Assembly (NCBI GenBank): GCA_016188115.1 | Contig: JACPIK010000002.1 | Location: 1,064,077 to 1,128,076 of the forward strand | Length of the DNA: 64,000 bases | From: Candidatus Woesearchaeota archaeon | GTDB taxonomy: Archaea > Nanobdellota > Nanobdellia > Woesearchaeales > GW2011-AR9 | Direction of reading: 5' to 3' | In this document: one piece after another, positions 1 through 64,000 of the stretch | Layout of the letters: each line of letters opens with the position of its first letter | How positions within the stretch are numbered: position 1 is the first letter of the stretch | Program-made: the position numbers and the translations under genes | Notes under the pieces: generated by a model | Told to the model about the DNA's origin: nothing | Databases searched by the model: none | Seen by the model: the letters and a program-made list of their open reading frames with translations, nothing else

Positions 1-657
1 CTACGTCGAGTTTTTGGTCTAACTTCTTACTCCCTTGCTCTACGTGTTGAAAAAAATATGGATGCTATTCTCGCTGCAGCTGTTGAAATTGCCCAAAAAC
101 AAAATTACCTTTCTCTTATTGCTGCACATCGCTCAGATAAAAACTTCCCTCTCACTTCACCCGAGATTACCAAAGCAGTTTCCCAACACTTGCATTCTAC
201 ATTCCCAAATTACGACTTCAAAGAAGATGAAACACTCACCATTGAAATACAAGCCTCGGGTGCTTATCTTTGCAGTGAAAAAGTCATTTGTTTTGGCGGA
301 TTACCCACTGGATGTGATGGTCGAGTTCTCGTTCTTGTTGATGGAAATGAAGGTATGCTCGCAGGACTCCTCACGATGAAAAGAGGAATAAACATCTTTC
401 CTATCTCCTTCCACGATATTGACATTTCCCTCTTAGAGAAATACAGTGCTAGTCATCTACAAATTAATAAATTCACCAATTGGCAGGAAGTTGAAGAGTT
501 TGCCCAGAGGAATAGAATTAACGTGCTGATGTGTGGTGAAACATTTGAAACATTTTCTCCAACTACAACAAACTTAGTCTGTCTACGTCCATTAATCGCG
601 TATTCTGTTAAACAAGCAAGAGAAGATTACACAAAATATCAGCAAGCCGCGATCTGA
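1..657 (+). CDS. ThiI-like protein fragment (THUMP C-terminal part plus degenerate PP-loop domain); N-terminus lies outside the window
   Basis: Frame is open from nt 1 with no upstream stop. 'RSDKNFPLTSPEI...ICFGGLPTGCDGRVLVLVDGNEGMLAGLLTMKRGINIFPISFH' aligns to the ThiI THUMP/PP-loop junction, but SGGxDS is replaced by DGNEG. Sits next to the E1/TtuA/SAMP genes. Confidence 0.45.
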   Translation, partial: LRRVFGLTSYSLALRVEKNMDAILAAAVEIAQKQNYLSLIAAHRSDKNFPLTSPEITKAVSQHLHSTFPNYDFKEDETLTIEIQASGAYLCSEKVICFGGLPTGCDGRVLVLVDGNEGMLAGLLTMKRGINIFPISFHDIDISLLEKYSASHLQINKFTNWQEVEEFAQRNRINVLMCGETFETFSPTTTNLVCLRPLIAYSVKQAREDYTKYQQAAI

Positions 658-680
658 TTCCAAATCAAATTTTATAACTT

Positions 681-1664
681 TCACAATCCCACATACTTTG
701 TATAGATTTTAAGTGCTTCTTGTTTTGACTCTGCTCGAATTAAAGCCCTACCATCAGCAAAAAGTGTAATATTGTTCAAATGAAGAGAAAGAGAATCGTT
801 AACAGGATTCCCAATTTTTCTCCAGCGTTGCTCAATAGTTTTGAGGTTAACAGGTTTGCCTTGCACCTGAAATTGACCAGTAGAACAGAAGCGAATTGGT
901 CTGATGTCTGGTACTTTAGTAAGATACTCGTACTTCTTGTTGCAAGTGGGGCAGTCTTTGCGTTGATTGATCACGAGTGATTGGAGAGTAGTATCCCAGA
1001 CATTAATATAGGACAGTTTTCCAATTTCTTCTTTCTTGATGCTTTGTGTGATTACTCTCAACGTATGCGTTACCTGCAGTGAAGCGATTGCACTTGTTGC
1101 TGTATTAAGAACGCCTGCGCTCTCACACGTCTCTAAATTCACATCCGAGAGGAAACAACGTAGACATGGTCCAGTAGGCAACACACTCATAACGTATCCG
1201 CTTGTCTGAATTGCTGAACCATAGATCAATGGGATTTTATTCTTACGACAATAATCATTAAGAACAAAGCGGGTATACATATTATCGGTACAATCAACAA
1301 TAACTTTTACATTCTTCAACAAGGAGATATTTCTTGCATCAAGAGAAATAGCGTAAGGGATGATTTTAATTTCACCGTTGACAGATTGTAACCGCACCTG
1401 TCCCGCCGCAACTTTACTTTTCCCAATATCAGACTCAGCGTAAAGAACCTGACGTTGTAAGTTAGATCTCTCAACAACATCGCGATCAATTAACAGGATA
1501 GTCCCAACACCTGCCCGTGCTAAAAGTTCAGCAGTAACACTACCTAACGCGCCCAGACCAACGATAGCAACAATAGCGTCGCTAATTTTTTTTTGTCCGG
1601 TCAGTCCGATTTGTGGAAGTATTTCTTGTCGTGCGTAACGACTTGGTTTTTTTGATTGATTCAT
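681..1664 (-). CDS. E1-like ubiquitin/SAMP-activating enzyme (MoeB/ThiF/UbaA family)
   Basis: 'RYARQEILPQIG', Rossmann 'IVGLGALGSVTAELLARAGVGTILLIDRDVVERSNLQRQ', CxxC pairs ('CLRC', 'CPTC'). Annotated start overlaps the upstream ORF by 83 nt, so the start is uncertain. Confidence 0.85.
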   Translation of the reverse strand: MNQSKKPSRYARQEILPQIGLTGQKKISDAIVAIVGLGALGSVTAELLARAGVGTILLIDRDVVERSNLQRQVLYAESDIGKSKVAAGQVRLQSVNGEIKIIPYAISLDARNISLLKNVKVIVDCTDNMYTRFVLNDYCRKNKIPLIYGSAIQTSGYVMSVLPTGPCLRCFLSDVNLETCESAGVLNTATSAIASLQVTHTLRVITQSIKKEEIGKLSYINVWDTTLQSLVINQRKDCPTCNKKYEYLTKVPDIRPIRFCSTGQFQVQGKPVNLKTIEQRWRKIGNPVNDSLSLHLNNITLFADGRALIRAESKQEALKIYTKYVGL

Positions 1665-2679
1665 TTTTGATTTTGCTCTTGGTTTTTGTTGAATTAGATC
1701 TTTTTTTGAGCTCTATTGGTTTTTGTTTTGTATTATCTTTTTTCATTGCTAATTGTACAATTGCTTTCATCTTACACGCATTACATACCTCAGCATTCGC
1801 CGGTTCGCCACACTCTTTACATTCTCTGATCTGCACGCTCTCTTTTTGTCCAGTCTGTTTGAGCAACGGTAAAATATCCAAATAGGAATTAATTACACCT
1901 TGCTTTGTACCTCGATATTTCTCTTCAAATTGATTTAGCATTGTTTGAATATCATGGCGATATCCTTCCTTGCTATAAGGACACTCGATAAAATGAACTG
2001 GAAACGCTTTAAGGTATGCATAAAGCCGCACTTCTTTCTCAGGACAAAGATATAATGGCTTTACTCGTTGCACCAGTCCTTCTTGTTCTTCAACACCAGA
2101 AATTGGACCAAGGCGTCCTGCAAGAGTTGTATTTGCCTTAAACAGATTCATGATAATCGCCTGAGCTTCATCATCAAGATTGTGACCAGTCACAACTTTC
2201 GTTGCTCCCTGCTGGCGAGCATATTTATTAAGAAGATAACGTCGCCACACTCCACAAACATTACATGGTTTTTTCTTATCACTCTTATTGATAATGGGAT
2301 ATGCTTGGTCAAGTGTTGCGCCAAATTCATCTTTTGCAGTGGTTTTAATGAGTTTAATTTTATGTTGTTTACAAAACACTTCAAGATCTTTAAGAGTAGT
2401 AGAACGATAACCCTTGATACCTTCATCAACGACTAAGGCGAAAAGATTTTCAGTAGGAATCTGATGTTTTTGACAATATTTCTTGACCAGATAAAGTACA
2501 CTTAGGGAATCTTTCCCTCCTGAAGCCGCGACACACAGTTTGTCATCTCGGTTGATGAGATGAAAACGATTGATCGTCTTAAAAACTCGTTCTTCAAAGT
2601 AATCAATAAAATGGATCTTACAGATTGGTCCATGCTGCAGTTCAATAACTGCTTTCTGGGTGCATTGAGAACACTGCAT
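1582..2679 (-). CDS. tRNA 2-thiolation protein, TtuA/Ncs6/Ctu1 family (PP-loop ATPase with zinc fingers)
   Basis: N-terminal 'CSQC...C', PP-loop 'ASGGKDSLSVL', 'CNVCGVWRR', C-terminal 'CKECG...CNAC'. Long basic Lys/Thr/Arg-rich C-terminal tail. Confidence 0.85.
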   Translation of the reverse strand: MQCSQCTQKAVIELQHGPICKIHFIDYFEERVFKTINRFHLINRDDKLCVAASGGKDSLSVLYLVKKYCQKHQIPTENLFALVVDEGIKGYRSTTLKDLEVFCKQHKIKLIKTTAKDEFGATLDQAYPIINKSDKKKPCNVCGVWRRYLLNKYARQQGATKVVTGHNLDDEAQAIIMNLFKANTTLAGRLGPISGVEEQEGLVQRVKPLYLCPEKEVRLYAYLKAFPVHFIECPYSKEGYRHDIQTMLNQFEEKYRGTKQGVINSYLDILPLLKQTGQKESVQIRECKECGEPANAEVCNACKMKAIVQLAMKKDNTKQKPIELKKRSNSTKTKSKIKNESIKKTKSLRTTRNTSTNRTDRTKKN

Positions 2680-2681
2680 TG

Positions 2682-2885
2682 TTAGCCACCTGAAATAACA
2701 CTGAGAATCTCAATACTATCATTAGCACTAACCTTTTCATCTTTTGTAAGAATCTCCCCCTTCCTCGCAACGAGAATTGTTTCGAAATTAAGTTTAAGAT
2801 GGTCACATAAATCAGCAATGGTTTTGCCTGAGAAATTTAATTTGAGAGTTTTATTATCTCGTTCGAGGTGGACAGTAATTTTCAT
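2682..2885 (-). CDS. Small ubiquitin-like SAMP/TtuB (ThiS/MoaD fold) ending in Gly-Gly
   Basis: 67 aa, C-terminus '...LSVISGG', directly downstream of TtuA with a 2-nt gap. Confidence 0.7.
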   Translation of the reverse strand: MKITVHLERDNKTLKLNFSGKTIADLCDHLKLNFETILVARKGEILTKDEKVSANDSIEILSVISGG

Positions 2886-3031
2886 TGGTGTTGCCTTCTT
2901 CTCCTAATGAGCTGAAAGTAGTAGTGTTTTTCATTTGGTTTTTTATAAAAGCTTCGTCAATAATTTATCACTCTTTAGTGTTTACTCTTTTTTTTTTAAC
3001 TTAAGTTGGCTTTTTCCACAAAAAGAGGTGT

Positions 3032-3562
3032 TTGATTATGTCAGATAAAGAATCGAGAAATCATGTTATTACAATTATTGCGATTGTGGCATTAGTTGCT
3101 ATTGTTGCAGTTGTCATGTTTGGATTTAACAAGACTGAATTTAGTTCTGCTCCTGCAGAAGAAGAAAGTGCTATTGCGGGAGAAGCGATCAATTTTAAAC
3201 AGCTACAACAATTAGGAGCAAATCAAAAACAACAGAGGTTTGATTTTCTCGCAGGTGAGACTCTGACCAATCATTATGGCAACACTGCCTATCAACAAAC
3301 GAAATCCGGCAATCAGATTTGTCAGGATATGGGATATAGTGGTTGTTTTGCAGTGCAATTGATATCAGATCAAATTTATTATGAAAGCTCTGATTTATCT
3401 TGTAGTGGTAATCAGTTTCATACCATGCACAAGTCACTCGATCATTGTAATATCGTTGGCAATTCTAATCCTTCAGCATGCGAGTCTAACACTAACCCTC
3501 AATTCTCTCGAACTGATTATAAAAGCCAACTTCGCGTTGCTAATGTTATTTGTAGAAATTAG
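3032..3562 (+). CDS. Membrane-anchored, Cys-rich extracellular hypothetical protein
   Basis: N-terminal TM 'ITIIAIVALVAIVAVVMFGF', then a Gln/Asn/Cys-rich domain (8 Cys). Confidence 0.4.
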   Translation: MIMSDKESRNHVITIIAIVALVAIVAVVMFGFNKTEFSSAPAEEESAIAGEAINFKQLQQLGANQKQQRFDFLAGETLTNHYGNTAYQQTKSGNQICQDMGYSGCFAVQLISDQIYYESSDLSCSGNQFHTMHKSLDHCNIVGNSNPSACESNTNPQFSRTDYKSQLRVANVICRN

Positions 3563-3629
3563 GCATTTTCCTTTTTTTTCTTTTCTTTTTTCCATAAACT
3601 ATATACATACCATTCATTCCTAATTCTCC

Positions 3630-4310
3630 ATGAATCTTATCGAAGAATCCTATCATCGTTTGTTTCCAGATAAAGAATTCAGCTACAAAACAGAATTTGA
3701 ATACAACCGTCGCCTTAGTTCGTTTAATTCTAATATCAAACTCTATAACAACACTTTAAGTGTAGCCATGAATTTGCAGTGGAAGGATATTGATGATGAA
3801 ATCAAAATAGGGTTAATTCAACATTTATTACTCAAAGTGCTCAAGCAAAAAGCCACTACGTCAAATATTCATCTTTACCACCATTTCACTAAAAACATTC
3901 CTTCATTTACACCCAAAGAAGAAAGTCATCCAGTTCTTGCAGCATCTTTTGCACGGATGAATCAACAATTTTTTTCTGGAGCTATGGAACAACCCAATTT
4001 ACGCTGGGGCAGTGCGTCACGCCATCGCTTGGCGTATTATAACTTACACGATGACTCCATCACCGTCTCCACTCTCTTCCAAACTGCGCCACAACAGATT
4101 CTTGATTACTTGCTATATCACGAAATGTTGCACAAACACTTTCAATTTGAACATAAAAACGGACGTTCACATGCCCACACACCGGCGTTTCGTGCTGCGG
4201 AGGCCCAATACCCGAATCAAAAACAAGTTGACGTAGAACTCAATAACTTTGTTCGTCAAGCCTCTCGTCAAACCAAAAAAAGCTCATTTTGGTCTTTTTT
4301 GCAACAATAA
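3630..4310 (+). CDS. Metal-dependent hydrolase, YgjP/DUF45-like (SprT-like zincin)
   Basis: 'LLYHEMLHKHFQFEHKNGRSHAHTPAFRAAEAQYP' matches the DUF45 HExxH...H zinc motif region. Confidence 0.5.
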   Translation: MNLIEESYHRLFPDKEFSYKTEFEYNRRLSSFNSNIKLYNNTLSVAMNLQWKDIDDEIKIGLIQHLLLKVLKQKATTSNIHLYHHFTKNIPSFTPKEESHPVLAASFARMNQQFFSGAMEQPNLRWGSASRHRLAYYNLHDDSITVSTLFQTAPQQILDYLLYHEMLHKHFQFEHKNGRSHAHTPAFRAAEAQYPNQKQVDVELNNFVRQASRQTKKSSFWSFLQQ

Positions 4311-4376
4311 CCGTCAATTTAAATTCAATTGTAAGATCACTTTGAAGAAACATTTAAAAATAAACAGCAGTTTTTT

Positions 4377-4592
4377 ATGAATATGTCAACAAAGAGATTT
4401 CTCTCTCTCAACGCCATGGATAAAATCATGCGTGATGCGGGTGCTCCTCGAGTCAGCGATGACGCAAAAGAAGCATTGGCGCAAATTCTTGAAGAGAGAG
4501 GTCAACAAATCTCTGCTGAGGCAAAACGTCTTGCCGAACACGCTGGACGCAAAACTGTAACGGATAAAGATATACGCCTTGCAGTGAAATAG
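4377..4592 (+). CDS. Archaeal histone (HMf-like histone fold)
   Basis: 'IMRDAGAPRVSDDAKEALAQILEERGQQISAEAKRLAEHAGRKTVTDKDIRLAV' aligns with HMfB 'IKDAGAERVSDDARITLAKILEE...HAGRKTIKAEDIELAV'. Confidence 0.85.
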   Translation: MNMSTKRFLSLNAMDKIMRDAGAPRVSDDAKEALAQILEERGQQISAEAKRLAEHAGRKTVTDKDIRLAVK

Positions 4593-5003
4593 GTGGTCAC
4601 AATGGCTGAAGATTATGAAAAAAAACTGGTAAGCGTTGGAACGCTTAAAAAAGGAGACACCCTCATTATTGATAATGCTCCTTGTAAAATTACTGATACT
4701 GCAACGTCTCGTCCTGGAAAACACGGACACGCTAAAGTTAACTTAATGGCAGTAGGTCTGCTTGATGGCAAAAAACGTAACGCAGTTATGCCTGGTCACG
4801 ATAAAGTTGAAGTTCCTATCGTTGAGAAAAAAACTGCTCAAATCCTTTCCGTAGCTGGTAAAATTGCCAATGTTATGGATATGGAAACATACGAAACATT
4901 CGAGATGGAAATTCCTGAAGAATTAGACGGCCAAGTCAAAGAAGGCGTAGAAGTCCTTTACTGGTTGCTCATGGGAATGAAAATCATGAAACAAATTAAA
5001 TGA
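4593..5003 (+). CDS. Translation initiation factor aIF-5A (hypusine protein)
   Basis: 'TSRPGKHGHAKVNLMAVGL' hypusination loop; size and architecture typical. Confidence 0.9.
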   Translation: MVTMAEDYEKKLVSVGTLKKGDTLIIDNAPCKITDTATSRPGKHGHAKVNLMAVGLLDGKKRNAVMPGHDKVEVPIVEKKTAQILSVAGKIANVMDMETYETFEMEIPEELDGQVKEGVEVLYWLLMGMKIMKQIK

Positions 5004-5014
5004 GGTCCTAAACA

Positions 5015-5179
5015 ATGGTTAAATTTCCTGAAGCAGAAGCACGCTTATTCAAAAACGTCTTTGTTGATCGTCGAACTAAACGTAAAATTCGCGCTAATCC
5101 CTTGAAAGTGCAATCAGGTAAGATTAGTGGACGTGGCGATGGCGCAACCAAGAATCTTCGACCAAAGCGGAAGAAATAG
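5015..5179 (+). CDS. Ribosomal protein L40e-like, unusual Cys-less variant
   Basis: 54 aa, below the ORF-track cutoff. 'KFPEAEARLFKNVFV...NLRPKRKK' matches the L40e N-terminus and C-terminal 'NLRPK', but all four zinc-ribbon Cys positions are replaced (D/R...S/S). Confidence 0.5.
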   Translation: MVKFPEAEARLFKNVFVDRRTKRKIRANPLKVQSGKISGRGDGATKNLRPKRKK

Positions 5180-5291
5180 ACTTTAATCTTGTTATTCTTT
5201 TATCTTCTTTCATTTTTTATTAAATCTTAATAGTTCTCTGACATTGTCTAAAAAAGCAACATATAAAAAGCCCAAAAATGTTCTAGTCTGA

Positions 5292-6467
5292 ATGGTAGAT
5301 GTACTTGGCTTTCTCATTCAATACAAAGCTATTATCTTATTCTACTTAGCAGTTATCATTTTTCTTATCGTAAAACGTAAACAAATTGAAACACAACTCA
5401 AATTTATTTTCCTGTACCGTACCAAATTTGGTTTACGCTGGATGGATCATTATTCCAAAAAACACCGAGAGTGGGTAATCCTTTTAGGGTATATTGGAAC
5501 AGGAATTGGTTTTGTGGGTATGGGTTTTATCATTGTTGCATTGATCAAAAATCTTTATGACCTTCTTACTAACCCTGCAGCCGTTGGTGGTGCTTCGCTA
5601 GCATTGCCTGGCGTGAATATCCCTGGTTTTGGTGTCTTGCCATTCTGGCATTGGCTTGTGGCAATTTTCTTGATTGCTGTTATTCATGAATTCTCTCATG
5701 GCATTGTCGCACGAGCCTACAACATTCCCGTCAAAAATACTGGTCTGGCTTTCTTTGGTCCTGTGCTTGGCGCATTCGTTGAGCCTGATGAACAAAAGAT
5801 GGCTAAAGAGAAGGACATTGTGCAGTACAGTGTTCTTGCAGCAGGTGCGTTTTCTAACATTCTGATGGCAGTTATCGCGTTTTTCTTGGTTACTGCAGTA
5901 ACACAACCATTACTTAATTCTATGACTGAACCTTCCGGGTTTACCTTTGATATGTATGTAAATGAATCTCTTCCATTTGCTCAAGCAGGCATTCTCCCAG
6001 GTACCATTATCACTTCCGCAAATGGCAAGCCGGTGACACGTTTCGAAGATCTTGGGTCACAACTTCAATGTATGCAGCCAGGTCAAGTACTATCTATTGG
6101 CACAACTCAGAAAAATTATAACCTTACTTTAGCTCAAAACCCCAGCGATGCAACTAAACCTTATCTGGGAATCATGCAGATTCATAACGATGCAACATTA
6201 AAACCTGAGTTTACAACTCCTCTCTGGAAGTTCACACACTCTATACTTGATGTCATCACTGACTTTTTACGTTGGCTATTTTTATTAAGCTCAGGTATTG
6301 GCTTGTTTAATCTCTTGCCTCTCCCTATTGTCGATGGTGGAAGAATGTTGCAAATCTTCTTACGCAAACGCTATGGTGATGAGATTGGTGAAAGAAGGTA
6401 TCGACGCATCAGCACCTTCTTGCTATTACTCTTAATTGCAATCATGGTCTTGCCATTTGTGCTCTAG
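5292..6467 (+). CDS. Site-2 protease (M50 family intramembrane metalloprotease) with PDZ domain
   Basis: Multi-TM, 'HEFSHGIVA' HExxH, 'NLLPLPIVDGGRML' LDG motif, PDZ-like middle segment. Confidence 0.8.
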   Translation: MVDVLGFLIQYKAIILFYLAVIIFLIVKRKQIETQLKFIFLYRTKFGLRWMDHYSKKHREWVILLGYIGTGIGFVGMGFIIVALIKNLYDLLTNPAAVGGASLALPGVNIPGFGVLPFWHWLVAIFLIAVIHEFSHGIVARAYNIPVKNTGLAFFGPVLGAFVEPDEQKMAKEKDIVQYSVLAAGAFSNILMAVIAFFLVTAVTQPLLNSMTEPSGFTFDMYVNESLPFAQAGILPGTIITSANGKPVTRFEDLGSQLQCMQPGQVLSIGTTQKNYNLTLAQNPSDATKPYLGIMQIHNDATLKPEFTTPLWKFTHSILDVITDFLRWLFLLSSGIGLFNLLPLPIVDGGRMLQIFLRKRYGDEIGERRYRRISTFLLLLLIAIMVLPFVL

Positions 6468-6495
6468 ATGTTACCAGAAAATCAGCGATTTATTC

Positions 6496-7812
6496 TTATT
6501 GTACTCTTTTTCTTAGCTCAACCATCGCTTCACCAATCATATACAACGACCCTGTCACAAGAACAAAGTCTCCTTGTTTAGCAAGAGCTTTCACAACAGC
6601 ATCCGTAACCACAGCAACTACTTCTACATCTTTACAATATTTCTGCACTAAAGGCAGGAGTTCTTGAGGATTGCGCGGCTTGTGATTTCCTTGTGTAAGA
6701 ATAACATGTTGAAAGTGAGGTATCAATAAAGGAATAATAGCTTCTTTTTCTGCATCATCACTCAACGCTAACAATAAAACACCATGTTGATATTTAATGG
6801 TCTTAAGGTACTGCAGTAGTACTTTGACACACGCTAAATTATGCGCTCCATCAATCAAAATGAACGGATTTTGTGAAATGACCTCAAGACGTCCTGGCCA
6901 ATAAGCCAGTTTCAAACCTTCTTCTATTGCTTTGGGAGTGATGTCCCATTCTTTTCGAGGTAACAACGATAACGCAGCCAGTGCAGTCGCAATATTGTCC
7001 AGTTGATGTGTTCCACGCATCTGTGTTAGAAATGTGCCATTAAACCCGCCACTCACTTTAAACATTTGTGAATCTAATGTTGAAGAGGCTGGATTGATAG
7101 TGACCCGCGATGATGTTTCATATAACACACTTCCTCGCTCCTTACAACGATCCGAGAAAACAGCAAGAACTGATTGATCTTTCTCAGCCGTCACAACAGG
7201 TACGCCTTCTTTGATAATGCCTGCTTTTTCGTGGGCAATTTTGACTTTAGAGTCGCCAAGAATTTTAGTATGCTCAAGATCAATATTAGTAATTACACTT
7301 ACTAATGGTCGGATCACATTTGTTGCATCAAGGCGACCCCCCATGCCGACTTCAATAATGGCAATGTCAACTTGCTCTCGTGCAAAATAAAGAAACGCTA
7401 ACGCAGTCGTAAATTCAAAATAAGTAATATCGATTTTTTCTTCTTCAACTTTTTGCCGTACTTCCCGAATGAGTAAAGCCAGATCCGAGTCAGAAATACG
7501 CACTCCATTAATTTGAATACGTTCATTGAATGTTACTAAATGAGGGCTGGTATTAAGACCGACCTTGTATCCTGCATGTTGGAGAATGGATGCAAGAAAT
7601 GCACAGGTACTACCTTTGCCATTCGTACCTGCGACATGAATAGAAGGAAAACGGCGGTAAGGATAGTTAAGTACCTCCATCAGCGCACGCATGCGTTCAA
7701 GACCAAATTTCATAGCTCCATGATCAAGGCTATAGAGATAGTCAAGTTCCGGACTGGACATGGGTAGTAGTGGGAGAAAGGTGTTTAAAAACGTATCTTT
7801 TAAAAGCTTCAA
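6496..7812 (-). CDS. folC: Folylpolyglutamate synthase/dihydrofolate synthase (FolC, Mur ligase family)
   Basis: 'IHVAGTNGKGSTCAFLASIL' P-loop, Mur-ligase middle and C domains, ~438 aa. Confidence 0.8.
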   Translation of the reverse strand: MKLLKDTFLNTFLPLLPMSSPELDYLYSLDHGAMKFGLERMRALMEVLNYPYRRFPSIHVAGTNGKGSTCAFLASILQHAGYKVGLNTSPHLVTFNERIQINGVRISDSDLALLIREVRQKVEEEKIDITYFEFTTALAFLYFAREQVDIAIIEVGMGGRLDATNVIRPLVSVITNIDLEHTKILGDSKVKIAHEKAGIIKEGVPVVTAEKDQSVLAVFSDRCKERGSVLYETSSRVTINPASSTLDSQMFKVSGGFNGTFLTQMRGTHQLDNIATALAALSLLPRKEWDITPKAIEEGLKLAYWPGRLEVISQNPFILIDGAHNLACVKVLLQYLKTIKYQHGVLLLALSDDAEKEAIIPLLIPHFQHVILTQGNHKPRNPQELLPLVQKYCKDVEVVAVVTDAVVKALAKQGDFVLVTGSLYMIGEAMVELRKRVQ

Positions 7813-7829
7813 ACATTCTAAATTATGGA

Positions 7830-8483
7830 ATGAAAAAAGTAGGGAAATCTATTGGCGAGGAGAAAAACTTAGATGAACAAGGATATGCGCTTGTTTGGAT
7901 GAGTGCGGGAAATAGTTATTTCAAAGAAGAGATCATTCAAAAAATTCTCAAATTTACTGCTGAGCATTTCCTCAAAACTATTGTAATAGCTCCTGATGAA
8001 CCAGCGCAACATACATTCAAAGCTTTGGGTTACGAGGGGAATGAGGTTTCGAAAAAAGCGAGATTGAATGCTAATCTACTCCAAAACAGGGCTAAACGCG
8101 TCATCACTTCAATGAAAGATAAATCAAAATTCCAAGTAATAGAATGGATTGAAGAAATAGCGCCTAATCTCTATTACCAAGAGAAATTGAAACAGATCAC
8201 ACTTCTTTATTCAAAAAATAGTCAATTTAGAAGTGATGCGAATGAAGTTACAAGAGAGGTATTAATGAGTAAATCAAATGAAGAGTTTACTGCGGATGCT
8301 GTTAATGAAGGTGTTTATTATCTTCTCAAAGAGCTCGCTTTTGTAATGGCAAGTCCTACAATCTTTAATACACAAAAAGTGACATACGTGTATCATAAAG
8401 AGTGGCCAATCTTTCAGAAATTGATAACAGGTGTTTATGATGGAAAGGTGAGGGGAAATCTAAGGTTTCTTTTGCATAGTTAG
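7830..8483 (+). CDS. Probable tRNA-dependent cyclodipeptide synthase (CDPS) homolog
   Basis: 'YALVWMSAGNSYF' matches the CDPS catalytic-Ser motif (AlbC 'ALIGISAGNSYF'). 'YYLLKELAF' gives Y-x3-E; 'YVYHKEWPI' matches the Tyr-His-...-P-I motif. Length ~218-237 aa. An alternative upstream start at 7770 overlaps the divergent folC start. Confidence 0.55.
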   Translation: MKKVGKSIGEEKNLDEQGYALVWMSAGNSYFKEEIIQKILKFTAEHFLKTIVIAPDEPAQHTFKALGYEGNEVSKKARLNANLLQNRAKRVITSMKDKSKFQVIEWIEEIAPNLYYQEKLKQITLLYSKNSQFRSDANEVTREVLMSKSNEEFTADAVNEGVYYLLKELAFVMASPTIFNTQKVTYVYHKEWPIFQKLITGVYDGKVRGNLRFLLHS

Positions 8484-8588
8484 AGAAATCAACTTGGATT
8501 CAATCGTTCTGATGAGAATATCCCTTCCAAACCCCAAATCTTAAAAAAGGGCAGACCACTCAATATAACAAAAAGAACAGCATAAAAG

Positions 8589-9527
8589 GTGAGTTTGATG
8601 CAGCAATATTGTGATCTTCTACGGTATGTACTCAAAAATGGTGTGGAAAAGAAGGACCGTACTGGCATTGGCACGAAAAGCATCTTTGGCTATCAAATGC
8701 GCTTTAATCTTGCTGAGGGTTTTCCTTTAGTCACTACCAAAAAAGTCTATATGAAAGGCATTATTCACGAACTCCTCTGGTTTCTCAAAGGTGAAACAAA
8801 CATACAATATTTGGTACAGAATGATGTCAAAATTTGGAATGAATGGGCATTTCAAATATATCTTGAAGAAAACAAATTAGAGCATCAGCATCCTCGCTAT
8901 TCTGAAGAATGGAAACAGATGCTTGAAAAGTTTGTCGAGAGAATTAAAACAGATGACGCATTTGCTAAACGCTGGGGAGAATTAGGACCAATCTACGGCA
9001 AGCAATGGACTCGCTGGGAAGGCCGTAATGGTGTGGAAATCAACCAAATCCAAAATGTCATAGATTTAATTAAAAAAGACCCAACGTCACGTCGCATTAT
9101 TGTCAGCGGTTGGAATGTCGGCGAAATTCAGGAGTTAATTCATCATCATCATCATGCTCCACCATCATGTCATACTATTTTTCAATTCATTGTTGTTGAT
9201 GGAAAATTATCCTGTCAATTATATCAACGCAGTGCGGATATTTTCTTAGGCGTTCCATTTAATATTGCCTCCTACGCCATGTTAACGATGATGATTGCGC
9301 AAGTCTGTGGACTAGAACCAGGAGAATTTATTCACACGTTTGGTGATGCACATATTTATTTGAATCACATGGAACAAGTCAGCGAGCAACTCTCCAGAGA
9401 ACCAAGATCACTACCTACACTAAAAATAAATCCCACAGTTAAAGATATTTTTTCGTTCCAATATAGTGATTTTGAGGTCATCAATTACAACCCTCATCCA
9501 CCAATTAAAGCAACGATTGCAGTCTAA
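8589..9527 (+). CDS. thyA: Thymidylate synthase ThyA
   Basis: '[19 protein letters not shown]', '[12 protein letters not shown]' catalytic Cys, '[26 protein letters not shown]'. Contains an internal penta-His run. Confidence 0.95.
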
Positions 9528-9547
9528 GCATCTCCGAATAATAAGGT

Positions 9548-10018
9548 TTGAAAATGGTTTCCATTATTGCCGCAATGACTAAAAATCAAGTTATTGGTCG
9601 TGCGAATCAGTTGCCTTGGTCGCTCCCTGAAGATTTACGTAATTTCAAACGCCTAACCACTGGTAACGTGGTAATTATGGGTCGTAAAACCTATGATTCT
9701 ATCGGTCGATCATTACCAAACCGACATAACATCGTGGTCAGTCGCAACACCGATCAGATACCAGGAGTTATAGTCTCTAAAAGCATCGAAGAGGCAATAG
9801 CAACAGCAAAAGAGTTTGGCAGAGAAATATTTGTGATTGGTGGTGCGCAGATTTACCAGCAAGCATTGCCGTATGCAACTAAACTCTATTTATCTTTAGT
9901 TAAACATGATCACGAAGGGGATACTTATTTTCCTCCATTCGACCTTAAAGAATGGCAAGAGGAAGAACGCCAAGATTATAGCGATTTCACTTTTGTGGTA
10001 TATATTCGCAATAGTTAG
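9548..10018 (+). CDS. folA: Dihydrofolate reductase
   Basis: 'VSIIAAMTKNQVIGRANQLPWSLPEDLRNFKRLTTGNVVIMGRKTYDSIG'. Confidence 0.9.
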   Translation: MKMVSIIAAMTKNQVIGRANQLPWSLPEDLRNFKRLTTGNVVIMGRKTYDSIGRSLPNRHNIVVSRNTDQIPGVIVSKSIEEAIATAKEFGREIFVIGGAQIYQQALPYATKLYLSLVKHDHEGDTYFPPFDLKEWQEEERQDYSDFTFVVYIRNS

Positions 10019-10142
10019 TTGCGATGCTTAGGGGTAGGATATATAGTCGCCAGAACTGAAAAGTATAAAAGCGCAAGAGATGAATAAAAAGTAATTAATG
10101 AGTTAACAAAACTCCATAAAAAAGGGAAAAAGAGGGATAAAA

Positions 10143-11495
10143 GTGTCAGACGATTTATCGAAAACAGATCCGCATGTAGCGCATATCATTGCACTTGAAG
10201 AACAGCGTCAGCAAGATAAACTTTCGATGATCCCGTCTGAAAATTTCTTTTCTAAAGCGGTACGGCAAGCAATCGGTTCCGTATTAATGCACAAGTATGC
10301 TGAAGGTAACGTAAAAAAAAGGTACTATGAAGGCAACCAATACATCGATGAACTCGAATCACTTACCATTGAACGCGCCAAAAAATTGTTTCGTTGTCCT
10401 CCTGATTGGAGTGCAAATGTCCAAGCTTTAGCTGGGAGTAACGCTAATCTTGCAGTGTATCTTGCTCTTCTCGAAGTTGGTGACACGATGATGGGGATGT
10501 ATTTACCTGATGGTGGACATCTTTCTCATGGATGGAGTCACGAGCCAAAAGGTGCCCCTGATGCATCAATTTTAGTCTATGAAGGTGGCAGTGCAAAAGT
10601 TAACATTTCTTCTAAAATTTTTAAAACAGTCCAATACAAAACATCACCAGCAACACAACAATTTGATTACGAAGAAGTTGAAAGAATTGCGTTGCAGTAC
10701 AAACCAAAACTTCTCATTACAGGCGGAACCGCGTATCCTCGCGAAATCGATTATCGTCGCATGAAAGCCATCGCCAATAAAGTTGGTGCATATTACATGG
10801 CAGATATTGCGCATGAGGCTGGTCTTATTGCCGCAGGCGTAAATTCCTCTCCTGTTGGTATAGCCGATGTTGTTACTATGACTACACACAAGACATTGCG
10901 TGCAGGACGTGGAGCAATCATTCTTGGTCATGAAGATATTATCAAAAAAATTAATCGTGCTGTTCTTCCTGGTCTTCAAGGCGGACCATTCAATAATAAT
11001 ATTGCAGGCATCTGCGTCGGCTTAGGTGAAGCATTGGAATATTCTTTCACTATCTATGCTTGGCAAGTTGTACGTAATGCGCAATTTTTATGCAAAGAGT
11101 TAGAAAAATATGGATTTAAAATCGTAAGTGGCGGAACCGATAAACATCTCGTACTCATTGATTTAACTAACAAACCTGTGCTGGGAAAGAAATTTGCCCG
11201 AGCTTTGGATTATGCCGGCATCGTCGCTAATTATAACACCATGCCGCAAGAAACGCGTCCTCCTGCCGATCCTTCTGCATTACGGATGGGAACTCCTTGG
11301 ATTACCACGCGGGGCATGAAAGAACCGGAAATGGCGCACATTGCTGCGTGGATAAATCGTGTTATGGAAATCTGCGCTCCTTGGGCAGAGTTAGACTTCA
11401 AAGAATTTGAACAAAATGTCGCATCATCATTCGAGATCATGCAAATAGCAGCAGAAATCAAAGAATTATGCGGAAAATTTCCACTGGATTTTTAG
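10143..11495 (+). CDS. glyA: Serine hydroxymethyltransferase
   Basis: 'MIPSENFFS', PLP-lysine region 'VVTMTTHKTLRAGRGAIIL'. GTG start at 10143. Confidence 0.95.
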   Translation: MSDDLSKTDPHVAHIIALEEQRQQDKLSMIPSENFFSKAVRQAIGSVLMHKYAEGNVKKRYYEGNQYIDELESLTIERAKKLFRCPPDWSANVQALAGSNANLAVYLALLEVGDTMMGMYLPDGGHLSHGWSHEPKGAPDASILVYEGGSAKVNISSKIFKTVQYKTSPATQQFDYEEVERIALQYKPKLLITGGTAYPREIDYRRMKAIANKVGAYYMADIAHEAGLIAAGVNSSPVGIADVVTMTTHKTLRAGRGAIILGHEDIIKKINRAVLPGLQGGPFNNNIAGICVGLGEALEYSFTIYAWQVVRNAQFLCKELEKYGFKIVSGGTDKHLVLIDLTNKPVLGKKFARALDYAGIVANYNTMPQETRPPADPSALRMGTPWITTRGMKEPEMAHIAAWINRVMEICAPWAELDFKEFEQNVASSFEIMQIAAEIKELCGKFPLDF

Positions 11496-11524
11496 AATTG
11501 TATCAATGTAGAGATGGTGTATAA

Positions 11525-12403
11525 ATGGGATTAGTTGCAATTATTGGTGGTTCTGGTGTTGAAGATAGCCCCTCGCTTGAAGGCGCAGTATGGAATAAAT
11601 TTGATACTGGCTATGCTAGTGGTCTTGATCATCATACTGGTGTAGTATGGTATAAGAAAAAAGATGAAGTTATTTTTATTCCCCGACACGGAGGGCACCC
11701 TCAAGAAAATCCACGTTTTGGTCCTGCAAAAACCCAATACGCAGCAAATCTCATTGCCGCACATGCTCTCGGTGCGCGTGTCGTTGTTGCGACCAGTGCC
11801 GTAGGCAGTTTGCATGGCGAGAGAATAGGTGTTGGTAGTCTCGTCATTCCTGATGATTATATCGATCAATCAGGACGCAGTGATAATCTCTTTGGTGAGG
11901 GAATTGTAGTTCATAATAATCCTATTCCTGCATTTTCTGTGCAACTCCGTAGTATTCTTATTCATCATGCGCAAGAAAAAGAAGAGAAATTTAATGGGAT
12001 TCACACAGCAGGAACATATCTTGTTATCCCTGGCGATCGTTTTGGTACAAAAGCAGAAGGATTACGCCGTGCTCAGTATGCAGATATTGTAGGGATGACA
12101 ATCTGTCCAGAAGCATCCTTCGCTCAACAACTAGGTTTACATTATGCTGTAGTGGCGTTTCCCGTTGATGTAAATCTTGATGCAAATCACGAAGGTGGGA
12201 CAATAGAAGTTATGAAAAGAATGTCTGTTGCTGATAAGGTTCCTGATTATGTTTCACGCGTCGTAAACGAAGCTTGCAACACTCAATTTGGTCTTGTGGA
12301 TGGGCTCAAGGGAAATATTATCCCTGGAAATACAGCTCGAATCTCAAATAGGTATCTTCGTGCTGCAGCGGATGAGTTGGTACAAATATATTGTAGAAAG
12401 TAG
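11525..12403 (+). CDS. 5'-methylthioadenosine/purine nucleoside phosphorylase (PNP/MTAP family)
   Basis: 'VAIIGGSGVEDSP', 'IPRHGGHPQ', 'VVATSAVGSL', 'VGMTICPEASFAQQLGLHYAVVAFPVD'. Confidence 0.8.
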   Translation: MGLVAIIGGSGVEDSPSLEGAVWNKFDTGYASGLDHHTGVVWYKKKDEVIFIPRHGGHPQENPRFGPAKTQYAANLIAAHALGARVVVATSAVGSLHGERIGVGSLVIPDDYIDQSGRSDNLFGEGIVVHNNPIPAFSVQLRSILIHHAQEKEEKFNGIHTAGTYLVIPGDRFGTKAEGLRRAQYADIVGMTICPEASFAQQLGLHYAVVAFPVDVNLDANHEGGTIEVMKRMSVADKVPDYVSRVVNEACNTQFGLVDGLKGNIIPGNTARISNRYLRAAADELVQIYCRK

Positions 12404-12454
12404 AAAAACCAGAAAATAATTGAGAAAAAGAATTTAATTTTTTTTAAAAATAAT

Positions 12455-13420
12455 TTATTCAATTCCTTTATTTGCTAAATATTTCTCTGCTTCCATCGCC
12501 GCCATACACCCAGATCCAGCAGCAGTGATCGCTTGACGAAAACGCACATCCTGCACATCACCAGCTGCAAAAATTCCCGCAATATTGGTATGCATATCTT
12601 TGGTTGCTTTAAGATACCCTTTCTCATCAACTTCAAGTAATCCTTGCAAGAAGGAAGTATTAGGAACGTGACCAATAGCAACGAAAACACCGTCACATTT
12701 GAATTCAGAAGTTTTTCCGGAAACAGTATCTTTTAGCATAACTGCTCGAACAACTTTCCCATCGCCTAACACTTCTGCAACCTCTGCGTTCCATTGAAAT
12801 GAAACCTTCTCGTTATGAGCGCAACGATCTTGCATGATTTTTGATGCGCGTAATGAATCTCGTCGATGCACAATCGTAACTTTAGTGCAAAATTTAGTTA
12901 AGAATAGTGCTTCTTCCATAGCGCTATCGCCGCCGCCAACAACAATTACTTCTTTGCCTTTAAAGAACGCGCCATCGCACGTTGCGCATGTTGTGACACC
13001 GCGACCTTTGTATTTTTTCTCTGAAGCAATACCTAACCAGCGAGCAGATGCACCTGTTGCCACAATAACTGTGTGAGTATGGACCTTCTCACCACTCAAA
13101 AATTCCACAATAAATGTTCCATCAGTTTGTTTTTGAACAGAGCTAGCAATATCCATCATAAAACGAGCACCAAAGCGTTCTGCTTGCTTGCGAGAATTTT
13201 CTACCAATGTTGGACCCATAATCCCATGTTCAAAACCAGGGAAATTCTCAACTTCACTTGTCATCGTTAACTGTCCGCCTTCTTGTTCACCAGAATAAAC
13301 GAGTGGTGCGAGATTAGCACGAGCAGCATAAATCGCTGCAGTACAGCCAGCAATACCTGAACCAAGAATAATCATATTTTCAATAGTTGTTTTCATGATC
13401 TCTACCCTCCTTGTTTGCAA
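12455..13420 (-). CDS. trxB: Thioredoxin reductase
   Basis: FAD 'IILGSGIAGCTAAIYAAR', redox-active 'CATCDG', NADPH 'VVGGGDSAME'. Confidence 0.9.
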   Translation of the reverse strand: MQTRRVEIMKTTIENMIILGSGIAGCTAAIYAARANLAPLVYSGEQEGGQLTMTSEVENFPGFEHGIMGPTLVENSRKQAERFGARFMMDIASSVQKQTDGTFIVEFLSGEKVHTHTVIVATGASARWLGIASEKKYKGRGVTTCATCDGAFFKGKEVIVVGGGDSAMEEALFLTKFCTKVTIVHRRDSLRASKIMQDRCAHNEKVSFQWNAEVAEVLGDGKVVRAVMLKDTVSGKTSEFKCDGVFVAIGHVPNTSFLQGLLEVDEKGYLKATKDMHTNIAGIFAAGDVQDVRFRQAITAAGSGCMAAMEAEKYLANKGIE

Positions 13421-14996
13421 GTTGATTAAGCAGATAATAAACTAATATCCTTACACCAGACCCAGTGGGTCCTCTACTTAAATAATCTCCTTCTATAGCC
13501 CAGTTTGCAGAACCTGCAATATCTAAATGCGCCCAGCGTGTTTTTCCTACAAAATTTTTAAGAAACACAGCACCCATGATTGATCCAGCTTCACCGCCTT
13601 TACCTTTAGGTGAAATATTATTTAGATCAGAAATAGACCCCTCCATCCAATCTTGATATTCGTCGAAAAATGGCATTGCCCAAGTACGATCACCACTTTG
13701 TTCTCCTGCATGAACAAGCCGGGCGATCAATTCTTGATGAGCGCTAAATAGTCCTGATGCATAATATCCTAGCGCTACAACACAAGCGCCCGTAAGCGTA
13801 GCTACATCAATCATAACTGAAGGCTTATACTTCTCCGCAGTATACGCCATTGCATCCGCTAGCACTAAACGACCTTCCGCGTCAGTATTACCAATTTCAA
13901 TAGTCTTCCCATTATATGCACGCACAATATCTCCTGGATGTTGTGCCGTTCCCCCAATCATATTTTCACATGCTGGTATGACTGCTACAAGATTAAGAGG
14001 AAGATTAAGTTGGGCTGCTGCCCACACGGTTCCTAACACTGCCGCTGCCCCTGCCATATCTGTTTTCATTTCTTCAATAGATTTTGTTGGTTTGAGATTA
14101 TATCCACCACTATCAAACGTAATTCCTTTTCCAACTAACGCAATGCGAGATTTATTTTTTGCAGCAGTACCGTTATATTCTAAGAAAATCATTTTTGGCG
14201 GTTGAGGACTTCCTGCGCTAACACCTAACAATGCCCCCATTTTAAGACGCTGCATATCAGTTTTATTAAGAACTGTAATGTTAAATTTTGGACTTTTCGT
14301 TGCAATCGTACGAGCAACTTTTTCTAAATGTTGAGGTGTAATCACGCCAGCATGATCAAACACTAATTCCCGAGTCATGTTTGTTGCTTGACCAATAACT
14401 TCTCCTCTTCTAAGACCTTGTTGAACTTCCTTATTCCTCACTGAAACGAAGAATGAAACACTCCTAAGAAATGTTTGTTTTGAGCGTCTCTCTTCTGCAA
14501 TATATTTCAAAAACCCGTAATTTGCGAAGTAGACTGCTTCAACTGCAGCTTGAACAAAAGTATCTAAAGTGGGAAAAGATTGAGCAGACTTGAGTAGACG
14601 AATTTGTTCTAAAATATTGGTAGTGAAAGATTCTTGCTTCAAAGATCGTGTTGCCCTTGTCGCCTTTCCGATTACTCGTCGGCACTTTTCTAATGTAAAT
14701 TCGCCTCGTTCTCCCATTCCGATCATAATGATACGATAATAAGGAAGAGATGTTATCTGCGTCACATACAGCTCTCCAAAACCTGCAGAAAAGATTCTCT
14801 TCTCTTTTGCGACCATAACATCAGCAGCAAGATCTTGGTTATATCTCTCCAGTTCAGCAAATGCATCATTAAAAAGAGCATACACTAATACCTGCGCATT
14901 AGGATCAAGATGAAGATTAAGTGAAACATTTACCATGGTGTATATTGATCTTAAATCGTGGGAGAATGGATGCTTAATAATGGTTTCGTCACTCAA
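13380..14996 (-). CDS. pepA: Leucyl aminopeptidase (M17)
   Basis: 'VGKGITFDSGGYNLKP', 'NTDAEGRLVLADA' signature. Confidence 0.9.
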   Translation of the reverse strand: MSDETIIKHPFSHDLRSIYTMVNVSLNLHLDPNAQVLVYALFNDAFAELERYNQDLAADVMVAKEKRIFSAGFGELYVTQITSLPYYRIIMIGMGERGEFTLEKCRRVIGKATRATRSLKQESFTTNILEQIRLLKSAQSFPTLDTFVQAAVEAVYFANYGFLKYIAEERRSKQTFLRSVSFFVSVRNKEVQQGLRRGEVIGQATNMTRELVFDHAGVITPQHLEKVARTIATKSPKFNITVLNKTDMQRLKMGALLGVSAGSPQPPKMIFLEYNGTAAKNKSRIALVGKGITFDSGGYNLKPTKSIEEMKTDMAGAAAVLGTVWAAAQLNLPLNLVAVIPACENMIGGTAQHPGDIVRAYNGKTIEIGNTDAEGRLVLADAMAYTAEKYKPSVMIDVATLTGACVVALGYYASGLFSAHQELIARLVHAGEQSGDRTWAMPFFDEYQDWMEGSISDLNNISPKGKGGEAGSIMGAVFLKNFVGKTRWAHLDIAGSANWAIEGDYLSRGPTGSGVRILVYYLLNQLANKEGRDHENNY

Positions 14997-15692
14997 CTAG
15001 TTATATCTCTCAAAGTGGATTGCTTCCACACTAGCACCACGTTCAATAAGCAGTTGCTTTGTTTCTGATACAAGGTCCTTAAGACCGCAGATATAGAAGA
15101 CTTTGTCAGAAGCATCTTTTGGTAGATGTTGTTGAACCCGTCCAGTTTTTCCAGACCATTGTTCACGAGTTAAAGTAGGAGTATACACAAAATGAGGATA
15201 TTTTTTTGCAAGAGTAAGAAATTCATTGTGAAATAACAATTCTTGTTGATTCTTTGCGCTAAAAATAAGATAAAATTTTGTTGTAGGCATTTTCGGCAGA
15301 TGCTCAAAAAGCATGCTATAAAATGGTGCAATCCCTGTCCCTGCGCCGATAAAGACGTGTTCTCTATCAGCAAGTGCACTATCAAGAACAAAATGCCCTA
15401 ATGGTCCACGCATGGTAAACACATCACCTGTCTTAACCGTACGAAATATCTCAGATGCAAAACCATCATCAACGAGTTTGATTGCAAAACGAAGGGCATC
15501 TTTTTGAGAGGGGGGGTTAAGAATAGAATAAGAACGCGGCTTTCGTTCTTCACCACGTTCCATGAGCAAAGAAATAAATTGACCAGCCTGAAACATAAAA
15601 CCAGTTGGGCATGTAAAATCAAGAAGAATCAAATCTGGCGTGACAAATTCTTTCTTGATAATCTCTACTTGGTAGGGTGCTATAGGTGGCAT
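14997..15692 (-). CDS. FNR-like FAD/NAD(P)-binding oxidoreductase
   Basis: 'RSYSI' (RxYS FAD motif), 'GDVFTMRGPLG', 'FIGAGTGIAPFYSML' NAD-binding glycine motif; no Fe-S tail. Confidence 0.6.
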   Translation of the reverse strand: MPPIAPYQVEIIKKEFVTPDLILLDFTCPTGFMFQAGQFISLLMERGEERKPRSYSILNPPSQKDALRFAIKLVDDGFASEIFRTVKTGDVFTMRGPLGHFVLDSALADREHVFIGAGTGIAPFYSMLFEHLPKMPTTKFYLIFSAKNQQELLFHNEFLTLAKKYPHFVYTPTLTREQWSGKTGRVQQHLPKDASDKVFYICGLKDLVSETKQLLIERGASVEAIHFERYN

Positions 15693-15737
15693 TAGATAGC
15701 TTTTCTAAGATGACTTTTTATAAGTTGTGCAAGAAAT

Positions 15738-16100
15738 TTATGTGGTATTAATACCTGTAGAAAATGTGTGCAAATATCTCTTTAAATTGACATTGTTTGC
15801 GTCTACAATCACTCCCTCTTTTCTTAAGAGAGTTTGTTTCTCTGTTATACATTTTCCTTTTGTTTCTCCTTTAAATCCACCTAACGAACCATCACTCGCA
15901 ACCACGCGATGACAGGGCACCATTGGTGCATAAGGATTACAACGTAGCGCTTGACCTATTGCTTGTGCCGACTTGCAATCAAGAGCCCGAGCTAGTTCTT
16001 TATAGGTACTTACTTTGCCTTGCGGAATTTGTCGGCAAAGCGCGTAAACACGCTGCGCGAACGGGGTTGGAGTTCTCCTTCTTTCGATTCTTTTTTCCAT
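15738..16100 (-). CDS. ogt: Methylated-DNA-protein-cysteine methyltransferase (MGMT/Ogt, C-domain only)
   Basis: 'TPFAQRVYALCRQIPQGKVSTYKELA', active-site 'PCHRVV'. Confidence 0.8.
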   Translation of the reverse strand: MEKRIERRRTPTPFAQRVYALCRQIPQGKVSTYKELARALDCKSAQAIGQALRCNPYAPMVPCHRVVASDGSLGGFKGETKGKCITEKQTLLRKEGVIVDANNVNLKRYLHTFSTGINTT

Positions 16101-16405
16101 TGTTTAAGTAACGCCTCAACTTTCTTATCTTCTTTTGGGTTCATTCCCGCAGCCAGAGAGTAATAGGTTTTCTCCACCGTAGATCCCCACGAATAATCAC
16201 CCTTCTCTTCTTTAATATCATCAACTACAAATTCACTTGTCTGCGTCCCTTTCCAAAGGTGGTAATAAATCAAACGCTGCGTCACTTGGGGATAAATTTC
16301 ATTATAAATTCGCGCTACCTGATAACCATATGCAGTATCAAGATAAAACAAAATCGTAGCAATACGATCACGCACTTCACTTTTACAGGGTCGTCCGCTG
16401 GGCAT
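16010..16405 (-). CDS. Putative winged-helix (PadR-like) regulator; 3' end overlaps ogt by ~90 nt
   Basis: 'ILFYLDTAYGYQVARIYNEI...RLIYYHLWKGTQ...KTYYSL' resembles a PadR wHTH. The long overlap makes the exact boundaries uncertain. Confidence 0.35.
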   Translation of the reverse strand: MPSGRPCKSEVRDRIATILFYLDTAYGYQVARIYNEIYPQVTQRLIYYHLWKGTQTSEFVVDDIKEEKGDYSWGSTVEKTYYSLAAGMNPKEDKKVEALLKQWKKESKEGELQPRSRSVFTRFADKFRKAK

Positions 16406-16480
16406 AGTGATATTAGTCTTTCTTAGCTATATAACCTTTCTGGAGGAAATCTTTTTGAATGGTACTCACTTCATTCTCCT

Positions 16481-16828
16481 ATGCCTAAATTTGATCCACG
16501 CGCCAAAGACAAAGTCAAAGAGATAGCGCGCGAACGCATCAAAATCTTGTTCTCCCAAGCTGACGAAATATTTTTGTCAGATCGAACTTTAGCGAATCGG
16601 TATGTTCATCTTGCGCGCGCCATTGCCATGAAAGCAAAGATTCGCATACCCTTAGAATTAAAACGGCGTTATTGCAAATTCTGCTATCATTATTTACGTG
16701 CTGGTGTTAACTCTCGAATCAGAACTCGAGAAGGAAAAGTAGTTATTTTATGTATGGATTGCAAGAAGATGACAAGGATACCAACAGGGAAGAAAGATAC
16801 AGCAAAGAAAAAAGCAAAAACTAACTAA
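16481..16828 (+). CDS. rnp4: RNase P protein subunit Rpp21 (Rnp4)
   Basis: 'RIKILFSQADEIF...LANRYVHLARAIAMKAKIRIP', zinc ribbon 'CKFC...CMDC'. Confidence 0.8.
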   Translation: MPKFDPRAKDKVKEIARERIKILFSQADEIFLSDRTLANRYVHLARAIAMKAKIRIPLELKRRYCKFCYHYLRAGVNSRIRTREGKVVILCMDCKKMTRIPTGKKDTAKKKAKTN

Positions 16829-17750
16829 TTTTCTCGAGAAGTTCTTTGTAGCCAAGCAACCCTTCCTTAGGTCCATGTGCGCTTACCACTGCCGTTGAGT
16901 TGAGTACTGCTGCATGTAATGCTTCCCCAAACGCGTGACCCCGTACAACCATTCCTACTACCGTTGCAGCAAAGGCATCACCAGCTCCTGTTGTATTCAC
17001 AACTTTCACTTTTGGCGGCATAATCTTAAGAAATGCTCCTTCACAATACGCTGCCACTTCCCGAGCGCCATCCGTAATAATAATTGACTTTGGTCCATAT
17101 TTGTGAAGATGCGTTAGCAACGTGTACGCATCGTTGGATTTAGTTTTAAGCAATAACTTTGCTTCCTCTTTGTTAAGTATTAATAGATTCGTTACATTCA
17201 AAATATCTCGAGAATATGAAATTCCTTTTTGCGCAAGATAGGTACTAGGATTATAAAGCAGTTTAATTTTATTTTTATGTGCATATCGAGCAATTACTTT
17301 TGCCGTCACAAATGACTTCTCCATCAAAGTGCCTAAATAAAACCATTTTGGATTTAATGTTGTTAACGCAAAGTCTTTTACCTGTAAATCATTGGATGCA
17401 CCTTTGTAGGTATAAATTACGCGGTCATGGTCAGCATCACTTACCACAATATAACTCGATGAAGTTGCGTGTAAACTTTTATTTTTAGTAAGAAAAGCAA
17501 TTTTATGTGCTGTCAATTCTTGTAGTACAAACTCCCCATCATGATCGTTGCCAACCTTACTTACCACCCCTACATTGAGTCCTAACTTTACCAATGCCAT
17601 CGCACTATTCGTTGCCGCACCACCAGTATAAAGAGATTTGTTAGAAAGAAGAACTTTATCCCCTTCCTTAGTTTGAGAAAATTTCTGACTTGTAGTGAGA
17701 ACGTGATCTAGAGTAACTGACCCCACGCAGATAACATCGAAAATTTTCAT
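16821..17750 (-). CDS. PfkB-family carbohydrate/ribokinase-like kinase
   Basis: N-terminal 'ICVGSVTLDHV', C-terminal 'NTTGAGDAFAATVV' (DTxGAGD). Confidence 0.8.
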   Translation of the reverse strand: MKIFDVICVGSVTLDHVLTTSQKFSQTKEGDKVLLSNKSLYTGGAATNSAMALVKLGLNVGVVSKVGNDHDGEFVLQELTAHKIAFLTKNKSLHATSSSYIVVSDADHDRVIYTYKGASNDLQVKDFALTTLNPKWFYLGTLMEKSFVTAKVIARYAHKNKIKLLYNPSTYLAQKGISYSRDILNVTNLLILNKEEAKLLLKTKSNDAYTLLTHLHKYGPKSIIITDGAREVAAYCEGAFLKIMPPKVKVVNTTGAGDAFAATVVGMVVRGHAFGEALHAAVLNSTAVVSAHGPKEGLLGYKELLEKIS

Positions 17751-18484
17751 TTGAGTTGTTTATTTTTGTTGAGTAGTTTTGTTATATTTTTCTCGTTTCC
17801 CAGAAAATAATGTCGTGTTGGTTTCATCTTTTTGTTTAGCTCATAGACCAGAGGCACCGCTGTAGGAATCTCCACATTCACAATGTCTTTTTCTGTAACA
17901 TTATCTAGATGCTTCACCAGTGCTCGAATACTATTTCCGTGCGCAACAATTAAAACTCGTTTTCCTGCTTTAATTTGTGGTTCAATCACTTTTTTCCAAT
18001 AAGGGAGAACTCGCGCAACGCAGTCTTTGAGACTTTCTGTTTCAGGAAGCTCTTTTCCTGTTAGATGGACATACTTAGGGTCAAATCGAGGGTGCCTTTC
18101 ATCATCTTGACGTAGCTTTGGTGGTTGGAGCGCATAGCTGCGTCGCCAGTATTGAATTTGTTCTTTACCTAATTGTTTTGCCAATTCTTCCTTCTTTATA
18201 CCTTGTAATGCACCATAATGCCGTTCGTTGAGTTTCCAGGAATGTTCCAGTGGGATCCAGGAGAGATCTAATTCGTCGAGAACGACCCACGCAGTATGAA
18301 TGGCGCGTTTAAGAACAGAAGTATACGTTTGGTCAAAAATAAAACCATATGCTTTGAGTAAGTGAGCTGCTTGCATTGCGTTCTTTCTTCCTTTTGCAGT
18401 CAGATCAATATCGGTCCAACCAGTGAACTCATGTTTCTGATTATATTCACTCTCACCGTGACGTAGAAAAACAACTTTGTACAT
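17747..18484 (-). CDS. gpmA: 2,3-bisphosphoglycerate-dependent phosphoglycerate mutase
   Basis: 'VVFLRHGESEYNQKHEFTGWTDIDLTAKG', 'LIVAHGNSIRALV'. Confidence 0.9.
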   Translation of the reverse strand: MYKVVFLRHGESEYNQKHEFTGWTDIDLTAKGRKNAMQAAHLLKAYGFIFDQTYTSVLKRAIHTAWVVLDELDLSWIPLEHSWKLNERHYGALQGIKKEELAKQLGKEQIQYWRRSYALQPPKLRQDDERHPRFDPKYVHLTGKELPETESLKDCVARVLPYWKKVIEPQIKAGKRVLIVAHGNSIRALVKHLDNVTEKDIVNVEIPTAVPLVYELNKKMKPTRHYFLGNEKNITKLLNKNKQLK

Positions 18485-18547
18485 GGGGGACCTCTTTTTA
18501 TCTAGGGAGGTAAAGAAGGGATTTAAATGTATTGGTGGTGCTTATTT

Positions 18548-19168
18548 TTACTCTATAATCATTACTTCCCCATCCCTTAGTACTTTAAACAAAATTCCAT
18601 TTTCAATACAATACTGCAATTCCTTATCAATATCTTTTGATTCAGGATGATCAGACTGGTAATGAGGCAAAATCAAATAATCTAAAATCCCTAATCCTTC
18701 CCAAATTACTTTGGTCTTGTAGGGATTTTGTTTTGGATCATCAACAATATCTAAACCGCGTAGAGATGGGGCGAGCACACATATCCCTGCGCTGTAACCA
18801 GCGTAGACTAAGTCCGTCTTCATTAATTTCTTAAGAATAACATCAAAACCACTCAGTTTCATAGCTTGTCGTAAAACAAAGGTATTGCCCCCACTCACCC
18901 AGATGAGCCCGACTGTTTTGAGTTTTGCTTCCAGTTGTTTTGGTTTGTTAAAGTAGTCTCGTAGATCGAGAAGTTCGATGTTGAAACCTAACGCGCGGAT
19001 ATCTTGCATATCACGTTCTTCATGCTTTTTACGACGTTCAAGGTCATCTGTAAATTTTCTCCAATCTAGAGCATTGGAAATGTAAACAGCAGTCTTGTTC
19101 TTGGTTACTAACCGCTTAAGCTTCTTGCTTTGGTTTCCGAGACGATAGGAGGAGAGATAAAACTTCAT
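18548..19168 (-). CDS. Peptidase S51 (dipeptidase E-like)
   Basis: 'IWVSGGNTFVL', 'YAGYSAGICVL', 'ILPHY' match the PepE catalytic region. Confidence 0.7.
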   Translation of the reverse strand: MKFYLSSYRLGNQSKKLKRLVTKNKTAVYISNALDWRKFTDDLERRKKHEERDMQDIRALGFNIELLDLRDYFNKPKQLEAKLKTVGLIWVSGGNTFVLRQAMKLSGFDVILKKLMKTDLVYAGYSAGICVLAPSLRGLDIVDDPKQNPYKTKVIWEGLGILDYLILPHYQSDHPESKDIDKELQYCIENGILFKVLRDGEVMIIE

Positions 19169-21447
19169 TTCTTCCCAACCTTCTTCTCTGCCTCAGCCAC
19201 AACATTGCGAATCAATCCCACGGCATCAGCGTTGGCACTAATCGACGTAATACCATTGCGTACCAAGAACTCTGCCATCACTGGTTTGGATCCTGCTTGT
19301 CCACAAATTGATGTTTCTACTTTATATCTCTTACAAGTTTCCAAAACTTTGCCGATTTCGCCAACCACTGCAGGATGCATTTCATCAAACAATTTAGCAA
19401 TTCTCTCATTGTTACGATCAATTCCCAGAGTCAACTGGGTCAAATCATTTGTCCCAAAGGAAACGAAACTAATTCCCTCTTTACAAATGTCCTCAATGAC
19501 CCAACAAGCAGCAGGAGTTTCAACCATGATGCCAAAAGGAATTTGTTTACACGGTTCAAGACCAACTTTACGTAATAATGCTTTGGCTTGTGCGACTTCA
19601 TTCGCGCGAATCACAAAAGGAATCATGATACCAACATTACGCACACCTTTGTCATAGAGATCTTTGAATGCTTGTAATTCTGCTTGTAAGATGGCTGGCT
19701 CATCGAGTTGTCGACGCACACCATGCCAACCAATCATCGGATCAGTCTCTTTTGGTTCTTTATCTCCCCCTTTAAGATTACGATACTCATCAGAACGCAT
19801 ATCAGACGTTCGCACCCAAATGGGTCGTGGAGCAAATGCAGCAGCAATTTTTCCAATCCCCGTCACCAATAATTTGGTATAATCCTTGGCTTTCCCAGTA
19901 CGAATATACTCTGCAGGATGAATCCCTCCTTGGGCGATCATAATTTCCGAACGAACTAATCCTACACCATCAGCGCCGGTAGCAGCTGCTTTAACAGCAA
20001 AGCTGGGCAAATCAACGATCACTTTAACTTTTGTTTTAGTCTTAAGATTTGACGTAGCAAATACTCCTGCTGAACCTTCAACTGTAACATTCCCCTTGTA
20101 AATAAATCCATTAAATGCATCTACTGTAATCAGTTGACCATCTTTAATTACTTTAGTTGCTTTTTCTGTTCCGACTAAACAGGGTGTTCCCATTTCACGA
20201 GAAACAATTGCAGCATGGCAGGTCATACCGCCTTCATCGGTAACGATGGCGCCAGCACGTTCCATTGCCGGAACCATGTCAGGAGTAGTCATGGTGGTGA
20301 CGAGAATATCTCCCTTGAGAACTTTGTTAAGTTCTTTAGGTGAGAAAATGACGCGTGCCGTACCACTGTATGTTCCTTTCGAAGCAATTTCCCCATTGAG
20401 TAAAGCAGGTGCTTGTGCTTTACCACTTTTAGTAGTTCCTTCGTCTTTCTTGAAGGTGGTTACTGCGCGAGCTTGAACGATATAGACTTTACCATTCTCA
20501 ACTGCCCATTCAATATCTTGAGGATGCTTGTAATGATTTTCAATACGTTGGCCAAGACGAGCTAATTCGGCAATATTGGCGTCAGAAATTTTTTGCAGAC
20601 CTTGTAGATTTATCTCGATCTTTCGTCTTATATTTCCTCCTTTAGCAGTACGAAACATGCCGATTTCTTGTTTTCGAACTTCTTTCTGAATGCATTTTCC
20701 TGTTTTCTTATCAGTGATATACATATCTGGTGTAACTTCACCCCCGACAATCATTTCTCCTAAGCCATAGATTGCTTCAATAACAATTTTGGTATCATCG
20801 TTGGTTGATGGGTTAACAGTAAACATAATACCTGCCTGATCAGAATTAACCATCTTTTGTATGATCGCGGAAATCAGAACACTACTGTGATCAAAATGGT
20901 TTCGAGTACGATAATAAATAGCTCTGGCAGTGAACAAAGACGCCCAACAATCCAATACTGCTTTGACTACCTGTTCTTTTCCTCGAACATTAAGAAATGT
21001 TGCTTGCTGTCCGGCGAATGATGCTGAAGGAAGATCTTCAGCAGTAGCAGAACTTCTCACCGCAACAAAAACACCGTCTTTACTCTTCTCTTGCTTGTTA
21101 AGAAGTTCATAATTATTCATGATCTCTTGTGCCATATCTTTGGGCATCGGCGTTGAAGAAATGAGGTCCTGAATTTGCTGAGCGCGTTTTTGAAGTTCTT
21201 TAGTATCATCTACGTTAAGATTTTTGAGAAGTGTTGTGATTTTTTTGTCAAGTCCTGTCTTTTTAATAAAGAGTTCATAGGTTTGTGCAGTAACCGCAAA
21301 TCCACCAGGAACAGGCAGGCCAATATTATACATAATTCCTAAATTAAGACCTTTGCCACCAGTAGAACCTAAATCATTAGGAGTAATATCTTTAAACCAC
21401 TTCACGTACGACATAAACAACACCTCTTTTGATTGATTTACGCCCAT
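19165..21447 (-). CDS. ppsA: Phosphoenolpyruvate synthase (pyruvate, water dikinase)
   Basis: 760 aa; 'GGMTCHAAIVSREMGTPCLVG' phospho-His domain; PEP-utilising TIM-barrel C-terminus. Confidence 0.95.
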   Translation of the reverse strand: MGVNQSKEVLFMSYVKWFKDITPNDLGSTGGKGLNLGIMYNIGLPVPGGFAVTAQTYELFIKKTGLDKKITTLLKNLNVDDTKELQKRAQQIQDLISSTPMPKDMAQEIMNNYELLNKQEKSKDGVFVAVRSSATAEDLPSASFAGQQATFLNVRGKEQVVKAVLDCWASLFTARAIYYRTRNHFDHSSVLISAIIQKMVNSDQAGIMFTVNPSTNDDTKIVIEAIYGLGEMIVGGEVTPDMYITDKKTGKCIQKEVRKQEIGMFRTAKGGNIRRKIEINLQGLQKISDANIAELARLGQRIENHYKHPQDIEWAVENGKVYIVQARAVTTFKKDEGTTKSGKAQAPALLNGEIASKGTYSGTARVIFSPKELNKVLKGDILVTTMTTPDMVPAMERAGAIVTDEGGMTCHAAIVSREMGTPCLVGTEKATKVIKDGQLITVDAFNGFIYKGNVTVEGSAGVFATSNLKTKTKVKVIVDLPSFAVKAAATGADGVGLVRSEIMIAQGGIHPAEYIRTGKAKDYTKLLVTGIGKIAAAFAPRPIWVRTSDMRSDEYRNLKGGDKEPKETDPMIGWHGVRRQLDEPAILQAELQAFKDLYDKGVRNVGIMIPFVIRANEVAQAKALLRKVGLEPCKQIPFGIMVETPAACWVIEDICKEGISFVSFGTNDLTQLTLGIDRNNERIAKLFDEMHPAVVGEIGKVLETCKRYKVETSICGQAGSKPVMAEFLVRNGITSISANADAVGLIRNVVAEAEKKVGKK

Positions 21448-21489
21448 AAAGTTTATTAAGATTGCTAAAGATTAAAGGACTACTTCTAA

Positions 21490-22191
21490 GTGAGAATGAA
21501 TATGTTTGATCAGATTGTACATTTACCTGAATTTAGAAACCGTTGGAATGTTTATAACACGGCAGTACCCTGGAGACGTGAGAAAAAGGTTCATGGTGAG
21601 TTTATTGGCACGAAATGCACCTATCATGCTGCTGATAATTCTTATTTTAAAGCTGCGATTTCTGTCTGTTTGGAGCAGATTGGTTCTTCTGGCTCTTTTC
21701 TTGATTTAGGTTCGGGCGATGCGTCGTTTAATATTGAAGTTGGGGCTTTAGGATGGCAGTCATACGGTATTGAGATTTGCGATGCAGCATATGAAGTAGG
21801 ATGTCGAAATCTTACAATTGCTGAGAAGAGAGGAGATGTTAAGGTCGGGCTAGTTCATCTTGCGCGTGGCAATTTCTTTCCCAAGGATTTTCCGGTGACC
21901 AGAGCCGAAGGAGAGGAGGATCGTTTTCGTCAACCGATAGAAGAACATTTGTGTCGATCTTACGAAAGCGACCCATATCACAATTTAGGTTTAGATTTGG
22001 GCGATGTTGATGTTTTTCATCATTATCAAGTTGAGCGAAATCAAAATATGTTGGATTTTTTCTCTCGATATGCACACCGAGGCGCGTATTTTTTTCTTAC
22101 ACAATCGGCTGGTGATAGTTATGTGGTTCCTGCTGATGTTAAAGAGTTATCTCGTTTAGCAGAAACGCTGTTTTTGTATCAGAAAACTTGA
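21490..22191 (+). CDS. Class I SAM-dependent methyltransferase
   Basis: Motif I 'FLDLGSGDASFNIEVGALGW'. Confidence 0.6.
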   Translation: MRMNMFDQIVHLPEFRNRWNVYNTAVPWRREKKVHGEFIGTKCTYHAADNSYFKAAISVCLEQIGSSGSFLDLGSGDASFNIEVGALGWQSYGIEICDAAYEVGCRNLTIAEKRGDVKVGLVHLARGNFFPKDFPVTRAEGEEDRFRQPIEEHLCRSYESDPYHNLGLDLGDVDVFHHYQVERNQNMLDFFSRYAHRGAYFFLTQSAGDSYVVPADVKELSRLAETLFLYQKT

Positions 22192-22192
22192 A

Positions 22193-22615
22193 CTAGAGCT
22201 TTTCTACAAGCTCTCTCATTCGCTTATTGAATCTTTCTGCTATTTTTAAATTGTGTTCTGCAATCTCTTTGGAATATGTGTATTGATAATCAGCACTCTC
22301 TCGACTATCAATGGCAGCATGAAACGAGGTAGTAAACTCTCTTTCTAATTTTCCTTGCTTATTTAGATCTTGAAGAAGAATAAGTAAAGCAATATGTTTC
22401 TTTTCTCTGTATCCACAGGCAAAACAGACTGCTTTTGCAGCGTGGAACACGGAGTAATAACAAGTCACTATCGTCCATTTGTAATCTTTGTCTTGAAATA
22501 ATTTTTGTGCTCTGGTAAAATCATGTTCACTTTCTTGGAATTCTTTTTGGATCAGAGCATTATCTCTAGATTCTAGAACAAGATATCCATTGTCAATACA
22601 CTCTTTGAGGTTCAT
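22193..22615 (-). CDS. HEPN domain protein (toxin-like)
   Basis: All-alpha 140 aa, 'IDSRESADYQYTY' R-x3-DY HEPN-type motif, paired with the MNT gene. Confidence 0.65.
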   Translation of the reverse strand: MNLKECIDNGYLVLESRDNALIQKEFQESEHDFTRAQKLFQDKDYKWTIVTCYYSVFHAAKAVCFACGYREKKHIALLILLQDLNKQGKLEREFTTSFHAAIDSRESADYQYTYSKEIAEHNLKIAERFNKRMRELVEKL

Positions 22616-23163
22616 TGTAACGCGATTTTGTCTTTCTCTACACGTTCATAGAATGGTTTGTCTTTAGTGGCAAGGGTTGACCATTCTAATGGGGTAAAGA
22701 TTTGGAGCTGGATTTTTTTCATATTTTTGGGTTTACGTTTTTCAATTTCTGTAAGTAATTCTTCCTTTTTTATTTTACCGATAATAAGAATGTCTAGGTC
22801 GCTGTTTTCATGGTCTTCCCCACGCGCAGCACTGCCAAAAAGATATGATTCTACATTGTGTTTTTGAGAGATAGTTGCGAAGAAGTTTAAGGAGGAGAGG
22901 GTGTTGAGAATTTTGAACTGTTTTAAGAAAATACTCTCTTTGTTCGCTTTGTAGAGCTTGGTGGTGCCTATTTTTTTGACGTTAATGAGTTTCTCTTTCT
23001 CTAACACTGCCAGCCATTTTGTCAACGTTGCTTTTGCTAAACTTATTTCATTTTTGAGTTGAGTATAGGATAACTCCGTATTGGGATATTGTGCGAAGAA
23101 TAGAAGAAGATTTAGGGCAGGCTTATTCCCCAGCAGGCTACTTAATGTGTTGTTTTGTTTCAA
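22612..23163 (-). CDS. Minimal nucleotidyltransferase (MNT) with N-terminal wHTH; antitoxin-like partner of HEPN
   Basis: 'SYLFGSAARGEDHENSDLDILIIG' (GSx9-13SDxD), 4-nt overlap with the downstream HEPN gene. Confidence 0.75.
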   Translation of the reverse strand: MKQNNTLSSLLGNKPALNLLLFFAQYPNTELSYTQLKNEISLAKATLTKWLAVLEKEKLINVKKIGTTKLYKANKESIFLKQFKILNTLSSLNFFATISQKHNVESYLFGSAARGEDHENSDLDILIIGKIKKEELLTEIEKRKPKNMKKIQLQIFTPLEWSTLATKDKPFYERVEKDKIALQ

Positions 23164-23206
23164 TGAAATAGGACAATTAGTTCAATTATTTAAACCTTTC
23201 TTTGGT

Positions 23207-23773
23207 TTATTTTAGCAAGAACGTCTTTAGTGGTTTGTAGATCGGGCCTTTGGGTGTTAACGTGCTTTCAATAAGATGTATCTCTTTAATTTCCATTGTG
23301 CCAAAGTCGGCGTTCCTATGTTGAAGAATAAATTGGATTAGTTCCGGTGTTGTTTTTTTGATACGAGCAATCGTACAATGAGGAGTTGCGTCTGCATGTT
23401 CCGAGGGTCGGATGTTACTAAGGGCACTGAGTGTATCTTTCATGAGTGTTCTGAGCTGTTCTGCTTTACTACCAATCCAGACTATTTTGGGATCATTTGC
23501 TGTGGGAAAAGCGTTTACTTCTTGTACAGAACAGGAAAATGAATAATATTTCTGGGCAATATTATTAAGAGTATTTTCTATCTCTCCTATTTTAGATTCT
23601 TCCACTTCACCTAAGAAAATAAGAGTGAAATGAAGATTTCTTTCATCCACTAAAGAAAAAGAAGCAGCAGTTTGCACAAGTGAAGGATAAAGAGACAGAA
23701 TCTGTGTCTTGACCTCTTGTGCAACTGGAATGCCCACAAAAAGACGTTTCATTGTTGAAATAGATCTTCTCAA
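23207..23773 (-). CDS. 2'-5' RNA ligase / 2H phosphoesterase (LigT/ThpR)
   Basis: Two H-x-T/S-x motifs: 'LHFTLIFLGEV' and 'PHCTIARIK'. Confidence 0.75.
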   Translation of the reverse strand: MRRSISTMKRLFVGIPVAQEVKTQILSLYPSLVQTAASFSLVDERNLHFTLIFLGEVEESKIGEIENTLNNIAQKYYSFSCSVQEVNAFPTANDPKIVWIGSKAEQLRTLMKDTLSALSNIRPSEHADATPHCTIARIKKTTPELIQFILQHRNADFGTMEIKEIHLIESTLTPKGPIYKPLKTFLLK

Positions 23774-24090
23774 AAATCTTCCGTATCTTCGTAATGAGTT
23801 TCTTCTTCCTGACTTTTCATGTCACGCAATTCACGCTCGGTAACATTGGCATACTTTGAACTGCGAGGTTGAAAGTTTGCTGGTTTTTCAAGTTTCTCAA
23901 CAACTTCTGCAAAACCTACTTTAGGCAAAACTTTAGTAATTCGAATTTTAACGTAATCTCCTTTGGCTACACCAGGAACGAATAAAACAAATCCTCGCAC
24001 GCGAGCAATTCCGTCTCCTTTTTCTCCAACGGCGTTGATTAATACTTCATGTTGTTCTCCCACTTTCACGGGAGCACTCTGATCTTCCAT
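23770..24090 (-). CDS. TRAM-domain protein
   Basis: 'EVLINAVGEKGDGIARVRGFVLFVPGVAKGDYVKIRITKVLPKVGFAEVV' TRAM beta-barrel; acidic tail. Confidence 0.7.
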   Translation of the reverse strand: MEDQSAPVKVGEQHEVLINAVGEKGDGIARVRGFVLFVPGVAKGDYVKIRITKVLPKVGFAEVVEKLEKPANFQPRSSKYANVTERELRDMKSQEEETHYEDTEDF

Positions 24091-24171
24091 AGATAATTAC
24101 CTCCAAGTAATTCTAGATCCTAAAAGTGGGGTTGGTATAAAAAGATATGGAAAAATAAACGAAAAATGCAT

Positions 24172-24783
24172 TTAGAAGTCTTTTCTAAGAACTACAAGTG
24201 GTGTATACTCGTTAGGTCCTTTCATCGGTTCGGCGAGATCTAATCCTGCACCTACAGTATAGGTTCCATCAAAGCGTGGTCCAAGACGCAGACGCTGGAT
24301 ACTGCCTAAATGTCCTTCCTCGCCGATGTTAGTGATATTTTCTACACTAAGAAAAGTAGGAATACCTGCAATGGTCGGAGTATAGGTTGCCACAGCTTGA
24401 AAGAATCCATGGGGCTGTTCCCAGTGAGAGGTTTCATTTGCTTCAGCAAGGAAGAGAAGTTTTAGATCATCGACTTTTAACACACACTTTAATCCTACTC
24501 CATAACGCACTTCTTTGTTGAGTTGTGCATCGATTTGGATGTCAAGACAGCCAGCAACATTATAGAAAAGACGTGGCACAACAACAACTGCTGCTTTCTC
24601 ATCTTCAATGGTGGCACGAGTGCGAACTGAATAAGCAGTGAATGGTGCTGGTCCTGCGACGAGCACATCAACAGTTTGAAGTTGATCGTTACCTGTTAAT
24701 TCAATTGTTCCTTGTTCTGCTGCGGCAAGTGCAGGTAGTGCTGTTAGTGCGATCGCACATAATGTTTGTCGGGTGTGGTCCAT
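24172..24783 (-). CDS. Secreted beta-rich hypothetical protein (Ala-rich signal peptide, C-terminal Phe)
   Basis: 'MDHTRQTLCAIALTALPALAAAEQG' signal, alternating hydrophobic beta pattern, ends '...LRKDF'. Locally higher GC than neighbours. Confidence 0.4.
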   Translation of the reverse strand: MDHTRQTLCAIALTALPALAAAEQGTIELTGNDQLQTVDVLVAGPAPFTAYSVRTRATIEDEKAAVVVVPRLFYNVAGCLDIQIDAQLNKEVRYGVGLKCVLKVDDLKLLFLAEANETSHWEQPHGFFQAVATYTPTIAGIPTFLSVENITNIGEEGHLGSIQRLRLGPRFDGTYTVGAGLDLAEPMKGPNEYTPLVVLRKDF

Positions 24784-24871
24784 AGTATTTCCTCAAATAG
24801 TATTAACTTAATAGTACTCAATTTTTCACATAACTCTTATAAAGAATGCCTACCCCAAAGGGGGGAGTAGA

Positions 24872-26452
24872 ATGGTTAATCTGGCGTTACTAGAAGAAAT
24901 TGGACTCACAAAAGCGGAAGCAAAAGTATATCTAGCTCTCTTAGAGTTAGGTTCTTGTTCAACAGGAAAGATTGTGGAGAAGTCAAAAGCATCATCGTCT
25001 AAGATTTACGAAATTCTGGAGAAATTGATGCAGAAAGGATTAGTGAGTTTTGTCGTCAAATCGGGAGTAAAATATTTTGAAGCTGCACCACCACGACGTA
25101 TTTTGGATTATATGGGGGAGAAAAAGAAAGAACTTGAAGAGAAGACAAGGGATGTTCAAAAGATGCTTCCAGAGCTTGAACTGGCTCAAAAACTGTCTAA
25201 ACATAAATCCGAAGCCACTATCTTTAAAGGTCTCAAAGGTGTTCAGACTGCCTATGAAGATATTCTTAAAACGCTTAAAGCAGGAGATGAATATTATGTT
25301 GTGGGTGGGATGAATCCCCATAAAGCCTATTTTTCATTTGTTGAGCAGTTTCAACGACGCCGTGCCGCGAGAGGTATCAAAGTTAAATTATTGTATTCAG
25401 AGCCGGCGAAGAGTTTGGCCCAAGCAATTGAGAAACTTCCTAAGACAGAGATTAAATTTACTCCAAATCAGTTTTTGTTTTCTTGTTTTGTGTTGATGTA
25501 TAAAACTAAAACATTGATCGTTGTTGCTGCCAAAGAAGACTTGACTCTATTTCAAATCGATAACAAAGATGTAACTGATTCGTTTATTGCGCAGTTTGAG
25601 TTGTTGTGGAATCAAGATGCCCAATCATACAAAGGATTTGATGCTACCGTTGCCCAGTTTGAGAATATGATCTCTGAACTTCGAGCTGGTGAGGAATACT
25701 GCGTCTTGGGCGCATCACTTCATTTAGGCGGCGAGAGATTAAAAAAATGGTTAGTCGATTTTCATCAAAGACGAATTGAGAAAGGGGTGAAAGCGAAATT
25801 ATTATCTACCGTGGAGTCACGCGATGGGATTATCCAGAATGTTCGTAACGCTGGCGATCCAAATTTTCATCTTTCTCAAGTCCGTACACTTGCTCCGGGC
25901 ATGAATGCGCCGTTTCAGGTTAATCTCTTTCGCAATAAAGTGGTGATTACTCTTTGGGATGAGATGCGCTGTTTTGTCATAGAATCACAAAAGCTTAAAG
26001 ATAATTTTCAAAACTATTTCGAGACCCTATGGAATCAAAAAATTCGTACGTTCGAAGGCATTGAACAAACCACATCGTTCTTCACAAACATTCTCAACGA
26101 CCTCCAAGCTGGAGAAGAATATTTTGTTCTTAACGGAAACTATGGAAAAAATAAGAAACTAGGTGAATTTTTCAAATCATACCACCAGCAGCGTCATAAG
26201 AAAGGCATCAAAGCAAATCTTTTGTTTAATCAGAATGTTAAATCAATTGCAAAGGATCTTGCTCTATCTCCTTGTGAAGTCAAGTTTCTTCCTCCAGAAT
26301 TTCAATCACCATTGCAAGTTACATTCTACAAAAATAAACTCTATATCTCTATCTGGTCAGAGAATCCTATTGGTTTTCTTATTGAACAGAAAGGTATGGT
26401 CGAAGCGTTTAAAGCCTATTTTGATTTACTTTGGAATCAAAAAGGAAAATAA
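24872..26452 (+). CDS. TrmB-family transcriptional regulator with triplicated C-terminal domain
   Basis: N-terminal wHTH 'KAEAKVYLALLELGSCSTGKIVEKSKASSSKIYEILEKL', then three ~130-aa repeats each with 'L(K/R/Q)AGxEY' and ending 'LWNQ'. Confidence 0.65.
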   Translation: MVNLALLEEIGLTKAEAKVYLALLELGSCSTGKIVEKSKASSSKIYEILEKLMQKGLVSFVVKSGVKYFEAAPPRRILDYMGEKKKELEEKTRDVQKMLPELELAQKLSKHKSEATIFKGLKGVQTAYEDILKTLKAGDEYYVVGGMNPHKAYFSFVEQFQRRRAARGIKVKLLYSEPAKSLAQAIEKLPKTEIKFTPNQFLFSCFVLMYKTKTLIVVAAKEDLTLFQIDNKDVTDSFIAQFELLWNQDAQSYKGFDATVAQFENMISELRAGEEYCVLGASLHLGGERLKKWLVDFHQRRIEKGVKAKLLSTVESRDGIIQNVRNAGDPNFHLSQVRTLAPGMNAPFQVNLFRNKVVITLWDEMRCFVIESQKLKDNFQNYFETLWNQKIRTFEGIEQTTSFFTNILNDLQAGEEYFVLNGNYGKNKKLGEFFKSYHQQRHKKGIKANLLFNQNVKSIAKDLALSPCEVKFLPPEFQSPLQVTFYKNKLYISIWSENPIGFLIEQKGMVEAFKAYFDLLWNQKGK

Positions 26453-26476
26453 AGAAATAAAGTAAGAAAAAAGATT

Positions 26477-27490
26477 CTAAACCGTATCTTTTAATCCGCC
26501 TTCAGTTACTTCGAAGCCGCATTCTCCATCAGCAAGGTTGGGTGCGTCAATGAGTTTTGCAACGCGTGTTCCTTTCTTGCCTTTTCTCAAATATACCCGA
26601 AACGTACTGGCATGTCCCACGATGTGTCCGCCAATGGAAGTCGTAGGGTCACCAAAGAATTGATCTGGTTTCGCCATGACTTGGTTGGTAACGTAGACAC
26701 AGATGTTGTAGCTTGAGGCAACTTTGGCAAGTTGATGCATGTGGCGGTTGAGCTTTTGCTGACGTTCAGCAAGAGTTCCACGTCCAATAAATTCAGCTCG
26801 GAAGTGCGCAGTAAGAGAATCAACAACCACAAGCTTCACTTTCTTCTTCTGCTCGTTTATCAAACTCTCAATTTTTTCTGCCAAGAGCATTTGATGATCA
26901 GAGTTGTAAGCTCGAGCTACCATAATCCGATTAAGTGCATCTTCAGGACTAATACCTGCTCCAAGCGCAAACTGTTTGATACGTTCAGGACGAAAGGTGT
27001 TTTCAGTATCAAGATAGACTACATACGCATCAGGATCTTCTTTAAGGGTGTTAACACTTAAAACGTGCCCAACTTGCGTTTTCCCGCTGCCAAACTCACC
27101 AAAACATTCCGTGATAGCACCGGTTTCAAATCCGCCACCCATGAGTTCATCAAATGCACGCACACCAGTTGAAATTTTGTTGATGAGTCCACGTTTTTTG
27201 AGTACTTCAGTTCCTGTCTCAAAACCCATTTTCATGCTGTCACGTGCAGCATTGATCATTTTTCTCGCAACTGCTTCTGAGACGCCTGCTGCTTCACTTA
27301 ATTCACCAAGTGTGGCAACAGCAATTGACATCATGTCACGATATCCTGCGGATTCGAGTTTTTCAGCGGTGGCTGCTCCTACTCCGGGCAGATCATATAA
27401 AGTTAGTTTTTCCATTTTCATCTCTTTTGGTTGTTGAACTGCGGTCTCAAATTCCATCTCTTCTGGTTGGATTAATTTTGCTTTTGCCAT
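26477..27490 (-). CDS. radA: DNA repair and recombination protein RadA
   Basis: HhH N-domain, Walker A 'GEFGSGKTQ', Walker B 'LVVVDSL'. Confidence 0.95.
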   Translation of the reverse strand: MAKAKLIQPEEMEFETAVQQPKEMKMEKLTLYDLPGVGAATAEKLESAGYRDMMSIAVATLGELSEAAGVSEAVARKMINAARDSMKMGFETGTEVLKKRGLINKISTGVRAFDELMGGGFETGAITECFGEFGSGKTQVGHVLSVNTLKEDPDAYVVYLDTENTFRPERIKQFALGAGISPEDALNRIMVARAYNSDHQMLLAEKIESLINEQKKKVKLVVVDSLTAHFRAEFIGRGTLAERQQKLNRHMHQLAKVASSYNICVYVTNQVMAKPDQFFGDPTTSIGGHIVGHASTFRVYLRKGKKGTRVAKLIDAPNLADGECGFEVTEGGLKDTV

Positions 27491-27533
27491 TTTAATACCT
27501 CTTTTTTGATAAACATTTAGTTTGTTAATTTTC

Positions 27534-27938
27534 TTATTGTTCTTGGAGTACGCTATACTCGTAGGCTTTTTGGAGTACGATTAATGCACGTGGTAAGTCA
27601 TTGACACGCATAGAGTTGGTGCTATGCCATTTTCCATCTTTATCAGTGTAATTACGTTCTAAAGAAATGGTATGGTACTCTCCTTCTTCACCGGTCTTGT
27701 TTTGGATTTTATTTGCCCACACCGTTGCGGTAATGGCTCCTGCACGAAACTTCTTTTCAGGAGTGTTGCTTGCGTGCGGTGTCTCTACCATGTTGTTTAC
27801 TGGTAGACCCGTGTTGCTCAATCCTTTTATATCTCGTAATCCCGTTACGGCACTGTTGGTTTTTATTTGTGTGTTCATTTTTTGTTTCCTCTTGCTTTCG
27901 CGTTTTATTTCAACCATCCACTGGATGGCGAGGGTCAA
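27534..27938 (-). CDS. PC4/YdbC-like ssDNA-binding domain protein
   Basis: 'FRAGAITATVWANK...YHTISLERNYTDKDGKWHSTNSMRVNDLPRALIVLQKAYEY' resembles PC4 'DIREYY.DKDGEMKPGKKGISL...W..L'. Confidence 0.45.
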   Translation of the reverse strand: MTLAIQWMVEIKRESKRKQKMNTQIKTNSAVTGLRDIKGLSNTGLPVNNMVETPHASNTPEKKFRAGAITATVWANKIQNKTGEEGEYHTISLERNYTDKDGKWHSTNSMRVNDLPRALIVLQKAYEYSVLQEQ

Positions 27939-28086
27939 GATGAAGTCAATTTTGACCCCATTTTGGCAAACTGGTTCTTGTTTGCAATGTACTATGTAGA
28001 AGAAGGGGTTTATAAACGAATTCCGGACTTGACCAGTGTGTCCAGTGACATTAAATTAAGCTTATTTTAACTAGAATCTATCTCTA

Positions 28087-29166
28087 TTAAGTACGATCTT
28101 TCATAAAGAAAAAACCCGCAACTGTAACCAAAACAATTAGGATCATTGCATAATCTGAAAACTCTGGTGTAATCGGCGGACCGTTCATAGAAGTTACATT
28201 GATAGTAAAGTTGCTGCTGCAGACTGTTGTTCCATCAAATGTATTGTTGCTCGGTGTTGCGCAAAAAGACCACGTATCACCAATGTTGGTTTGTTCTGCA
28301 GTTATTTGGTTGCTGTTGTTGTAGAGGGCATAAATCTGATTTGAGGAGAGGGATTTTTTGAAAAAATAAAATTCATCAAGAACCCCATCAAAAGTATTAG
28401 CACTGCCATGGTATCCACCAATGGTGAGGTTAACATTGTTATTTATTGCTCCAGTTGTTGTCGTTGTTGCTGAAGAATTAAATCGTCCGTTCACCCATAA
28501 AGTAAGGTTAGATCTAGCCCGTTCCCAATTAACAACTACGTGATACCATATCCCTGTGCCAAATGAACTTGTAAGACTATAACTTCCTCCTGACGCATCG
28601 TCTCCCGAAATCCAGACTTGTACGTTTCCTGAGTTTGGTCGCACGAAATAGTCTCCCCCTACTCCAAATTTTCCTATGGCATAACCGTTGCTAAAACTTT
28701 CTGGTTTCATCCAGAAGGCAACGACGATATCTTCGTTTGCTTGGATGTCATAAAGTGAGCTATGATTTATGAGGATTTTATCTGTTTCACTAAATTCAAA
28801 ATCAAATGCGCCACGACTATCATTACCACCTGTAGGAAGATAATCTGGTGATCCAAGTCCTGAGAAATTGTATGATCCATTATGCCCATAAGCATAATCT
28901 CGAATTTTATTTTCTATTCCTGTGGTATTACCATCAAACGGCATGTAGAGAACAGGAAATGATGTGCCATTAAGCAACCAATTAAAAATAACTTTACCGT
29001 TACCAATATTCTGCGCATTTACTGTATTTGTAGTTAAGTTTTCATCTCCCACGTTATTTCCATTTGTAGTATTCACATATACAGAATCAATGGATGGGTC
29101 AGCTATCACTGTGATAGAAAGAAAAGCTAAGGCTAATAGAATTAGTATAACATCTCTTGTCCTCAT
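28087..29166 (-). CDS. Secreted N-glycosylation-sequon-rich LamG/ConA-like surface protein with PEF-CTERM-type anchor
   Basis: Signal 'ILILLALAFLSITVIA'; 'FDGNTTG...WMKPES...WYHVVVNWERARSNLTLWVNG...DGVLDEFYFFKKSLSSNQIYALY' jelly-roll motifs; C-terminus 'TPEFSDYAMILIVLVTVAGFFFMKDRT'. Confidence 0.7.
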   Translation of the reverse strand: MRTRDVILILLALAFLSITVIADPSIDSVYVNTTNGNNVGDENLTTNTVNAQNIGNGKVIFNWLLNGTSFPVLYMPFDGNTTGIENKIRDYAYGHNGSYNFSGLGSPDYLPTGGNDSRGAFDFEFSETDKILINHSSLYDIQANEDIVVAFWMKPESFSNGYAIGKFGVGGDYFVRPNSGNVQVWISGDDASGGSYSLTSSFGTGIWYHVVVNWERARSNLTLWVNGRFNSSATTTTTGAINNNVNLTIGGYHGSANTFDGVLDEFYFFKKSLSSNQIYALYNNSNQITAEQTNIGDTWSFCATPSNNTFDGTTVCSSNFTINVTSMNGPPITPEFSDYAMILIVLVTVAGFFFMKDRT

Positions 29167-29208
29167 GAGATAGAAAGAGGAATAGATGGTTTATATAGGT
29201 TTTTGGGA

Positions 29209-30228
29209 TTAAGTTATGAACGCACTGCGTACAAATTCAGCAGGGTTTCGTCTAAGATAAGATGTAGTGTACGCACAGGCTGAAAGACACCGATCATTAC
29301 ACCTTGCTAAGAGAGCTCTACTTCCATGTCCATCATTTCGAAAATAGTTTCTATCAATATCTCTAAATTGTGTTCCGGTAGTGAGCTTCATGTATTTAGA
29401 ACAGTGAAAGACTTCGCCGTTGGTTGCGACTTGAATCATGTACGTTCCAACATCGCATGACCAGCGTAGTGGTTCATCAAGGAAACGTAGGGCGTCTTCA
29501 AAATATCTCGTTGGGTTAAGAATGAGCACTCCCTGTTCTTTTTGTTCCATGAGATACTGCAAAGTCTCTCGAGTCTTTTCTCTTATTGCAGGTTCTTCAT
29601 AAACAGTTCTTCTTCCATCCTGAAATGCGCTAAATTCTGTGACCAATCCGAAAGTGATAGGAAGTCTGCGACGCCGTGAAAGTTCTACGAGTTTTGGCGT
29701 CTCATCTAAATTAGTTGGTGCAAGAACTTGATGTGCTTTGTAGCGTGTTCCATATTGTTTACGCATCTGTTCTAATCTGTCAATAAGACTTTCATCACCG
29801 TGAAGGGTTTTATCTGAACCTCGTACTGCATCGTACCCATCTAAAGAAATTTCAATTACATCTAAACCTGCTTCTCCTAGTTTGGCTAATTTTTCTGTTG
29901 TCAATGCTTTCTTCTTTCCATGTGATGTTACATAAGTGGAGAGGTTCAAACTCGTTGCAAAACGTACTAAGTCAGGTAGATCTGCACGTAATGTTGGCTC
30001 ACCCCCCATGAATGCAATAACAGCTGTTCCTAAATCTGCCGCATGTTGCATGCGTTCTTCGAGATCCTCTTGAGAGGGGTTACGCTTTGTGTTTTCTACA
30101 ACTTCACAATAGTCGCAGGCAAGATCACATTTGTCAGTGACCCACAGATGTACCCAGAGGGGAAGAGGTTCTTGCGTAGATTGGGCGAAAGAAGACGCGA
30201 GACGCAGGGATTTGGAAATAGAAGGCAT
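29209..30228 (-). CDS. Radical SAM enzyme with C-terminal SPASM/twitch-like Cys cluster
   Basis: 'CDLACDYC' CxxxCxxC; C-terminal 'C...NGEVFHC...CNDRCLSAC' (G-x4-C, Cx3Cx3C). Confidence 0.75.
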   Translation of the reverse strand: MPSISKSLRLASSFAQSTQEPLPLWVHLWVTDKCDLACDYCEVVENTKRNPSQEDLEERMQHAADLGTAVIAFMGGEPTLRADLPDLVRFATSLNLSTYVTSHGKKKALTTEKLAKLGEAGLDVIEISLDGYDAVRGSDKTLHGDESLIDRLEQMRKQYGTRYKAHQVLAPTNLDETPKLVELSRRRRLPITFGLVTEFSAFQDGRRTVYEEPAIREKTRETLQYLMEQKEQGVLILNPTRYFEDALRFLDEPLRWSCDVGTYMIQVATNGEVFHCSKYMKLTTGTQFRDIDRNYFRNDGHGSRALLARCNDRCLSACAYTTSYLRRNPAEFVRSAFIT

Positions 30229-30261
30229 GGGGAAGTTAGTGGAGAAAGAAGGATTTAAGGG

Positions 30262-31008
30262 TTGTGGGGACAGAAAACCAAAAAACTTATCAACATTGTT
30301 ATTCTAAAATTTATAATGTCTGTTTCAGAAAGAAAAGAAGTAACTTCTGTGGATATCATAAATCCCATAAAGATCGATGAAAAGAAATGGTACTTAGATC
30401 TTCGCATTGTAATTCCTTCAATCCTCTCACTTTTCGCATTAAGTGTTTCTTTAATATCTCTTGGTGTCTTCTCATCATTCGATTTAGATTTTTATTCTTC
30501 AGGGGCTTATGTTATCCATACAAATGTCTCTGATAATTTTGTTCAAGGAATGGCTTTTATTTTGCCTATAGAATTTCTTAATATTAACAGAGAGCAAGGG
30601 ATTGTGACAAGCATGTCTTTAGAGATTAGTGATGGTTTAGAAAAAGTGGAATATGTTCCTTTGTATGAAGTTAATGTAGGAAAGTTAGATACTAAGACTG
30701 ATAGTAGGGGTGAGAGTTATTGGCGTAAGTCAATTATTGGGCCATTTCAGAATTTTGGACTAAGTGAGAAAGAGAGGGTATCAAAATCTATAATGTTCGG
30801 TCCGATTTTGCCAGGACGTGTTGTAGTATTAGCTGAGGGGGAATACTCAATGAAACTGCTAGTTAATGCTTCTAACGGCAAAACCTATTACAAAGAAATT
30901 TTTCCAACATTCATTTTGGATAATAAAACTATAGAAAAAATAAATGATAATTATCTTGTGTTCATAAGATCAGACAACATGTATGCTTATTTTAAAGAAT
31001 ACAATTAA
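30262..31008 (+). CDS. Membrane-anchored hypothetical protein
   Basis: TM 'LRIVIPSILSLFALSVSLISLGVF', then an extracytoplasmic domain with no recognised motif. Likely start at internal 'MSVSERK'. Confidence 0.35.
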   Translation: MWGQKTKKLINIVILKFIMSVSERKEVTSVDIINPIKIDEKKWYLDLRIVIPSILSLFALSVSLISLGVFSSFDLDFYSSGAYVIHTNVSDNFVQGMAFILPIEFLNINREQGIVTSMSLEISDGLEKVEYVPLYEVNVGKLDTKTDSRGESYWRKSIIGPFQNFGLSEKERVSKSIMFGPILPGRVVVLAEGEYSMKLLVNASNGKTYYKEIFPTFILDNKTIEKINDNYLVFIRSDNMYAYFKEYN

Positions 31009-31032
31009 TTGGTTCACCAAAACTTAACTCAT

Positions 31033-32328
31033 TTAAGTTTTAACTTTCCTTCTAAATCCTTCCACCAACTTGACAAACAATTCCGGCACTAGCTTCATTT
31101 CACCAGCAGGAACAACGAATGCAATTCGTAGCTGAGTCTTGCCAGGATTCTTGGTATACACGTCAGTATAAAATCCTTCCATCGGAGCAGTAAGTAATGT
31201 TACGTTCTCTTTCCCAACAACAACAGATCCTTCACGCGCGCAATACAATACAAACTGCGTGGAGTCAAAGTTAGCATCGACGTTACGCATGTCAACAACC
31301 ATATACAAAGCAGACTGAGGTTGACTTACAATTAACTTCGGCATGCGTTTCAAAAACTCTGTTCGTAGAAAATGCATCTGTTCACTATAATATGCTCGCT
31401 GTTGAGCATACCATTTCTCTAAATCTTGTTTATTCTCATTAAGAATTCCAGCAAAGATGTATTGCCCAATACTATTTGATCCTAATGTTGCTGTACATTC
31501 AGCCACAGCTTTTTCATGAAATTCTTTATTATCAGTAATAATAGCGCCGATGCGCAGACCACACGCATTCCACACTTTTGAAGTGCTCTCGATACTAATG
31601 CGACAGCCAGAAATACCTAGTACCTCTTTTTCGGTGATCGCCCACACACTCGATACTTTTTGTTTGGTATACACTAACCCTCGATACGCTTCATCACTAA
31701 TAATCCACATCCCATATTTCACACATAAACGCGCTAATTCATTCAATTCTTCTTGTGGATAAAATTGACCTGTGGGATTGTCATAGGGGATGACAACCAA
31801 TGCTGCAGGTTTTTCTTTCTTGATCGTTGCTTCAATTTGTTTGAAATCAGGTAAACTAAAAACGCCATCTTCATTCATCGTGCGGCAAACCGACACCACT
31901 CGTCGGCACGTTCGCTTCGCTAAGAGTTTGTAATTAGGATAAGCAGGGTCAAGCAATAATACTGGACGTTCTGGGTCAGTAGTACCAAGTAAAGTGATTT
32001 CCATGGCAGCAGAGCCCCCTTCCGTGATATTGCAATAAAGATTATTAGTATTAAAACCAAAACTATTGATTACATGTAAAAATGCATTGCGTGTTTCTGG
32101 CACACCAACAGTTGGGGCATAGCCGTCAACGCCTTTAGCAAAAGGACTTTTTGTTCCTAACTCTTTGAGACGCTTTTGCATGGCTGGATGCATGGGTAAG
32201 GTGACGTCACCGATTGCTGCGTTAATAGGACGTACGCCATCGGTGCGTTTAGCACATTCGATTTGAGCTAAGCGTACAGGAGAAGGACCACGTTGAGCAA
32301 AATAAGTTGAGAGGGAAGGTTTGGGCAT
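31033..32328 (-). CDS. PLP-dependent aminotransferase class I/II
   Basis: 'YDNPTGQF', 'ISDEAYRGLVY', PLP-Lys region 'SKVWNACGLRIG'. Confidence 0.8.
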   Translation of the reverse strand: MPKPSLSTYFAQRGPSPVRLAQIECAKRTDGVRPINAAIGDVTLPMHPAMQKRLKELGTKSPFAKGVDGYAPTVGVPETRNAFLHVINSFGFNTNNLYCNITEGGSAAMEITLLGTTDPERPVLLLDPAYPNYKLLAKRTCRRVVSVCRTMNEDGVFSLPDFKQIEATIKKEKPAALVVIPYDNPTGQFYPQEELNELARLCVKYGMWIISDEAYRGLVYTKQKVSSVWAITEKEVLGISGCRISIESTSKVWNACGLRIGAIITDNKEFHEKAVAECTATLGSNSIGQYIFAGILNENKQDLEKWYAQQRAYYSEQMHFLRTEFLKRMPKLIVSQPQSALYMVVDMRNVDANFDSTQFVLYCAREGSVVVGKENVTLLTAPMEGFYTDVYTKNPGKTQLRIAFVVPAGEMKLVPELFVKLVEGFRRKVKT

Positions 32329-32399
32329 ATAGGCAGGTAGAGAAGAGGTGTTAATATAGTTTTGGGAGAAATTTATAAAATTGGTTCTGTTTTAAGATT

Positions 32400-32831
32400 A
32401 TGATGAATAAATCTCTCAAAATCTACTTTGCCGCATCGATTCGTGGCGGACGAGAATTGCAACCCGTATATGAAGAAATTGTGACATTCTTAGAAACCAA
32501 AGGGAAAGTATTGACCGAACATCTGCGAGAGAAAACATTGACAAATCAAGGTGAACAAGGTATTACTACGCAGCAAATTTTTGAACGGGATATGAAATTT
32601 TTGCAAGAAGCAAATGTCATGATTGCAGAAGTGACGGTGCCGTCATTAGGTGTGGGATATGAACTTGCGGTGGCTGAGCAGTTAAGAATACCCATATTAT
32701 GCTTATATTATCCAATAGGGGGTAAGAGTTTATCTGCGATGATACAGGGGAACACAAAGTTAGTTGTGAAAGAGTATCGGACATTGGACGAAGCCAAGAA
32801 AGAAATTGAGGAGTTTTTGGAGGGGTTGTAG
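32400..32831 (+). CDS. 2'-deoxynucleoside 5'-phosphate N-hydrolase-like (DNPH1/Rcl, nucleoside deoxyribosyltransferase fold)
   Basis: 'IYFAASIRGGRE', 'VMIAEVTVPSLGVGYELAVAEQLRIPILCLY' match the Rcl signature. Confidence 0.65.
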   Translation: MMNKSLKIYFAASIRGGRELQPVYEEIVTFLETKGKVLTEHLREKTLTNQGEQGITTQQIFERDMKFLQEANVMIAEVTVPSLGVGYELAVAEQLRIPILCLYYPIGGKSLSAMIQGNTKLVVKEYRTLDEAKKEIEEFLEGL

Positions 32832-32884
32832 CTGGTTGCTTATTTGCACGAAAGCTTATATATTCTTTAGGATATAATTAGATT

Positions 32885-33481
32885 ATGCTTTCAAAGTTAC
32901 AAAGAGTGTTAATTGCGTTGGTCATTGTCTTACTATATCCTTTTTTGAAAATACTTATAGGGGACTTTTCAACGACATCTTTGATTAGAGACTTTTTTCT
33001 TTCGTTAGTTGGCTTTGTACTCTTTTATAATTTGTTGGGTAATGGTTACAATCAGAATGTTAATCAGAAAAAAGTAAAATATCCTATTTGGTTCTTACGT
33101 TCAATTCCTACTCTATCATATTTATATGTAATTACTTTGATAGTAGGTATTATTTTGGCTTATGCTTTAGGTACTAAAACCTTATTTTGGGTTGCACTTT
33201 CTCTTTTTTTCAGTCAAAATTTCTTAGTAACGCTGGTTCATTTATCCCATGTTAAGAAAATCTCAAAAAGTATTTTGACACTATTTACTGCTATATTCAT
33301 TCCATTATCCCTCGTCGCGTTGATATTGCCTTTTGGTAAGATTAAAATTGTTCTTTTTGGTCTACTTAGCACTCCTGTTTTGATTATTACTCTGTATGGT
33401 TTCTATGTAAAGATGAAATTTGTTGATCCAGAAGAGCTCAATTACCTTCTTCAAAAGAGATTAAAGCAGAAAAAAAAGTAG
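32885..33481 (+). CDS. Polytopic membrane hypothetical protein (no Cys)
   Basis: About 6 predicted TM helices; basic C-terminus 'QKRLKQKKK'. Confidence 0.4.
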   Translation: MLSKLQRVLIALVIVLLYPFLKILIGDFSTTSLIRDFFLSLVGFVLFYNLLGNGYNQNVNQKKVKYPIWFLRSIPTLSYLYVITLIVGIILAYALGTKTLFWVALSLFFSQNFLVTLVHLSHVKKISKSILTLFTAIFIPLSLVALILPFGKIKIVLFGLLSTPVLIITLYGFYVKMKFVDPEELNYLLQKRLKQKKK

Positions 33482-33485
33482 TTTC

Positions 33486-33728
33486 TTATCTTTCACAATC
33501 ATCCACTGTCACTGCCGCATCCCTAAAGTATTCTTCACACTGTGTACTCATTGAATATCCACTCATAAAATGTCCGCAGGCGGCAGCAGATGGTCCTACC
33601 GCAACAGGACTTTGCGAAAATGCATTCACACATTCTATACAACAATCAGGATTTAAAGAAGGCTGAGTAGTACAAGATAGTGTTAATGAAGTAAGAAATA
33701 GAATAAAGAGTAATTTGTAATTCATCAT
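33486..33728 (-). CDS. Small secreted Cys-rich protein with lipobox-like signal
   Basis: 'LLFILFLTSLTLSC' then 7 more Cys in ~55 aa. Confidence 0.4.
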   Translation of the reverse strand: MMNYKLLFILFLTSLTLSCTTQPSLNPDCCIECVNAFSQSPVAVGPSAAACGHFMSGYSMSTQCEEYFRDAAVTVDDCER

Positions 33729-33814
33729 GTATTATCATATAACTTGCAATAAAAACCTTCCTACATATCCTGCTGTAGAGAAAGATTTAAAACCGGCTCC
33801 AAAACCTCAAACCC

Positions 33815-34825
33815 ATGGTGTATAGCTGGTTATCTCCCAAAGCCCAAACAAAAAAATCAAGTATTGAAGGAACTGGAACATTCTGTAAAACTAAAATCCA
33901 CAAAGATGAACTTATCTGTGTTTTTGGTGGTCATATCTTTGATACAAAAACGTGGAAAACACTTGATGAAAGTGTTGGTTCATTAGCACTTCCTCTCAAC
34001 GAAGAATTTGTTATTGCGCTTCATCATCTCTCTGAAGCCGGCGATGGTGATTTTGTCAATCATTCTTGCAATCCCAACGCTGGAATTCATGGGCAAATCT
34101 TTCTCGTCGCCATGCGCGAAATCGAAGCCGGCGAAGAAATTACCTTTGACTATGCAGTTGTTCTTGCTGACATTGCTCCACAAGATTGCGAGTTTGACTG
34201 TCATTGTGGTGCAATTAGTTGTCGTGGAAAAATCACAGCTCATGATTGGAAACGCGACGATTTACAACACAAATATGCCGGTTATTTCTCACATTATATT
34301 CAACAAAAGATCAATTACATTGAAGAAATGAAAAAGCGGGGAACTTCACCTCTTGTCGTTATCAAAGAATCAGCAATTCATAATAAAGGCGGCTACGCTG
34401 CCTGTGATATCGCCAAAGGCACAAAGATTATCCAATACGTTGGTGAGAAACTCACTAAAGAAGTCTCGAATCGACGTTGTGAAGAGCAAGTTGAATTAGC
34501 CAAGACCGACCCTTCCTGCGGCGAAGTTTACATCTTTGAACTTGATGACCAATATGACATTGACGGAAATGTTCCCTATAATACAGCCCGATTTCTCAAC
34601 CATTCCTGTGAACCAAACTGTCGCGATGTAAATGACAATGGGGAAATTTGGATCGTCGCCATTCGCGATATCAAAAAAGGAGAAGAATTACTGTATAATT
34701 ATCGCTTTGGACTTGATGACTTTCAAGATTTTCCTTGCCGCTGCGGTTCTCCACGCTGCTTTGGGTATATCTTAGACGAAGAAGATTGGGCAGATGGTCG
34801 CGATATCCTTTCTCAGAAAAAATGA
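33815..34825 (+). CDS. Tandem SET-domain protein (two SET plus post-SET Cys clusters)
   Basis: Domain 1 'NHSCNPNA...EEITFDY...CHCGAISC'; domain 2 'NHSCEPNC...GEELLYNY...CRCGSPRC'. Confidence 0.75.
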   Translation: MVYSWLSPKAQTKKSSIEGTGTFCKTKIHKDELICVFGGHIFDTKTWKTLDESVGSLALPLNEEFVIALHHLSEAGDGDFVNHSCNPNAGIHGQIFLVAMREIEAGEEITFDYAVVLADIAPQDCEFDCHCGAISCRGKITAHDWKRDDLQHKYAGYFSHYIQQKINYIEEMKKRGTSPLVVIKESAIHNKGGYAACDIAKGTKIIQYVGEKLTKEVSNRRCEEQVELAKTDPSCGEVYIFELDDQYDIDGNVPYNTARFLNHSCEPNCRDVNDNGEIWIVAIRDIKKGEELLYNYRFGLDDFQDFPCRCGSPRCFGYILDEEDWADGRDILSQKK

Positions 34826-35310
34826 ACCATCCACACGATCTCATTGAAATAAAAACATCCTCCATTCATCATTTTGGTATCTTTGCCAAAAAAGATATTG
34901 CTAAAGGCACGAAAATAATCGAATATATTGGCGAGAAAATTTCTAAGAAACAAAGTGCTCGACGATCTCAAAAAACCCTCAAAACATCGCAAAAAGATCC
35001 ATCGGCTGGTGCCGTGTATATGTTTGAATTAGACGATGAATGGGATATTGATGGCAATGTCGAAAACAATCCTGCACGTTTCTTAAACCACTCCTGTGAC
35101 CCCAATTGTGAGGTAGAAATTGAAGATGGGCATATCTGGATCTACGCCAAACGCGACATCAAAAAAGGTGAAGAGCTATTATATAATTATGGGTACGATC
35201 TAGAATTTTATCAAGATCACCCTTGCAAATGCAATTCTAAACGGTGTGTAGGCTATATCGTGCATGAGGACCACTGGGAAAAATTAAAAGAGTTATTACA
35301 GAAAAACTAG
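34822..35310 (+). CDS. SET-domain protein (paralog of the C-terminal half of the upstream gene)
   Basis: ATGA overlap with the upstream stop; 'FLNHSCDPNC...GEELLYNY...CKCNSKRC'; long near-identical stretches to SET domain 2 of 33815..34825. Confidence 0.75.
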   Translation: MNHPHDLIEIKTSSIHHFGIFAKKDIAKGTKIIEYIGEKISKKQSARRSQKTLKTSQKDPSAGAVYMFELDDEWDIDGNVENNPARFLNHSCDPNCEVEIEDGHIWIYAKRDIKKGEELLYNYGYDLEFYQDHPCKCNSKRCVGYIVHEDHWEKLKELLQKN

Positions 35311-35311
35311 T

Positions 35312-35776
35312 TCAAACCAATTCTCGTCGTATCAATTCTGGCAATATCTTATTTTTAATAATGGGTGAAAGAATCGTCACATTATCGTCTCTTCCAAACC
35401 ATCGTTGATCTTGAATCTCGCAAGATGGTTTTGGTTCACCTACAATCTCTCCAATATACACTTCAATCGCCACAATAGTATTTGCTTCATTCGCAGCAGC
35501 ATCCTCTACATGACACAAAAAAGACAAAGAAGACGTAACAACATCGCAATCATGTTCCTCTTTAATCTCGCGTACTAAACATTCTTCTGGGGTTTCATGA
35601 GGTGTTGGCTTGCCGCCAGGAAGAAGAAAAAGAGACGTATTTTTCTTCCTATTTACTAAGAATCTTTTATCACGAAGAATAATCAGACCATATTTGTGGA
35701 TCGTGTTCATTGTTTTTTTAGAAGGAAGATTTTTTATAAAGATATATGGTTGTTTTTTCCATGCACAACGCAGCAA
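35312..35776 (-). CDS. Nudix hydrolase
   Basis: Nudix box 'GGKPTPHETPEECLVREIKEEHD'. Confidence 0.8.
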   Translation of the reverse strand: MLRCAWKKQPYIFIKNLPSKKTMNTIHKYGLIILRDKRFLVNRKKNTSLFLLPGGKPTPHETPEECLVREIKEEHDCDVVTSSLSFLCHVEDAAANEANTIVAIEVYIGEIVGEPKPSCEIQDQRWFGRDDNVTILSPIIKNKILPELIRRELV

Positions 35777-36195
35777 TTCTCGATTTTAGTCGGACATTAT
35801 ACGATCCTGACAATGGATGTCTCATTGAGGGAGCAAAAGAGCTTCTTAACGCGTTACAACATAAAAAATATCAAATGATCCTAGTAAGCCGCACCAAAGA
35901 CTTGCAGCATAAACATCTTGAACACCTAGGAATTCGCCATTTCTTTTCCGAAATTATCATCACCACGACAAAAGATGAAAGCATGTTTAGTGCGATTGCC
36001 AACGATGCCAACATTAATCCTGCACAGGTTCTTGTGATCGGAGATAAAGCGCAAAGTGAAATTATCGCGGGTAAGAAAGCAGGCATGAAAACAATTTGGT
36101 TTCGATCCGGAAAGTATGCTCACGAGATACCTTTAGAAGGTATGGGACCTGATGTAATGGTCGATAAATTAATTGACATAATAAAGTATATTTAA
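35746..36195 (+). CDS. HAD-superfamily hydrolase (small, with variant motif I)
   Basis: 'AILDFSRTL' (DxSxT variant), 'VLVIGDKAQSEIIAGKKAGMKTIWF' motif IV. Confidence 0.6.
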   Translation: MVVFSMHNAAILDFSRTLYDPDNGCLIEGAKELLNALQHKKYQMILVSRTKDLQHKHLEHLGIRHFFSEIIITTTKDESMFSAIANDANINPAQVLVIGDKAQSEIIAGKKAGMKTIWFRSGKYAHEIPLEGMGPDVMVDKLIDIIKYI

Positions 36196-36656
36196 AATAA
36201 AAGTATCACAATTCCCACAAACAACCCTACTTGAACAAACTTCTCTATCACTCCACCGGTCTTGATAAACCCACGAATACGTGGTCGTTCTAATGGATAG
36301 AAAAGAGGAATACCCTGAGGAGTAAGAAAGTCACCCACAATGTGTGCTACATAGCCAAGCAGCAAACCAAATGCCCATAATTTTCCTACAAACAACCCCA
36401 ACAGGATTGCTAGTGCCATAAAGAAAATCAGCGAATGAAAAAATCCTCGATGTCGTGAAAGAAACGCAATAATTTTTCCAAAAAATCCTGTAAAACGATT
36501 AATTGTGCTATGCGCCTCATCAATATCGGGCAACGCTGCCCCCAAAAGCACAATTCCTAACAGCCCTACTGCTTCAAAAGATGAAATACCTGTCCACCAC
36601 GATTCCGTCAAAAGAAAAAAGAGAATCGCGAATAAAGCATGCGAGACAAAGAGCAT
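36192..36656 (-). CDS. Membrane-bound metal-dependent hydrolase (DUF457/YdjM-like)
   Basis: 'LGAALPDIDEAHS', 'HRGFFHSLIF', 'GYVAHIVGDFLT' His-rich motifs in a TM context. Confidence 0.5.
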   Translation of the reverse strand: MLFVSHALFAILFFLLTESWWTGISSFEAVGLLGIVLLGAALPDIDEAHSTINRFTGFFGKIIAFLSRHRGFFHSLIFFMALAILLGLFVGKLWAFGLLLGYVAHIVGDFLTPQGIPLFYPLERPRIRGFIKTGGVIEKFVQVGLFVGIVILLF

Positions 36657-36688
36657 AAGATAACAATGTTGTAGAAGTATTTAAGATT

Positions 36689-37282
36689 TTAGAGATCGAT
36701 GCGAAGATGGTCTTCAAGATAACGTATACCCATATCAGACTCAAAGTGAGAAGTAGGATCAATAAAACGTCTTCTTCGCTTTCCATCTGGGTAAATCACT
36801 TGGGCGACTTCTACATCGGGCTCTTCCTGAAGAATATTTCGTTTTCCGTTCGATAGATCTTCCATGAGGATACCTACTGCGTGGTATTCCATCCCCTGCC
36901 AACGTACAGAGGTTGTAACTGGAACAATAAAAGAAGAAGGATCATCTCCATACTCAAATGCTTTATGATACGCATCGAGTTGTTGCGCGAATAGATTTCT
37001 CCCGATTCGAGTCGTAAGGTGGTATGGTTGTTTCAATCCAAGGCGGAGTGCTACTGGGATCGGTTCTTCTTTTTCTGGTCTTAATGCAATAACGATATGG
37101 TCTTTTCCAGATCCTAATTCTAGAAGTGGAGGTGGAACGATAATGGGAGAATATGATGAGAGTTCTGCTCGAGCATTATAGACCGCTTGGAAACACATTC
37201 GAGCTCTATCCAGAAGTTGAGCATCCTGCCGTAGTATATGTGCCATTCTTGCACTGCGGTCAAAATAATCCATAAATGCCAT
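36689..37282 (-). CDS. Hypothetical protein
   Basis: Long ORF with good coding signal; Arg-rich, with locally higher GC; no motif recognised. Confidence 0.3.
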   Translation of the reverse strand: MAFMDYFDRSARMAHILRQDAQLLDRARMCFQAVYNARAELSSYSPIIVPPPLLELGSGKDHIVIALRPEKEEPIPVALRLGLKQPYHLTTRIGRNLFAQQLDAYHKAFEYGDDPSSFIVPVTTSVRWQGMEYHAVGILMEDLSNGKRNILQEEPDVEVAQVIYPDGKRRRRFIDPTSHFESDMGIRYLEDHLRIDL

Positions 37283-37322
37283 GATGATTAGAATAAAAAG
37301 TTATTTTAATTTTTTTTAGATT

Positions 37323-38312
37323 CTACTTCACTGCTTCCAACTTCTTCAATTCTTCCTGCGGGTCAGCTTTCTCAACTAACTGCACATTAAACTCTAAGCG
37401 GTCAAACATGTCATTCTTTGTGACACGACCAATAAACTTATACTGCTCACCGAGTAAATCAGTCTTCGATTCTTCAAACAAACTAAGATTGGTCTTGACA
37501 GCATTAAAATCAAGATCAGGCTTATTCAATAAGCGATCCGTTTGATTTTTCCACAGAACGGTACGAATGTTACCACTGCCATCATCAAGAATCAAATTTA
37601 GCACATATGATAATGTAGGTTCAACTTTCCCATGCTCAGCGCACGTCATCGCGCCTTCTTGCTCCGTTACTTTCTTATTGCAACTTCCACACACAGAAAA
37701 AAAGCGAGGATCAAAGATTTGCACAATGGTTCCCATAATCTCTACATTACTCTCTCCTGCAGAAAGATTTGAAATAGGTTTACGTGCGACTTCTGTCGTT
37801 TTGCGAACACTCTCTATCTGCACGCCTTCTGGGTTAATATTGATTGTTCCTTTATCACCAAGATGTAATTCTCGTCCGCCTTGGTTTTCACGCACATAAC
37901 AATTTTTGACTTCAAGAATATCGTCTTCTTTGAGTTCAGCGATTTTATCTACTTGATCGTTCCAAAACACCGTACGAATTGTACCCGTTTCATCACCTAA
38001 TAATATAGAACAAACTTTTCCTTTACTTTCACCCTTAACAAACTCGCGAATTTCAAACTTACGCACAACTTTGCCTACTGCACCAACATTGCGCATGCCT
38101 GCATAAATCTCTTTGATTTTGAGTTTGGCTTTTTCAGCAGGAGTAGTCTCTAGACCAAGCTCATTTGCCAGAATATGCGCCGCACCTTCTTCACTAATCA
38201 ATCCAGAAAGTTCATTGATCTTTTGTTTGATACGCGTATCAAAATCACGTGGAGTGATCTGACCACTTTTAAGTATTCGTTCTTTGAGTTCTTCAAACGG
38301 GATCTTATACAT
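37323..38312 (-). CDS. Replication protein A / ssDNA-binding protein (OB folds plus C4 zinc ribbon)
   Basis: Two OB-like segments; 'CGSCNKKV...MTCAEHG' zinc ribbon; N-terminal RPA-like helix. Confidence 0.7.
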   Translation of the reverse strand: MYKIPFEELKERILKSGQITPRDFDTRIKQKINELSGLISEEGAAHILANELGLETTPAEKAKLKIKEIYAGMRNVGAVGKVVRKFEIREFVKGESKGKVCSILLGDETGTIRTVFWNDQVDKIAELKEDDILEVKNCYVRENQGGRELHLGDKGTININPEGVQIESVRKTTEVARKPISNLSAGESNVEIMGTIVQIFDPRFFSVCGSCNKKVTEQEGAMTCAEHGKVEPTLSYVLNLILDDGSGNIRTVLWKNQTDRLLNKPDLDFNAVKTNLSLFEESKTDLLGEQYKFIGRVTKNDMFDRLEFNVQLVEKADPQEELKKLEAVK

Positions 38313-38367
38313 GATTTTTGGGGGTATAAAGAGGTTTATAAGGTTTTAGCTATTAGAAGAGTACAAA

Positions 38368-39585
38368 TTATTCTGTAATCCCCACAAACCCATTAATCAA
38401 TGATTCATCTTTTTCTTTGGTTCGAGTTGCTGCAAAGTAATAGGTATCTGGTTGAACAGGTGCAATCAAATACCGTAATTCATTGTTACAAATATGGGGT
38501 TCATGAAGTTGTGGCGCGTCACAACTCTCGATAAAAGGACCATTCACAAATTCTTCCTTGCCCAAAATTTGTCCAGTCTGCTCCAAAACAATAATTTGCG
38601 AAGCACTACCACTATATCCAACTAAACTATCCACATTAGTGTAATAAATGGTAAATGATAGCGCATCCTGATCGTAAGGAAAATGCACTGTATATCCTTG
38701 AGCAGTTTGCACTACTTTAGAAAGTGTAACTGGCAGTGCGTTTGTTGGTGTGAAATCTAACACAAAGGGATATCCTTGATCACTATTAAAGAAAACATAA
38801 CAAAATAAAACATCGCGACCCTGTGAAGTAAATTCAGGCACGTTACAATTCCCATACTGCCATCGTTGGGCACGGTTGGCATCAAGACACTTTTTAAGAT
38901 CTTCTTGGTTACGACAAGCAGAAAGTAACTGTGCTGTCTGTGCAAAAACAGCGTCGAGTTCTGCAAGTTGAGTAGGAAGAGTCACTCTTGAAACTAATTG
39001 AGTGGTATACTCCTTACGTGCAGCAGTTGTATCAAAAGCAGCCTTGGGTGTAATTGTATCCCAAAATGGAGCAGAACGAGGATCAATCTTCGTTGCGGAA
39101 GGTCGAGATTGAATTCGCGCAGGCGCAAGATATTCTACACGAGGTGCAGTGAGATAATGTTCCATGCTCGCAACCATAACGCCATTTTTCTGTTCTAACG
39201 TGATCTCGCGATCTACTTGTTGCGCAAGTTGTTGTTGCATCGCTTCTACAAACTCATCATATATTCTAGGAAAGCACATTTTCTCTTTCATATTCCAACG
39301 AGCAAAAGAGGCATACGTTCCACACCCGGTGTCATGAGAGGGCAAAGTAGAATATATTTTTTCCTGAGTAAGAAGACTATTTTCCAACACTTTTTTTTCA
39401 AACACATATTGGTCTTTCGCAGCTCGATACGCATATTCTTCAAGATACTTATACTGCCATTCACCTTTCACATGGGGTATCTCATCCATTCCTTTGTAAT
39501 TAAGAACGACAAATAGACCTATCGATGCAAAAATAACAAATACGATCAAAAACGCGACAGTTCCCTTCTTATGCAGTGAGTTCAT
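38368..39585 (-). CDS. Pilin-like (class III signal/anchor) surface protein, large
   Basis: 'HKKG|TVAFLIVFVIFASIGLFVVL' N-terminus, then a 370-aa extracytoplasmic domain with 8 Cys; last gene of the minus-strand cluster. Confidence 0.55.
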   Translation of the reverse strand: MNSLHKKGTVAFLIVFVIFASIGLFVVLNYKGMDEIPHVKGEWQYKYLEEYAYRAAKDQYVFEKKVLENSLLTQEKIYSTLPSHDTGCGTYASFARWNMKEKMCFPRIYDEFVEAMQQQLAQQVDREITLEQKNGVMVASMEHYLTAPRVEYLAPARIQSRPSATKIDPRSAPFWDTITPKAAFDTTAARKEYTTQLVSRVTLPTQLAELDAVFAQTAQLLSACRNQEDLKKCLDANRAQRWQYGNCNVPEFTSQGRDVLFCYVFFNSDQGYPFVLDFTPTNALPVTLSKVVQTAQGYTVHFPYDQDALSFTIYYTNVDSLVGYSGSASQIIVLEQTGQILGKEEFVNGPFIESCDAPQLHEPHICNNELRYLIAPVQPDTYYFAATRTKEKDESLINGFVGITE

Positions 39586-39893
39586 GATACTCCTCGTTCC
39601 TGATTTTGCTTTGGTAACTCGTCTTCTGCTTCAGCACCAGTTACTGTAGTCAGAACTTCTTTTTGTATTTCGAGTTTCTCTTGATTTCGCACTAATTCAT
39701 TATGATATACTTCAAAATCTGTTGTATGTGATATCGCTACATAATCCGCATTCTTTGTAGATCCTGCCAGTGACGAATAGAGGAAAAAATACGCTAAGAG
39801 TGAAACTGTAATAATAAACAGGAAATCGAACAGATCATCGACAATTCCCTTCTTACTTCTCGAATTTTTAGGTCTTGAATGAAGGTTTTGCAT
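39582..39893 (-). CDS. Pilin-like small protein
   Basis: 'RSKKG|IVDDLFDFLFIITVSLLAYFFL'; 4-nt overlap with the downstream gene. Confidence 0.5.
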   Translation of the reverse strand: MQNLHSRPKNSRSKKGIVDDLFDFLFIITVSLLAYFFLYSSLAGSTKNADYVAISHTTDFEVYHNELVRNQEKLEIQKEVLTTVTGAEAEDELPKQNQERGVS

Positions 39894-40443
39894 TCGGTGT
39901 ACCTCGTTCTATATCTTTTGGACTCTGCCTGCTCTGTACGCGTGCAGTATCTACCGCTTCCCATGCTCGCGCTGTCTTTCGCGGCAGTGTTTCTTGCACA
40001 TATATCATCAACTCATCTTTACTAAATTTGGATCCATCCCAGACTAACACATCTTTGCGCAAACTAAAGTGATCAACATTATAATAGTTGTTTGTCGCAA
40101 TTTGCGCAGCTAATGTATTTTTAAGTTGAAGTCTAAAATTAATCTCTCGATGACCTAACTCTTCAGGAGTTTTATAACAATCATCAAGCCGTTCTTGAGT
40201 AAATTTTGCCAAATCAATGCTCCCTATGATTACGTTTCCAGTTAGTTCATCTTGAAATGCAAAACAATCTGGATTATTTGCGAAACGCAATGAAATAAAA
40301 TCGGAACGAACTTCTGCGGGAACATGTGTCAATTTATCTTTATAACCTGAAATAAGAAAAACAAATGAGATCAGCAGTAAACTAATCGTAAATCCCATCA
40401 CCAACCAATACATACTCTTGCTCGCAACATCAAATACACTCAT
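39868..40443 (-). CDS. N-terminally anchored pilin-like protein
   Basis: 'SKSMYWLVMGFTISLLLISFVFLISG' anchor; 4-nt overlap with the upstream gene. Confidence 0.45.
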   Translation of the reverse strand: MSVFDVASKSMYWLVMGFTISLLLISFVFLISGYKDKLTHVPAEVRSDFISLRFANNPDCFAFQDELTGNVIIGSIDLAKFTQERLDDCYKTPEELGHREINFRLQLKNTLAAQIATNNYYNVDHFSLRKDVLVWDGSKFSKDELMIYVQETLPRKTARAWEAVDTARVQSRQSPKDIERGTPNAKPSFKT

Positions 40444-40958
40444 GGTCTCGCCTCAGTTGAGGGTGGTAACGGTGACGTTGGCAAGGATGATGCAGGGCAC
40501 TCTTGCAATGTGATTACTCTCTCTTTTTTATGGATACACACATGCTGTTTTGCTTCAATGAGTCCTTGGTTGGTCTGTCCCACATATCCCACAGGAAGAT
40601 AAAAATGCGCAGTTGTTTGGTCGTATACTCCATCTGTAGTTTGACGCAGCATAATCGTATCGGATGTTAAAATGAGAGTGTATTGGGTTAAATTTGCCGG
40701 ATATTCTACTAACACCTCTCCGGGTGTTGCGACAGCTGCATTTACCAGCATTGCTATATCCTGTGTGATACGTGTTTGCGTAACTGTTTGCGACTCTGCG
40801 AGTTGTGTTGCTATAGCAATGGTAATACCTGCCACAGCAATCACAAAAAGAACTTCAAATATCATTAATGCCGGTTTCACGCTGGCGCGTTTTGATCTTG
40901 GTAAAACAGTGAAGAATGGAATTTGTAATATCCTCAAAATCATGTTTTTAGAGATCAT
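40440..40958 (-). CDS. Pilin-like protein with Glu+5 type-IV-pilin-style N-terminus
   Basis: 'SKRASVKPA|LMIFEVLFVIAVAGITIAIA': Glu at +5 after the putative cleavage site, as in type IV pilins/pseudopilins. Confidence 0.5.
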   Translation of the reverse strand: MISKNMILRILQIPFFTVLPRSKRASVKPALMIFEVLFVIAVAGITIAIATQLAESQTVTQTRITQDIAMLVNAAVATPGEVLVEYPANLTQYTLILTSDTIMLRQTTDGVYDQTTAHFYLPVGYVGQTNQGLIEAKQHVCIHKKERVITLQECPASSLPTSPLPPSTEARP

Positions 40959-40962
40959 CTTC

Positions 40963-41574
40963 CTATTTTACCTGCAAATGAATTTTATGCGAATCTTTTA
41001 CAATTTCAAGAAGCAGACGTCGTTGGTCATGTTCTTCTCGATAATAATGAAATGGCACGATATCTATACCCTCCATAAATTCACAAGACAGTTTAGCACA
41101 ACTATACGTTTGTTGCGTTTTTACTATTCCATTTTCCTGTTCTTGATGTGAAATTTCAAATTTTCGTTCTTGACATAAACAGATACAATCCTTCTCGTTG
41201 CATTGGGAGGGATACTCGTATGCTTCTACAAAATCATAGGGTTCGCTTATTTCCACTCGAGAGGTTCCCCCTGGTCCTTCAACAATCTCGTTATCTCTTT
41301 TTTGTTCTGAATTAATCACCGTTAGTTGGTTTGCTTTAAATGTCACAATCGATGTCTCTTGATCCATAATCAAAATGATCGTTTTAACATCATCTCGCAT
41401 GTTAGGTTGCGCGAGTTGACGAATCGTATTTACCACTTCCCCGAAATTATGTTCTGCTTGATCACTAAGACGAAATACTTTAGAAACACCATAAATTGCT
41501 GTTCCAAAAATAAGTATTGCAAGCACTATAGTTAATAAAAAGTCCATTACAAATGCGTTTTTATGTAATCTCAT
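40963..41574 (-). CDS. Pilin-like protein
   Basis: 'RLHKNA|FVMDFLLTIVLAILIFGTAIYG' N-terminus; Cys-containing C-domain. Confidence 0.45.
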   Translation of the reverse strand: MRLHKNAFVMDFLLTIVLAILIFGTAIYGVSKVFRLSDQAEHNFGEVVNTIRQLAQPNMRDDVKTIILIMDQETSIVTFKANQLTVINSEQKRDNEIVEGPGGTSRVEISEPYDFVEAYEYPSQCNEKDCICLCQERKFEISHQEQENGIVKTQQTYSCAKLSCEFMEGIDIVPFHYYREEHDQRRLLLEIVKDSHKIHLQVK

Positions 41575-41620
41575 CTTTTTTCCTACTCAACAATTTTCCA
41601 TTTATTCTATCACTACTCAT

Positions 41621-41974
41621 TTATTCCACACAGCATTCTGGCTTTGCAGTTTTTCCATCTGGAGCAAACTTTGTTGCAGCAGTTTCTTCTGGACAGCCTT
41701 CAACTTTACCGTTTTCATCACCCGCAATACATACACATCGATCAAAAAGATCCACGACTCTATCTTTATCACAATCGTTACTACCCTCAATGTTTTCATT
41801 AATAACGCCAAACCCTTTATCGCCGCCGCTTTTAAACCAGATAATCAACAACACAAGCACAACCATTGCAATAGTAGCACCAATAATAATCCACCACATT
41901 TCTGATGAACCATTGCGCGTCTTTTTACATTTCTCTTGCTTAAAATAGTTTGAAATAGTTCGCATCAGTATCAC
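41621..41974 (-). CDS. Small membrane-anchored Cys-rich protein ('MWWIIIGA' family, paralog of 44194..44568)
   Basis: 'KKTRNGSSEMWWIIIGATIAMVVLVLLIIWF', then ~70 aa with 7 Cys including 'PECC'. Confidence 0.5.
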   Translation of the reverse strand: MILMRTISNYFKQEKCKKTRNGSSEMWWIIIGATIAMVVLVLLIIWFKSGGDKGFGVINENIEGSNDCDKDRVVDLFDRCVCIAGDENGKVEGCPEETAATKFAPDGKTAKPECCVE

Positions 41975-41993
41975 TCCTTGTGTTTATTCTTTT

Positions 41994-42881
41994 TTATTTT
42001 CCTTCATAATCGGATATCTCTTCACAATTATTTTTCAAAAACGGACCAATTGTTTTTGTTTCTAAATCAACTAGTATAATTGTATCTAGTTCAGTTTCTC
42101 TAAATGCCTTCTCGATAAGGTTCGATCCTCCCTCTAGAGCAACGATTGCCCCTCCAACAACCAAACCTACTCCGCCTGTCGCAAGACCATACACCAAGAA
42201 AGTTGTCCCTCCTACGGCTGCGGCGCCAGAAAGAAAGTTTCCATCTTCTTTCTTTGATTTAAACATAACTGCATACGCATGATCTTCAAGAATTCCTGCA
42301 GGAGTATTTGTTCCTGCTGCAACATTTGTTTCTTCACCAAAAAATCCCATCACCCGACCATTTCCGCCTCCTCGTTGGAAATAATCTAAATATGTCATTT
42401 CTTTATTTTTAGAATAAGGAGTTTCACGTAAGAATTGTTCAAATTCAGAAGGTGAAATTGCGTTTCCTTCTTCCAGATCTTTAATATCATCAATAATCAG
42501 GGAATAACACGTAAAACATCCATTCTCTGACCCAAAGAGAGGAAAATTAGCAAAAACATCATTGTTATATCTTCCTTCACCCATCATATCCCAACAACGA
42601 GCCATATTTTGAGCAATCTGGAGTTGCACATCATGTTTATCTCCTTTTATTTTCTTATCAATGGTTTTACATAAAATGGGTGCGCCTTTAACATCCGAAC
42701 CACCCACTTCTAAAGCCGCAGACATACGCAGAGCAATACTGCTTTTACATAACGTCTCCGCTTGAAGATCATCATTTTTTGCCTGAGCTTTCATCCAGAC
42801 CGTGACAATGACTAAAAAAGCAGCGATGGCTATAATTACGTAAATTAGAAATTGAAATTCACCGCGTTTGCAACGTCCCAT
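41994..42881 (-). CDS. Pilin-like large extracytoplasmic protein
   Basis: 'CKRG|EFQFLIYVIIAIAAFLVIVTV' N-terminus; Gly-rich C-terminal beta segment 'GGTTFLVYGLATGGVGLVVGG'. Confidence 0.5.
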   Translation of the reverse strand: MGRCKRGEFQFLIYVIIAIAAFLVIVTVWMKAQAKNDDLQAETLCKSSIALRMSAALEVGGSDVKGAPILCKTIDKKIKGDKHDVQLQIAQNMARCWDMMGEGRYNNDVFANFPLFGSENGCFTCYSLIIDDIKDLEEGNAISPSEFEQFLRETPYSKNKEMTYLDYFQRGGGNGRVMGFFGEETNVAAGTNTPAGILEDHAYAVMFKSKKEDGNFLSGAAAVGGTTFLVYGLATGGVGLVVGGAIVALEGGSNLIEKAFRETELDTIILVDLETKTIGPFLKNNCEEISDYEGK

Positions 42882-42958
42882 TCTCTCCCTCTTTTTATAG
42901 GTAGAAAGAGAGTGGGCTTTTTGAATTATTCGTTTTTAATGTTCTTGTTTTTCTCAGA

Positions 42959-43888
42959 TTAAGATGAAGAACAGGTAAGAAGATATCCTGTATCCAATGG
43001 TCTCATTCCTTCTTGTGTGAATTGTCGAATTAAATTTCCCTCTTCTGCAAGATCAGCCCCTAGACAATCATCATCAAGACCATCCGGATCATCTCCTGAA
43101 CAAGTGACGTCTCCTACTGTCGTGGGAAAGAAACAAATATGTTTTTTATCTGGAGTATAAAGCAATCCGCCATCTAACAAATTATTTCCTTCATCGTTAA
43201 TCTCTACCAATCCTAATGCAGAGTTCACTGTTGCTCGTATGGCATTTCCGGTAGCATCAAGACCGGAAGAACGAGTGATCGTAAGTGTTTCAACTGGAAA
43301 ATAATGCATTGCGTAATCACGTAACATACTTTCTTTTTTAATAGCAAAGGGCACATCGGGAAATCGGACATATGCTTCATAAAAATTCCCTGCAACATTT
43401 ACCTCTCTTCCATAGGCATCGTTACGTGTTCCGGCAATCACACAAGGTTTTACTCCTTCAATAAACTCATAGGATACTTCTTGAATCCCCCCTACTCCCC
43501 CAAGGACTTTGATACTCATACCTTCTTTTCCTTCTTTATTTTTACCAGAAGCGAGTACTAGCGATGTCCCCTCTTCACCAAGGTCAGGAAATCCCGATTC
43601 ACCTATTCTTTCGTTATATCGAGCAAAACAATACGATTCTTTTGCATTATGCATCAAAGTTATAGTTTTTTTAAGTTGCATAATTACTTTCTCATGTGAA
43701 GAAGGAATGGCAGGTTTTGTTCCTGGAGTTTCACTAACACCAATATCCACAAAATTCTTTGCATTATGTGTGCTATCCTTTGCTTTTGTAAAGCTACCGT
43801 TAGGACCATACGCCCACAAAAGAAGTAAAACCATAATAATTATCAGAACGGCAACACCCACCACCTTTTCAAAAGAATAACTGCTCAT
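42959..43888 (-). CDS. N-terminally anchored extracytoplasmic protein
   Basis: Probable start 'MSSYSFEKVVGVAVLIIIMVLLLLWAYG'; the ORF-track start at 43912 is GTG. Confidence 0.45.
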   Translation of the reverse strand: MSSYSFEKVVGVAVLIIIMVLLLLWAYGPNGSFTKAKDSTHNAKNFVDIGVSETPGTKPAIPSSHEKVIMQLKKTITLMHNAKESYCFARYNERIGESGFPDLGEEGTSLVLASGKNKEGKEGMSIKVLGGVGGIQEVSYEFIEGVKPCVIAGTRNDAYGREVNVAGNFYEAYVRFPDVPFAIKKESMLRDYAMHYFPVETLTITRSSGLDATGNAIRATVNSALGLVEINDEGNNLLDGGLLYTPDKKHICFFPTTVGDVTCSGDDPDGLDDDCLGADLAEEGNLIRQFTQEGMRPLDTGYLLTCSSS

Positions 43889-43889
43889 T

Positions 43890-44042
43890 CTATAACAAAT
43901 CCCCCAGTCCACCCAATAAATCAGTTAAGTCGCCGCCTAACACTGCAAACCACACAATAACAAAGATAAGAAACGCTAAACCTAGAATCATGAGTATTAA
44001 ATGCCATGCTTCCATTCCTTTTTTGTTCACCTTACGATTCAT
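43890..44042 (-). CDS. Tiny pilin-like membrane protein (50 aa), not in the ORF track
   Basis: My translation: MNRKVNKKGMEAWHLILMILGLAFLIFVIVWFAVLGGDLTDLLGGLGDLL. Stop lies 1 nt before the next gene's ATG; ATGA overlap with the upstream small ORF. Confidence 0.4.
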   Translation of the reverse strand: MNRKVNKKGMEAWHLILMILGLAFLIFVIVWFAVLGGDLTDLLGGLGDLL

Positions 44043-44185
44043 GATAATAATTTCCCTCGCAATTTAAACGCATAAAATAGTAACGCCATCCCTAACAATA
44101 AGACCAAAATTATGATCATCAGAGTATTTGGTGTTAACCAATCGCTGCCTTTCTTGGAACGAATAAAAGAAGTGAGAATACCCAT
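44039..44185 (-). CDS. Tiny pilin-like membrane protein (48 aa), not in the ORF track
   Basis: My translation: MGILTSFIRSKKGSDWLTPNTLMIIILVLLLGMALLFYAFKLRGKLLS. 'SKKG' followed by a TM segment. Confidence 0.4.
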   Translation of the reverse strand: MGILTSFIRSKKGSDWLTPNTLMIIILVLLLGMALLFYAFKLRGKLLS

Positions 44186-44193
44186 GCTCTCAC

Positions 44194-44568
44194 CTAAGTA
44201 CAATACATTTTTTTTGCACTAAATTGCACACATTGGCTATCTGCGGATTTTTGCGTGCAAACAGGATCAGTTCCTACTGTTTTACATTCAACCGGCACGC
44301 CTAAACAACACACTTTTGCGTCTCCACCAGCAGCGTTCCCACAATCAAACGCGCCATTCTCTAAAGTACTTCGGGGGCATTCTCCACTCGCAGCGCAAAT
44401 TCCTCCTTTTCCTTCACAATCACTTAACCCTGCTTCTAAGAGATTGGTTTTTCCTGTAAAAAGAACAATAAGAATAACTAAAACAAGAAGAGCAATCACT
44501 GCGCCAATAATAATCCACCACATGGTGGCATCAGCGCGACGTGATTGTAAAATTGATGTCATGACCAA
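44194..44568 (-). CDS. Small membrane-anchored Cys-rich protein ('MWWIIIGA' family)
   Basis: 'RRADATMWWIIIGAVIALLVLVILIVLF', then ~85 aa with 11 Cys ('KVCCLG'). Confidence 0.5.
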   Translation of the reverse strand: MVMTSILQSRRADATMWWIIIGAVIALLVLVILIVLFTGKTNLLEAGLSDCEGKGGICAASGECPRSTLENGAFDCGNAAGGDAKVCCLGVPVECKTVGTDPVCTQKSADSQCVQFSAKKMYCT

Positions 44569-44571
44569 CTC

Positions 44572-44916
44572 CTAATAACGGCAACCGTTTGCTTCACAGT
44601 TTGTTTTGTCATCATTCCAGCTTTTACACCGGCTGATTTCATCACGGAAACGAGATTGGGCAACTTCTTTATCTTCAGGCGTTGCTGCTTGAGAATATTC
44701 AGTTGTATACGTTGATTCACGCGCAACAGTTGGTTTACAAGAACCATAGCTAATCTTCATTTCTGCAAGATCAACATTTCCCTGCGCGCCGACACCTTGG
44801 TTAAAAATTGCGATTCTTCCTGTAAAAATAGCACCTAAAATAACTAAAATGAGGAGTGCTAATACTGCAACAATAATTACATTAATGGACATACTTTGCC
44901 CTTTGTTTGAAAGCAT
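44572..44916 (-). CDS. Archaeal type IV pilin-like protein (class III signal peptide, KGQ site)
   Basis: Likely start at internal Met: 'MLSNKGQ|SMSINVIIVAVLALLILVILGAIF'. The ORF-track 5' extension to 45084 would overlap the divergent gene. Confidence 0.55.
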   Translation of the reverse strand: MLSNKGQSMSINVIIVAVLALLILVILGAIFTGRIAIFNQGVGAQGNVDLAEMKISYGSCKPTVARESTYTTEYSQAATPEDKEVAQSRFRDEISRCKSWNDDKTNCEANGCRY

Positions 44917-45046
44917 ACTCTTCCACCTCTTTTTTTCTACTAACCTGGTAAACGGAAAATATGTATATAAAACTTGCTGTATGTGCGAGTGCTCATTCCA
45001 TTGCTCTGTCCCGCAATAGTTAAATAGTAAAAAGTGTCCTCTCGTT
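44917..45046. promoter_or_regulatory. Divergent promoter region between the pilin-like operon (minus) and the PEF-CTERM array (plus)
   Basis: ~130-bp AT-rich spacer separating the first genes of two oppositely oriented surface-protein clusters. Confidence 0.4.
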
Positions 45047-46153
45047 GTGATGTTTACACAAAGAGGTCGATTTTGGTTACTCATAGTGCTCTTCCTATTT
45101 CTTCTTCCATCTCTTGTTTTGAGCGGTGTTCATTTCGTTGACCCTACTCTGGCAAATAACACCCTTACCTCAAATCAAACTGTGTACATCAATGTTTCTT
45201 TTACAGAACTAAACCTTCAAAGTATAATTTACAATTGGAATAGCACTAATTTCACACTTTTCAACAGCTCAACTGTCTTGTTGTTGAACTTCAACAACCT
45301 TTCAAATTTAGGCGAAAACGGCAGTATTGTCAAAGATGCGAGTCTTTCTGGAAATAATGGCACTACTATTAATGGAAGTACTATCATCACTAATGGAAAA
45401 TATGGTTCTGCGATTACCTTTGATGGTCTAAGCGGATACGCCCGCATTCCTCACAGCACTTCTCTTCAATTTGGAACGGGTGGGTTTTCTATAAATTTTT
45501 GGATGAAAGTCAGCTCAACACCTGTTGTAAGTCAGACCGGACAAATTTTTGGCAAAAGAGTAGCTGGCGGTGGCAACTACGAGCTCCAAATCTCCAATGA
45601 AGTTCTTGTGGCCTACCTTGAAACTCCTACAACTCAGATTACTTCTACTTATAACATTAGCCAACATCTCGGAGAATGGATTTTTGTGACACTCAATCGT
45701 AATAATACTGCAGCAGGAATCTACGTTAATGGTTTGTTAAATACATCGGCAACATCAACCCAAAATATCAACAGTGTCGCACCATTAGAACTAGGTCGTG
45801 ATGGGGATGGAAAAAACGAGTATTTCAACGGGTCAATCGATAATTTTATGATTTTCAATCGTGGTCTTACTCACGCTGAAATCTTGGAGTTATACTTCTC
45901 AAATTTAGAACGACATAGCAATGAAAGTTGGACTTTTTTCATTAACCAAAGCCAAAATACCACTGGCGTTCTTGCCAACGGAACATACACCTATCAATTT
46001 TTTGCAACAAATAGTTCTGGCACTACTTCAAATACAACACAATGGCAAGTACGTATTGGACAACTGCTCGATGTTCCTGAATGGAGTACTCTAGGTATGG
46101 TAGTAATACTCATTATCACTATCTCTAGCTTCTTTCTACGTAAAGAAACATAA
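45047..46153 (+). CDS. Secreted LamG/ConA-like surface protein with variant PEF-type C-terminal anchor (paralog 1 of 5)
   Basis: Signal peptide; conserved N-module 'FVDPTLANNTLTSN..YINVSFTE'; 'FDGLSGYARIP...WMKV'; 'NGSIDNFMIFNRGLTHAEILELY'; C-terminus 'VPEWSTLGMVVILIITISSFFLRKET'. Confidence 0.7.
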   Translation: MMFTQRGRFWLLIVLFLFLLPSLVLSGVHFVDPTLANNTLTSNQTVYINVSFTELNLQSIIYNWNSTNFTLFNSSTVLLLNFNNLSNLGENGSIVKDASLSGNNGTTINGSTIITNGKYGSAITFDGLSGYARIPHSTSLQFGTGGFSINFWMKVSSTPVVSQTGQIFGKRVAGGGNYELQISNEVLVAYLETPTTQITSTYNISQHLGEWIFVTLNRNNTAAGIYVNGLLNTSATSTQNINSVAPLELGRDGDGKNEYFNGSIDNFMIFNRGLTHAEILELYFSNLERHSNESWTFFINQSQNTTGVLANGTYTYQFFATNSSGTTSNTTQWQVRIGQLLDVPEWSTLGMVVILIITISSFFLRKET

Positions 46154-46240
46154 AACCAGTCCAAGAAAAATTGTTCGCATGCATTTTCTCACTCGGAGCT
46201 CTTCGCAACTATTAAATACCTCATTTTTCTTATCTATTGT

Positions 46241-47356
46241 ATGGTTGTAGTGAAGAGGTTTATTTCTAATACGTTGTGTTTTATTCTTCTATTTTGTTTT
46301 ACCTCATTAACCTCCGCAACAGTAACTCCTACATTCATTAATCCTACGCCAGCCAACAACACAGTAACATCAAACACTTCTATTCTCATCAACATTTCTT
46401 TTACAGAACCATATCTTACCAATGTGACTTATATTTGGAATGGAACCAATTATACTCTCTATGATAACTCTACTCTTCTTTTCTTAATGGGTTTCAACAA
46501 TTTCTCTGGTATTGGTGATAACACCACAACTGCTGTCGATGTTTCTGCTCGCGCCCGCAATGGCACAATTACGGGAGCAATCTTCAATACGACTGGTCGT
46601 TACGGTGGCGCGTATAGTTTTATGGCAGGAAATCAATATATCCAAACTCAACGTAATTTCATGAACAACCTCTCCACCTTTTCTATGGCTGGTTGGGTTT
46701 ATGCAGAAGCAACAGGGAACAGAATTGCTTTTTTTGGTCAAAATGATGCTATCGAGTTTGGTTTCATTGATGCTAACACCATCACGTTTTATACTAGTGA
46801 TGCCTCAAGTGCTTCTTGGACAATTAACAGTACTCTCTTTCCTCTTAATGCGTGGAATTTCGTCGCCGTTACTGCAAATAATAATACTAATCCCTCTCTT
46901 ACAATTTATATTAACGGGATTGCCCAAGCAACCGGAGGCACTGTTACAGATACATTCGGCAATTCTGTTTATAATTTTAGCATCGGTGGATGTGTTTGGG
47001 ATCCAACAGGCAATAATTTCACTGGAATGATTGATGAAGTGATGGTTTTTAACCGCACACTCACTCCTGCAGAAGTGTATCTCACATATAGTTCTAATCT
47101 TTACAAATATGCTAATGATCAATGGTATCTCTCTATTAATCAAAGTCTTAATGCAACGCAAACTCTTGTCAATGGCACTTATACCTACCAAGTTTTTACG
47201 CAAAATATCTCCGGAACTTCATTAAACACAGAACAACGTACAGTTATCATCGGACAGCTTCCAGGTGTACCTGAATTCGGCGAGTGGGCAATACTACTTA
47301 TTTTAATCTCTACTGTTCTGGGGTACTTTCAAATGAAAAAAGCTAATTTGTCTTAG
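46241..47356 (+). CDS. Secreted LamG/ConA-like surface protein, PEF-CTERM (paralog 2)
   Basis: 'FINPTPANNTVTSNTSILINISFTE'; 'DEVMVFNRTLTPAEVYLTY'; C-terminus 'VPEFGEWAILLILISTVLGYFQMKKANLS'. Confidence 0.75.
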   Translation: MVVVKRFISNTLCFILLFCFTSLTSATVTPTFINPTPANNTVTSNTSILINISFTEPYLTNVTYIWNGTNYTLYDNSTLLFLMGFNNFSGIGDNTTTAVDVSARARNGTITGAIFNTTGRYGGAYSFMAGNQYIQTQRNFMNNLSTFSMAGWVYAEATGNRIAFFGQNDAIEFGFIDANTITFYTSDASSASWTINSTLFPLNAWNFVAVTANNNTNPSLTIYINGIAQATGGTVTDTFGNSVYNFSIGGCVWDPTGNNFTGMIDEVMVFNRTLTPAEVYLTYSSNLYKYANDQWYLSINQSLNATQTLVNGTYTYQVFTQNISGTSLNTEQRTVIIGQLPGVPEFGEWAILLILISTVLGYFQMKKANLS

Positions 47357-47413
47357 GCACTTAAGACCACTCTTCCCGTAAAGGTTAAATATCCTACGAA
47401 CAGCGTTTTATTC

Positions 47414-48577
47414 ATGAATGGACAAAAGAGGAGTAGATTGTATACGTTAAGTAGTATCATCCTTTTTTGTCTCGCGTTCTCATTTACTGTTTATGCTGAC
47501 CAAAGTCCTACCTTTATTGATCCTACTTTTGCTAACAACACGCTAACCTCCAACACATCAATTGTAGTTAATGTTTCCATCACAGAGCCTCTTTTAGGCA
47601 ACATAACCTATAATTGGAACGGCAGTAATTACACATTGTACAGCGAAGAACTCGTAGTTATGTTTAATTTTGATAACCTTTCAGGTGTGGGAGAGAATTA
47701 CAGTGGAAACCGCAGTAACATTTTCGATGCATCACGCAATCGCAACAATGGAACTTGGATCACTAATCTCACCAATGAGACTATCAGAAGTAATTGGACT
47801 GCGCAGGGCAGGCATGGTGGTGCCATTGGTTTTGATGGTATTGATGATGTTGTGTACATCTCTAGTATTCCTGGCTTAAGCAATGCTACTAGCATAACAT
47901 TTTCCTACTGGGTAAAATTCCCTGACAATGCGACAAGTTATGACTTGAGTGGTTTTGTCAAAAGTGGCAGTGGTCCTGCAATCCGTTTAGGTCGAAGTAG
48001 TACCGGTGGTATTTTCATCAACCCTGGAACCCATACCGATATTTCTATTTCTCATTCCATCAACAACAAAAACCAATGGTATTTCCTTGCGTTAACTTCA
48101 GCTGTTGGAAAAAACTGGACCGTCTACGTTGATGGTAAAAATATTTCCAGCGGAACCAATGGTCTTCCTAGTGTTGGATTTGCGGGCGATACCCCATTTG
48201 GCATCGGTGCAACACTTGAACCAATTTCAACGGTATGGGAAACCAGGGGGTTCATCGATGAGCCTCGTATTTACAACCGCAGTTTCACACCAGAGGAGAT
48301 CTACACCCTTTACATCTCAAATTTCCAGAAAGTAACAGAGTCGCAATGGTACTTTTCCGCTAACCAAAGCCTCAATGCAACGGATGTTCTTGTGAACGGA
48401 ACGTATACCTATCAATTTTTTACTAAAAATACGACCGGCACGCAAAGCAGTACCGAGCAACGAACCATTCACATTGGCCAACTACCAGCAGTTCCAGAAT
48501 TTGGTGAGTGGGCAGTTTTACTGATTCTAATCTCAACTGTTGTAGGATATTTTCGGATGAAGCAAAGGACAGAATAA
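47414..48577 (+). CDS. Secreted LamG/ConA-like surface protein, PEF-CTERM (paralog 3)
   Basis: 'FIDPTFANNTLTSNTSIVVNVSITE'; 'FDGIDDVVYIS...WVKFP'; C-terminus 'VPEFGEWAVLLILISTVVGYFRMKQRTE'. Confidence 0.75.
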   Translation: MNGQKRSRLYTLSSIILFCLAFSFTVYADQSPTFIDPTFANNTLTSNTSIVVNVSITEPLLGNITYNWNGSNYTLYSEELVVMFNFDNLSGVGENYSGNRSNIFDASRNRNNGTWITNLTNETIRSNWTAQGRHGGAIGFDGIDDVVYISSIPGLSNATSITFSYWVKFPDNATSYDLSGFVKSGSGPAIRLGRSSTGGIFINPGTHTDISISHSINNKNQWYFLALTSAVGKNWTVYVDGKNISSGTNGLPSVGFAGDTPFGIGATLEPISTVWETRGFIDEPRIYNRSFTPEEIYTLYISNFQKVTESQWYFSANQSLNATDVLVNGTYTYQFFTKNTTGTQSSTEQRTIHIGQLPAVPEFGEWAVLLILISTVVGYFRMKQRTE

Positions 48578-48578
48578 G

Positions 48579-49661
48579 ATGGTATTGGCTTCTCAACAAT
48601 CATTAAATCGGTTCTTACTTTTTTCATTATTTGTAATTTTATTATCAAGTCCAAGCATCGCATCAGTCTCTTTTGTCGATCCAACTATGTCAGACAATAC
48701 TCTTAGTTCAAATACAAGCATCATCATTAATGCAACTATTACAGATGCAGCATTGCGTGAAGTGATGTATGTTTGGAACGGTTCCAACTTCACGTTCTAC
48801 AATAATAGTATCTCATTGATGTTTAATTTTGATACTTACACTCAACTCAACGACACCAGTAAATTTCATAGAAATGCTTCCTATATGGGTGATGCTGCCT
48901 ACACAGCTTCAGGAAAATATAATGGAGCCGTTGCATTTGATGGAAATGGAGATTATATCCAACTCAACACAACAACGGGGATTCCTGTAGGTAACGACCT
49001 GTATACAATTTCAGCTTGGATTAATCCCACCATCTGTAATGGTGGGTATGGTATTGTGGGATGGGGAAGTTATGGGTCCTCAAACCAAGCGAACGCATTT
49101 CGTCTTGCAACAGGTTGTTTTATCCTCAACTACTGGTGGGCTAATGACATCACTTCTACCGGCACAGTTGCAATCAATCAATGGAATCATGTCGTAGCGA
49201 CATTTAATGGTTCAACTCGTTCGCTTTATATTAATGGGCGCTTAGACAAATCCGACACCCCCAGCGGCCACAACGTAGTTGTTGTAGATCCCGTTACAAT
49301 TGGAAAGACTTACTCCAATGAATATTTTAATGGAACCATTGATGAAGTTCGCATCTGGAACTGCTCCTTCAATTCTACAGAGATCTATGAACAATATGTT
49401 TCTAATTTGCGCCAGTATGATACGGACAAATGGGAACTGCTTGTTAACCAAAGTAAAAACGCTACTGCCGTTTTAGACAACGCAACCTACACCTATCAAA
49501 TCTTCACATACAACACGACCGGCAGCCAAAGTAGTACAGAACAACGTAGTTACACCTTAGGACAAATTCCCATCACCCCAGAGTTTGGTGAATGGGCAAT
49601 GTTACTCATCCTCATTACGGTCATCAGCGGTTTTTATGGTCTTAAACGGCATTCAGAGTAA
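48579..49661 (+). CDS. Secreted LamG/ConA-like surface protein, PEF-CTERM (paralog 4)
   Basis: 'FVDPTMSDNTLSSNTSIIINATITD'; 'FDGNGDYIQL...WINP'; 'DEVRIWNCSFNSTEIYEQY'; C-terminus 'TPEFGEWAMLLILITVISGFYGLKRHSE'. Confidence 0.75.
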   Translation: MVLASQQSLNRFLLFSLFVILLSSPSIASVSFVDPTMSDNTLSSNTSIIINATITDAALREVMYVWNGSNFTFYNNSISLMFNFDTYTQLNDTSKFHRNASYMGDAAYTASGKYNGAVAFDGNGDYIQLNTTTGIPVGNDLYTISAWINPTICNGGYGIVGWGSYGSSNQANAFRLATGCFILNYWWANDITSTGTVAINQWNHVVATFNGSTRSLYINGRLDKSDTPSGHNVVVVDPVTIGKTYSNEYFNGTIDEVRIWNCSFNSTEIYEQYVSNLRQYDTDKWELLVNQSKNATAVLDNATYTYQIFTYNTTGSQSSTEQRSYTLGQIPITPEFGEWAMLLILITVISGFYGLKRHSE

Positions 49662-49692
49662 GGATTAAATACTCTCATCTGCTCTTCTCATC

Positions 49693-50799
49693 ATGGACCA
49701 AAAGAGGATAATGTTCACTATTTTAGTCTTTGCGCTGTATTCTTATTCTGGTCTTGCTACTGTTACTTTTATTGACCCAACACCTTCCGATGCAACCCTC
49801 TCTTCCAACACCAGCGTGATCATTAATGTATCCATCACAGAATCAAATCTAAGTTCCATTACTCATGTGTGGAATGGTACTAATTTCACTTTTTATAACA
49901 GCTCATTGGTTCTCCTTCTTAATTTTGAACCGTATAGGGGAATGAATGACTCTTCCTCATCAGCTCTGAGCCCGAGCATTTTTGGCGATTCATCCATCAA
50001 TTCCAGCGGGGGCAAGTATGGTGCATCGCTTACTCTTGATGGAACAGGCGACTATCTAACTATCCCTCGAGTAATCACAGACGATTTCACACTTGCAGCT
50101 TGGATAAATAAAAGAACATCATTAACCAATAATGGTGCTTGCAGTAATGATCAATGGTATTGTGGGTTTGGCATTCTTGACGCAGAAGTAGCGGGTGTAA
50201 GCAATGATTTTGGATTAGGAGTGAAAGATAACAAAATTATTTTTGGAATCGGAAATGCGGATACCAGTATCCTCTCCACGACAACACTCAATTCAGATCA
50301 GTGGTATTTTGTCGCCGCAACTCGTGAAAAATCTACTGGTGCTATGCGAATTTATGTGAATGGTATTAATGAGACTCAAGCAACAGGAAATACTAATTCT
50401 TTAACTTCAAACGCCAACATCTATATCGGTGAAGATGGTAGTGGAAACCGAGGGTTCTTTAATGGTCAATTTGATGATGTCCAAATTTACAATCGTACTC
50501 TCTCTAATGCCGAAATCGCCGAGCTCTACCTGCAAAACATCTGGCGACATAATGCGACACAGTGGTATTTCTATGTTAATCAAAGTCAGAATGCCACCAC
50601 AGTATTATCAAATGGTACGTATACTTACCAAATTTTTACTACAAACACGACAGGAAGTGGGAGCAATACAGAACAACGCACCTATACTTTAGGTCAACTC
50701 CCAACTGCTCCTGAATTTGGTGAGTGGGCGATACTGCTTATTTTAATCTCAACAGTTGCAGGCTATTTTCACATGCGCACCAAACAACAAAACGACTAA
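49693..50799 (+). CDS. Secreted LamG/ConA-like surface protein, PEF-CTERM (paralog 5)
   Basis: 'FIDPTPSDATLSSNTSVIINVSITE'; 'LDGTGDYLTIP...WINK'; 'DDVQIYNRTLSNAEIAELY'; C-terminus 'APEFGEWAILLILISTVAGYFHMRTKQQND'. Confidence 0.75.
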   Translation: MDQKRIMFTILVFALYSYSGLATVTFIDPTPSDATLSSNTSVIINVSITESNLSSITHVWNGTNFTFYNSSLVLLLNFEPYRGMNDSSSSALSPSIFGDSSINSSGGKYGASLTLDGTGDYLTIPRVITDDFTLAAWINKRTSLTNNGACSNDQWYCGFGILDAEVAGVSNDFGLGVKDNKIIFGIGNADTSILSTTTLNSDQWYFVAATREKSTGAMRIYVNGINETQATGNTNSLTSNANIYIGEDGSGNRGFFNGQFDDVQIYNRTLSNAEIAELYLQNIWRHNATQWYFYVNQSQNATTVLSNGTYTYQIFTTNTTGSGSNTEQRTYTLGQLPTAPEFGEWAILLILISTVAGYFHMRTKQQND

Positions 50800-50852
50800 C
50801 CCAAAGAACACTCATCACCAAGTTTTTTAAACTTCACAACTCTTCTTCTCCT

Positions 50853-51269
50853 ATGAAAACCGTCATGTGTTTTGGCACATTCGACTTACTGCACTTAGGT
50901 CATCTTTCCTACTTTACTCAAGCTAAGAAATACGGTGATCATCTCATCGTTGTCATTTCTCGTGATTATACCAGAAATAAAGAAAAAAGAAAAACGATCT
51001 TTAATGAGAAAGAACGTGTAAAATTAATTCAATCGCTTAAAATCGTTGATGAAGCCGTCCTTGGCTATCCACAAGATCATCTACGTATCATTGAAGAACA
51101 GAAGCCAGATATCATTGTATTAGGCTACGATCATCCGATAGCGGAAAAGGAATTGCAACAACGACTTGCACAACGAAATTTGCATCCCGCAATAAAACGA
51201 GCAAAAGCCTACAAAACCCATTCTCAAAAAACTGGTACGATCAAACAGAAAATTCTCAAACTAAAATAA
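50853..51269 (+). CDS. Cytidylyltransferase-like nucleotidyltransferase (HxGH), RibL/FAD-synthetase-like
   Basis: 'MKTVMCFGTFDLLHLGHLSYF...HLIVVISRD'; ~138 aa. The ORF-track start at 50724 overlaps the preceding gene, so the internal ATG is preferred. Confidence 0.65.
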   Translation: MKTVMCFGTFDLLHLGHLSYFTQAKKYGDHLIVVISRDYTRNKEKRKTIFNEKERVKLIQSLKIVDEAVLGYPQDHLRIIEEQKPDIIVLGYDHPIAEKELQQRLAQRNLHPAIKRAKAYKTHSQKTGTIKQKILKLK

Positions 51270-51311
51270 AGATTAAGAATATTTATAAAAAAGATTTCTA
51301 AAAATAATACT

Positions 51312-51911
51312 ATGACAACTTTAACTATTGATGATGCCATATTACTTGACTTAATTGCAGGAAAATTCTTGAAAGAGCTATCGCCAGAACAAAGAGCACG
51401 GGTTACTGAGGCTCTCGAAGCACGAGCTATGTGGGGCGATGGACCACGAACTGTACAAAAGATTCAAATTACTAACCCAGAACACTCTAGCTTATTTTCT
51501 ACAGGTGAATCATGGCATGCGTATGCTCAATTATTACATCATGGTCGAGACGGTGTCCATCAAGTTGTTGAAGATCCCCAAAGAGCCCGATACAGTGCAA
51601 AATTAAATCTCTCTTTCGTGAATCCTGTGAATCCAACAGAGTTACGAGCAAACTTAGCTCTATATCGTGCTGATCAACCCCAAGCATGGCAAGTTTCTAT
51701 TCAAGATAGAATCGGTGTTCTCACAATTGACGGAACCAGTTTCTATTGCGGCGATCACAAGGGTAGTAATCTCACTACTCTTACAAATTTTATTAAAGGG
51801 CCTGAAATTGCTGATAAAGGGAACCGACCGTATATTCGTGGTGAATACTTAAATCGACCAATAGGAACTCTAAATGATCCCATCTTTCTACCACCTCGAC
51901 CGGTGAAATAA
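51312..51911 (+). CDS. Hypothetical protein
   Basis: 199-aa ORF with higher local GC; no motif recognised. Confidence 0.3.
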   Translation: MTTLTIDDAILLDLIAGKFLKELSPEQRARVTEALEARAMWGDGPRTVQKIQITNPEHSSLFSTGESWHAYAQLLHHGRDGVHQVVEDPQRARYSAKLNLSFVNPVNPTELRANLALYRADQPQAWQVSIQDRIGVLTIDGTSFYCGDHKGSNLTTLTNFIKGPEIADKGNRPYIRGEYLNRPIGTLNDPIFLPPRPVK

Positions 51912-51950
51912 TCAAGATACATTTTTAACTTCATTCTTTTTTATTATTCT

Positions 51951-52829
51951 GTGGTTTCCAAAACACCTTTAATCCTTCTCGCCGGCTATCTTGGCAGCGG
52001 TAAAACAACTCTTTTACTTCATCTCCTTTCACAATCAAAACAGAAAATCGCCGTTCTCATGAATGAATTTGGTGATGTAGGAATTGATACAGACACCATC
52101 AAAGGAGAAAACATCCAGATCAAAGAATTACTTGAAGGCTGTGTGTGTTGTTCGTTAGTAGGTGAGTTTGAAGCCGCAGTCAAAGAAATTATCACAAAAT
52201 ATCATCCTGAATTAATCATCGTTGAAACAACAGGCATTGCCGAAGCGGACAATCTCGTCCTTTCTGTTCGTGACTCTCTCTCACAAGTTGATCTCAAATC
52301 TGTTGTCACGGTTGTCGATGCTGATCTCATGATCCGGTTTCCATCATTAGGACACAACATTGAACTACAAGTCCAAGCAGCCGATGTATTGATCTTGAAT
52401 AAAATCGATTTGGTTTCAAAAGTACAAGTAAAGACCTGCGAAGAACGATTACACAAACTGAACTCACATGCCAGGATTATTACTACAAAACATGGCAAAA
52501 TTGATTTTGCTTCTCTTCTCAGTGCAAAATTAGCCTCTTCTAAAGTAATTAAACCAGTTAATCATAAAACTACTATGCAAACATTCTCACTTTCGACTAC
52601 AAAGATTACCAAAAAGAACCTAGAAGAATTCCTCCAAAAATTACCCAAAAGCGTTATGCGTTGCAAGGGGTATGTTACCATTGGGTCAACTCAATACCTT
52701 GTGAATTATGTACGTGGTCGCTGGACCATAGAAAAAGGCAACGGAACACAGAAACTGGTGTTTATTGGAGAAAATGTCACAAAAGACAAAATCAAGATCG
52801 TAACATTACTCAAAAAGCACTTAACTTAA
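51951..52829 (+). CDS. CobW/G3E-family GTPase (COG0523 metallochaperone-like)
   Basis: Walker A 'LLAGYLGSGKTTLL', 'CVCCS' metal-binding motif, 'ETTGIAEA', 'NKIDL'. Confidence 0.8.
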   Translation: MVSKTPLILLAGYLGSGKTTLLLHLLSQSKQKIAVLMNEFGDVGIDTDTIKGENIQIKELLEGCVCCSLVGEFEAAVKEIITKYHPELIIVETTGIAEADNLVLSVRDSLSQVDLKSVVTVVDADLMIRFPSLGHNIELQVQAADVLILNKIDLVSKVQVKTCEERLHKLNSHARIITTKHGKIDFASLLSAKLASSKVIKPVNHKTTMQTFSLSTTKITKKNLEEFLQKLPKSVMRCKGYVTIGSTQYLVNYVRGRWTIEKGNGTQKLVFIGENVTKDKIKIVTLLKKHLT

Positions 52830-52909
52830 ACTTTCTACAGCATCAATTTTTTCGCAACCTTTTTAACCCGTCAAAACTCCTTCATCCTACACTTAGGAGG
52901 TGTTTAACA

Positions 52910-53299
52910 ATGTGTATCGGAAAATATACAAGTAAATATAGCGAACACTTTTACGTTGTGTTTCGTGTAGTTATTGGTCTCATGTTCTTCATGCATGGAT
53001 TCTTAAAGTTCAGCGCAATGAATGTACCTGTTGCAAGCTTATTTGGCGTCGCAGGCATTGTAGAAATTCTTGCAGGTCTTGGCATTTTAGTAGGTATGTT
53101 TAGCCGTCTTGCAGCTGTTGGTGGTCTTGTGACTATGGTTGTTGCATTGGCAACTCAACATTTCCCTAAAGGCATTAATCCTTTAGCAAATGGCGGAGAA
53201 CTTGCAGTACTCTATCTTATTGCATTCTTGATAATCTTGGGCAAAGGCAACGGCAAAGCAAGTCTTGAGAAAGCTTTACTTAAGAAAGAAATGTGTTAA
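52910..53299 (+). CDS. DoxX-family membrane protein
   Basis: 'FRVVIGLMFFMHGFLKF', 4 TM helices; AGGAGG 8-10 nt upstream of this ATG. The longer ORF-track version from 52661 overlaps the CobW gene. Confidence 0.7.
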   Translation: MCIGKYTSKYSEHFYVVFRVVIGLMFFMHGFLKFSAMNVPVASLFGVAGIVEILAGLGILVGMFSRLAAVGGLVTMVVALATQHFPKGINPLANGGELAVLYLIAFLIILGKGNGKASLEKALLKKEMC

Positions 53300-53406
53300 G
53301 TCCTTTCTTTATTTTTTTCTTTTAGTTTCTTTTTTTCCACAATCTATCCACCCAATAGTTATGCAACTTAATAAGATTTAAATAGCCTTTCTGCTCATAA
53401 CTCAGT

Positions 53407-53850
53407 ATGAAAACAACTCAGATCATTATTGGAATTATTGCTGTTCTCTCATTATTTCTCGTAAGCTGTAACAGTACCAAATACGATGAATTTGCACAAT
53501 GTCTTACTGATAATAAAGTAGTCATGTATGGTGCGTATTGGTGCGGTCATTGCGCAGAACAAAAACGCATGTTTTCTGACAGTTTTGAAAAAGTAACCTA
53601 TGTTGAATGTTCTTTACCTGACAACGCTGGTCAAACCCAAGTGTGTCAAATGAAAAACATCACTGGCTATCCTACCTGGGAATTTGCTGACGGTTCAAGA
53701 GTAAGTGGGAAACAAGAATTTGAGACATTGAGTGCAAAAAGCGGCTGTCTTCTTCCGGATGGAACCTTAGGAACTGATCAACGACCCACAGTTTCCCAGC
53801 TACCTCAAGAACCGATCCCTATGCCAGATATTGCGGCTCAAACAGAATAG
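53407..53850 (+). CDS. Secreted thioredoxin-fold lipoprotein (WCGHC)
   Basis: Signal plus lipobox 'LFLVSC', 'YGAYWCGHCAEQK' CxxC thioredoxin motif. Confidence 0.65.
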   Translation: MKTTQIIIGIIAVLSLFLVSCNSTKYDEFAQCLTDNKVVMYGAYWCGHCAEQKRMFSDSFEKVTYVECSLPDNAGQTQVCQMKNITGYPTWEFADGSRVSGKQEFETLSAKSGCLLPDGTLGTDQRPTVSQLPQEPIPMPDIAAQTE

Positions 53851-53885
53851 ATTATTTTTTATATTGCTCTTCTTTTATTTTAATC

Positions 53886-54452
53886 ATGGGAATTGTTGAA
53901 GACGCACGGGTGTATGCTGTTTTAGAAATTGAAAAAACCGGCTTACCTAATATAACACATTTTGAAATTAGTGAGAAGAAAGCAATCCAACTCGCTAAAG
54001 TACTCAAAGCAGATGAAAAAATCGTACAAATCGGTGTCTACTTCATGGATTTAAAGTTAGGACAAGCAATGAAAGAAAATAGGCTCACAGATCACATTCC
54101 TATGGCAGTCACAGCGGCACAAGAATTTTTCAAAGTTCATAAGATTTCCAAACCTAATCAAGAAAAAATCATTAACTGTATTCAAGCCCATCACAAAGAA
54201 ATTCCATTCACTTGTATTGAAGCAGAAATTTGTGCTAATGCTGATTGTTATAGATTTATCCACCCAAAAGGATTTTTTGCCTATCTCACTATTCTTGGAA
54301 AAAGATACTCAAATCTCAATGAGTGTTTAGAACAAGCAGAAAGAAAAATGGATGAAAAATACAAAACCCTTTCCCTACCTCTATGCAAAAAAGAACTAGC
54401 TCCTTACTATAAAAATCTAAAACAATACCTCAAAGATGCACGCTATCTCTAA
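53886..54452 (+). CDS. Hypothetical protein, possible HD-domain phosphohydrolase
   Basis: Weak His/Asp pattern ('ITHFEI', 'QAHHKE', 'CANADCY'); low confidence. Confidence 0.3.
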   Translation: MGIVEDARVYAVLEIEKTGLPNITHFEISEKKAIQLAKVLKADEKIVQIGVYFMDLKLGQAMKENRLTDHIPMAVTAAQEFFKVHKISKPNQEKIINCIQAHHKEIPFTCIEAEICANADCYRFIHPKGFFAYLTILGKRYSNLNECLEQAERKMDEKYKTLSLPLCKKELAPYYKNLKQYLKDARYL

Positions 54453-54955
54453 TTCTTCTTTATTTCACACACTTTCGTCACAATCTTCTTCGATAAAACA
54501 TACCAAGAATAAATCAACAGCCCTAATCCTAATACGGCTAATTCTACTCCTTGAAATGGCAGCCATGCCAATAATCCCGTCAACCCCAACAAACTAAATA
54601 TTCCCAAAGCACAGGATGCGCACCCAGGTGCAACCACCCCTGCAATCACACCAACGACTCCCATCCCCATTTGTTCACGTACTTGACGACGCAATAAAAA
54701 AATCATGTACGTTACAACAATACCTGTCAGGATCGAAACTAAAGACAAAAACAAATACGAACTCAACGGCATCAAATCCACCGAACCCCAGACACTCCAA
54801 AAAGCAAACACAACATCACCCTCAAAAATCAAGCGGTAATTCTTTATCAAAACATTAAACCAATACGCAGCAATACTTATCGCTACCGTTAAAGCAATAT
54901 ACTTCCAAGAGCCATACACTTCACGCGCAGCAGTAAAAAATTTGTGAAAAATCAT
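54449..54955 (-). CDS. Polytopic membrane protein with 'PGCASC' motif
   Basis: 4-5 TM segments; 'VVAPGCASCALGIFSLLGL'. Confidence 0.35.
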   Translation of the reverse strand: MIFHKFFTAAREVYGSWKYIALTVAISIAAYWFNVLIKNYRLIFEGDVVFAFWSVWGSVDLMPLSSYLFLSLVSILTGIVVTYMIFLLRRQVREQMGMGVVGVIAGVVAPGCASCALGIFSLLGLTGLLAWLPFQGVELAVLGLGLLIYSWYVLSKKIVTKVCEIKKN

Positions 54956-54978
54956 AATAAAAAAAGAAAAACAAAAGC

Positions 54979-55719
54979 TTATTCAGCCAATGCTTGTTCA
55001 ATGACTTGTTGGAATGCAGCGAATGGTTGCGCTCCGCTAATCAAACGTCCATTCACAAAAAATGCAGGAGTTCCTTGTACGCCAGCAGCGCTTCCATCTT
55101 GCATATCTTTGGCAACTTCTTGTTTGATAGCAGGATCAGCACGGCATTTTTCCCATGTTGCGCTATTCAAACCAATCTCTTGTGCCCATTGTTTAAGAGT
55201 AGCTTCGCTAAGCAATTCTTGATTGGCAAAGATTTTGTCGTGAAGTGCGTAATATTTTCCTTGTTTTCCAGCACACTCAGCTGCAATTGCTGCAGGTTCA
55301 GCCATAGCATGGAAAGGTAGAGGATAATCTCGGAAGATTAATTTTACTTTTCCAGTATCAATGTATTGACTTTTAAGCTGTGGTAGAGTTTGTTGATAGA
55401 ATCGACCGCAGAATGGGCATTGGTAATCGCTAAATTCCACAATGGTAACTGGGGCATCTTCATCCCCAAGAACAGCATCAGTATCAACTAATTTTTCCAT
55501 ATTAACAACGGGAGCAGGTGCTTCTTCCCCAGGAGCTAAGGGTACATTTGGCACATTAGCAACACCAGCGCTTCCTATTGATCCTACCTTAAACGCGATA
55601 AAGAGCAACAGCACGATTTGAATCACTGCTGCGCCAATTAATAATTTATGCATCGTTGATGTTTTTTCACCATGAACATGTGTTTCTCTATGATGAGTTT
55701 CTTGTTTTATATCTTCCAT
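54979..55719 (-). CDS. DsbA-like thiol:disulfide oxidoreductase, membrane-anchored
   Basis: N-terminal TM 'LLIGAAVIQIVLLLFIAF', 'VEFSDYQCPFCGRFYQQ' CPxC active site, DsbA-fold C-terminus. Confidence 0.75.
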   Translation of the reverse strand: MEDIKQETHHRETHVHGEKTSTMHKLLIGAAVIQIVLLLFIAFKVGSIGSAGVANVPNVPLAPGEEAPAPVVNMEKLVDTDAVLGDEDAPVTIVEFSDYQCPFCGRFYQQTLPQLKSQYIDTGKVKLIFRDYPLPFHAMAEPAAIAAECAGKQGKYYALHDKIFANQELLSEATLKQWAQEIGLNSATWEKCRADPAIKQEVAKDMQDGSAAGVQGTPAFFVNGRLISGAQPFAAFQQVIEQALAE

Positions 55720-55838
55720 AATTAAACCTCCTATTTGGGCAAAGAGTGGAGCAATAGCTATATATATTTGTGGGTCTAAATAGAACCATCAAGAATGTCT
55801 AAAAATAAAAAATTTTCAAGAATTATCGTTTATCTTGG

Positions 55839-56342
55839 TTAAAACTCATCTCGTAAATATATTGCGAGAGTTTTTCCTTCTTCTGTACGCTTAACCAATT
55901 CTTTTTTCTCTAACTCTGTTAAAACTTGACTTAATTTTGCTTTGGACATATTCACCCGAAGAGCAAGAGTATTCTGCGTGATACCTGGCTGTTCTCTAAC
56001 CGCGCTAATAACTTCCTGTTCAAAGGGATTAAGTCCTTTAAGTAGAATTTTAAATTTATCTCCTGCCCTCTGTTTTGATTTTTCATGCTCAAGACGTTCT
56101 AAGACTGCTTCTTCCCCTTTCGAAAAAAAGAGCATATAAAATCCTAAACCAAACAAGAATCCAAAAATTCCAAACGCAAAATGAACAATGGTAAGAGATG
56201 TTTCAATACGCGCACAGCTTGGGTCTTGATAGCACCCTAATGCTTTAATATCTTGATTAAGCGAACGCATAAACAAAAGAAATATCACTAACAATGCAGC
56301 AGCAATCACCAACAGTACGATGCCGATTTTCTTTTGATTCAC
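55839..56342 (-). CDS. Membrane-anchored winged-helix transcription regulator
   Basis: Two N-terminal TM helices with 'CYQDPSC', C-terminal wHTH 'QEVISAVREQPGITQNTLALRVNMSKAKLSQVLTELEKKELVKR'. Confidence 0.5.
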   Translation of the reverse strand: MNQKKIGIVLLVIAAALLVIFLLFMRSLNQDIKALGCYQDPSCARIETSLTIVHFAFGIFGFLFGLGFYMLFFSKGEEAVLERLEHEKSKQRAGDKFKILLKGLNPFEQEVISAVREQPGITQNTLALRVNMSKAKLSQVLTELEKKELVKRTEEGKTLAIYLRDEF

Positions 56343-56399
56343 AGTAGGTAAGGCGAAGGCTGCTTCTTAAATCTTATGGAGGAAGAACTGGAAAAATTC

Positions 56400-56560
56400 T
56401 ACTTAAATCTGCTTATTCCACTCATGTGTTCATGAGTGATTTAGTAAGCTAATCCACATCGGCTGGAATAAGCAGGGTCTGAACGTAGGGACCGAGGCGA
56501 AGCCGAGCATGCCTCTGGTCTATTGACCAGAGGTGTCCTGGAGTGATTGACAAATGAAAC
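56400..56560. ncRNA. Candidate structured RNA / GC-rich hairpin-dense intergenic element
   Basis: GC-rich island in an AT-rich intergenic region; nested inverted repeats (CTGCTTATTCCA...TGGAATAAGCAG; CACTCATG tgtt CATGAGTG; CCTCTGGTC tattg ACCAGAGG). No tRNA cloverleaf could be fitted. Confidence 0.2.
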
Positions 56561-56576
56561 AAAAAAAGAAGAAAAT

Positions 56577-57032
56577 CTATTCTTCAACAGTAATGGTGCC
56601 CTTTTTACCATACGCTTCAGTCCAAAATTGATACTCGCCAGCCTGCGTAAAAGTATGCGTCCATTCTTCACCATATGCAAACAATTTACCTGCAATTAAT
56701 GCATCAACATTATCCATACTTTTAATGGTAATAACCATACGTTTCTCAGTAGGATCATTGTTAAACCATACAACAGCATCATCCTTGCGAATGGTCAGAT
56801 CAGTTACATCGTATCCTTCTTTTCCTAAAATTTCAACGCGATGATCTTGAGATTGTGGTTCAAAGATCCGTGGCTCTTCCTTAGGTTCGCTAGGAACAGG
56901 AAGATCTGCTACAACGCCACCAGTAGGACTTAGATCTCTACTTGGAGCAAAGAACCAGATAGCTAATCCGATAAGAACTAATAATGCGACAATTCCAATA
57001 ATCGCCAATGTTTTTTTATTCATGATACTCAA
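56577..57032 (-). CDS. Membrane-anchored beta-rich (cupredoxin-like?) hypothetical protein
   Basis: N-terminal TM 'LAIIGIVALLVLIGLAIWFF'; beta-strand-rich C-domain; no Cu-ligand Cys, so only the fold is suggested. Confidence 0.3.
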   Translation of the reverse strand: MSIMNKKTLAIIGIVALLVLIGLAIWFFAPSRDLSPTGGVVADLPVPSEPKEEPRIFEPQSQDHRVEILGKEGYDVTDLTIRKDDAVVWFNNDPTEKRMVITIKSMDNVDALIAGKLFAYGEEWTHTFTQAGEYQFWTEAYGKKGTITVEE

Positions 57033-57106
57033 ACCTCCAGTTTAATAAGCGTAAAAATGAGGGGTTCTTTTTATAGGTTATTGTGGTGGAATAGAATGAA
57101 GAAACT

Positions 57107-57547
57107 TCATTTAGGCAGCGATGCATAAAATTGCCGTAGCGTTGGTCGTACCATTTCAATCAAATTATCATATCCTTTTAGTGAGTATCCAACACAATTT
57201 GCTCTCCCTGCAATAATTTCTAACCTATCTCCTACCAGTTCTTTTGGTCCCCAATGGTCAAAATCGGGCACATACATCTTCGCGCCAGTTCCATTCTGAA
57301 ACGAAACACCAAGATAAGCTCTCCTTTCCGTATGAATCGTGCATCCTGCAAAAGGAGTGAAATGTAAAGATGGAATAGGTAATGACTCTCTCCGCGAGGT
57401 TCCTACTTCAAAACAATCTCTCTTAAAACGCAACGCTAAGAGTGCTAGATCTTTTGTTTTGAGTGTTAATGCCCGTTCGTTTACAATTAATATATCTGTA
57501 CCTTCATCAATACTCCTAAGACGAGCATACAGATCAGCTGGATTCAT
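57107..57547 (-). CDS. Hypothetical protein
   Basis: 146-aa ORF with higher GC; no motif recognised. Confidence 0.3.
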   Translation of the reverse strand: MNPADLYARLRSIDEGTDILIVNERALTLKTKDLALLALRFKRDCFEVGTSRRESLPIPSLHFTPFAGCTIHTERRAYLGVSFQNGTGAKMYVPDFDHWGPKELVGDRLEIIAGRANCVGYSLKGYDNLIEMVRPTLRQFYASLPK

Positions 57548-57751
57548 GAAAGTCCAAGAACCGCCAGAATTTATAAGAACTTATATCTTCTATTTCTTCT
57601 TTTGTAAGTTCTTAATGCCTTTCTCCGTAATCTTAACTACATGATACATCTTGTTGTTGGAAGGATGATCATTCTTTGTGTCAATATCAACTAAATCATA
57701 TTCTGCTAGTTCTTCACAATTATGTCGTCCCAGTTCAAAAACTATTTTTTA

Positions 57752-58309
57752 TCATTCAATTTCGCAACCGGAAAGTAGCTCAATTTCTCTAATAAATTTT
57801 TGGTTAAATTCTCTAATCTTAATTTCAGGAAAATCTTTCAAATTTTCTCTTCTATCGTTAACAAATTTAATAAATTTCTTATCACAAGTAACAAAAAAAT
57901 CTCTTTTTTCTAAAATATGTTGCAAAAGTATCCGTAGATCTACATGGTTGTTTAGAATTTTTTTCTTATTCTCTGTCTTTTTCCCCAGAATTTTTCTTAA
58001 TCTCAAAAAAGAGGTATCAAATTCATGCTTAGTATAACTCATTTGTTTCCACTTTTCCGATTCTTTCTCTTTGTCTGTAGAATTAAGTCTTACTGAGCAA
58101 TTATAATCGGTAGTCAATACGTTCTCTTCTATCCAATCTCTTATATCTTTCCCATTCTCATCTTTTAATCGGTCAGTTTCAATCTTAGAGAAAAAATCTC
58201 GATGCATTTTAATGATATTATTTTGCCTAAATTCTGCTAAGTCTAAAAAGACCCTCTGCTCTTTTTCGAAAACTTCCCGATCTATGTTATCCAAAGATAT
58301 GGTTATCAT
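57752..58309 (-). CDS. Hypothetical protein, putative partner of the HerA-like ATPase
   Basis: 185 aa, Lys/Glu-rich; immediately downstream of the HerA-like gene (31-nt gap), same strand. Confidence 0.35.
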   Translation of the reverse strand: MITISLDNIDREVFEKEQRVFLDLAEFRQNNIIKMHRDFFSKIETDRLKDENGKDIRDWIEENVLTTDYNCSVRLNSTDKEKESEKWKQMSYTKHEFDTSFLRLRKILGKKTENKKKILNNHVDLRILLQHILEKRDFFVTCDKKFIKFVNDRRENLKDFPEIKIREFNQKFIREIELLSGCEIE

Positions 58310-58340
58310 CTAAACTAAAGAAAAACCTGATTATAAAAAT

Positions 58341-60161
58341 CTACTTCCCATACTCCACGCTTCTATAAACAATAAAACACTCCCTCGAATCCTCGACCGT
58401 AACATACCGTCCTAACTGCCCTTTCAACACCTCAACAGAAATCTTCTCATCCAACTTAACATCATGATCAAGGGCAGTAAACTCCACCGCCCGTCCGAAA
58501 TGAGCATGAGGTCCCACGGACATCAATTCAATTTTTCGATCATTATCAGGATCCACAATCACTTTGCCTTTAATTCGATCCAAAAGAACAGAAAATTCCT
58601 GCCCATTCATACGACAAACAAACACAGCAGCTGGAATCAAATACGTCGTTACCTTCAAGATCGGCGCATTAGACATCAACTCAATATCGCGTAAAGACAA
58701 CTTCGGCATAATCAACGGCAACATCCCCTCATGAGATGCCACTTCTTCGATCACATCTTGATGGTATTCTTCCTCTTCATGCACTTGTGTAGTCTGTCCC
58801 AAAATATCCACAGCATGTCCACCATGCTTACTCTTACGCGGTCGAATTGTCACCACCAAAGGTCTATCAACTACACCACAAATCAGAGCCGTTCCTACAG
58901 GCAAATTTTGAATTTCATTCTCTGTCTCAGGTGTCACTCCCTCCAGCGAATTCACCACCGCGCGTAAATCATTAGGGTTGGTAATTTTCATAATAATCTG
59001 CGTTGAACACTGCGCTAAAATTGATTTTTGAACGAGAGACGGTCTCTGAGAAACAACACAAAGTCCCAGTCCAAACTTACGTCCTTCTGATGAAATTAAC
59101 CGAATCGTCTCCAAACTTTTCGCTTTCCCAAACCCTTTCTCAGGCGCAAAATTATGCGCTTCTTCAATCACACAAAAGAACGGTGGGATCTTTTCCTGCT
59201 TGCGTGCCAAAAATAAATCCTTCAACAATTTAGCTACAATCACATCTTGTACTTCAGGAGTAATTCCCTTCAAATTCAAAACAGAACATTTACCGGGACT
59301 AATCAACTCTGTCAGCGGCGTCGGTGCAGAAGAAAAAAGTCGCAAATCGCGTAAATACAACAACGTATCAATCAACGTCCACTTACTCGGGGAATTCAAC
59401 TGTTCTAAATGCAAGATAATGTTATCAAAATTAACCTCTTCTAAATCTTTAATAATCGAAAACAACATTGCTTCCTGCGTGTTAGACAGTTGCACGGGCA
59501 GCATCTTCATCAACTCATAACTACTCATCTTCTCACTTAACTTCAACGGCCGTACATCATTCTTTAACCGCGTATCTCCATATTCCTGAATATTCAAACT
59601 ATACCCCTTTGGTTCTACACCCCAACGTGCGAGTATTTCTCGGTTCTCATACGCCGGCTCTTTCATCGAACTATACTCACCATGGGGATCAATAACTAAT
59701 AATGGCACACGCTTATCCATAATCTCTTCCACTAAACACCCTACCGTGTAACTCTTTCCCGCACCAGATTTTGCTAATACTGCTAAATGCCGAGTCAACA
59801 CTTTCTGCAAATCCATATGGACCGCAATATCTTTCCCTTCAAGTTTCCCTACATATGCCCCATGACCGCCAATATCAATAATTTGCGTAATAAACTCATC
59901 ATCTGCCTCAAGAATTTCTGTACCTGGCACAAACGGTGTGCGAATCCCTTTCACTCGTCCATCCTCATCTTTATACCCAACAATTAAACAACTTGCCATC
60001 GTTTCATTCTCTGTTCTCTCCAGCTCACGAATCTGACCAAGAACAAACCCATATTCAACATGATGGATTTGAATAAATTGAAATTTGCGGGCAGCAGGAC
60101 TTGTTACTGTAAAACGAAAATCCGTCGTACTTACCTTACCCACAATACGTCCTAGAATCAT
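58341..60161 (-). CDS. HerA-like (FtsK/HerA superfamily, DUF87) hexameric ATPase/helicase
   Basis: HAS-barrel-like N-terminus; Walker A 'AVLAKSGAGKSYTVG'; 'LLVIDPHGEY'; 'SEGRKFGLGLCVVSQRPS' aligns with Sulfolobus HerA motifs. Confidence 0.8.
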   Translation of the reverse strand: MILGRIVGKVSTTDFRFTVTSPAARKFQFIQIHHVEYGFVLGQIRELERTENETMASCLIVGYKDEDGRVKGIRTPFVPGTEILEADDEFITQIIDIGGHGAYVGKLEGKDIAVHMDLQKVLTRHLAVLAKSGAGKSYTVGCLVEEIMDKRVPLLVIDPHGEYSSMKEPAYENREILARWGVEPKGYSLNIQEYGDTRLKNDVRPLKLSEKMSSYELMKMLPVQLSNTQEAMLFSIIKDLEEVNFDNIILHLEQLNSPSKWTLIDTLLYLRDLRLFSSAPTPLTELISPGKCSVLNLKGITPEVQDVIVAKLLKDLFLARKQEKIPPFFCVIEEAHNFAPEKGFGKAKSLETIRLISSEGRKFGLGLCVVSQRPSLVQKSILAQCSTQIIMKITNPNDLRAVVNSLEGVTPETENEIQNLPVGTALICGVVDRPLVVTIRPRKSKHGGHAVDILGQTTQVHEEEEYHQDVIEEVASHEGMLPLIMPKLSLRDIELMSNAPILKVTTYLIPAAVFVCRMNGQEFSVLLDRIKGKVIVDPDNDRKIELMSVGPHAHFGRAVEFTALDHDVKLDEKISVEVLKGQLGRYVTVEDSRECFIVYRSVEYGK

Positions 60162-60394
60162 AAGAATTTTACAGAGAAGGTGGTTTATTAAGATTTAGAT
60201 TGTAAACGAATATAGATATTCCCTGCAATCACTTATTCTCCAGAGTACGTAACATTATAACCTCTTTTTTCTTCTATCACGCAATGGTTAATCGCTTTGA
60301 GATCATGTCTAGAGTAGAAGACACTCGAGCCAGAGTCCGCAACCTCTTCATTGCAAGACTTTTCAGTTGTACAGTCTTTTCGGACAGCTCAGAT

Positions 60395-60579
60395 GGTTAC
60401 AAATTGTAACCAACTGGCCCAAAGCGTTTCATTCTGTAACGGTTTCTAGTGTACGATTTTAGCGTACAGTTATTTTTTTGAACTGGTTACAAATTGTAAC
60501 CAACGAGTTTTGTTCCAAAGCGTGACAATTCATCATAGGTTAATCTAATTCTCTTTTCAGTTGACTACAATTTGTAGTC
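60395..60579. promoter_or_regulatory. Three 8-1-8 palindromic operator-like sites in the divergent HerA-like/MutS2-like intergenic region
   Basis: GGTTACAA-A-TTGTAACC at 60395-60411 and 60485-60501 (identical 21-mer including the CAAC flank); GACTACAA-T-TTGTAGTC at 60563-60579. All lie upstream of the ATG at 60648. Confidence 0.5.
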
Positions 60580-60647
60580 ATCCCCCCACTGGTCACACTG
60601 GTCAACTCCGCAATTCCTTTAAATATCCCCCAAACAGAAACCAATCC

Positions 60648-62366
60648 ATGTTCGACGATCTCTACCTCTATATCAAAGAGCAAAAGCTCTCCCCATTTAC
60701 CCAAGAATCAACCACTAAATCATCCACAAACCCTATTTTCAAAACAAGGGAAGCCAAGAACATCCATCAACGTGTTCTCTCTCACCTTGCCCAAAAATTT
60801 CAATTCAACACCACCTCCCAACTACTTGATCTGTTCAACACCCTCCCCAACAACCTAGAACAACGACAAGCATTTTTCAAACAGCTTCAAGACCAACCAT
60901 TCCTCTCCCTCCCTCAACTTTCATTTTCTCCAACTACTTGGAAACCCTCTTATTCTCTTATTATTGCAACGGAAGATGAAAATCTCTACCTCTCCTATCT
61001 TAAACAAAAATTCCCCGTAACCCTCCTAAGAACCCCTCATGATCTCGCTGATATTAAAGAGTACGACTTAGTCTACGCCACCAACTGTGAACGCTACGAA
61101 TCCATGCTTGAAGAATGTCCCAACGTACTCTTTGTCGATGAAGAAGAAGTCTATCTCGAACGCTATCTTGTAATGCTTGCAAGTTATTCTACCATCATCA
61201 CCACACTCAAAAACTACAATTCTCCTACCCCTCTTGCGTTCATCACTCCTCTCTCTGAATTTTTAGATCTGCTCACATCTCCCTCTAAAAAGAAACTCAC
61301 CCGAGATGACATTCTTCAAAAATTGGAAGAAATTAACAGGGGGGTCTCGTCGTCTTTAGCGACCATGACCGTGCGGGGAGACGCACTCTACACCCTTTTT
61401 TCGACCGAAAAACTCCCTAAAGATATTCTGGAAATTGTTGCCAAGAACATCACTCAAAGTGGTCTCCCCGCCACCCTTTTTACCCAAACCATTCCCATCA
61501 AAGTTGATGATCAAGAACTTCAAACTTTTCTTACACACCAAACTACCTCCTCTACTATTCAATTTGCCAAAGCACTAAAGAAAAACGCTGCAACACTCAT
61601 GCAGATTCCTCATTATCTTACGCAACTTAATCAGTCTATTCTCATACTTGATTTTTGCGCAGGTATCTCTCACTATCTTCAACGTGAAAATCTTCGCTAT
61701 CCTCAACTCTCGCATTCATTAACTATCTCAGATGCACATAACCTCTTCTTAGAACAATCTCAACCAGTCACCTTCTACCTTAACCAACAAGAACGCTGCT
61801 CTATTCTCACCGGCGCAAACAGCGGAGGAAAAACAACTCTCTTAGAACTTGTCATCCAATCCATCACTCTAGCCTATCTTGGTCTCCCAGTTCAAGGCAA
61901 TATCACTACACCATTATTTCATAACATCTATTACTTCGCTAAGAACAAGGGCTCAACTAGCAAAGGCGCATTTGAAACCCTTCTCACAGACTTGGCAAAA
62001 ATCAAGTCCAACGAACCAACTCTGCTTTTAGCAGATGAAATGGAAGCCGTTACCGAACCAGGTGCTGCTGCCCAAATCATTCGCGCTACCTGTCAATTTT
62101 TCATCGACAGGAATTGCTTTATCATCATGGCTTCTCACTTAGGAAGAGACATCTCCACCAACCTTCCTACCCACACCAGGATTGATGGTATCGTTGCCAA
62201 AGGTTTAGATGAAAACATGAATCTCATCATTGACCATAACCCAGTGTTAGGCATTCTTGCTCACTCTACCCCAGAATTAATCGTAGAACGCCTTGCCACA
62301 ACAACCAAAACAGACTACTTCAAATATCTTAATCAACAATTCAAAACATCGTTTATCCATACATAA
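60648..62366 (+). CDS. MutS2-family ABC ATPase (MutS domain V), no Smr domain
   Basis: 'ILTGANSGGKTTLL' Walker A, 'TLLLADEMEAVTEPGAAAQII' Walker B/D-loop, 'IMASHLG'. The ORF-track TTG start at 60561 would include a palindrome, so ATG 60648 is preferred. Confidence 0.7.
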   Translation: MFDDLYLYIKEQKLSPFTQESTTKSSTNPIFKTREAKNIHQRVLSHLAQKFQFNTTSQLLDLFNTLPNNLEQRQAFFKQLQDQPFLSLPQLSFSPTTWKPSYSLIIATEDENLYLSYLKQKFPVTLLRTPHDLADIKEYDLVYATNCERYESMLEECPNVLFVDEEEVYLERYLVMLASYSTIITTLKNYNSPTPLAFITPLSEFLDLLTSPSKKKLTRDDILQKLEEINRGVSSSLATMTVRGDALYTLFSTEKLPKDILEIVAKNITQSGLPATLFTQTIPIKVDDQELQTFLTHQTTSSTIQFAKALKKNAATLMQIPHYLTQLNQSILILDFCAGISHYLQRENLRYPQLSHSLTISDAHNLFLEQSQPVTFYLNQQERCSILTGANSGGKTTLLELVIQSITLAYLGLPVQGNITTPLFHNIYYFAKNKGSTSKGAFETLLTDLAKIKSNEPTLLLADEMEAVTEPGAAAQIIRATCQFFIDRNCFIIMASHLGRDISTNLPTHTRIDGIVAKGLDENMNLIIDHNPVLGILAHSTPELIVERLATTTKTDYFKYLNQQFKTSFIHT

Positions 62367-62742
62367 ACGCGCCGATCGCTACCAATCCATTAGCCAAAAT
62401 CCAAAGCACGTTAGAAATAATAATTGGTCTTTCTTTGTGAGCAACCCCATACAGTAACCAAAAGAAAGACAGAAATGTATACGTCGTCCATGTTACTGCT
62501 GAAAGACCCTCTGCACTCTTCTCCCCAAACACAAGCAATATCTGCGGCACGGTCATTACTGGACCAATAACCCCAACCACATAAATCATTTTATCCAAAA
62601 ATCGTTTGAATGGATCTGGGTGTGGTGTCGCATCAATACACTTTCGTTTTACGAAATGATGTAATCCCTGTGAACCATGAACCATGTATCTAGGAAAGAA
62701 ATGGCGATATTTAACTCTTCCTTTTCTAATATCATCATCCAC
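62353..62742 (-). CDS. PQ-loop / SemiSWEET-like small membrane protein
   Basis: Three TM helices with 'TVPQILLVF' PQ motif. Likely start at internal 'MIYVVGVIG' (~89 aa). Confidence 0.5.
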   Translation of the reverse strand: MDDDIRKGRVKYRHFFPRYMVHGSQGLHHFVKRKCIDATPHPDPFKRFLDKMIYVVGVIGPVMTVPQILLVFGEKSAEGLSAVTWTTYTFLSFFWLLYGVAHKERPIIISNVLWILANGLVAIGAFMYG

Positions 62743-62813
62743 AAAGTTAAAAGACTTAGTTGGTTTACTATAAAAGTAAGCATCTTTAAGAAGATTCGGC
62801 TCTTTGTATCTTT

Positions 62814-63503
62814 ATGTCCCTTGAAATTCATAAAGCAAGTGATCGAGGATATACCAAAGAAGATTGGCTTACTTCATACCACAGCTTTAGCTTTAATGAA
62901 TATTACAACCCCCATAAAACAAGGTTTGGTAAACTTGTTGTTCTTAATGATGATACCATTGCTCCAAGCGAAGGCTTTCCTACTCATAGTCATCAAAATA
63001 TGGAAATTATCACCATAGTAACCAGAGGTGAACTCACACACCGAGATTCAACTGGGGGTAACGGAACAATAAATTCTGGAGAAGTGCAAGTTATGTCTGC
63101 AGGCAAAGGTGTAAAACACTCTGAATTTAACAACTCCTCAACCGACTTAGTCCATCTTTTTCAGATCTGGATCGAACCAAAAAATAACAATATCAAACCA
63201 CGTTACGATCAAACCACTTACTCTCTCCAACCAAATATACCTACATTACTTGCCTCGAATCATGGCGGGCTACATATAGAACAAGATGCAACCGTTTCAA
63301 TTCTTCATTTGGAACTTTCTAAGTCTTTAACATTTCATGTTCCTCAAGACCATGGTGCGTATGTTTTTCTCATCGAAGGCGAATTACAAATTTTAAATCA
63401 TCTTCTTCACAAGCGCGATGCCGCAGCTATAACTCATTTTCGTTCATATAGCATTAAATCAATTAAAGATAGCACTATTCTTATTTTTACAGTTCCCCTC
63501 TAA
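62814..63503 (+). CDS. Pirin-family cupin protein
   Basis: 'HSFSFNEYYNP', 'FPTHSHQNMEIITIV..GEL.H.DS.G' pirin metal-binding His/Glu pattern. Confidence 0.8.
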   Translation: MSLEIHKASDRGYTKEDWLTSYHSFSFNEYYNPHKTRFGKLVVLNDDTIAPSEGFPTHSHQNMEIITIVTRGELTHRDSTGGNGTINSGEVQVMSAGKGVKHSEFNNSSTDLVHLFQIWIEPKNNNIKPRYDQTTYSLQPNIPTLLASNHGGLHIEQDATVSILHLELSKSLTFHVPQDHGAYVFLIEGELQILNHLLHKRDAAAITHFRSYSIKSIKDSTILIFTVPL

Positions 63504-64000
63504 AATACAATCATAAACTCAATCGCCAACACCGACAGTGCAACGACCAACGAACCTGCAGTCACAAGAAAACCATATTTAACAAATTCTTTAAAAGAAA
63601 TAGTGCACCCATAATGTTTCAGTAGGGACATCCACATAATTCCTGCAAGTGCGCCAATCGGGGTCAAATTCGCGCCAAGATTTGAACCAATCACTGTAGC
63701 ATAACTTGCTGCAAGCAAATTAACATTCTGCAGCTGTCCTAACATAGGTACAAATGCAACCGTCATTGAGATATTATTAATCACATTTGCCACCAATGTT
63801 GATGCTACACCATACACAAAAATAACCAAAGACGGAATACCTAAACTAATCTTTGCTAACCATGTGCCAACTATGGCACTAATACCCTCTTTTTCCAACG
63901 CCTCAACTAAAATAAATAACGACAACAAAAAAGGAATGATAAGCCACGGAATTTTAACAATCAGAGCATGAAGAGACTGTATTTTTCCCCCACGCCAACG
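63500..64000 (-). CDS. ArsB/NhaD-superfamily permease, C-terminal part (N-terminus beyond window end)
   Basis: Frame is open to nt 64000 with no in-frame ATG/stop at the top (the ORF-track start is TTG). TM-rich 'SNLGANLTPIGALAGIMWMSLL'. Confidence 0.5.
   Translation of the reverse strand, partial: RWRGGKIQSLHALIVKIPWLIIPFLLSLFILVEALEKEGISAIVGTWLAKISLGIPSLVIFVYGVASTLVANVINNISMTVAFVPMLGQLQNVNLLAASYATVIGSNLGANLTPIGALAGIMWMSLLKHYGCTISFKEFVKYGFLVTAGSLVVALSVLAIEFMIVF

Follow-up and report, generated by a model that had tools for sequence, protein, structure and literature searches.

At the locus described here, within a window of 64,000 nucleotides of DNA from a Candidatus Woesearchaeota archaeon, is an intact open reading frame for a predicted tRNA-dependent cyclodipeptide synthase (CDPS), placed between a divergent folC gene and a thyA–folA–glyA series on its own strand (Table 1). 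An in-frame GTG at 7770 would lengthen the product to 237 residues (7770–8483). The ATG is the preferred start: identical NCBI and Logan proteins begin there, the GTG lies just 8 bp from the folC start codon (7761–7759, minus strand), and the N-terminus varies among homologues, its first 13 residues being already disordered in the structural model described below. An earlier reading of the DNA from its letters alone (hereafter the sequence-only reading) had recognized this frame and left the choice between the two starts to be checked; the frame is real and the database proteins settle on the ATG, but the length of 218 residues given there is corrected to 217, or 237 from the GTG. The identical public protein (100% identity over 217 residues), labelled Candidatus Woesearchaeota and encoded on a 1.47-Mb contig, is named tRNA-dependent cyclodipeptide synthase in NCBI. 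The identification of the gene is already public, and the pipeline's automatic annotation is correct.

Table 1. Features of the CDPS locus, in window coordinates; residues are numbered from the ATG.
Feature	Position	Strand	Basis or remark
folC, FolC-type folylpolyglutamate synthase (Mur_ligase_M/FOL3_C)	6496–7761	−	Divergent, upstream
Divergent folC–CDPS spacer, 68 bp	7762–7829		Two A/T-rich TATA-like boxes
TATA-like box TTTAAAAA	7784–7791		Read from sequence
TATA-like box TTTTAAAA	7798–7805		Read from sequence
CDPS coding sequence	7830–8483	+	ORF from ATG; 217 aa plus stop; predicted NYH-type tRNA-dependent cyclodipeptide synthase
Strand β1 and catalytic loop ALVWMSAGNSYF	7887–7922	+	Residues 20–31; alignment to AlbC
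S25, equivalent of AlbC S37, predicted acyl-enzyme serine	7902–7904	+	Alignment
N28, equivalent of AlbC N40	7911–7913	+	Alignment
Helix motif YYLLKELAF	8316–8342	+	Residues 163–171; Y164 = AlbC Y178, E168 = AlbC E182
Motif YVYHKEWPI	8385–8411	+	Residues 186–194; Y188 = AlbC Y202, H189 = AlbC H203
thyA, thymidylate synthase (Thymidylat_synt)	8598–9527	+	Pfam
folA, DHFR (DHFR_1)	9554–10018	+	Pfam
glyA, SHMT	10143–11495	+	Pfam; followed by MTA/purine nucleoside phosphorylase

Neighbouring genes were assigned from the Pfam families of the genes on the identical public contig. Genes for an archaeal histone, aIF5A, TBP and MCM flank the locus and, together with the Woesearchaeota label of the identical protein, identify the host as a DPANN archaeon. 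The centre of each spacer box lies about 26–28 nt from one or other of the divergent start codons, a spacing expected of archaeal TATA boxes that drive leaderless transcripts. We infer that TTTAAAAA and TTTTAAAA mark putative archaeal promoters whose transcripts would be leaderless or nearly so, and that the CDPS gene would thus have a putative promoter of its own. Neither Rfam nor tRNA scanning gave a match anywhere in the window. The Pfam content of the genes within about 10 kb on either side includes no P450, CDO, methyltransferase, prenyltransferase or 2OG oxygenase, so that the adjacent tailoring genes of a classical CDPS gene cluster are missing at this locus; typical tailoring genes are likewise absent from six related archaeal loci.

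Membership of the CDPS family is supported by profile, sequence and fold comparisons. The protein matches PF16715 (CDPS) with 113.2 bits against a cut-off of 27 (E = 1.9e-32; residues 15–203 on profile positions 15–205 of 220) and TIGR04539 (tRNA-dependent cyclodipeptide synthase) with 133.7 bits against a cut-off of 45 (E = 6.8e-39); no competing Pfam family was found, the sole other match being RNase Z at E = 0.08. A phmmer comparison with PDB sequences returned CDPSs alone, with AlbC the best (E = 1.8e-12), followed by Shae-CDPS, YvmC, BtCDPS, a Parcubacteria CDPS and Rv2275. The AlphaFold2 model, built on 51 homologues (pLDDT 91.1, pTM 0.86), is disordered only at residues 1–13 and adopts a Rossmann-like single domain of the class-Ic aaRS-catalytic-domain type. 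All of the top 50 Foldseek matches in the PDB are CDPS structures (TM up to 0.82, probability 1.00), with TM values of 0.77–0.82 for NYH structures and 0.61–0.74 for XYP structures (5MLP, 5OCD, 5MLQ, 7QAT and 6Y4B). The HIGH and KMSKS signatures of class-I aaRSs are absent from the 217-residue sequence, and no aaRS Pfam family matches it. The sequence-only reading had called the product a probable CDPS homolog of fitting size and Rossmann-like layout, and had suggested a family HMM search and a structural superposition as checks. Both bear the call out: the two CDPS models score far above their curated thresholds with no better rival family, and the predicted fold matches CDPS structures only, superposing on their crystal structures with TM of about 0.8; in sequence alignments, the catalytic Ser, Tyr and Glu fall on those of AlbC.

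For residue-level comparison, AlbC numbering was transferred through a MAFFT alignment of the 51 homologues, which are 37–70% identical to the window protein. The catalytic and signature residues S25, N28, Y164, E168, Y188 and H189, together spelling SNYEYH, align with their AlbC counterparts and are invariant in all 51 sequences, and on these grounds, in keeping with the modelled fold, the protein is assigned to the NYH subfamily of CDPSs. Also invariant are M24 and F31, in the catalytic loop, and W192. Mutagenesis of AlbC assigns to Y178 and E182 a role in binding the amino group of the substrate (PMC3105412). Of nine basic AlbC positions probed by mutation, five (R87, K90, R99, R101 and R102) have basic counterparts in the window protein, namely K75, R78, R87, K89 and R90; among the basic residues of the long helix, K76 never varies among homologues and R90 is kept in at least 90% of them. 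All three peptides quoted in the sequence-only reading occur in the translation, and YYLLKELAF and YVYHKEWPI do align, as had been proposed, with the Tyr-x3-Glu pair and the Tyr-His segment of AlbC. The likeness drawn between ALVWMSAGNSYF and the AlbC-like catalytic-serine sequence ALIGISAGNSYF is sound at the serine, but a tryptophan at AlbC Gly35 makes the match imperfect.

CDPSs have two substrate pockets, P1 (AlbC positions 33, 35, 65, 67, 119, 185, 186 and 200) and P2 (152, 155, 156, 159, 204, 206 and 207), as defined by Gondry et al. (PMC5816076). The multiple alignment gives LWIPWFVY for P1 and VEVSKWP for P2 of the window protein, with L21 and W23 at positions 33 and 35, F171 at 185, Y186 at 200, and K190, W192 and P193 at 204, 206 and 207. 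This mapping is validated by the exact reproduction, in the same alignment, of the motif published for the Kerfeldbacteria enzyme (VGLAWFLY/TAVGKWT). A first pairwise phmmer alignment had put I107 at position 119; the validated alignment puts W106 there. The name cyclodityrosine synthase, which JGI gives to some homologues, does not apply to the window protein, which reaches 52 bits against a cut-off of 300 with the NF052540 equivalog and whose pockets are unlike the cYY motifs VG[IV]TMLFN and L..[..]QLP.

The tryptophan W23 occupies the place of AlbC Gly35, a family-conserved pocket position, and A170 that of Pro184. Both AlbC residues are among six conserved pocket residues; Gly35 lines the buried pocket, and the AlbC variant G35A is poorly active (PMC3105412, Sauguet et al.). 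Neither is an absolute requirement of the family, as position 35 is occupied by A, P, L, F, I or V in many active XYP CDPSs, and Ala184 is found in 129 of 148 representatives of the DPANN/CPR clade. In the model, strand β1 comprises residues 19–23. Because positions 33, 35 and 37 share one face of β1 and all line the AlbC pocket, the side chain of W23 should, from the periodicity of the strand, project into P1.

Trp fills the W23 column in 41 of the 47 sequences that have it, and in these 41 the whole of P1 is near-invariant, reading L-W-[M/L/I]-P-W-F-V-Y: L in 35, W in 41, M in 21 or L in 15, and P in 41 for the first half, followed by W in 38, F in 39, V in 33 and Y in 41. In the same sequences, variation is free at four of the seven positions of P2, whereas T152, V156 and W206 are conserved. 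Further Trp35 sequences make up 12 of the top 150 cluster representatives at 50% identity. Conservation of P1 alongside variation of P2 indicates, by sequence comparison, probable purifying selection on a working pocket; as P1 is kept at overall identities of only 42–70%, the pattern argues that the Trp35 subclade consists of working enzymes whose first substrate is fixed.

A word-indexed search for relatives returned 52 clusters at the 90% identity level; every one carries the CDPS Pfam domain, and the named members are confined to Nanoarchaeota, Woesearchaeota or 'archaeon' records. When 1.84 billion cluster representatives were searched with a profile, CDPS-like clusters numbered 1,090 at E ≤ 1e-3 and 174 at E ≤ 1e-30. 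Scanning GTDB with one genome per species gave 74 loci, about 20 of them in DPANN species representatives. Closest, at 40–64% identity, are DPANN metagenome-assembled genomes (Nanoarchaeota, Woesearchaeota, Aenigmatarchaeota and Micrarchaeota), followed at 33–41% by CPR/Patescibacteria (Saccharibacteria, Paceibacteria, Peribacteria, Nomurabacteria, Andersenbacteria, Kerfeldbacteria and others), Dependentiae, Bdellovibrionota and Obscuribacterales/Melainabacteria; an AlbC-like enzyme of Streptomyces is far more distant, at 23%. A crude neighbour-joining tree, built without bootstrap, places the DPANN and the bacterial members in separate clades, and in that tree the DPANN clade appears as sister to the CPR/predatory-bacteria clade. 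Many members of the bacterial clade are 440–510 residues long and join the CDPS to a C-terminal SBP_bac_3 domain (PF00497, E = 1.7e-19). The archaeal clade comprises two subgroups, one with Gly or Ala at position 35 and the sequence IVGMSPGN, the other a monophyletic Trp35 group with L[IV]WMSAGN, in which the window protein sits.

In the literature searched we found no paper on CDPSs of the DPANN/CPR clade, and no characterized CDPS from archaea or from this clade. The sequence-only reading had regarded an archaeal CDPS lacking tailoring genes as unusual, which holds for the literature, with one archaeal sequence in the 2017 census, but less so for genomes, as such enzymes recur among DPANN archaea. 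What is new here is the membership of the DPANN clade, the Trp35 P1 pocket, the incidental folate setting and the absence of tailoring genes, the identification itself not being new.

Ping-pong catalysis is the mechanism expected of the CDPS family. In the window protein, a first aminoacyl-tRNA would bind through the basic helix bearing K75, K76, R78, R87, K89 and R90, and its aminoacyl group would be transferred to Ser25 with the side chain in P1. Y164 and E168 would hold the substrate amino group. A second aminoacyl-tRNA, with its side chain in P2, would then yield a dipeptidyl-enzyme, from which intramolecular cyclization assisted by Y188 would release a 2,5-diketopiperazine. These steps are taken from the family members AlbC, YvmC and Rv2275 (PMC3105412 and PMC5935735). 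Overall, we consider it probable (roughly 0.8) that the gene encodes a functional stand-alone NYH-type CDPS of a Woesearchaeota (DPANN) archaeon, expressed from its own promoter and placed among folate genes by accident.

One alternative is that the enzyme opens a pathway linked to folate and one-carbon metabolism and is co-transcribed with thyA, for example by tying Gly-tRNA or Ser-tRNA pools to SHMT. The gene does adjoin thyA–folA–glyA on the same strand across a 114-bp gap, no run of five or more Ts follows its stop codon, and glycine, as one example of a small P1 substrate, would be loosely compatible with SHMT chemistry. However, homologues of folC, thyA, folA, glyA and MTAP occur within 8–10 kb at none of 80 other CDPS loci, including those of the closest relatives (64–65% identity: L003, and GTDB locus L009, which encodes P0006), and a TATA-like AATATAA ahead of thyA (about 8563–8571) makes a separate promoter plausible. 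We know of no biochemical link between CDPSs and folate. Given the zero count among related loci, the folate neighbourhood is a genome-specific accident with no pathway link, and a folate-linked role is highly improbable; the description of the gene as embedded in a folate block, made in the sequence-only reading, is right as to position but lacks functional support and holds for this genome only. The recurrent neighbours of CDPS relatives are transcription factors only. A tandem Lrp/AsnC protein of about 340 residues, which combines two HTH_24/HTH_AsnC modules with an AsnC ligand-binding domain, is encoded divergently and directly upstream of the CDPS at eight archaeal loci, mostly of the Gly35 subgroup and one of the Trp35 subgroup, and a 245-residue TrmB-family protein adjoins the CDPS in the two closest relatives. 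Neither regulator lies beside the window gene, and the tandem Lrp/AsnC protein, SBP_bac_3 and the relatives' downstream genes of unknown function were not found in the window. The window does hold a TrmB-family paralogue, 17 kb from the CDPS and 35% identical, which we judge to be non-specific.

Two further alternatives accept the fold but depart from the preferred reading in what the protein does. Given the G35W and P184A replacements, the enzyme could be weakly active or carry out different chemistry, such as aminoacyl transfer to another acceptor or hydrolysis (deacylation) of aminoacyl-tRNA, with no cyclodipeptide formed. In favour of altered chemistry are the substitution of two of the six conserved pocket residues, the poor activity of AlbC G35A, the absence of tailoring and export genes nearby, and the fusion of CPR relatives to a cytoplasmic SBP_bac_3 domain, an arrangement that is not classical for secondary metabolism. 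Nevertheless, Ser37, Tyr178, Glu182 and Tyr202 (AlbC numbering) are invariant, and of these Tyr202 is needed only for dipeptide cyclization; the conserved P2 residues T152, V156 and W206 imply that a second substrate site is kept; and cyclodipeptide synthesis is proven for XYP CDPSs that have F, L or P in place of Gly35. Altered chemistry is therefore unlikely. Less credible still is a decaying remnant of horizontal transfer without current function, a notion that draws on the patchy family shared by DPANN archaea and CPR or predatory bacteria, the different context in every genome and a GC content (35.2%) slightly under the window mean of 39.1%. Against decay stand the intact reading frame with all catalytic residues, the near-invariance of P1 in 41 diverged homologues, the confident AlphaFold2 model and the recovery of the identical protein in independent assemblies; moreover, GC3 (30.7%) falls inside the span of the neighbours (25–36%), and composition gives no clear sign of recent acquisition.

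If the protein is a functional CDPS, as we prefer, its pocket bears on the product. No characterized CDPS in the accessible part of Data Set 4 of Gondry et al. has Trp at position 35. The characterized enzymes with residues other than Gly at this position in that same part mostly use a small P1 aminoacyl group: F35 with cGE; L35 with cAA/cAP, cAG and cPP; P35 with cGG and cPP; A35 with cAE; and I35 with cAP. Exceptions to the pattern are P35 with cYY, V35 with cFN and I35 with cYV. Precedents and exceptions alike belong to the XYP subfamily, whereas the window protein is of the NYH type. Because AlbC G35A is poorly active and non-Gly35 enzymes mostly take small P1 residues, we tentatively predict, at odds a little short of even, that the first residue is small (Gly, Ala or Pro). 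The pair Pro67/Trp119 was considered as a guide to the product and set aside, since enzymes making cPX, cLV, cFI and cWL have it too and it therefore does not discriminate. With no tailoring gene nearby, release of the product unmodified is most likely; the window covers 64 kb of a 1.47-Mb genome, and genes for tailoring enzymes could lie in the rest of it.

As the enzyme class and its mechanism are familiar and the gene has already been annotated automatically, the value of the locus lies in the subclade rather than in the identification. More speculatively, and on balance doubtfully, the Trp35 subclade may be a DPANN-specific lineage with a specificity new among NYH enzymes, its P1 narrowed to accept Gly, Ala or Pro delivered by archaeal tRNAs, whose unmodified diketopiperazine would serve as a diffusible signal or effector from episymbiont to host rather than as the precursor of a tailored antibiotic. 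The spread of the clade through CPR, Bdellovibrionota and Dependentiae, the fusions to solute-binding domains and the pairing with tandem Lrp/AsnC proteins would fit a function shared by small-cell symbionts under amino-acid-responsive control. At 217 residues, the protein is a compact test case for CDPS activity on archaeal tRNAs, and its natural Gly35-to-Trp pocket bears on the specificity rules used in genome mining and enzyme engineering. The clade also raises the question of why genome-reduced, host-dependent archaea and bacteria retain a stand-alone diketopiperazine synthase.

Among known systems, the structurally characterized CDPSs AlbC (the cFL synthase of Streptomyces noursei; 3OQV), YvmC (3OQH), Shae-CDPS (6EZ3), BtCDPS (7AZU) and Rv2275 (2X9Q) share with the window protein the common fold (TM 0.77–0.82) and the family HMM. 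AlbC and the NYH CDPSs have the same S37, Y178, E182 and Y202 set, the N40/Y202/H203 signature and a single domain of about 220–240 residues, but are only about 20–25% identical to it. They further differ in that AlbC has LGVVLLFL for P1 where the window protein has LWIPWFVY, with Gly35 replaced by Trp and Pro184 by Ala, and in that the window host is archaeal and has no adjacent CDO or P450 tailoring gene.

The nearest non-archaeal relatives, at 33–41% identity, are NYH CDPSs of the CPR (Kerfeldbacteria OGY85379, Moranbacteria OGI43181, Andersenbacteria OGY31047 and Ryanbacteria OGZ44804), which share with the window protein MS[AP]GNSYF, KA(R/K)LN.N.L, Ala184, W119, F185 and Y200. Their P1 reads VGLAWFLY or LGMPWFIY and keeps Gly35 where the window protein has Trp35. 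Many carry a C-terminal SBP_bac_3 extension of about 250 residues, whereas the window protein stands alone. Gondry et al. 2018 term this extension 'ABC transporter-domain' and list the four CPR members as unclassified NYH enzymes, with no product given.

AQS34941 ('uncultured archaeon'), the sole archaeal CDPS of the 2017 census in Gondry et al. 2018, is like the window protein archaeal, metagenomic and uncharacterized. It differs in belonging to the XYP subfamily, with FGLVWILH for P1, and in grouping with the XYP enzymes of Parcubacteria, whereas the window protein is of the NYH type. CDPS 87 of Legionella lansingensis is an XYP enzyme as well, distantly related and with Phe rather than Trp at position 35. 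It is a cGE synthase that combines the bulky F35, in a P1 reading LFVAWIVI, with Trp119, and it thereby offers a precedent for a narrowed, glycine-taking P1.

Lying directly upstream of the CDPS gene in eight archaeal loci, and divergent from it, is a gene for a tandem Lrp/AsnC-type regulator of ~340 aa, composed of two HTH modules and an AsnC ligand-binding domain. This arrangement suggests that the CDPS of these loci is under amino-acid-responsive control. No tandem Lrp/AsnC regulator was found within the 64-kb window; a TrmB-family protein encoded there resembles the CDPS-adjacent TrmB regulators at the loci of the two closest relatives (L003 and L009) and is probably just a paralogue.

Coordinates of features in the window and at loci of CDPS relatives (L-numbers; own coordinates)
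Feature	Location	Coordinates	Strand	Match
ThyA	window	8598-9527	+	
526-aa protein, N-terminal TrmB domain	window	24872-26452	+	35% identity over ~245 aa (TrmB domain; L003, L009 regulators)
Tandem Lrp/AsnC regulator	L006	6892-7908	-	
Tandem Lrp/AsnC regulator	L008	6865-7890	-	
Tandem Lrp/AsnC regulator	L014	6785-7819	-	
Tandem Lrp/AsnC regulator	L017	228-1250	-	
Tandem Lrp/AsnC regulator	L018	3057-4082	-	
Tandem Lrp/AsnC regulator	L019	6829-7866	-	
Tandem Lrp/AsnC regulator	L021	3184-4248	-	
Tandem Lrp/AsnC regulator	L032	4538-5578	-	
Class-II aaRS catalytic core, 337 aa	L010	8726-9739	+	PF00152, E=6.6e-50
Trp/Tyr-type amino-acid permease	L004	8654-9790	-	PF03222
CDPS-SBP_bac_3 fusion	L024	7986-9368		
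CDPS-SBP_bac_3 fusion, labelled 'Woesearchaeota'	L072	3081-4517		
CDPS-SBP_bac_3 fusions	L026, L029, L036, L043, L062, L064 and about 35 more bacterial loci			

Immediately downstream of the CDPS in an Aenigmatarchaeota MAG (L010) is a class-II aaRS core that, judged by its length, appears to lack the anticodon-binding domain; it may be AsnA-like or an aaRS paralogue, and is possibly connected with the CDPS substrate. Divergent from the CDPS on an 875-kb archaeal contig (L004, encoding the homologue P0033) is an amino-acid permease gene.

Within the window (6496-12403), FolC, ThyA, DHFR and SHMT give this DPANN archaeon a compact folate and thymidylate gene set of bacterial style, with an MTA/purine nucleoside phosphorylase next in line; this is notable given that the lineage is commonly regarded as metabolically reduced. 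The ThyA carries a run of five histidines immediately ahead of its catalytic Cys motif, an unusual feature among thymidylate synthases. Across the whole window (1-64000), no tRNA genes and no Rfam families at gathering score were detected.

In bacteria, many related CDPSs are fused to a C-terminal solute-binding domain of ~250 aa (SBP_bac_3, PF00497), with hosts among CPR/Patescibacteria, Obscuribacterales, Bdellovibrionota and some Proteobacteria. Inspection by eye revealed no evident N-terminal signal sequence on the fusion proteins, and the fused domain may serve in ligand sensing or substrate delivery. The sole 'Woesearchaeota' fusion (L072) is placed within the bacterial clade, a position that points to transfer or mis-binning. 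Gondry et al. 2018 mention the fused domain only as an 'ABC transporter-domain'.

Natural active-site variants were found among the super-clade representatives listed (50% identity). Cys replaces the catalytic Ser in 11 (P0067, P0069, P0128, P0134, P0146, P0154, P0160, P0161, P0165, P0169 and P0199); in most of them the His203 position is taken by Tyr and position 35 (AlbC numbering) by Pro or Ala. A further 35 from the same list carry Phe at the position of Tyr178, a substitution that nearly inactivates AlbC, the cFL synthase of Streptomyces noursei.

What the first reader, a model, noticed from the sequence alone, without database searches (positions are those of the whole stretch)
33815..35310. 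Three SET (lysine methyltransferase) domains in two adjacent genes, arising by partial duplication, in a histone-encoding archaeon
Gene 1 carries two SET plus post-SET modules. Gene 2 overlaps by ATGA and is a near-copy of gene 1's second module (long identical runs such as 'IAKGTKII.Y.GEK', 'RFLNHSC.PNC', 'RDIKKGEELLYNY', and the Cys-x-Cys-x4-Cys post-SET). Archaeal SET enzymes are uncommon and are known to methylate chromatin proteins. The same window encodes a histone-fold protein (4377-4592), which makes chromatin-protein lysine methylation a plausible function. The duplication architecture suggests recent neofunctionalisation.
Basis: partly seen in the sequence, partly recalled or inferred. 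Interest (0 to 1): 0.55.

Follow-up and report, generated by a model that had tools for sequence, protein, structure and literature searches.

The report
Three SET methyltransferase modules, one fused
A Woesearchaeota archaeon carries three intact SET lysine-methyltransferase modules in two overlapping genes, but they come from an old gene pair plus a fusion with a different SET family, not a recent duplication, so this is a modest variation on a known enzyme type.

Summary
Gene 1 (33815-34825, 336 aa) has two SET+post-SET modules. Gene 2 (34822-35310, 162 aa) has one and overlaps gene 1 by ATGA. All three keep NHSC, the catalytic Tyr and the CxCx4C zinc motif. A histone-fold gene lies at 4377-4592.

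The evolutionary reading is largely wrong. Module 1 belongs to a separate stand-alone family of about 170 aa ("type A"). Module 2 ("B1") and gene 2 ("B2") are old paralogues of a large "type B" family:
- They share 56% of amino acids and 60% of nucleotides, and synonymous sites are saturated.
- A syntenic relative (L023/L024) has separate B1 and B2 genes and no type A gene. Orthologues are 70-71% identical; paralogues are 50-56%.
- Over 120 foreign protein clusters score closer to gene 2 than module 2 does.

So the feature specific to this genome is an end-to-start fusion of a complete type A protein onto B1's start codon (Met172). I found no other canonical A+B protein among the best-scoring hits of two very large protein collections. 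Di-SET proteins as such are common in prokaryotes.

The closest solved relatives are KMT2/MLL SET domains. The substrate is unknown, and chromatin proteins are only a guess from precedent. Type A has Phe at the Phe/Tyr switch and type B has Tyr, which hints at different methylation degrees. Interest is modest.

The parts
33786..33792 (+). TTTAAAA, a possible archaeal TATA-like element about 26 nt upstream of the gene 1 ATG. This would imply a leaderless transcript.
   Evidence: Read by eye from the sequence. L023 has an ATATAAA at a similar distance upstream of its B1 gene. Not tested; low confidence.
33815..34327 (+). Gene 1, residues 1-171: the type A SET+post-SET module with a C-terminal helical tail (DWKRDDLQHKYAGYFSHYIQQKINYIEE). 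Key residues: G19-T-G21, F37, N82-H-S-C85, F111 (switch), Y113, C129/C131/C136.
   Evidence: Pfam SET. It is 45-59% identical over its full length to stand-alone proteins of about 170 aa. The alignment shows it is a complete type A protein that ends where the stand-alone proteins end. Best PDB hit is KMT2A, E 1.9e-13.
34328..34825 (+). Gene 1, residues 172-336 plus stop: the type B1 SET+post-SET module. Met172 (ATG at 34328) corresponds to the start codon of the stand-alone B1 gene in relatives. Key residues: Y208, N262-H-S-C265, Y294 (switch), Y296, C308/C310/C315.
   Evidence: It is 70% identical to the stand-alone L023 B1 gene (173 aa) and 72% to P0003. The B1 clade has 100% bootstrap support.
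34320..34334 (+). Fusion junction TTGAAGAAATGAAAA. The type A tail (…NYIEE) runs in frame straight into the B1 start codon.
   Evidence: Sequence. Inference: removing a single A (GAAATGA to GAATGA) would give an IEE-stop with an ATGA overlap, the same kind of junction as between gene 1 and gene 2.
34822..35310 (+). Gene 2: the type B2 SET+post-SET protein, 162 aa. Key residues: Y35, N89-H-S-C92, Y121 (switch), Y123, C135/C137/C142.
   Evidence: Pfam SET, E 2.2e-29. It has 1632 homologues, more than 120 of them at 56-71% identity. The syntenic orthologue P0229/L023_B2 is 71% identical. Best PDB hit is KMT2C, E 6.7e-25.
34822..34825 (+). ATGA overlap between the gene 1 stop and the gene 2 start. 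This suggests co-transcription and translational coupling.
   Evidence: Sequence.
4377..4592 (+). Archaeal histone-fold protein, 71 aa, with 7 Lys. It is a candidate substrate only and lies 29 kb away.
   Evidence: PF00808 CBFD_NFYB_HMF, E 1.3e-16. No evidence links it to the SET genes.

Best explanation
The locus encodes three SAM-dependent SET-domain protein-lysine methyltransferase modules from two distinct prokaryotic SET subfamilies.

Shown:
- Gene 2 (B2) and the C-terminal half of gene 1 (B1) are an old paralogue pair of the widespread 'type B' stand-alone SET family. The pair is kept as adjacent genes in related Woesearchaeota.
- The N-terminal half of gene 1 is a complete member of a different stand-alone family, 'type A'.
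- In this genome only, type A is joined in frame, end to start, onto B1's original start codon (Met172).
- All three modules keep the SAM-binding/pseudoknot NHSC motif, the catalytic Tyr and the post-SET zinc cysteines, so all are expected to be active.

Inferred:
- The two genes are co-transcribed and translationally coupled through the ATGA overlap.
- The modules methylate lysines of abundant basic proteins. By precedent (Gö1-SET on MC1-alpha, chlamydial SET on Hc1) these would be nucleoid or chromatin proteins such as the histone, but this is not shown.
- Type A has Phe at both channel positions that are Tyr in type B (F37/F111 against Y208/Y294 and Y35/Y121). By the established Phe/Tyr-switch rule, type A should reach higher methylation states (tri-methylation) and type B should stop at mono- or di-methylation. 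The fusion may therefore couple modules of different product or site specificity on one polypeptide.
For: Domain identity:
- Pfam SET in all three modules, with motifs intact.
- The AF2 model has mean pLDDT 80.7. The best Foldseek hits are MLL3, MLL1, MLL4 and yeast Set1 SET domains, TM 0.74-0.81 normalised to the target.
- The best PDB sequence hits are KMT2A and KMT2C.

Two subfamilies:
- Among the first two searches' hits, 171 single-domain proteins match module 1 best and 46 match module 2 or gene 2 best.
- Module 1 aligns end to end with stand-alone proteins of about 170 aa.

Old B1/B2 pair:
- The syntenic loci L023/L024 carry aminotransferase, a 152-aa gene, an 85-aa gene, B1 (173 aa), B2 (163 aa), NUDIX, YdjM, a 196-aa gene and RPA, with no type A gene.
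- Orthologues are 70-72% identical and paralogues 50-56%.
- L002 also has a second type B gene 20 bp after its B1 gene.
- Synonymous sites are saturated.

Uniqueness of A+B:
- In the 5.8-billion-protein search, the only full-length hits other than the protein itself are A+A or B+B.
- In the 1.84-billion-representative search, the only 'AB' call (P0359) has a degenerate second domain (GHSC, …TYNC) with a type-A-like tail.

Switch residues:
- Alignments to MLL1 and MLL3 place F37/F111 (type A) and Y35/Y121 (B2) at the MLL Tyr positions.
- Across each family, type A singles have F in 156 of 165 and type B singles have Y in 137 of 151.
- Of 21 di-SET proteins with both motifs readable, 17 combine different switch residues.

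Precedent for substrates: PMC3980110.
Against: - No substrate evidence of any kind. Gene neighbourhoods of homologues are not conserved and the histone gene is 29 kb away.
- Type B is common in bacteria (Omnitrophica, Verrucomicrobiota). Most bacteria are known to lack histones, so the family is not histone-dedicated.
- In the one characterised archaeal case, the histone-like protein was not methylated.
- AF2 gives pTM 0.55, so it provides no support for a fixed arrangement of the two modules.
- The first Gly of the N-terminal GxG motif is replaced in B1 (N) and B2 (H). Their orthologues carry the same replacements.
- The Phe/Tyr-switch prediction is extrapolated from eukaryotic enzymes.
- The di-SET sequences counted are related to each other, so they are not independent.
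Confidence: 0.6

Rival explanations
1. One reading: gene 2 is a recent near-copy of gene 1's second module, produced by partial tandem duplication, and is now undergoing neofunctionalisation.
For: Module 2 and gene 2 are adjacent and are both type B, with 56% identity over 155 aa. An in-situ tandem duplication at some remote time remains possible.
Against: - Each has a closer orthologue in other genomes, at 70-72%.
- More than 120 foreign protein clusters outscore module 2 against gene 2, and 132 of 168 sequences are closer in the tree.
- Synonymous sites are saturated: 38 identical codons against 40 expected.
- The B1-B2 pair already exists as two whole genes in L023/L024 and L002.
Confidence: 0.05
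2. The fusion is a sequencing or assembly artefact. The real genome has three separate genes (A, B1, B2), with A ending IEE-TGA and overlapping B1's ATG. One spurious extra A in GAAGAAATGA creates the apparent 336-aa ORF.
For: Removing one A at the junction recreates exactly the ATGA overlap seen between gene 1 and gene 2. The type A homology ends just at that point. No other genome shows the fusion.
Against: - The identical 336-aa product is called on two assemblies, the NCBI 1.47 Mb contig and a Logan contig from SRR12113420, with 0 mismatches over 21 kb.
- The A-run is only three bases long.
- The two assemblies may derive from the same reads, so this is not fully independent support.
Confidence: 0.1
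3. One or more modules, most likely type A, methylate a small molecule rather than a protein lysine. The precedent is the SET-domain enzyme BurB, which S-methylates free methionine.
For: Module 1 hits BurB (9l4t) at E 3e-8. BurB shows that a SET fold can act on a small molecule (PMC12542666). Type A has Phe instead of Tyr at two channel positions.
Against: - The BurB match (36.8 bits, residues 70-145 only) is weaker than the match to KMT2A (53.7 bits, residues 13-138).
- BurB is not among the 60 listed hits for gene 2.
- There are no DMSP or bur pathway genes nearby.
- The catalytic Tyr and post-SET motif are as in lysine methyltransferases.
Confidence: 0.08
4. The SET proteins are directed at a host or partner cell. 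Woesearchaeota and other DPANN archaea are thought to be episymbionts, so the enzymes could methylate host chromatin proteins, as Legionella RomA/LegAS4 and Chlamydia NUE do.
For: - Named homologues come disproportionately from ultra-small or predatory lineages: Woese-, Pace- and Nanoarchaeota, Moranbacteria, Minisyncoccia, Peribacteraceae, Omnitrophica and Bdellovibrionales.
- The only NCBIfam hit is the LegAS4 effector model, far below its cutoff.
- Bacterial SET effectors are an established precedent.
Against: - By eye, the N-termini show no signal peptide or secretion motif.
- Type A is abundant in Chloroflexi and Anaerolineae MAGs, which are not known symbionts.
- The NCBIfam match only reflects the shared SET domain.
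- The taxonomic skew may simply reflect which metagenomes have been sampled.
Confidence: 0.07
5. The modules are protein lysine methyltransferases, but their substrates are non-chromatin proteins such as ribosomal proteins, translation factors or metabolic enzymes.
For: - The type B family is widespread in bacteria, most of which are known to lack histones.
- Type B is repeatedly fused or adjacent to flavodoxin-like proteins.
- There is no conserved linkage to chromatin genes.
- Eukaryotic SET enzymes that methylate ribosomal proteins or Rubisco are established knowledge.
Against: The only characterised substrates of prokaryotic SET enzymes within their own cells are nucleoid proteins: MC1-alpha and, from general knowledge, chlamydial Hc1.
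Confidence: 0.2

Closest known systems
Eukaryotic KMT2 / Trithorax-SET1 family SET+post-SET catalytic domains (MLL1-4, yeast Set1)
   Same: They are the best sequence matches in the PDB for all modules: gene 2 to KMT2C at E 6.7e-25 and module 1 to KMT2A at E 1.9e-13. They are also the best structural matches for the AF2 model, TM 0.74-0.81. NHSC, ELxYDY and the CxCx4C post-SET motif are the same. Type B shares the Tyr at the Phe/Tyr switch.
   Different: The proteins here are bare SET+post-SET units of 160-170 aa, with no room for N-SET or Win motifs or for other domains. The organism has no histone H3. Type A has Phe at the switch and a family-specific C-terminal helix (DWKxxxLQxKYxGYFxxYxQxKI).
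Gö1-SET of Methanosarcina mazei, the only biochemically characterised archaeal SET enzyme
   Same: It is a small stand-alone archaeal SET protein that methylates a chromatin protein, MC1-alpha (Lys37), in vitro (PMC3980110).
   Different: Gö1-SET did not methylate the histone-like protein. It is a single domain, not a fused or paired arrangement.
Prokaryotic di-SET proteins (A+A in Rhodocyclaceae and other bacteria, B+B such as P0004). These were seen only in databases, and I found no paper describing them.
   Same: They have two SET+post-SET modules on one polypeptide of about 350 aa with a short linker. Most combine different switch residues.
   Different: They are homotypic (A+A or B+B). 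The window protein is heterotypic (A+B1) and is followed by a third module encoded separately.
vSET (PBCV-1) side-by-side homodimer and the G9a-GLP SET heterodimer
   Same: They are precedents for SET domains working in pairs (bioRxiv 10.1101/264291; G9a-GLP, listed). Fusion and adjacency here could reflect similar pairing.
   Different: There is no evidence of module-module contact here: AF2 pTM is 0.55. vSET lacks a post-SET motif (general knowledge, not tested).
BurB / MSMT SET-domain methionine S-methyltransferases
   Same: It is a small bacterial SET protein of 180 aa with weak similarity to module 1, E 3e-8.
   Different: The similarity is weaker than to KMT2 and covers only the C-terminal half. 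There is no pathway context.

Membership tests
SET-domain protein lysine methyltransferases (Pfam PF00856, class V methyltransferases) | Significant match to the SET profile above the curated threshold | tested here: met
   Gene 1 scores 134.6 bits with two stretches and gene 2 scores 102.4 bits, against a cutoff of 22.4.
SET-domain protein lysine methyltransferases (Pfam PF00856, class V methyltransferases) | NHSC motif (SAM binding, pseudoknot) | tested here: met
   N82-C85, N262-C265 and N89-C92. N, H and C of this motif are invariant columns across 90 aligned homologues; the Ser column is conserved in at least 90% of them.
SET-domain protein lysine methyltransferases (Pfam PF00856, class V methyltransferases) | Catalytic Tyr at the end of the ELxF/YDY motif | tested here: met
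   GEEITFDY113, GEELLYNY296 and GEELLYNY123. They align to the MLL1/MLL3 motif.
SET-domain protein lysine methyltransferases (Pfam PF00856, class V methyltransferases) | Post-SET CxCx4C zinc cluster | tested here: met
   CHCGAISC at 129, CRCGSPRC at 308 and CKCNSKRC at 135.
SET-domain protein lysine methyltransferases (Pfam PF00856, class V methyltransferases) | SET fold | tested here: met
   AF2 mean pLDDT 80.7. There are 402 PDB matches at E<=0.001, and the listed top 50 are all SET-domain lysine methyltransferases (KMT2, NSD, ASH1L, SETD2, EZH2).
SET-domain protein lysine methyltransferases (Pfam PF00856, class V methyltransferases) | SAM-dependent methylation of protein lysine | not testable with these tools
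   This needs an enzyme assay.
KMT2 / Trithorax-SET1 subfamily | Accessory N-SET or Win elements, large multidomain context and dependence on the WRAD complex | tested here: not met
   SET covers residues 18-124 of the 162-aa gene 2. Gene 1 is nothing but two SET+post-SET units. There is no room for accessory elements.
KMT2 / Trithorax-SET1 subfamily | Histone H3 Lys4 as substrate | not testable with these tools
   The only histone seen is a 71-aa archaeal histone-fold protein.
Gö1-SET-type archaeal MC1 methyltransferases | Orthology to M. mazei Gö1-SET and presence of MC1 in the genome | not tested
   No Gö1-SET sequence is available here. The only Methanosarcinales relative seen (L011) is a 421-aa type-A-like multidomain protein. 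MC1 was not searched for outside the window.
BurB/MSMT methionine S-methyltransferase SET proteins | Closer to BurB than to lysine methyltransferases, and linked to DMSP/bur pathway genes | tested here: not met
   BurB scores 36.8 bits against 53.7 bits for KMT2A with module 1. It is absent from the 60 listed hits for gene 2. The neighbours are NUDIX, HAD, YdjM and RPA.
   The paralogues are 56% identical, against 70-72% for orthologues. In the tree, 132 of 168 sequences are closer to gene 2 than module 2 is.
   38 of 85 codons are identical, against 40 expected by chance. Third-position identity is 39.5%.
Obligate SET-SET dimers (vSET-like or G9a-GLP-like) | Defined contact between the SET modules | tested here: inconclusive
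   AF2 pTM is 0.55 from a 9-sequence alignment. The domains are confident but their relative position is not.

The most novel reading that the evidence does not exclude
The A::B1 fusion and B2 together form a three-headed lysine-methylation 'writer'. The modules would divide the work by methylation degree (Phe-switch type A finishing what the Tyr-switch type B modules start) or by site, acting on the archaeal histone or another nucleoid protein. This would be a multi-SET chromatin-marking system in a DPANN archaeon. The preference of prokaryotic di-SET proteins for mixed switch residues (17 of 21) would then reflect a general design principle.
Probability: 0.12. Interest if true: 0.6.

Novelty: new variant of a known kind. 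Interest (0 to 1): 0.3.

Why it matters
If active on chromatin proteins, these enzymes would add to the very thin evidence (one characterised enzyme, Gö1-SET) that archaea use SET-type lysine methylation on their nucleoid proteins. A recent survey found no SET orthologues in its representative Asgard archaea, although their histone tails are methylated (bioRxiv 10.64898/2026.07.02.735847).

The locus also offers a natural experiment. The same B1 enzyme exists free in close relatives and fused to a type A module here, so the effect of tethering two SET modules with different Phe/Tyr-switch residues could be measured directly.

As it stands, the genes are already annotated as SET-domain lysine methyltransferases. 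The main value of this work is correcting the evolutionary story.

Tried and rejected
- **GTDB species genomes, searched with gene 1.** There was no close relative and no A+B fusion. The hits were single type A or A-like genes in Chloroflexi, Acidobacteriota, Methanosarcinales and Nanoarchaeota.
- **JGI metagenome contigs, searched with module 2.** The 37 loci found were at most 53% identical and all carried a single SET gene, so they added nothing on the fusion.
- **One MAFFT alignment of gene 1 with type A and type B singles (A1).** All singles piled onto the second module, which made it unusable for structure prediction. I used a 9-sequence di-SET alignment instead (A2).
- **AF2 for a pseudo-dimer.** pTM was 0.55, which is inconclusive.
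- **Neighbourhoods of homologues.** I found no conserved partner apart from flavodoxin in one type B subclade, and the window has no flavodoxin.
- **Cluster-member names for the taxonomy of type A.** Almost none were named.
- **Composition test for recent transfer of module A.** GC3 is 0.287, within the window's range (mean 0.32, sd 0.05), so there is no signal.
- **Bacterial-type promoter/terminator scan.** It found no more than shuffled sequence does, and it is not appropriate for an archaeon.
- **tRNA and Rfam scans of the window.** They found nothing.
- **Literature searches.** I searched for SET domains in DPANN/Woesearchaeota and for prokaryotic tandem SET proteins. Nothing in the held library describes them.
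Full report
**What is there**

The region holds two same-strand ORFs. Gene 1 is 33815..34825 (336 aa). Gene 2 is best read from the ATG at 34822, giving 34822..35310 (162 aa), so that its start overlaps the gene 1 stop as ATGA.

Pfam SET matches gene 1 twice (E 2.1e-39) and gene 2 once (E 2.2e-29). All three modules carry NHSC, GEExx[F/Y][D/N]Y and a CxCx4C post-SET motif.

An AlphaFold2 model of gene 1 has mean pLDDT 80.7. Its best structural matches are the SET domains of MLL3, MLL1, MLL4 and yeast Set1, with TM 0.74-0.81 normalised to the target. The best PDB sequence hits are KMT2C for gene 2 (E 6.7e-25) and KMT2A for module 1 (E 1.9e-13).

The identical proteins are on record as 'SET domain-containing protein-lysine N-methyltransferase [Candidatus Woesearchaeota archaeon]' on a 1.47 Mb contig. 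The ORF at 4377..4592 is a 71-aa archaeal histone (PF00808, E 1.3e-16).

**Two subfamilies, not one duplicated module**

Module 1 (residues 1-171) is only about 30% identical to module 2 and to gene 2. A search with module 1 alone returns 264 proteins. Most are stand-alone, 168-180 aa long, and 40-59% identical over their whole length.

These proteins share several features with module 1:
- the YSWL-like N-terminus;
- an FGG motif;
- NHSCNPNAG;
- GEEITFDYA;
- a distinctive tail after the post-SET motif, DWKxxxLQxKYxGYFxxYxQxKI.

Module 1 ends where they end. I call this family type A.

Module 2 and gene 2 belong to a second family, type B. It is also mostly stand-alone, at about 160-190 aa. 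Gene 2 alone has 1632 homologues at E<=0.001. The sources name them from Woese-, Pace- and Nanoarchaeota, Omnitrophica and Verrucomicrobiota. Among the proteins from the first two searches, 171 single-domain proteins match module 1 best and 46 match type B best.

**The B1/B2 pair is old**

Module 2 (B1) and gene 2 (B2) are 56% identical in protein and 60% in codon-aligned DNA. Third positions are 39.5% identical. At residues identical in both, 38 of 85 codons are the same, against 40 expected from codon usage, so synonymous sites are saturated.

The best 120 hits of gene 2 all score at least 209 bits. Module 2 scores 187 bits against gene 2 and is not among them.

Decisively, the contigs L023 and L024 are syntenic with the window. 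They carry an aminotransferase, a 152-aa gene, a small minus-strand gene, two SET genes, NUDIX, YdjM, a 196-aa gene and RPA. Their two SET genes are separate: B1 of 173 aa and B2 of 163 aa.

| Comparison | Identity |
|---|---|
| Module 2 vs L023_B1 (orthologues) | 70% |
| Gene 2 vs L023_B2 (orthologues) | 71% |
| B1-type vs B2-type (paralogues) | 50-56% |

A third relative, L002, has a stand-alone B1 (P0003, 72% to module 2). It is followed 20 bp later by the start of another type B gene.

In neighbour-joining trees the B1 clade has 100% bootstrap support and the B2 clade 88%. No supported node joins them. In that tree, 132 of 168 sequences are closer to gene 2 than module 2 is. 'Near-copy' and 'recent neofunctionalisation' are therefore not supported.

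**What is specific to this genome: a fusion**

L023 and L024 have no type A gene upstream of B1. In both genomes the upstream neighbour is the small minus-strand gene.

In the window, the type A tail …QQKINYIEE runs directly into Met172-KKRGTSPLVVIKES. This matches the N-terminus of free B1, MKNELVVVKNS. So a whole type A protein is joined end to start onto the B1 start codon.

The junction reads GAAGAAATGAAAAAG. One A fewer would give …IEE-TGA overlapping ATG, the same ATGA junction seen between gene 1 and gene 2. A one-base insertion in an ancestral A-B1-B2 operon is thus a simple route to the fusion. This is my inference, since no relative with such an operon was found.

For the same reason a homopolymer error has to be considered. 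Against it, a Logan assembly of SRR12113420 gives the same 336-aa product and is identical to the window over 21 kb, and the run is only three bases long. Module A's GC3 (0.287) lies within the window's range, so there is no compositional sign of recent transfer.

**How unusual is the architecture?**

- In the 5.8-billion-protein search, the only full-length matches other than the protein itself are A+A proteins (for example from a Rhodocyclaceae bacterium) or the B+B protein P0004.
- In the exhaustive search of 1.84 billion representatives, 25 of the best 150 are A+A.
- Seven of the 150 have a divergent N-terminal SET followed by type A.
- Two are giant proteins with nine SET stretches each.
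- The single 'AB' call, P0359, has a degenerate second domain (GHSC, …TYNC) with a type-A-like tail.
- Among 63 fetched loci, only the window's own contig (L001) and L023/L024 hold more than one SET gene.

Tandem SET proteins are thus common in prokaryotes, although I found no paper describing them. A fusion of type A to a canonical type B, followed by a third module, was seen only here.

**Mechanism**

*Shown.* All three modules keep the residues needed for SAM binding and methyl transfer.

*Inferred: expression.* The ATGA overlap, and a TATA-like TTTAAAA about 26 nt before the gene 1 ATG, suggest one leaderless transcript with coupled translation.

*Inferred: substrate.* Nothing in the sequence identifies the substrate. 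The neighbourhoods of homologues differ from one another. The histone gene is 29 kb away. Type B is frequent in bacteria, most of which lack histones.

The known precedents for prokaryotic SET enzymes acting in their own cell are nucleoid proteins. [quoted passage not shown] Chromatin proteins are therefore my leading guess, at roughly one in three.

*Inferred: product specificity.* In the alignments to MLL1 and MLL3, type A has Phe (F37, F111) where type B has Tyr (Y208/Y294 in B1, Y35/Y121 in B2). The second of these positions is the classical Phe/Tyr switch that sets the methylation degree. This rule is established knowledge for DIM-5, SET7/9 and MLL1.

The difference holds across each family. 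Type A singles have F in 156 of 165, and type B singles have Y in 137 of 151. Of 21 di-SET proteins with both motifs readable, 17 combine different residues at this position. These sequences are related to one another, so they do not count as independent events.

This suggests that fused SET modules divide labour by methylation state or by site. AF2 gives no confident inter-module geometry (pTM 0.55), so a vSET-like or G9a-GLP-like pairing is neither supported nor excluded.

**Rivals**

- **BurB-like small-molecule methyltransferase.** This cannot be excluded for type A, since BurB matches at E 3e-8. The match is weaker and shorter than the match to KMT2A, and there is no pathway context.
- **Host-directed effector.** The skew of named homologues towards DPANN, CPR, Omnitrophica and Bdellovibrionales suggests this. 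I saw no secretion signal by eye.
- **Assembly artefact at the junction.** This remains possible at about one in ten.

**Verdict**

The 'partial, recent duplication' interpretation is wrong. The genes are already annotated as SET lysine methyltransferases.

The new points are these:
- the split into two subfamilies;
- the ancient B1/B2 pair;
- the A::B1 fusion found only in this genome;
- the Phe/Tyr-switch contrast between the two families.

This is a new variant of a known kind and of modest interest.

Noticed in passing
L025 and L026, 4001-4510 and 4627-5091; proteins P0015, P0016, P0021, P0029, P0032, P0033, P0036, P0038: Type B SET is repeatedly associated with a flavodoxin-like domain (PF12682/PF12724/PF12641). 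The two are fused in about eight protein clusters of roughly 320 aa, one of which NCBI names 'flavodoxin [Woesearchaeota]'. They are adjacent genes in Pacearchaeota contigs. This fusion-plus-adjacency pattern hints at a functional link, and the meaning is unknown. The window has no flavodoxin homologue.
   Followed up: partly
Proteins P0364 (1449 aa) and P0415 (1479 aa): These are giant proteins with nine SET-domain stretches each, found among the best hits of the representative search. Their origin and function are unknown.
   Followed up: no
Proteins P0002, P0005, P0006, P0009, P0023 and about 25 further representative clusters: Bacterial A+A di-SET proteins of about 350 aa, one from a Rhodocyclaceae bacterium, are common. 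They usually pair a Tyr-switch module with a Phe, Ile or Leu-switch module (17 of 21 readable cases). I found no paper in the held library describing them.
   Followed up: partly
window 3630-5003: A SprT-like metalloprotease gene (3630-4310), the histone gene (4377-4592) and an aIF5A gene (4593-5003) lie head to tail. The histone stop directly abuts the aIF5A start.
   Followed up: no
L011 5602-6867: A Methanosarcinales MAG encodes a 421-aa protein with a type-A-like SET domain flanked by unannotated N- and C-terminal regions. A Nanoarchaeota MAG (L015 5992-6468) has a 158-aa variant with a different tail (…KYIELGIIPEYI).
   Followed up: no
window 33486-33728 (-) and L023 1858-2115 (-): A small Cys-rich protein of 80-85 aa, with a hydrophobic N-terminus ending …LSC (lipoprotein-like by eye), is the conserved upstream neighbour of the SET genes in both genomes. 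It has no Pfam match.
   Followed up: no
window 1-64000: There is no tRNA gene and no Rfam family at gathering threshold anywhere in the 64 kb. Cumulative GC skew falls steadily across the window.
   Followed up: no
window 35746-36195: A HAD-family hydrolase gene sits between NUDIX and YdjM in the window but is absent from the syntenic relatives L023 and L024. It is a second difference at this locus specific to this genome.
   Followed up: no

Follow-up and report, generated by a model that had tools for sequence, protein, structure and literature searches.

A conserved twelve-gene operon of Woesearchaeota probably encodes the pilin module of a type IV filament system

Twelve open reading frames (g1 to g12) occupy positions 38368 to 44916, on the minus strand, of a 64-kb stretch of a Candidatus Woesearchaeota genome, which we call the window. 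The conserved order of these genes, the class III signals of their products and the linkage of homologous genes to assembly machinery in deep relatives together indicate that the operon probably supplies the subunits (pilins) of a type IV filament system (T4P-like, TFF superfamily) that is confined to DPANN archaea of the Woesearchaeales and Pacearchaeales. As motor genes adjoin the homologous genes in distant relatives, the operon would be a lineage-specific version of a known machine.

The operon and its conservation

Independent gene calling on L001, a public contig identical to this one, gave products of 114, 122, 48, 50, 309, 295, 114, 203, 167, 191, 103, and 405 aa for g1 to g12, including the two tiny genes g3 and g4 noted at the outset. 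The junctions measure 9, 8, -4, 1, 77, 28, 46, 19, -4, -26, and -4 nt, so that the minus-strand genes are tightly packed, as the initial annotation had it, yet not all of them abut. A TATA-box-like element, TTTTATATA (44964..44972, minus strand), lies 48 to 56 nt upstream of the g1 start codon and, judged from the sequence, is probably the operon promoter. It is followed by a Shine-Dalgarno-like GAGGTGG (44923..44929, minus strand), 7 to 13 nt upstream of the ATG.

In 21 related loci, all 12 families follow one another in identical order; 31 loci keep at least 10 of them in order. Searches with g6 found homologs in 42 species-level genomes. Each of these is a MAG of the Woesearchaeota/Nanoarchaeota/Pacearchaeota type, and some carry a different name in the database. 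A divergent LamG/PEF-CTERM array does begin 130 bp upstream of g1, but the proposal that the two form a 12.4-kb cell-surface island did not survive the comparison, as the pairing is not conserved. Among relatives with readable context, L005 has unrelated genes upstream of g1, and about 30 loci have a giant CarboxypepD_reg protein and four further pilin-like genes upstream of g1.

Class III signals

Each of the 12 proteins has one N-terminal hydrophobic segment, and g6 has an additional Gly-rich one at its C terminus. In 10 of the 12 a [K/R/N][G/A] pair stands right before the helix (the arrow marks the putative cleavage site): g1 KG↓Q, g2 RA↓D, g3 KG↓S, g4 KG↓M, g6 RG↓E, g7 NG↓S, g8 NA↓F, g9 RA↓S, g11 KG↓I, and g12 KG↓T. 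The g5 product has no such motif, and g10 starts at the position where the mature N terminus of its orthologs would begin. Counted as [KR][GA] in the 18 residues that precede the helix, the motif is found in orthologs of g1 (43/43), g2 (62/64, matches that include a few upstream c/d-type pilin-like genes), g3 (31/35), g4 (41/42), g6 (42/44), g7 (37/39), g8 (38/42), g9 (37/38), g11 (29/32), g12 (27/32), g10 (17/33), and g5 (2/40). A class III (prepilin-type) signal, with the consensus M-N-K-K-[G/A], is thus kept in 11 of 12 families, and in 85 to 100% of the orthologs in ten. Class III N termini had been assigned to all twelve products; this stands for the 11 families, but g5 has a plain signal anchor and the g10 protein of the window has no leader. 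About half of the g10 orthologs, that of the window included, are leaderless and begin at the predicted mature end, which fits removal of the leader in the other members.

Seven of 66 other genes whose products have an N-terminal hydrophobic segment also carry the motif; because six of these seven are themselves pilin-like genes in the ATPase-linked clusters of relatives, the background is about 1/60. The distance from [K/R][G/A] to the helix is fixed in 11 of 12 families, while leader length and sequence vary and orthologs are 27 to 50% identical. A FlaFind-type pattern does not extend to every N terminus, as the strict regular expression is satisfied by g1 only among the 12 window proteins. 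The g3, g10, and g11 families have polar or acidic residues between the putative cleavage site and the hydrophobic stretch, which is unusual for pilins. Class III signals also occur on non-filament proteins, such as the Sulfolobus binding proteins, and filament formation is therefore something that we infer here.

The individual products

The first gene, g1 (44572..44916, minus strand, as are all the following), encodes 114 aa with the N terminus MLSNKG↓QSMSINVIIVAVLALLILVILGAIF and a small domain of about 75 aa with 4 invariant Cys. Its N terminus KKG↓QGLSLNVIIVAALALIVLVVL is nearly invariant across all 43 orthologs. The layout, in which a short leader with KKG↓Q precedes some 25 invariant hydrophobic residues and then a small domain, is that of a textbook major pilin. 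Its small size, its place as first gene, and the nearly invariant N terminus suggest that g1 is probably the major pilin subunit.

The Cys-rich pilin-like products of g2 (44194..44562, 122 aa, 10 Cys, SRRA↓DATMWWIIIGAV, family consensus KKA↓SANMWWIIIGAVIALVVL) and g7 (41621..41965, 114 aa, KTRNG↓SSEMWWIIIGAT, consensus KKG↓TSQMWWII, 46% identical to the L003 ortholog) are paralogs, as first suggested (BLASTP E=8e-10), with the likeness mostly confined to the N-terminal part; in this genome the -2 position of g7 is degenerate (N). Two mini pilin-like proteins are encoded by g3 (44039..44185, 48 aa, SKKG↓SDWLTPNTLMIIILVLLLGMALLF), which consists of leader, helix, and short tail and has orthologs in 35 loci, and by g4 (43890..44042, 50 aa, NKKG↓MEAWHLILMILGLAFLIF, consensus KKG↓MEMWQLVLIILA), with an ortholog in L003. 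The signal-anchored g5 (42959..43888, 309 aa) has no Pfam match and is 34% identical to its L003 ortholog. Its extracellular domain varies in length (full-length ortholog calls of about 257 to 702 aa), and it is probably a non-pilin accessory or anchoring component. A pilin-like N terminus (CKRG↓EFQFLIYVIIAIAAF) is followed in g6 (41994..42881, 295 aa) by a Cys-stabilised globular domain and the Gly-rich C-terminal segment.

The products of g8 (40963..41574, 203 aa, MRLHKNA↓FVMDFLLTIVLAILIF, consensus MNKK[GA]↓IMVKFLVTVLLAIIIF) and g9 (40440..40943, 167 aa, RSKRA↓SVKPALMIFEVLFVIAVAG, consensus MNKKA↓SSILLMIFEILVV) are pilin-like. The helix of g9 contains a conserved Glu, which had been placed at +5. 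The family alignment points to KRA↓S as the likely cleavage site, which places the Glu at about +8 to +10, and the bacterial-style Glu+5 is an artefact of the cleavage site chosen. The g10 product (39868..40443, 191 aa, M-SVFDVASKSMYWLV) belongs to a large family in which the members with a leader begin with MNKK[GA]↓Q.FDVARKTIYW. Pilin-like g11 (39582..39893, 103 aa, SRSKKG↓IVDDLFDFLFIITVSLL, consensus NKKG↓MMDDLFDFLFTV) carries the acidic motif DD.F(D) where its helix begins.

The last and largest product, g12 (38368..39585, 405 aa, MNSLHKKG↓TVAFLIVFVIFASIGLF), is pilin-like with an 8-Cys extracellular domain and may be a candidate tip or adhesin subunit; the homologs P0002 and P0003 retain KRG↓/KKG↓. 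Among 42 scanned variants, one, in L047, carries Peptidase_M23 and Amidase_3 modules, and other orthologs have BNR/Sortilin or TSP_3 repeats. Such fusions of a pilin N terminus to functional modules are also known from modular pilins such as Streptococcus sanguinis PilB (PMC8179133), but the organisms and sequences are unrelated and the g12 of the window has no Pfam or NCBIfam match and no recognisable module.

No Pfam, NCBIfam, or PHROG family could be assigned to any of the 12 proteins, and there was no pilin or class III match in Pfam or NCBIfam. Structure prediction did not confirm a pilin fold, as no solved pilin corresponds to the models obtained for g6 and g10. The g10 model has an N-terminal helix of about 53 residues and then a beta-sheet, a generic pilin layout, and its predicted ectodomain resembles Cache/PAS-like ligand-binding sensor domains.

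Assembly machinery

As initially reported, no T2SSE ATPase, T2SSF platform, or A24 peptidase was found in the window by Pfam (larger ORFs), annotation (28 to 50 kb), or motif scans (64 kb), a search that covered all but some small ORFs. In no relative does the canonical 12-gene operon have one within 10 kb on either side. Homologs of the ATPase are very common in these lineages, with more than 6,300 matches; those listed are about 760 aa long and about 53% identical, and none from this genome is among the best 120.

The linkage is found in deeper relatives, where the homologs come directly after a FlaI/TadA-type ATPase and a platform-like membrane protein. In L047, a T2SSE ATPase (PF00437, E=7.5e-15) is followed by a 9-TM protein of 686 aa, then by pilin-like genes, among them g1, g6, g10, g11, and g12 types, and then by RPA, and in L048 an ATPase and a 9-TM protein lie upstream of a g6 homolog. 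The 9-TM proteins give a weak T2SSF match in the expected cytoplasmic region (E=0.085, two of five members). In L050 (Pacearchaeota), an ATPase (best NCBIfam match FlaI, 3.7e-37) and a 717-aa membrane protein precede about 10 small KKG proteins, among them homologs of g6 (E=3e-30) and g1 (EKKG↓QGLSTNAIIL, E=3e-11). A Peptidase_A24 comes directly after these genes (weak NCBIfam FlaK match of 2.5e-10, below cutoff), and then RPA. Together with the conserved [K/R][G/A], this supports the original view that the products are prepilin-peptidase substrates served by machinery encoded elsewhere, presumably outside the 64-kb window on the 1.47-Mb chromosome. Because of this linkage, a noncanonical structure without machinery, also considered originally, is unlikely.

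Alternative explanations and related systems

The Sulfolobus bindosome assembly system consists of the BasABC pilin-like proteins and BasEF, and its small class III-signal proteins form a surface structure distinct from a classical pilus; in Sulfolobus, the sugar-binding proteins that this system assembles are among the substrates of PibD. The L050 ATPase gives a weak BasE match, whereas the operon has no associated substrate-binding proteins and no sequence similarity to BasABC. The N termini described here might likewise serve membrane insertion only, in a bindosome-like complex or an S-layer/pseudoperiplasm scaffold with no polymerised pilus. The plain signal anchor of g5, the second hydrophobic segment of g6, which might retain it in the membrane, the Cache/PAS-like appearance of the g10 model, the nonadjacent machinery in about 40 loci, and the absence of pilin-family matches would fit this. 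We nevertheless consider it unlikely. The g1 product has its major-pilin layout, g3 and g4 have no ectodomain able to act as a binding protein, and ATPase, platform, and peptidase are directly linked in L047, L048, and L050. Moreover, the Bas system is itself a T4P-derived machine with ATPase and platform, so this explanation differs mainly in the shape of the product.

The same filament hardware could instead serve DNA uptake or exchange, or penetration of a bacterial host wall (competence-pilus or Ups/Ced-like), rather than simple adhesion. In the window, in L004 to L007, and in L047, the gene directly downstream of g12 encodes the ssDNA-binding protein RPA, which in L005 to L007 is followed by Hjc resolvase and RadA; in L050 and L051, an RPA gene is found close to the T4P cluster. 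In addition, the M23 endopeptidase and Amidase_3 peptidoglycan hydrolase fused to the L047 g12 homolog imply contact with bacterial cell walls. However, the RPA gene of the window is preceded, about 26 nt before its ATG, by a TATA box of its own, and all three genes (RPA, Hjc, and RadA) have housekeeping functions, so that their proximity to the operon may reflect frozen synteny. Fusion to hydrolases is confined to that single variant and is missing from the g12 of the window, and no DNA-binding or ComEC/Ced-like component was seen. Such a role therefore seems quite improbable. An integrated virus or mobile-element module of small membrane and structural proteins, which the many small ORFan membrane proteins and weak PHROG matches of g2 (E 3e-4) and g7 (9e-4) might suggest, is effectively refuted by the position beside RPA, fixed in dozens of species, and those matches cover the transmembrane helix only, the GC content equals that of the flanks (0.37 to 0.40), and genes for integrase, capsid, or replication are absent.

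A type IV filament system with its pilins encoded by the operon remains the best explanation, and the operon may be compared with the Epd-type pili of Methanococcus maripaludis (EpdA-E, further pilin-like genes, and the EppA peptidase; PMC3875500, PMC4390842). Both cluster multiple distinct pilin-like genes, have short basic leaders ending in K-G, often with Gln at +1 (here KKG↓Q in the g1 and g10 families), and depend, presumably so in the Woesearchaeota operon, on an A24 peptidase and a FlaI-like ATPase/platform, possibly encoded at a separate locus. Unlike Epd, the Woesearchaeota operon has no DUF361 or Class_IIIsignal match or other sequence or Pfam/NCBIfam relationship, a much larger set of subunit types (11, with another 4 in most relatives), an order fixed across an order-level clade, Cys-rich ectodomains, and several subunits with a polar or acidic stretch right after the cleavage site. 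Operons of different pilin-like proteins in conserved order, with large subunits as candidates for capping or priming the filament, are also known from bacterial minor-pilin and pseudopilin sets (T4aP FimU-PilVWXE-PilY1, T2SS GspG-K, and Com pilus ComGC-GG; PMC8727766), and the giant putative adhesin and four extra pilin-like genes of most relatives recall PilY1 with its minor pilins. Those sets have four to six members, whereas there are 12 here, with leaders of the archaeal type that lack the motif Gly-Phe-Thr-Leu-Ile-Glu, without a Glu at +5, and without an N-methylation domain match; a GspH match at the N terminus of g9 (E=0.13, not significant) is the only trace. Archaeal TFF systems share a core of T2SSE ATPase, platform, class III peptidase, and pilins, and the surveys of them (Makarova et al. 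2016, PMC4858521; a 2026 MacSyFinder survey, bioRxiv 10.64898/2026.04.22.720090) anchor on the ATPase/platform neighbourhood. The passages of these two surveys considered here do not describe an ATPase-unlinked 12-gene Woesearchaeota pilin operon.

In the filament system that we propose, 11 of the 12 products would be synthesised as precursors that carry a short, basic leader of class III (consensus MNKK[G/A]). An A24 (PibD/FlaK-type) prepilin peptidase would cut after G/A, leaving the hydrophobic N-terminal helix to anchor the subunit in the membrane, and a FlaI/TadA-type ATPase with a polytopic platform protein would then extract the subunits and polymerise them into a surface filament. Next to g1, the g2 to g4 and g6 to g12 products may be subunits of the minor, tip, or base type, with disulfide-bonded ectodomains of diverse kinds. 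Pili-like appendages have been seen on ultrasmall cells in a groundwater study that is apparently the source of this genome (PMC7906910). The most likely role of the filament would be adhesion to surfaces or to a partner cell, and the 12-gene operon would represent a previously undescribed, lineage-specific form of a known filament machine, from a DPANN (symbiotic-type) archaeon.

Results

Twelve genes lie on the minus strand at 38368-44916, and the same gene calls were made independently on an identical public contig. The genome is that of a Candidatus Woesearchaeota (1.47 Mb contig, NCBI locus tags HYV86_*), and the operon takes up about 6.5 kb of its ~1.5 Mb, with intergenic distances of -26 to +77 nt. 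In transcription order, g1 to g12 encode products of 114, 122, 48, 50, 309, 295, 114, 203, 167, 191, 103, and 405 aa, all of which (12/12) have one N-terminal hydrophobic helix and which are called hypothetical in those sources that name them. Upstream of g1, a TATA-like element, TTTTATATA (44964-44972), and a Shine-Dalgarno sequence, GAGGTGG (44923-44929), can be read on the same strand; a promoter and terminator scan showed no enrichment, but it used bacterial models, which are not applicable to archaea. The g6 product (41994-42881) has an additional Gly-rich hydrophobic segment close to the C terminus. Its residues 216 to 251 form a conserved Gly/Ala-rich hydrophobic stretch of very variable length among homologs, modeled with a pLDDT of <50, which may cross the membrane a second time or serve as a flexible linker.

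The initial annotation had described all twelve products as having class III signals. This holds for most of them. The features of such a signal, a basic leader with K/R at -2 and G/A at -1 followed by about 20 hydrophobic residues, were found, with [KR][GA] in 8/12 window proteins and N[GA] in 2/12, so that ten carry [K/R/N][G/A] before the helix. The exceptions are g5, which has no such motif, and g10 (39868-40443), which is leaderless in this genome and starts directly with M-SVFDVASK. The strict FlaFind expression is passed by g1 only (MLSNKG↓QSMSINVIIVAV...; the arrow marks the putative cleavage site), and a caveat for g3, g10, and g11 is that 4 to 10 polar residues precede the hydrophobic core. 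To count the motif in orthologs, profiles for all twelve families were mapped onto 47 fetched loci. A [KR][GA] dipeptide within 18 residues upstream of the helix is present in 43/43 orthologs of g1, 62/64 of g2, 31/35 of g3, 41/42 of g4, 42/44 of g6, 37/39 of g7, 38/42 of g8, 37/38 of g9, 29/32 of g11, and 27/32 of g12, and further in 17/33 of g10 and 2/40 of g5; the cleavage-type site is kept in 11 of the 12 families. As a control, the dipeptide was scored in 66 other genes whose products have a hydrophobic segment at the N terminus, and 7 had it. Six of these seven are themselves pilin-like genes in ATPase-linked clusters of relatives, so the background is about 1/60. Judged by the ortholog counts against the control counts, the N-terminal pattern is far beyond chance and behaves as a processing site and not as a generic positive-inside signal. 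The g6 family has the consensus K-[GAS]↓M-x-A-G-F-L-V (27 homologs), and on L003, a metagenomic contig of 5.5 kb, g4 to g12 have colinear orthologs (27 to 51% identity) whose leaders differ in length and keep [KQ][GA] at the same place.

The leaderless g10 deserves separate mention. Almost all of the 301 representatives of this family (50% clustering) begin with MNKK[GA]↓Q/E..FDVARK, and a minority that includes the window copy starts at the predicted mature end. In these (P0032, P0033, P0035, P0037, P0097, P0123, and others), MNKK[GA] is missing, and M plus 1 to 5 mostly acidic residues is followed by the conserved FDVARK motif. Across the family as a whole they account for about 10% of the representatives, and in the related loci for roughly half of the orthologs, and they look like naturally "preprocessed" versions of a class III substrate.

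Family searches returned nothing meaningful, either with Pfam and NCBIfam for all twelve proteins or with PHROG for ten of the twelve. No match to Class_IIIsignal (PF04021), Pilin_N (PF07790), DUF361-type families, or NCBIfam archaeal flagellin N-terminal-like models was obtained for any of the twelve, with thresholds of E≤1 for g1 to g10 and, for g11 and g12, E≤0.01 in Pfam and E≤0.1 in NCBIfam. The Glu at +5 reported for g9 in the initial annotation did not survive comparison with its orthologs: the Glu conserved in the family lies at about +8 to +10, counted from the conserved [GA], and neither the bacterial G↓F/M-T-L-I-E motif with Glu at +5 nor an N-methylation domain was found. A GspH match was not significant (E=0.13). 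Sequence-profile searches of the PDB gave only unrelated transmembrane helices for the g1 family and nothing for the candidate platform family described below, and a census of domains in long orthologs, meant to reveal a shared functional module, found only sporadic single-member domains. The globular domains of pilins are notoriously variable. The g10 model is good (pLDDT 86.7) and, with a kinked N-terminal helix at residues 4 to 56 followed by a five-stranded sheet, has the generic "lollipop" layout of a pilin, but a Foldseek search of g10 against the PDB found nothing, and the model falls short of a claim to membership in the pilin fold.

Dozens of species share the gene order of the operon. 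In a scan of one genome per species, g6 homologs were found in 42 loci, all in Woesearchaeota, GTDB-Nanoarchaeota, or Pacearchaeota MAGs, several of them under placeholder names. The complete canonical order of twelve families is seen in 21 loci, and 31 loci keep ten or more families in order; most loci below that number are cut by contig ends. Directly upstream of g1, about 30 of the 42 loci have a second conserved module (e.g., L008, 4957-7835; L006, 1-3212; L007, 1-7205), consisting of a giant protein (1,000 to 2,050 aa, CarboxypepD_reg domains) and, after it, four pilin-like families, a (~170 aa, KKGM↓GVGQVF), b (~380 aa, KKGQ↓IEVTFNWVYI), c (~170 aa, RKAQ↓IQMTETIAVLF), and d (~190 aa, KKGQ↓MEMIGLVV). 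By analogy with PilY1 and minor pilins, these could be an adhesin plus a priming-pilin set. This module is absent from the 64 kb window, where five LamG (Laminin_G_3) proteins in tandem, all ending in PEF-CTERM-like tails (45047-50799), instead start 130 bp upstream of g1 and are divergently transcribed. The operon and this array had been proposed to form a joint cell-surface island. We reject them as a conserved unit, as the annotated relatives L005 to L007 have other genes at this position and about 30 loci have the a-to-d module; among L001 and these annotated relatives, LamG adjacency is limited to L001, this genome's own contigs. A sixth LamG protein is encoded at 28087-29166, about 16 kb from the array.

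No T2SSE ATPase, platform, or A24 peptidase gene was detected in the window by Pfam searches of the larger ORFs, regular expressions for Walker-A/T2SSE and GxGD-K, and a count of polytopic proteins. The large ATPases in the window are only HerA-like, RadA, and an AAA protein. The HerA-like (DUF87) ATPase (58341-60161) and a divergent 601-aa protein (60561-62366) are divergently oriented, the latter with weak AAA-type matches and the Walker A sequence GANSGGKT; both are unrelated to T2SSE ATPases. The canonical 12-gene loci of relatives likewise lack an ATPase or polytopic platform within ±10 kb. In deeper relatives, the machinery adjoins the homologous genes. In the Woesearchaeota MAG locus L047, the cluster starts with a 728-aa T2SSE ATPase (PF00437, E=7.5e-15), a 686-aa protein with nine transmembrane segments (9-TM), and a 216-aa MKG↓QFNSL protein, followed by g6-, g4-, g1-, g2/7-, g8-, g9-, g10-, g11-, and g12-type genes, all with KKG-type leaders, and then by RPA, YdjM, and RadA. 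The ATPase and 9-TM protein also lie upstream of a g6 homolog in the Pacearchaeota locus L048, and the 9-TM protein is present in L049, whose flank begins inside the region. On a 535 kb Pacearchaeota contig (L050), an ATPase (best NCBIfam match FlaI, 3.7e-37) is followed by an LPG_synthase_TM protein, a membrane protein of 717 aa, and then about ten small KKG proteins, including homologs of g6 (E=3e-30) and g1 (EKKG↓QGLSTNAIIL, E=3e-11); a Peptidase_A24 comes directly after them (Pfam PF01478; NCBIfam FlaK 2.5e-10, under its cutoff), and RPA is about 1 kb beyond it. L051 has a similar arrangement, with a Peptidase_A24 in or beside the homologous cluster. From its position, its nine segments, and a weak T2SSF match (E=0.085, 2 of 5 members), the 9-TM protein is a platform-like candidate. 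We read the cluster of the deep relatives as a putative ancestral locus of ATPase, platform, pilins, and peptidase, from which the pilin module would have been physically separated in the Woesearchaeales clade that includes the window.

A profile built from the L047 and L048 ATPases found a very large family in these lineages, with >6,300 homologs; the matches listed are about 760 aa long and about 53% identical, and none of the best 120 comes from this genome. Two homologs of 1,238 aa (P0189 and P0190) have an intein inserted in the ATPase (precomputed Pfam PF14528 and PF14890, which we take to be homing-endonuclease and intein-splicing families).

The flanks of the operon are housekeeping genes: RPA directly downstream, then YdjM, RadA, PPDK, and others. 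The RPA-like OB-fold single-stranded-DNA-binding gene (37323-38312) follows g12 in the window, in L004 to L007, and in L047, is accompanied by Hjc resolvase and RadA in L005 to L007, and is also near the type IV pilus clusters of L050 and L051. In the window, RPA is probably transcribed separately from the operon, as a TATA box of its own, TTATAAA at 38335-38341, lies some 26 nt upstream of the ATG. Elsewhere in the window, a DsbA-like thioredoxin (Thioredoxin_4/DSBA, 54979-55719) would be consistent with oxidative folding of the operon's extracytoplasmic proteins, many of which are Cys-rich, and a cyclodipeptide synthase (7770-8483; PF16715, E=2.6e-32) adjoins a Mur-ligase-family protein (6496-7812), an unusual pair for a small DPANN genome.

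In L047, the g12 homolog (14869-16827, MKKG↓AVIGIISVLGF) is fused to Peptidase_M23 and Amidase_3 (N-acetylmuramoyl-L-alanine amidase) modules. This would place peptidoglycan hydrolases on a putative archaeal pilus subunit and suggests contact with bacterial cell walls. The fusion occurs in 1/42 variants scanned. A very weak match to peptidoglycan hydrolases (E=0.048) was also obtained for the adjoining MKG↓Q protein of 216 aa.

Discussion

Here we propose that the operon encodes the subunits of a type IV filament specific to its lineage. The case is made by the class III-type sites, the gene order, and the linkage in relatives to a FlaI/TadA-type ATPase, a platform-like protein, and an A24 peptidase. 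An A24 peptidase would cleave after the conserved G/A, and the subunits would then be polymerized by an ATPase and platform encoded elsewhere in the genome, as the initial annotation had allowed. The g1 product is the likely major subunit, being small, encoded first, nearly invariant at its mature N terminus (QGLSLNVIIVAALALIVLVVL), and equipped with four invariant Cys residues. The remaining ten may be minor, tip, or base subunits, with g5 as a putative signal-anchored accessory protein, and the filament may mediate adhesion.

Such an operon would work similarly to an archaeal type IV pilus (Epd, Aap, or Pil types) and to the minor-pilin and pseudopilin sets of bacteria. It differs from both in that its proteins are in no curated pilin family, that it is unlinked from the machinery in most genomes, and that its subunit set is unusually large and rigidly ordered, with 11 class III proteins, to which four more and the giant CarboxypepD_reg protein are added in about 30 relatives. 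We found no description of it in the literature, including the accessible portions of surveys of archaeal T4P/TFF. In those portions, DPANN systems are treated only briefly, and nanoarchaeal ATPases are reported with pilins that could not be identified (PMC4858521; bioRxiv 10.64898/2026.04.22.720090). A survey that starts from the ATPase would probably overlook pilin modules that, like this one, are not linked to it.

Class III signals are also compatible with a bindosome-like, nonfilamentous envelope complex. This is possible but disfavored by the anatomy of g1, the mini-pilins of 48 to 50 aa, and the linkage to the machinery. There are also hints that the same filament hardware is specialized for DNA uptake or penetration of a host wall, as the RPA/Hjc/RadA neighborhood is conserved and the L047 g12 homolog carries Peptidase_M23 and Amidase_3 modules; against this, RPA has its own promoter, and the hydrolase fusion is confined to a single variant. 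A provirus or mobile element was rejected because the chromosomal synteny is fixed and conserved.

Three features bear on how type IV filaments diversify: the unusually many distinct subunits, the g10 variants without a leader, and the pilins that occasionally carry an enzyme. Pili-like appendages have been imaged on ultrasmall groundwater cells, apparently in the source study, and were assigned to no taxon (PMC7906910). The operon gives concrete candidates for these appendages, and the profiles of g1 to g12 and of families a to d can serve as annotation tools for thousands of DPANN MAGs. Of the uncultured DPANN archaea, Woesearchaeota and Pacearchaeota are two of the most abundant groups. The peptidoglycan-hydrolase g12 of L047, the four additional pilins and giant adhesin-like protein of most relatives, and the conserved place beside RPA, Hjc, and RadA hint that the filament could be a host-interaction organelle that breaches the wall of a bacterial partner and/or imports DNA, with a specialized tip complex of a dozen or more pilin-like subunits. 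We consider this unlikely, but were it true, Woesearchaeota and Pacearchaeota would for the first time have a defined molecular apparatus for their episymbiotic lifestyle.
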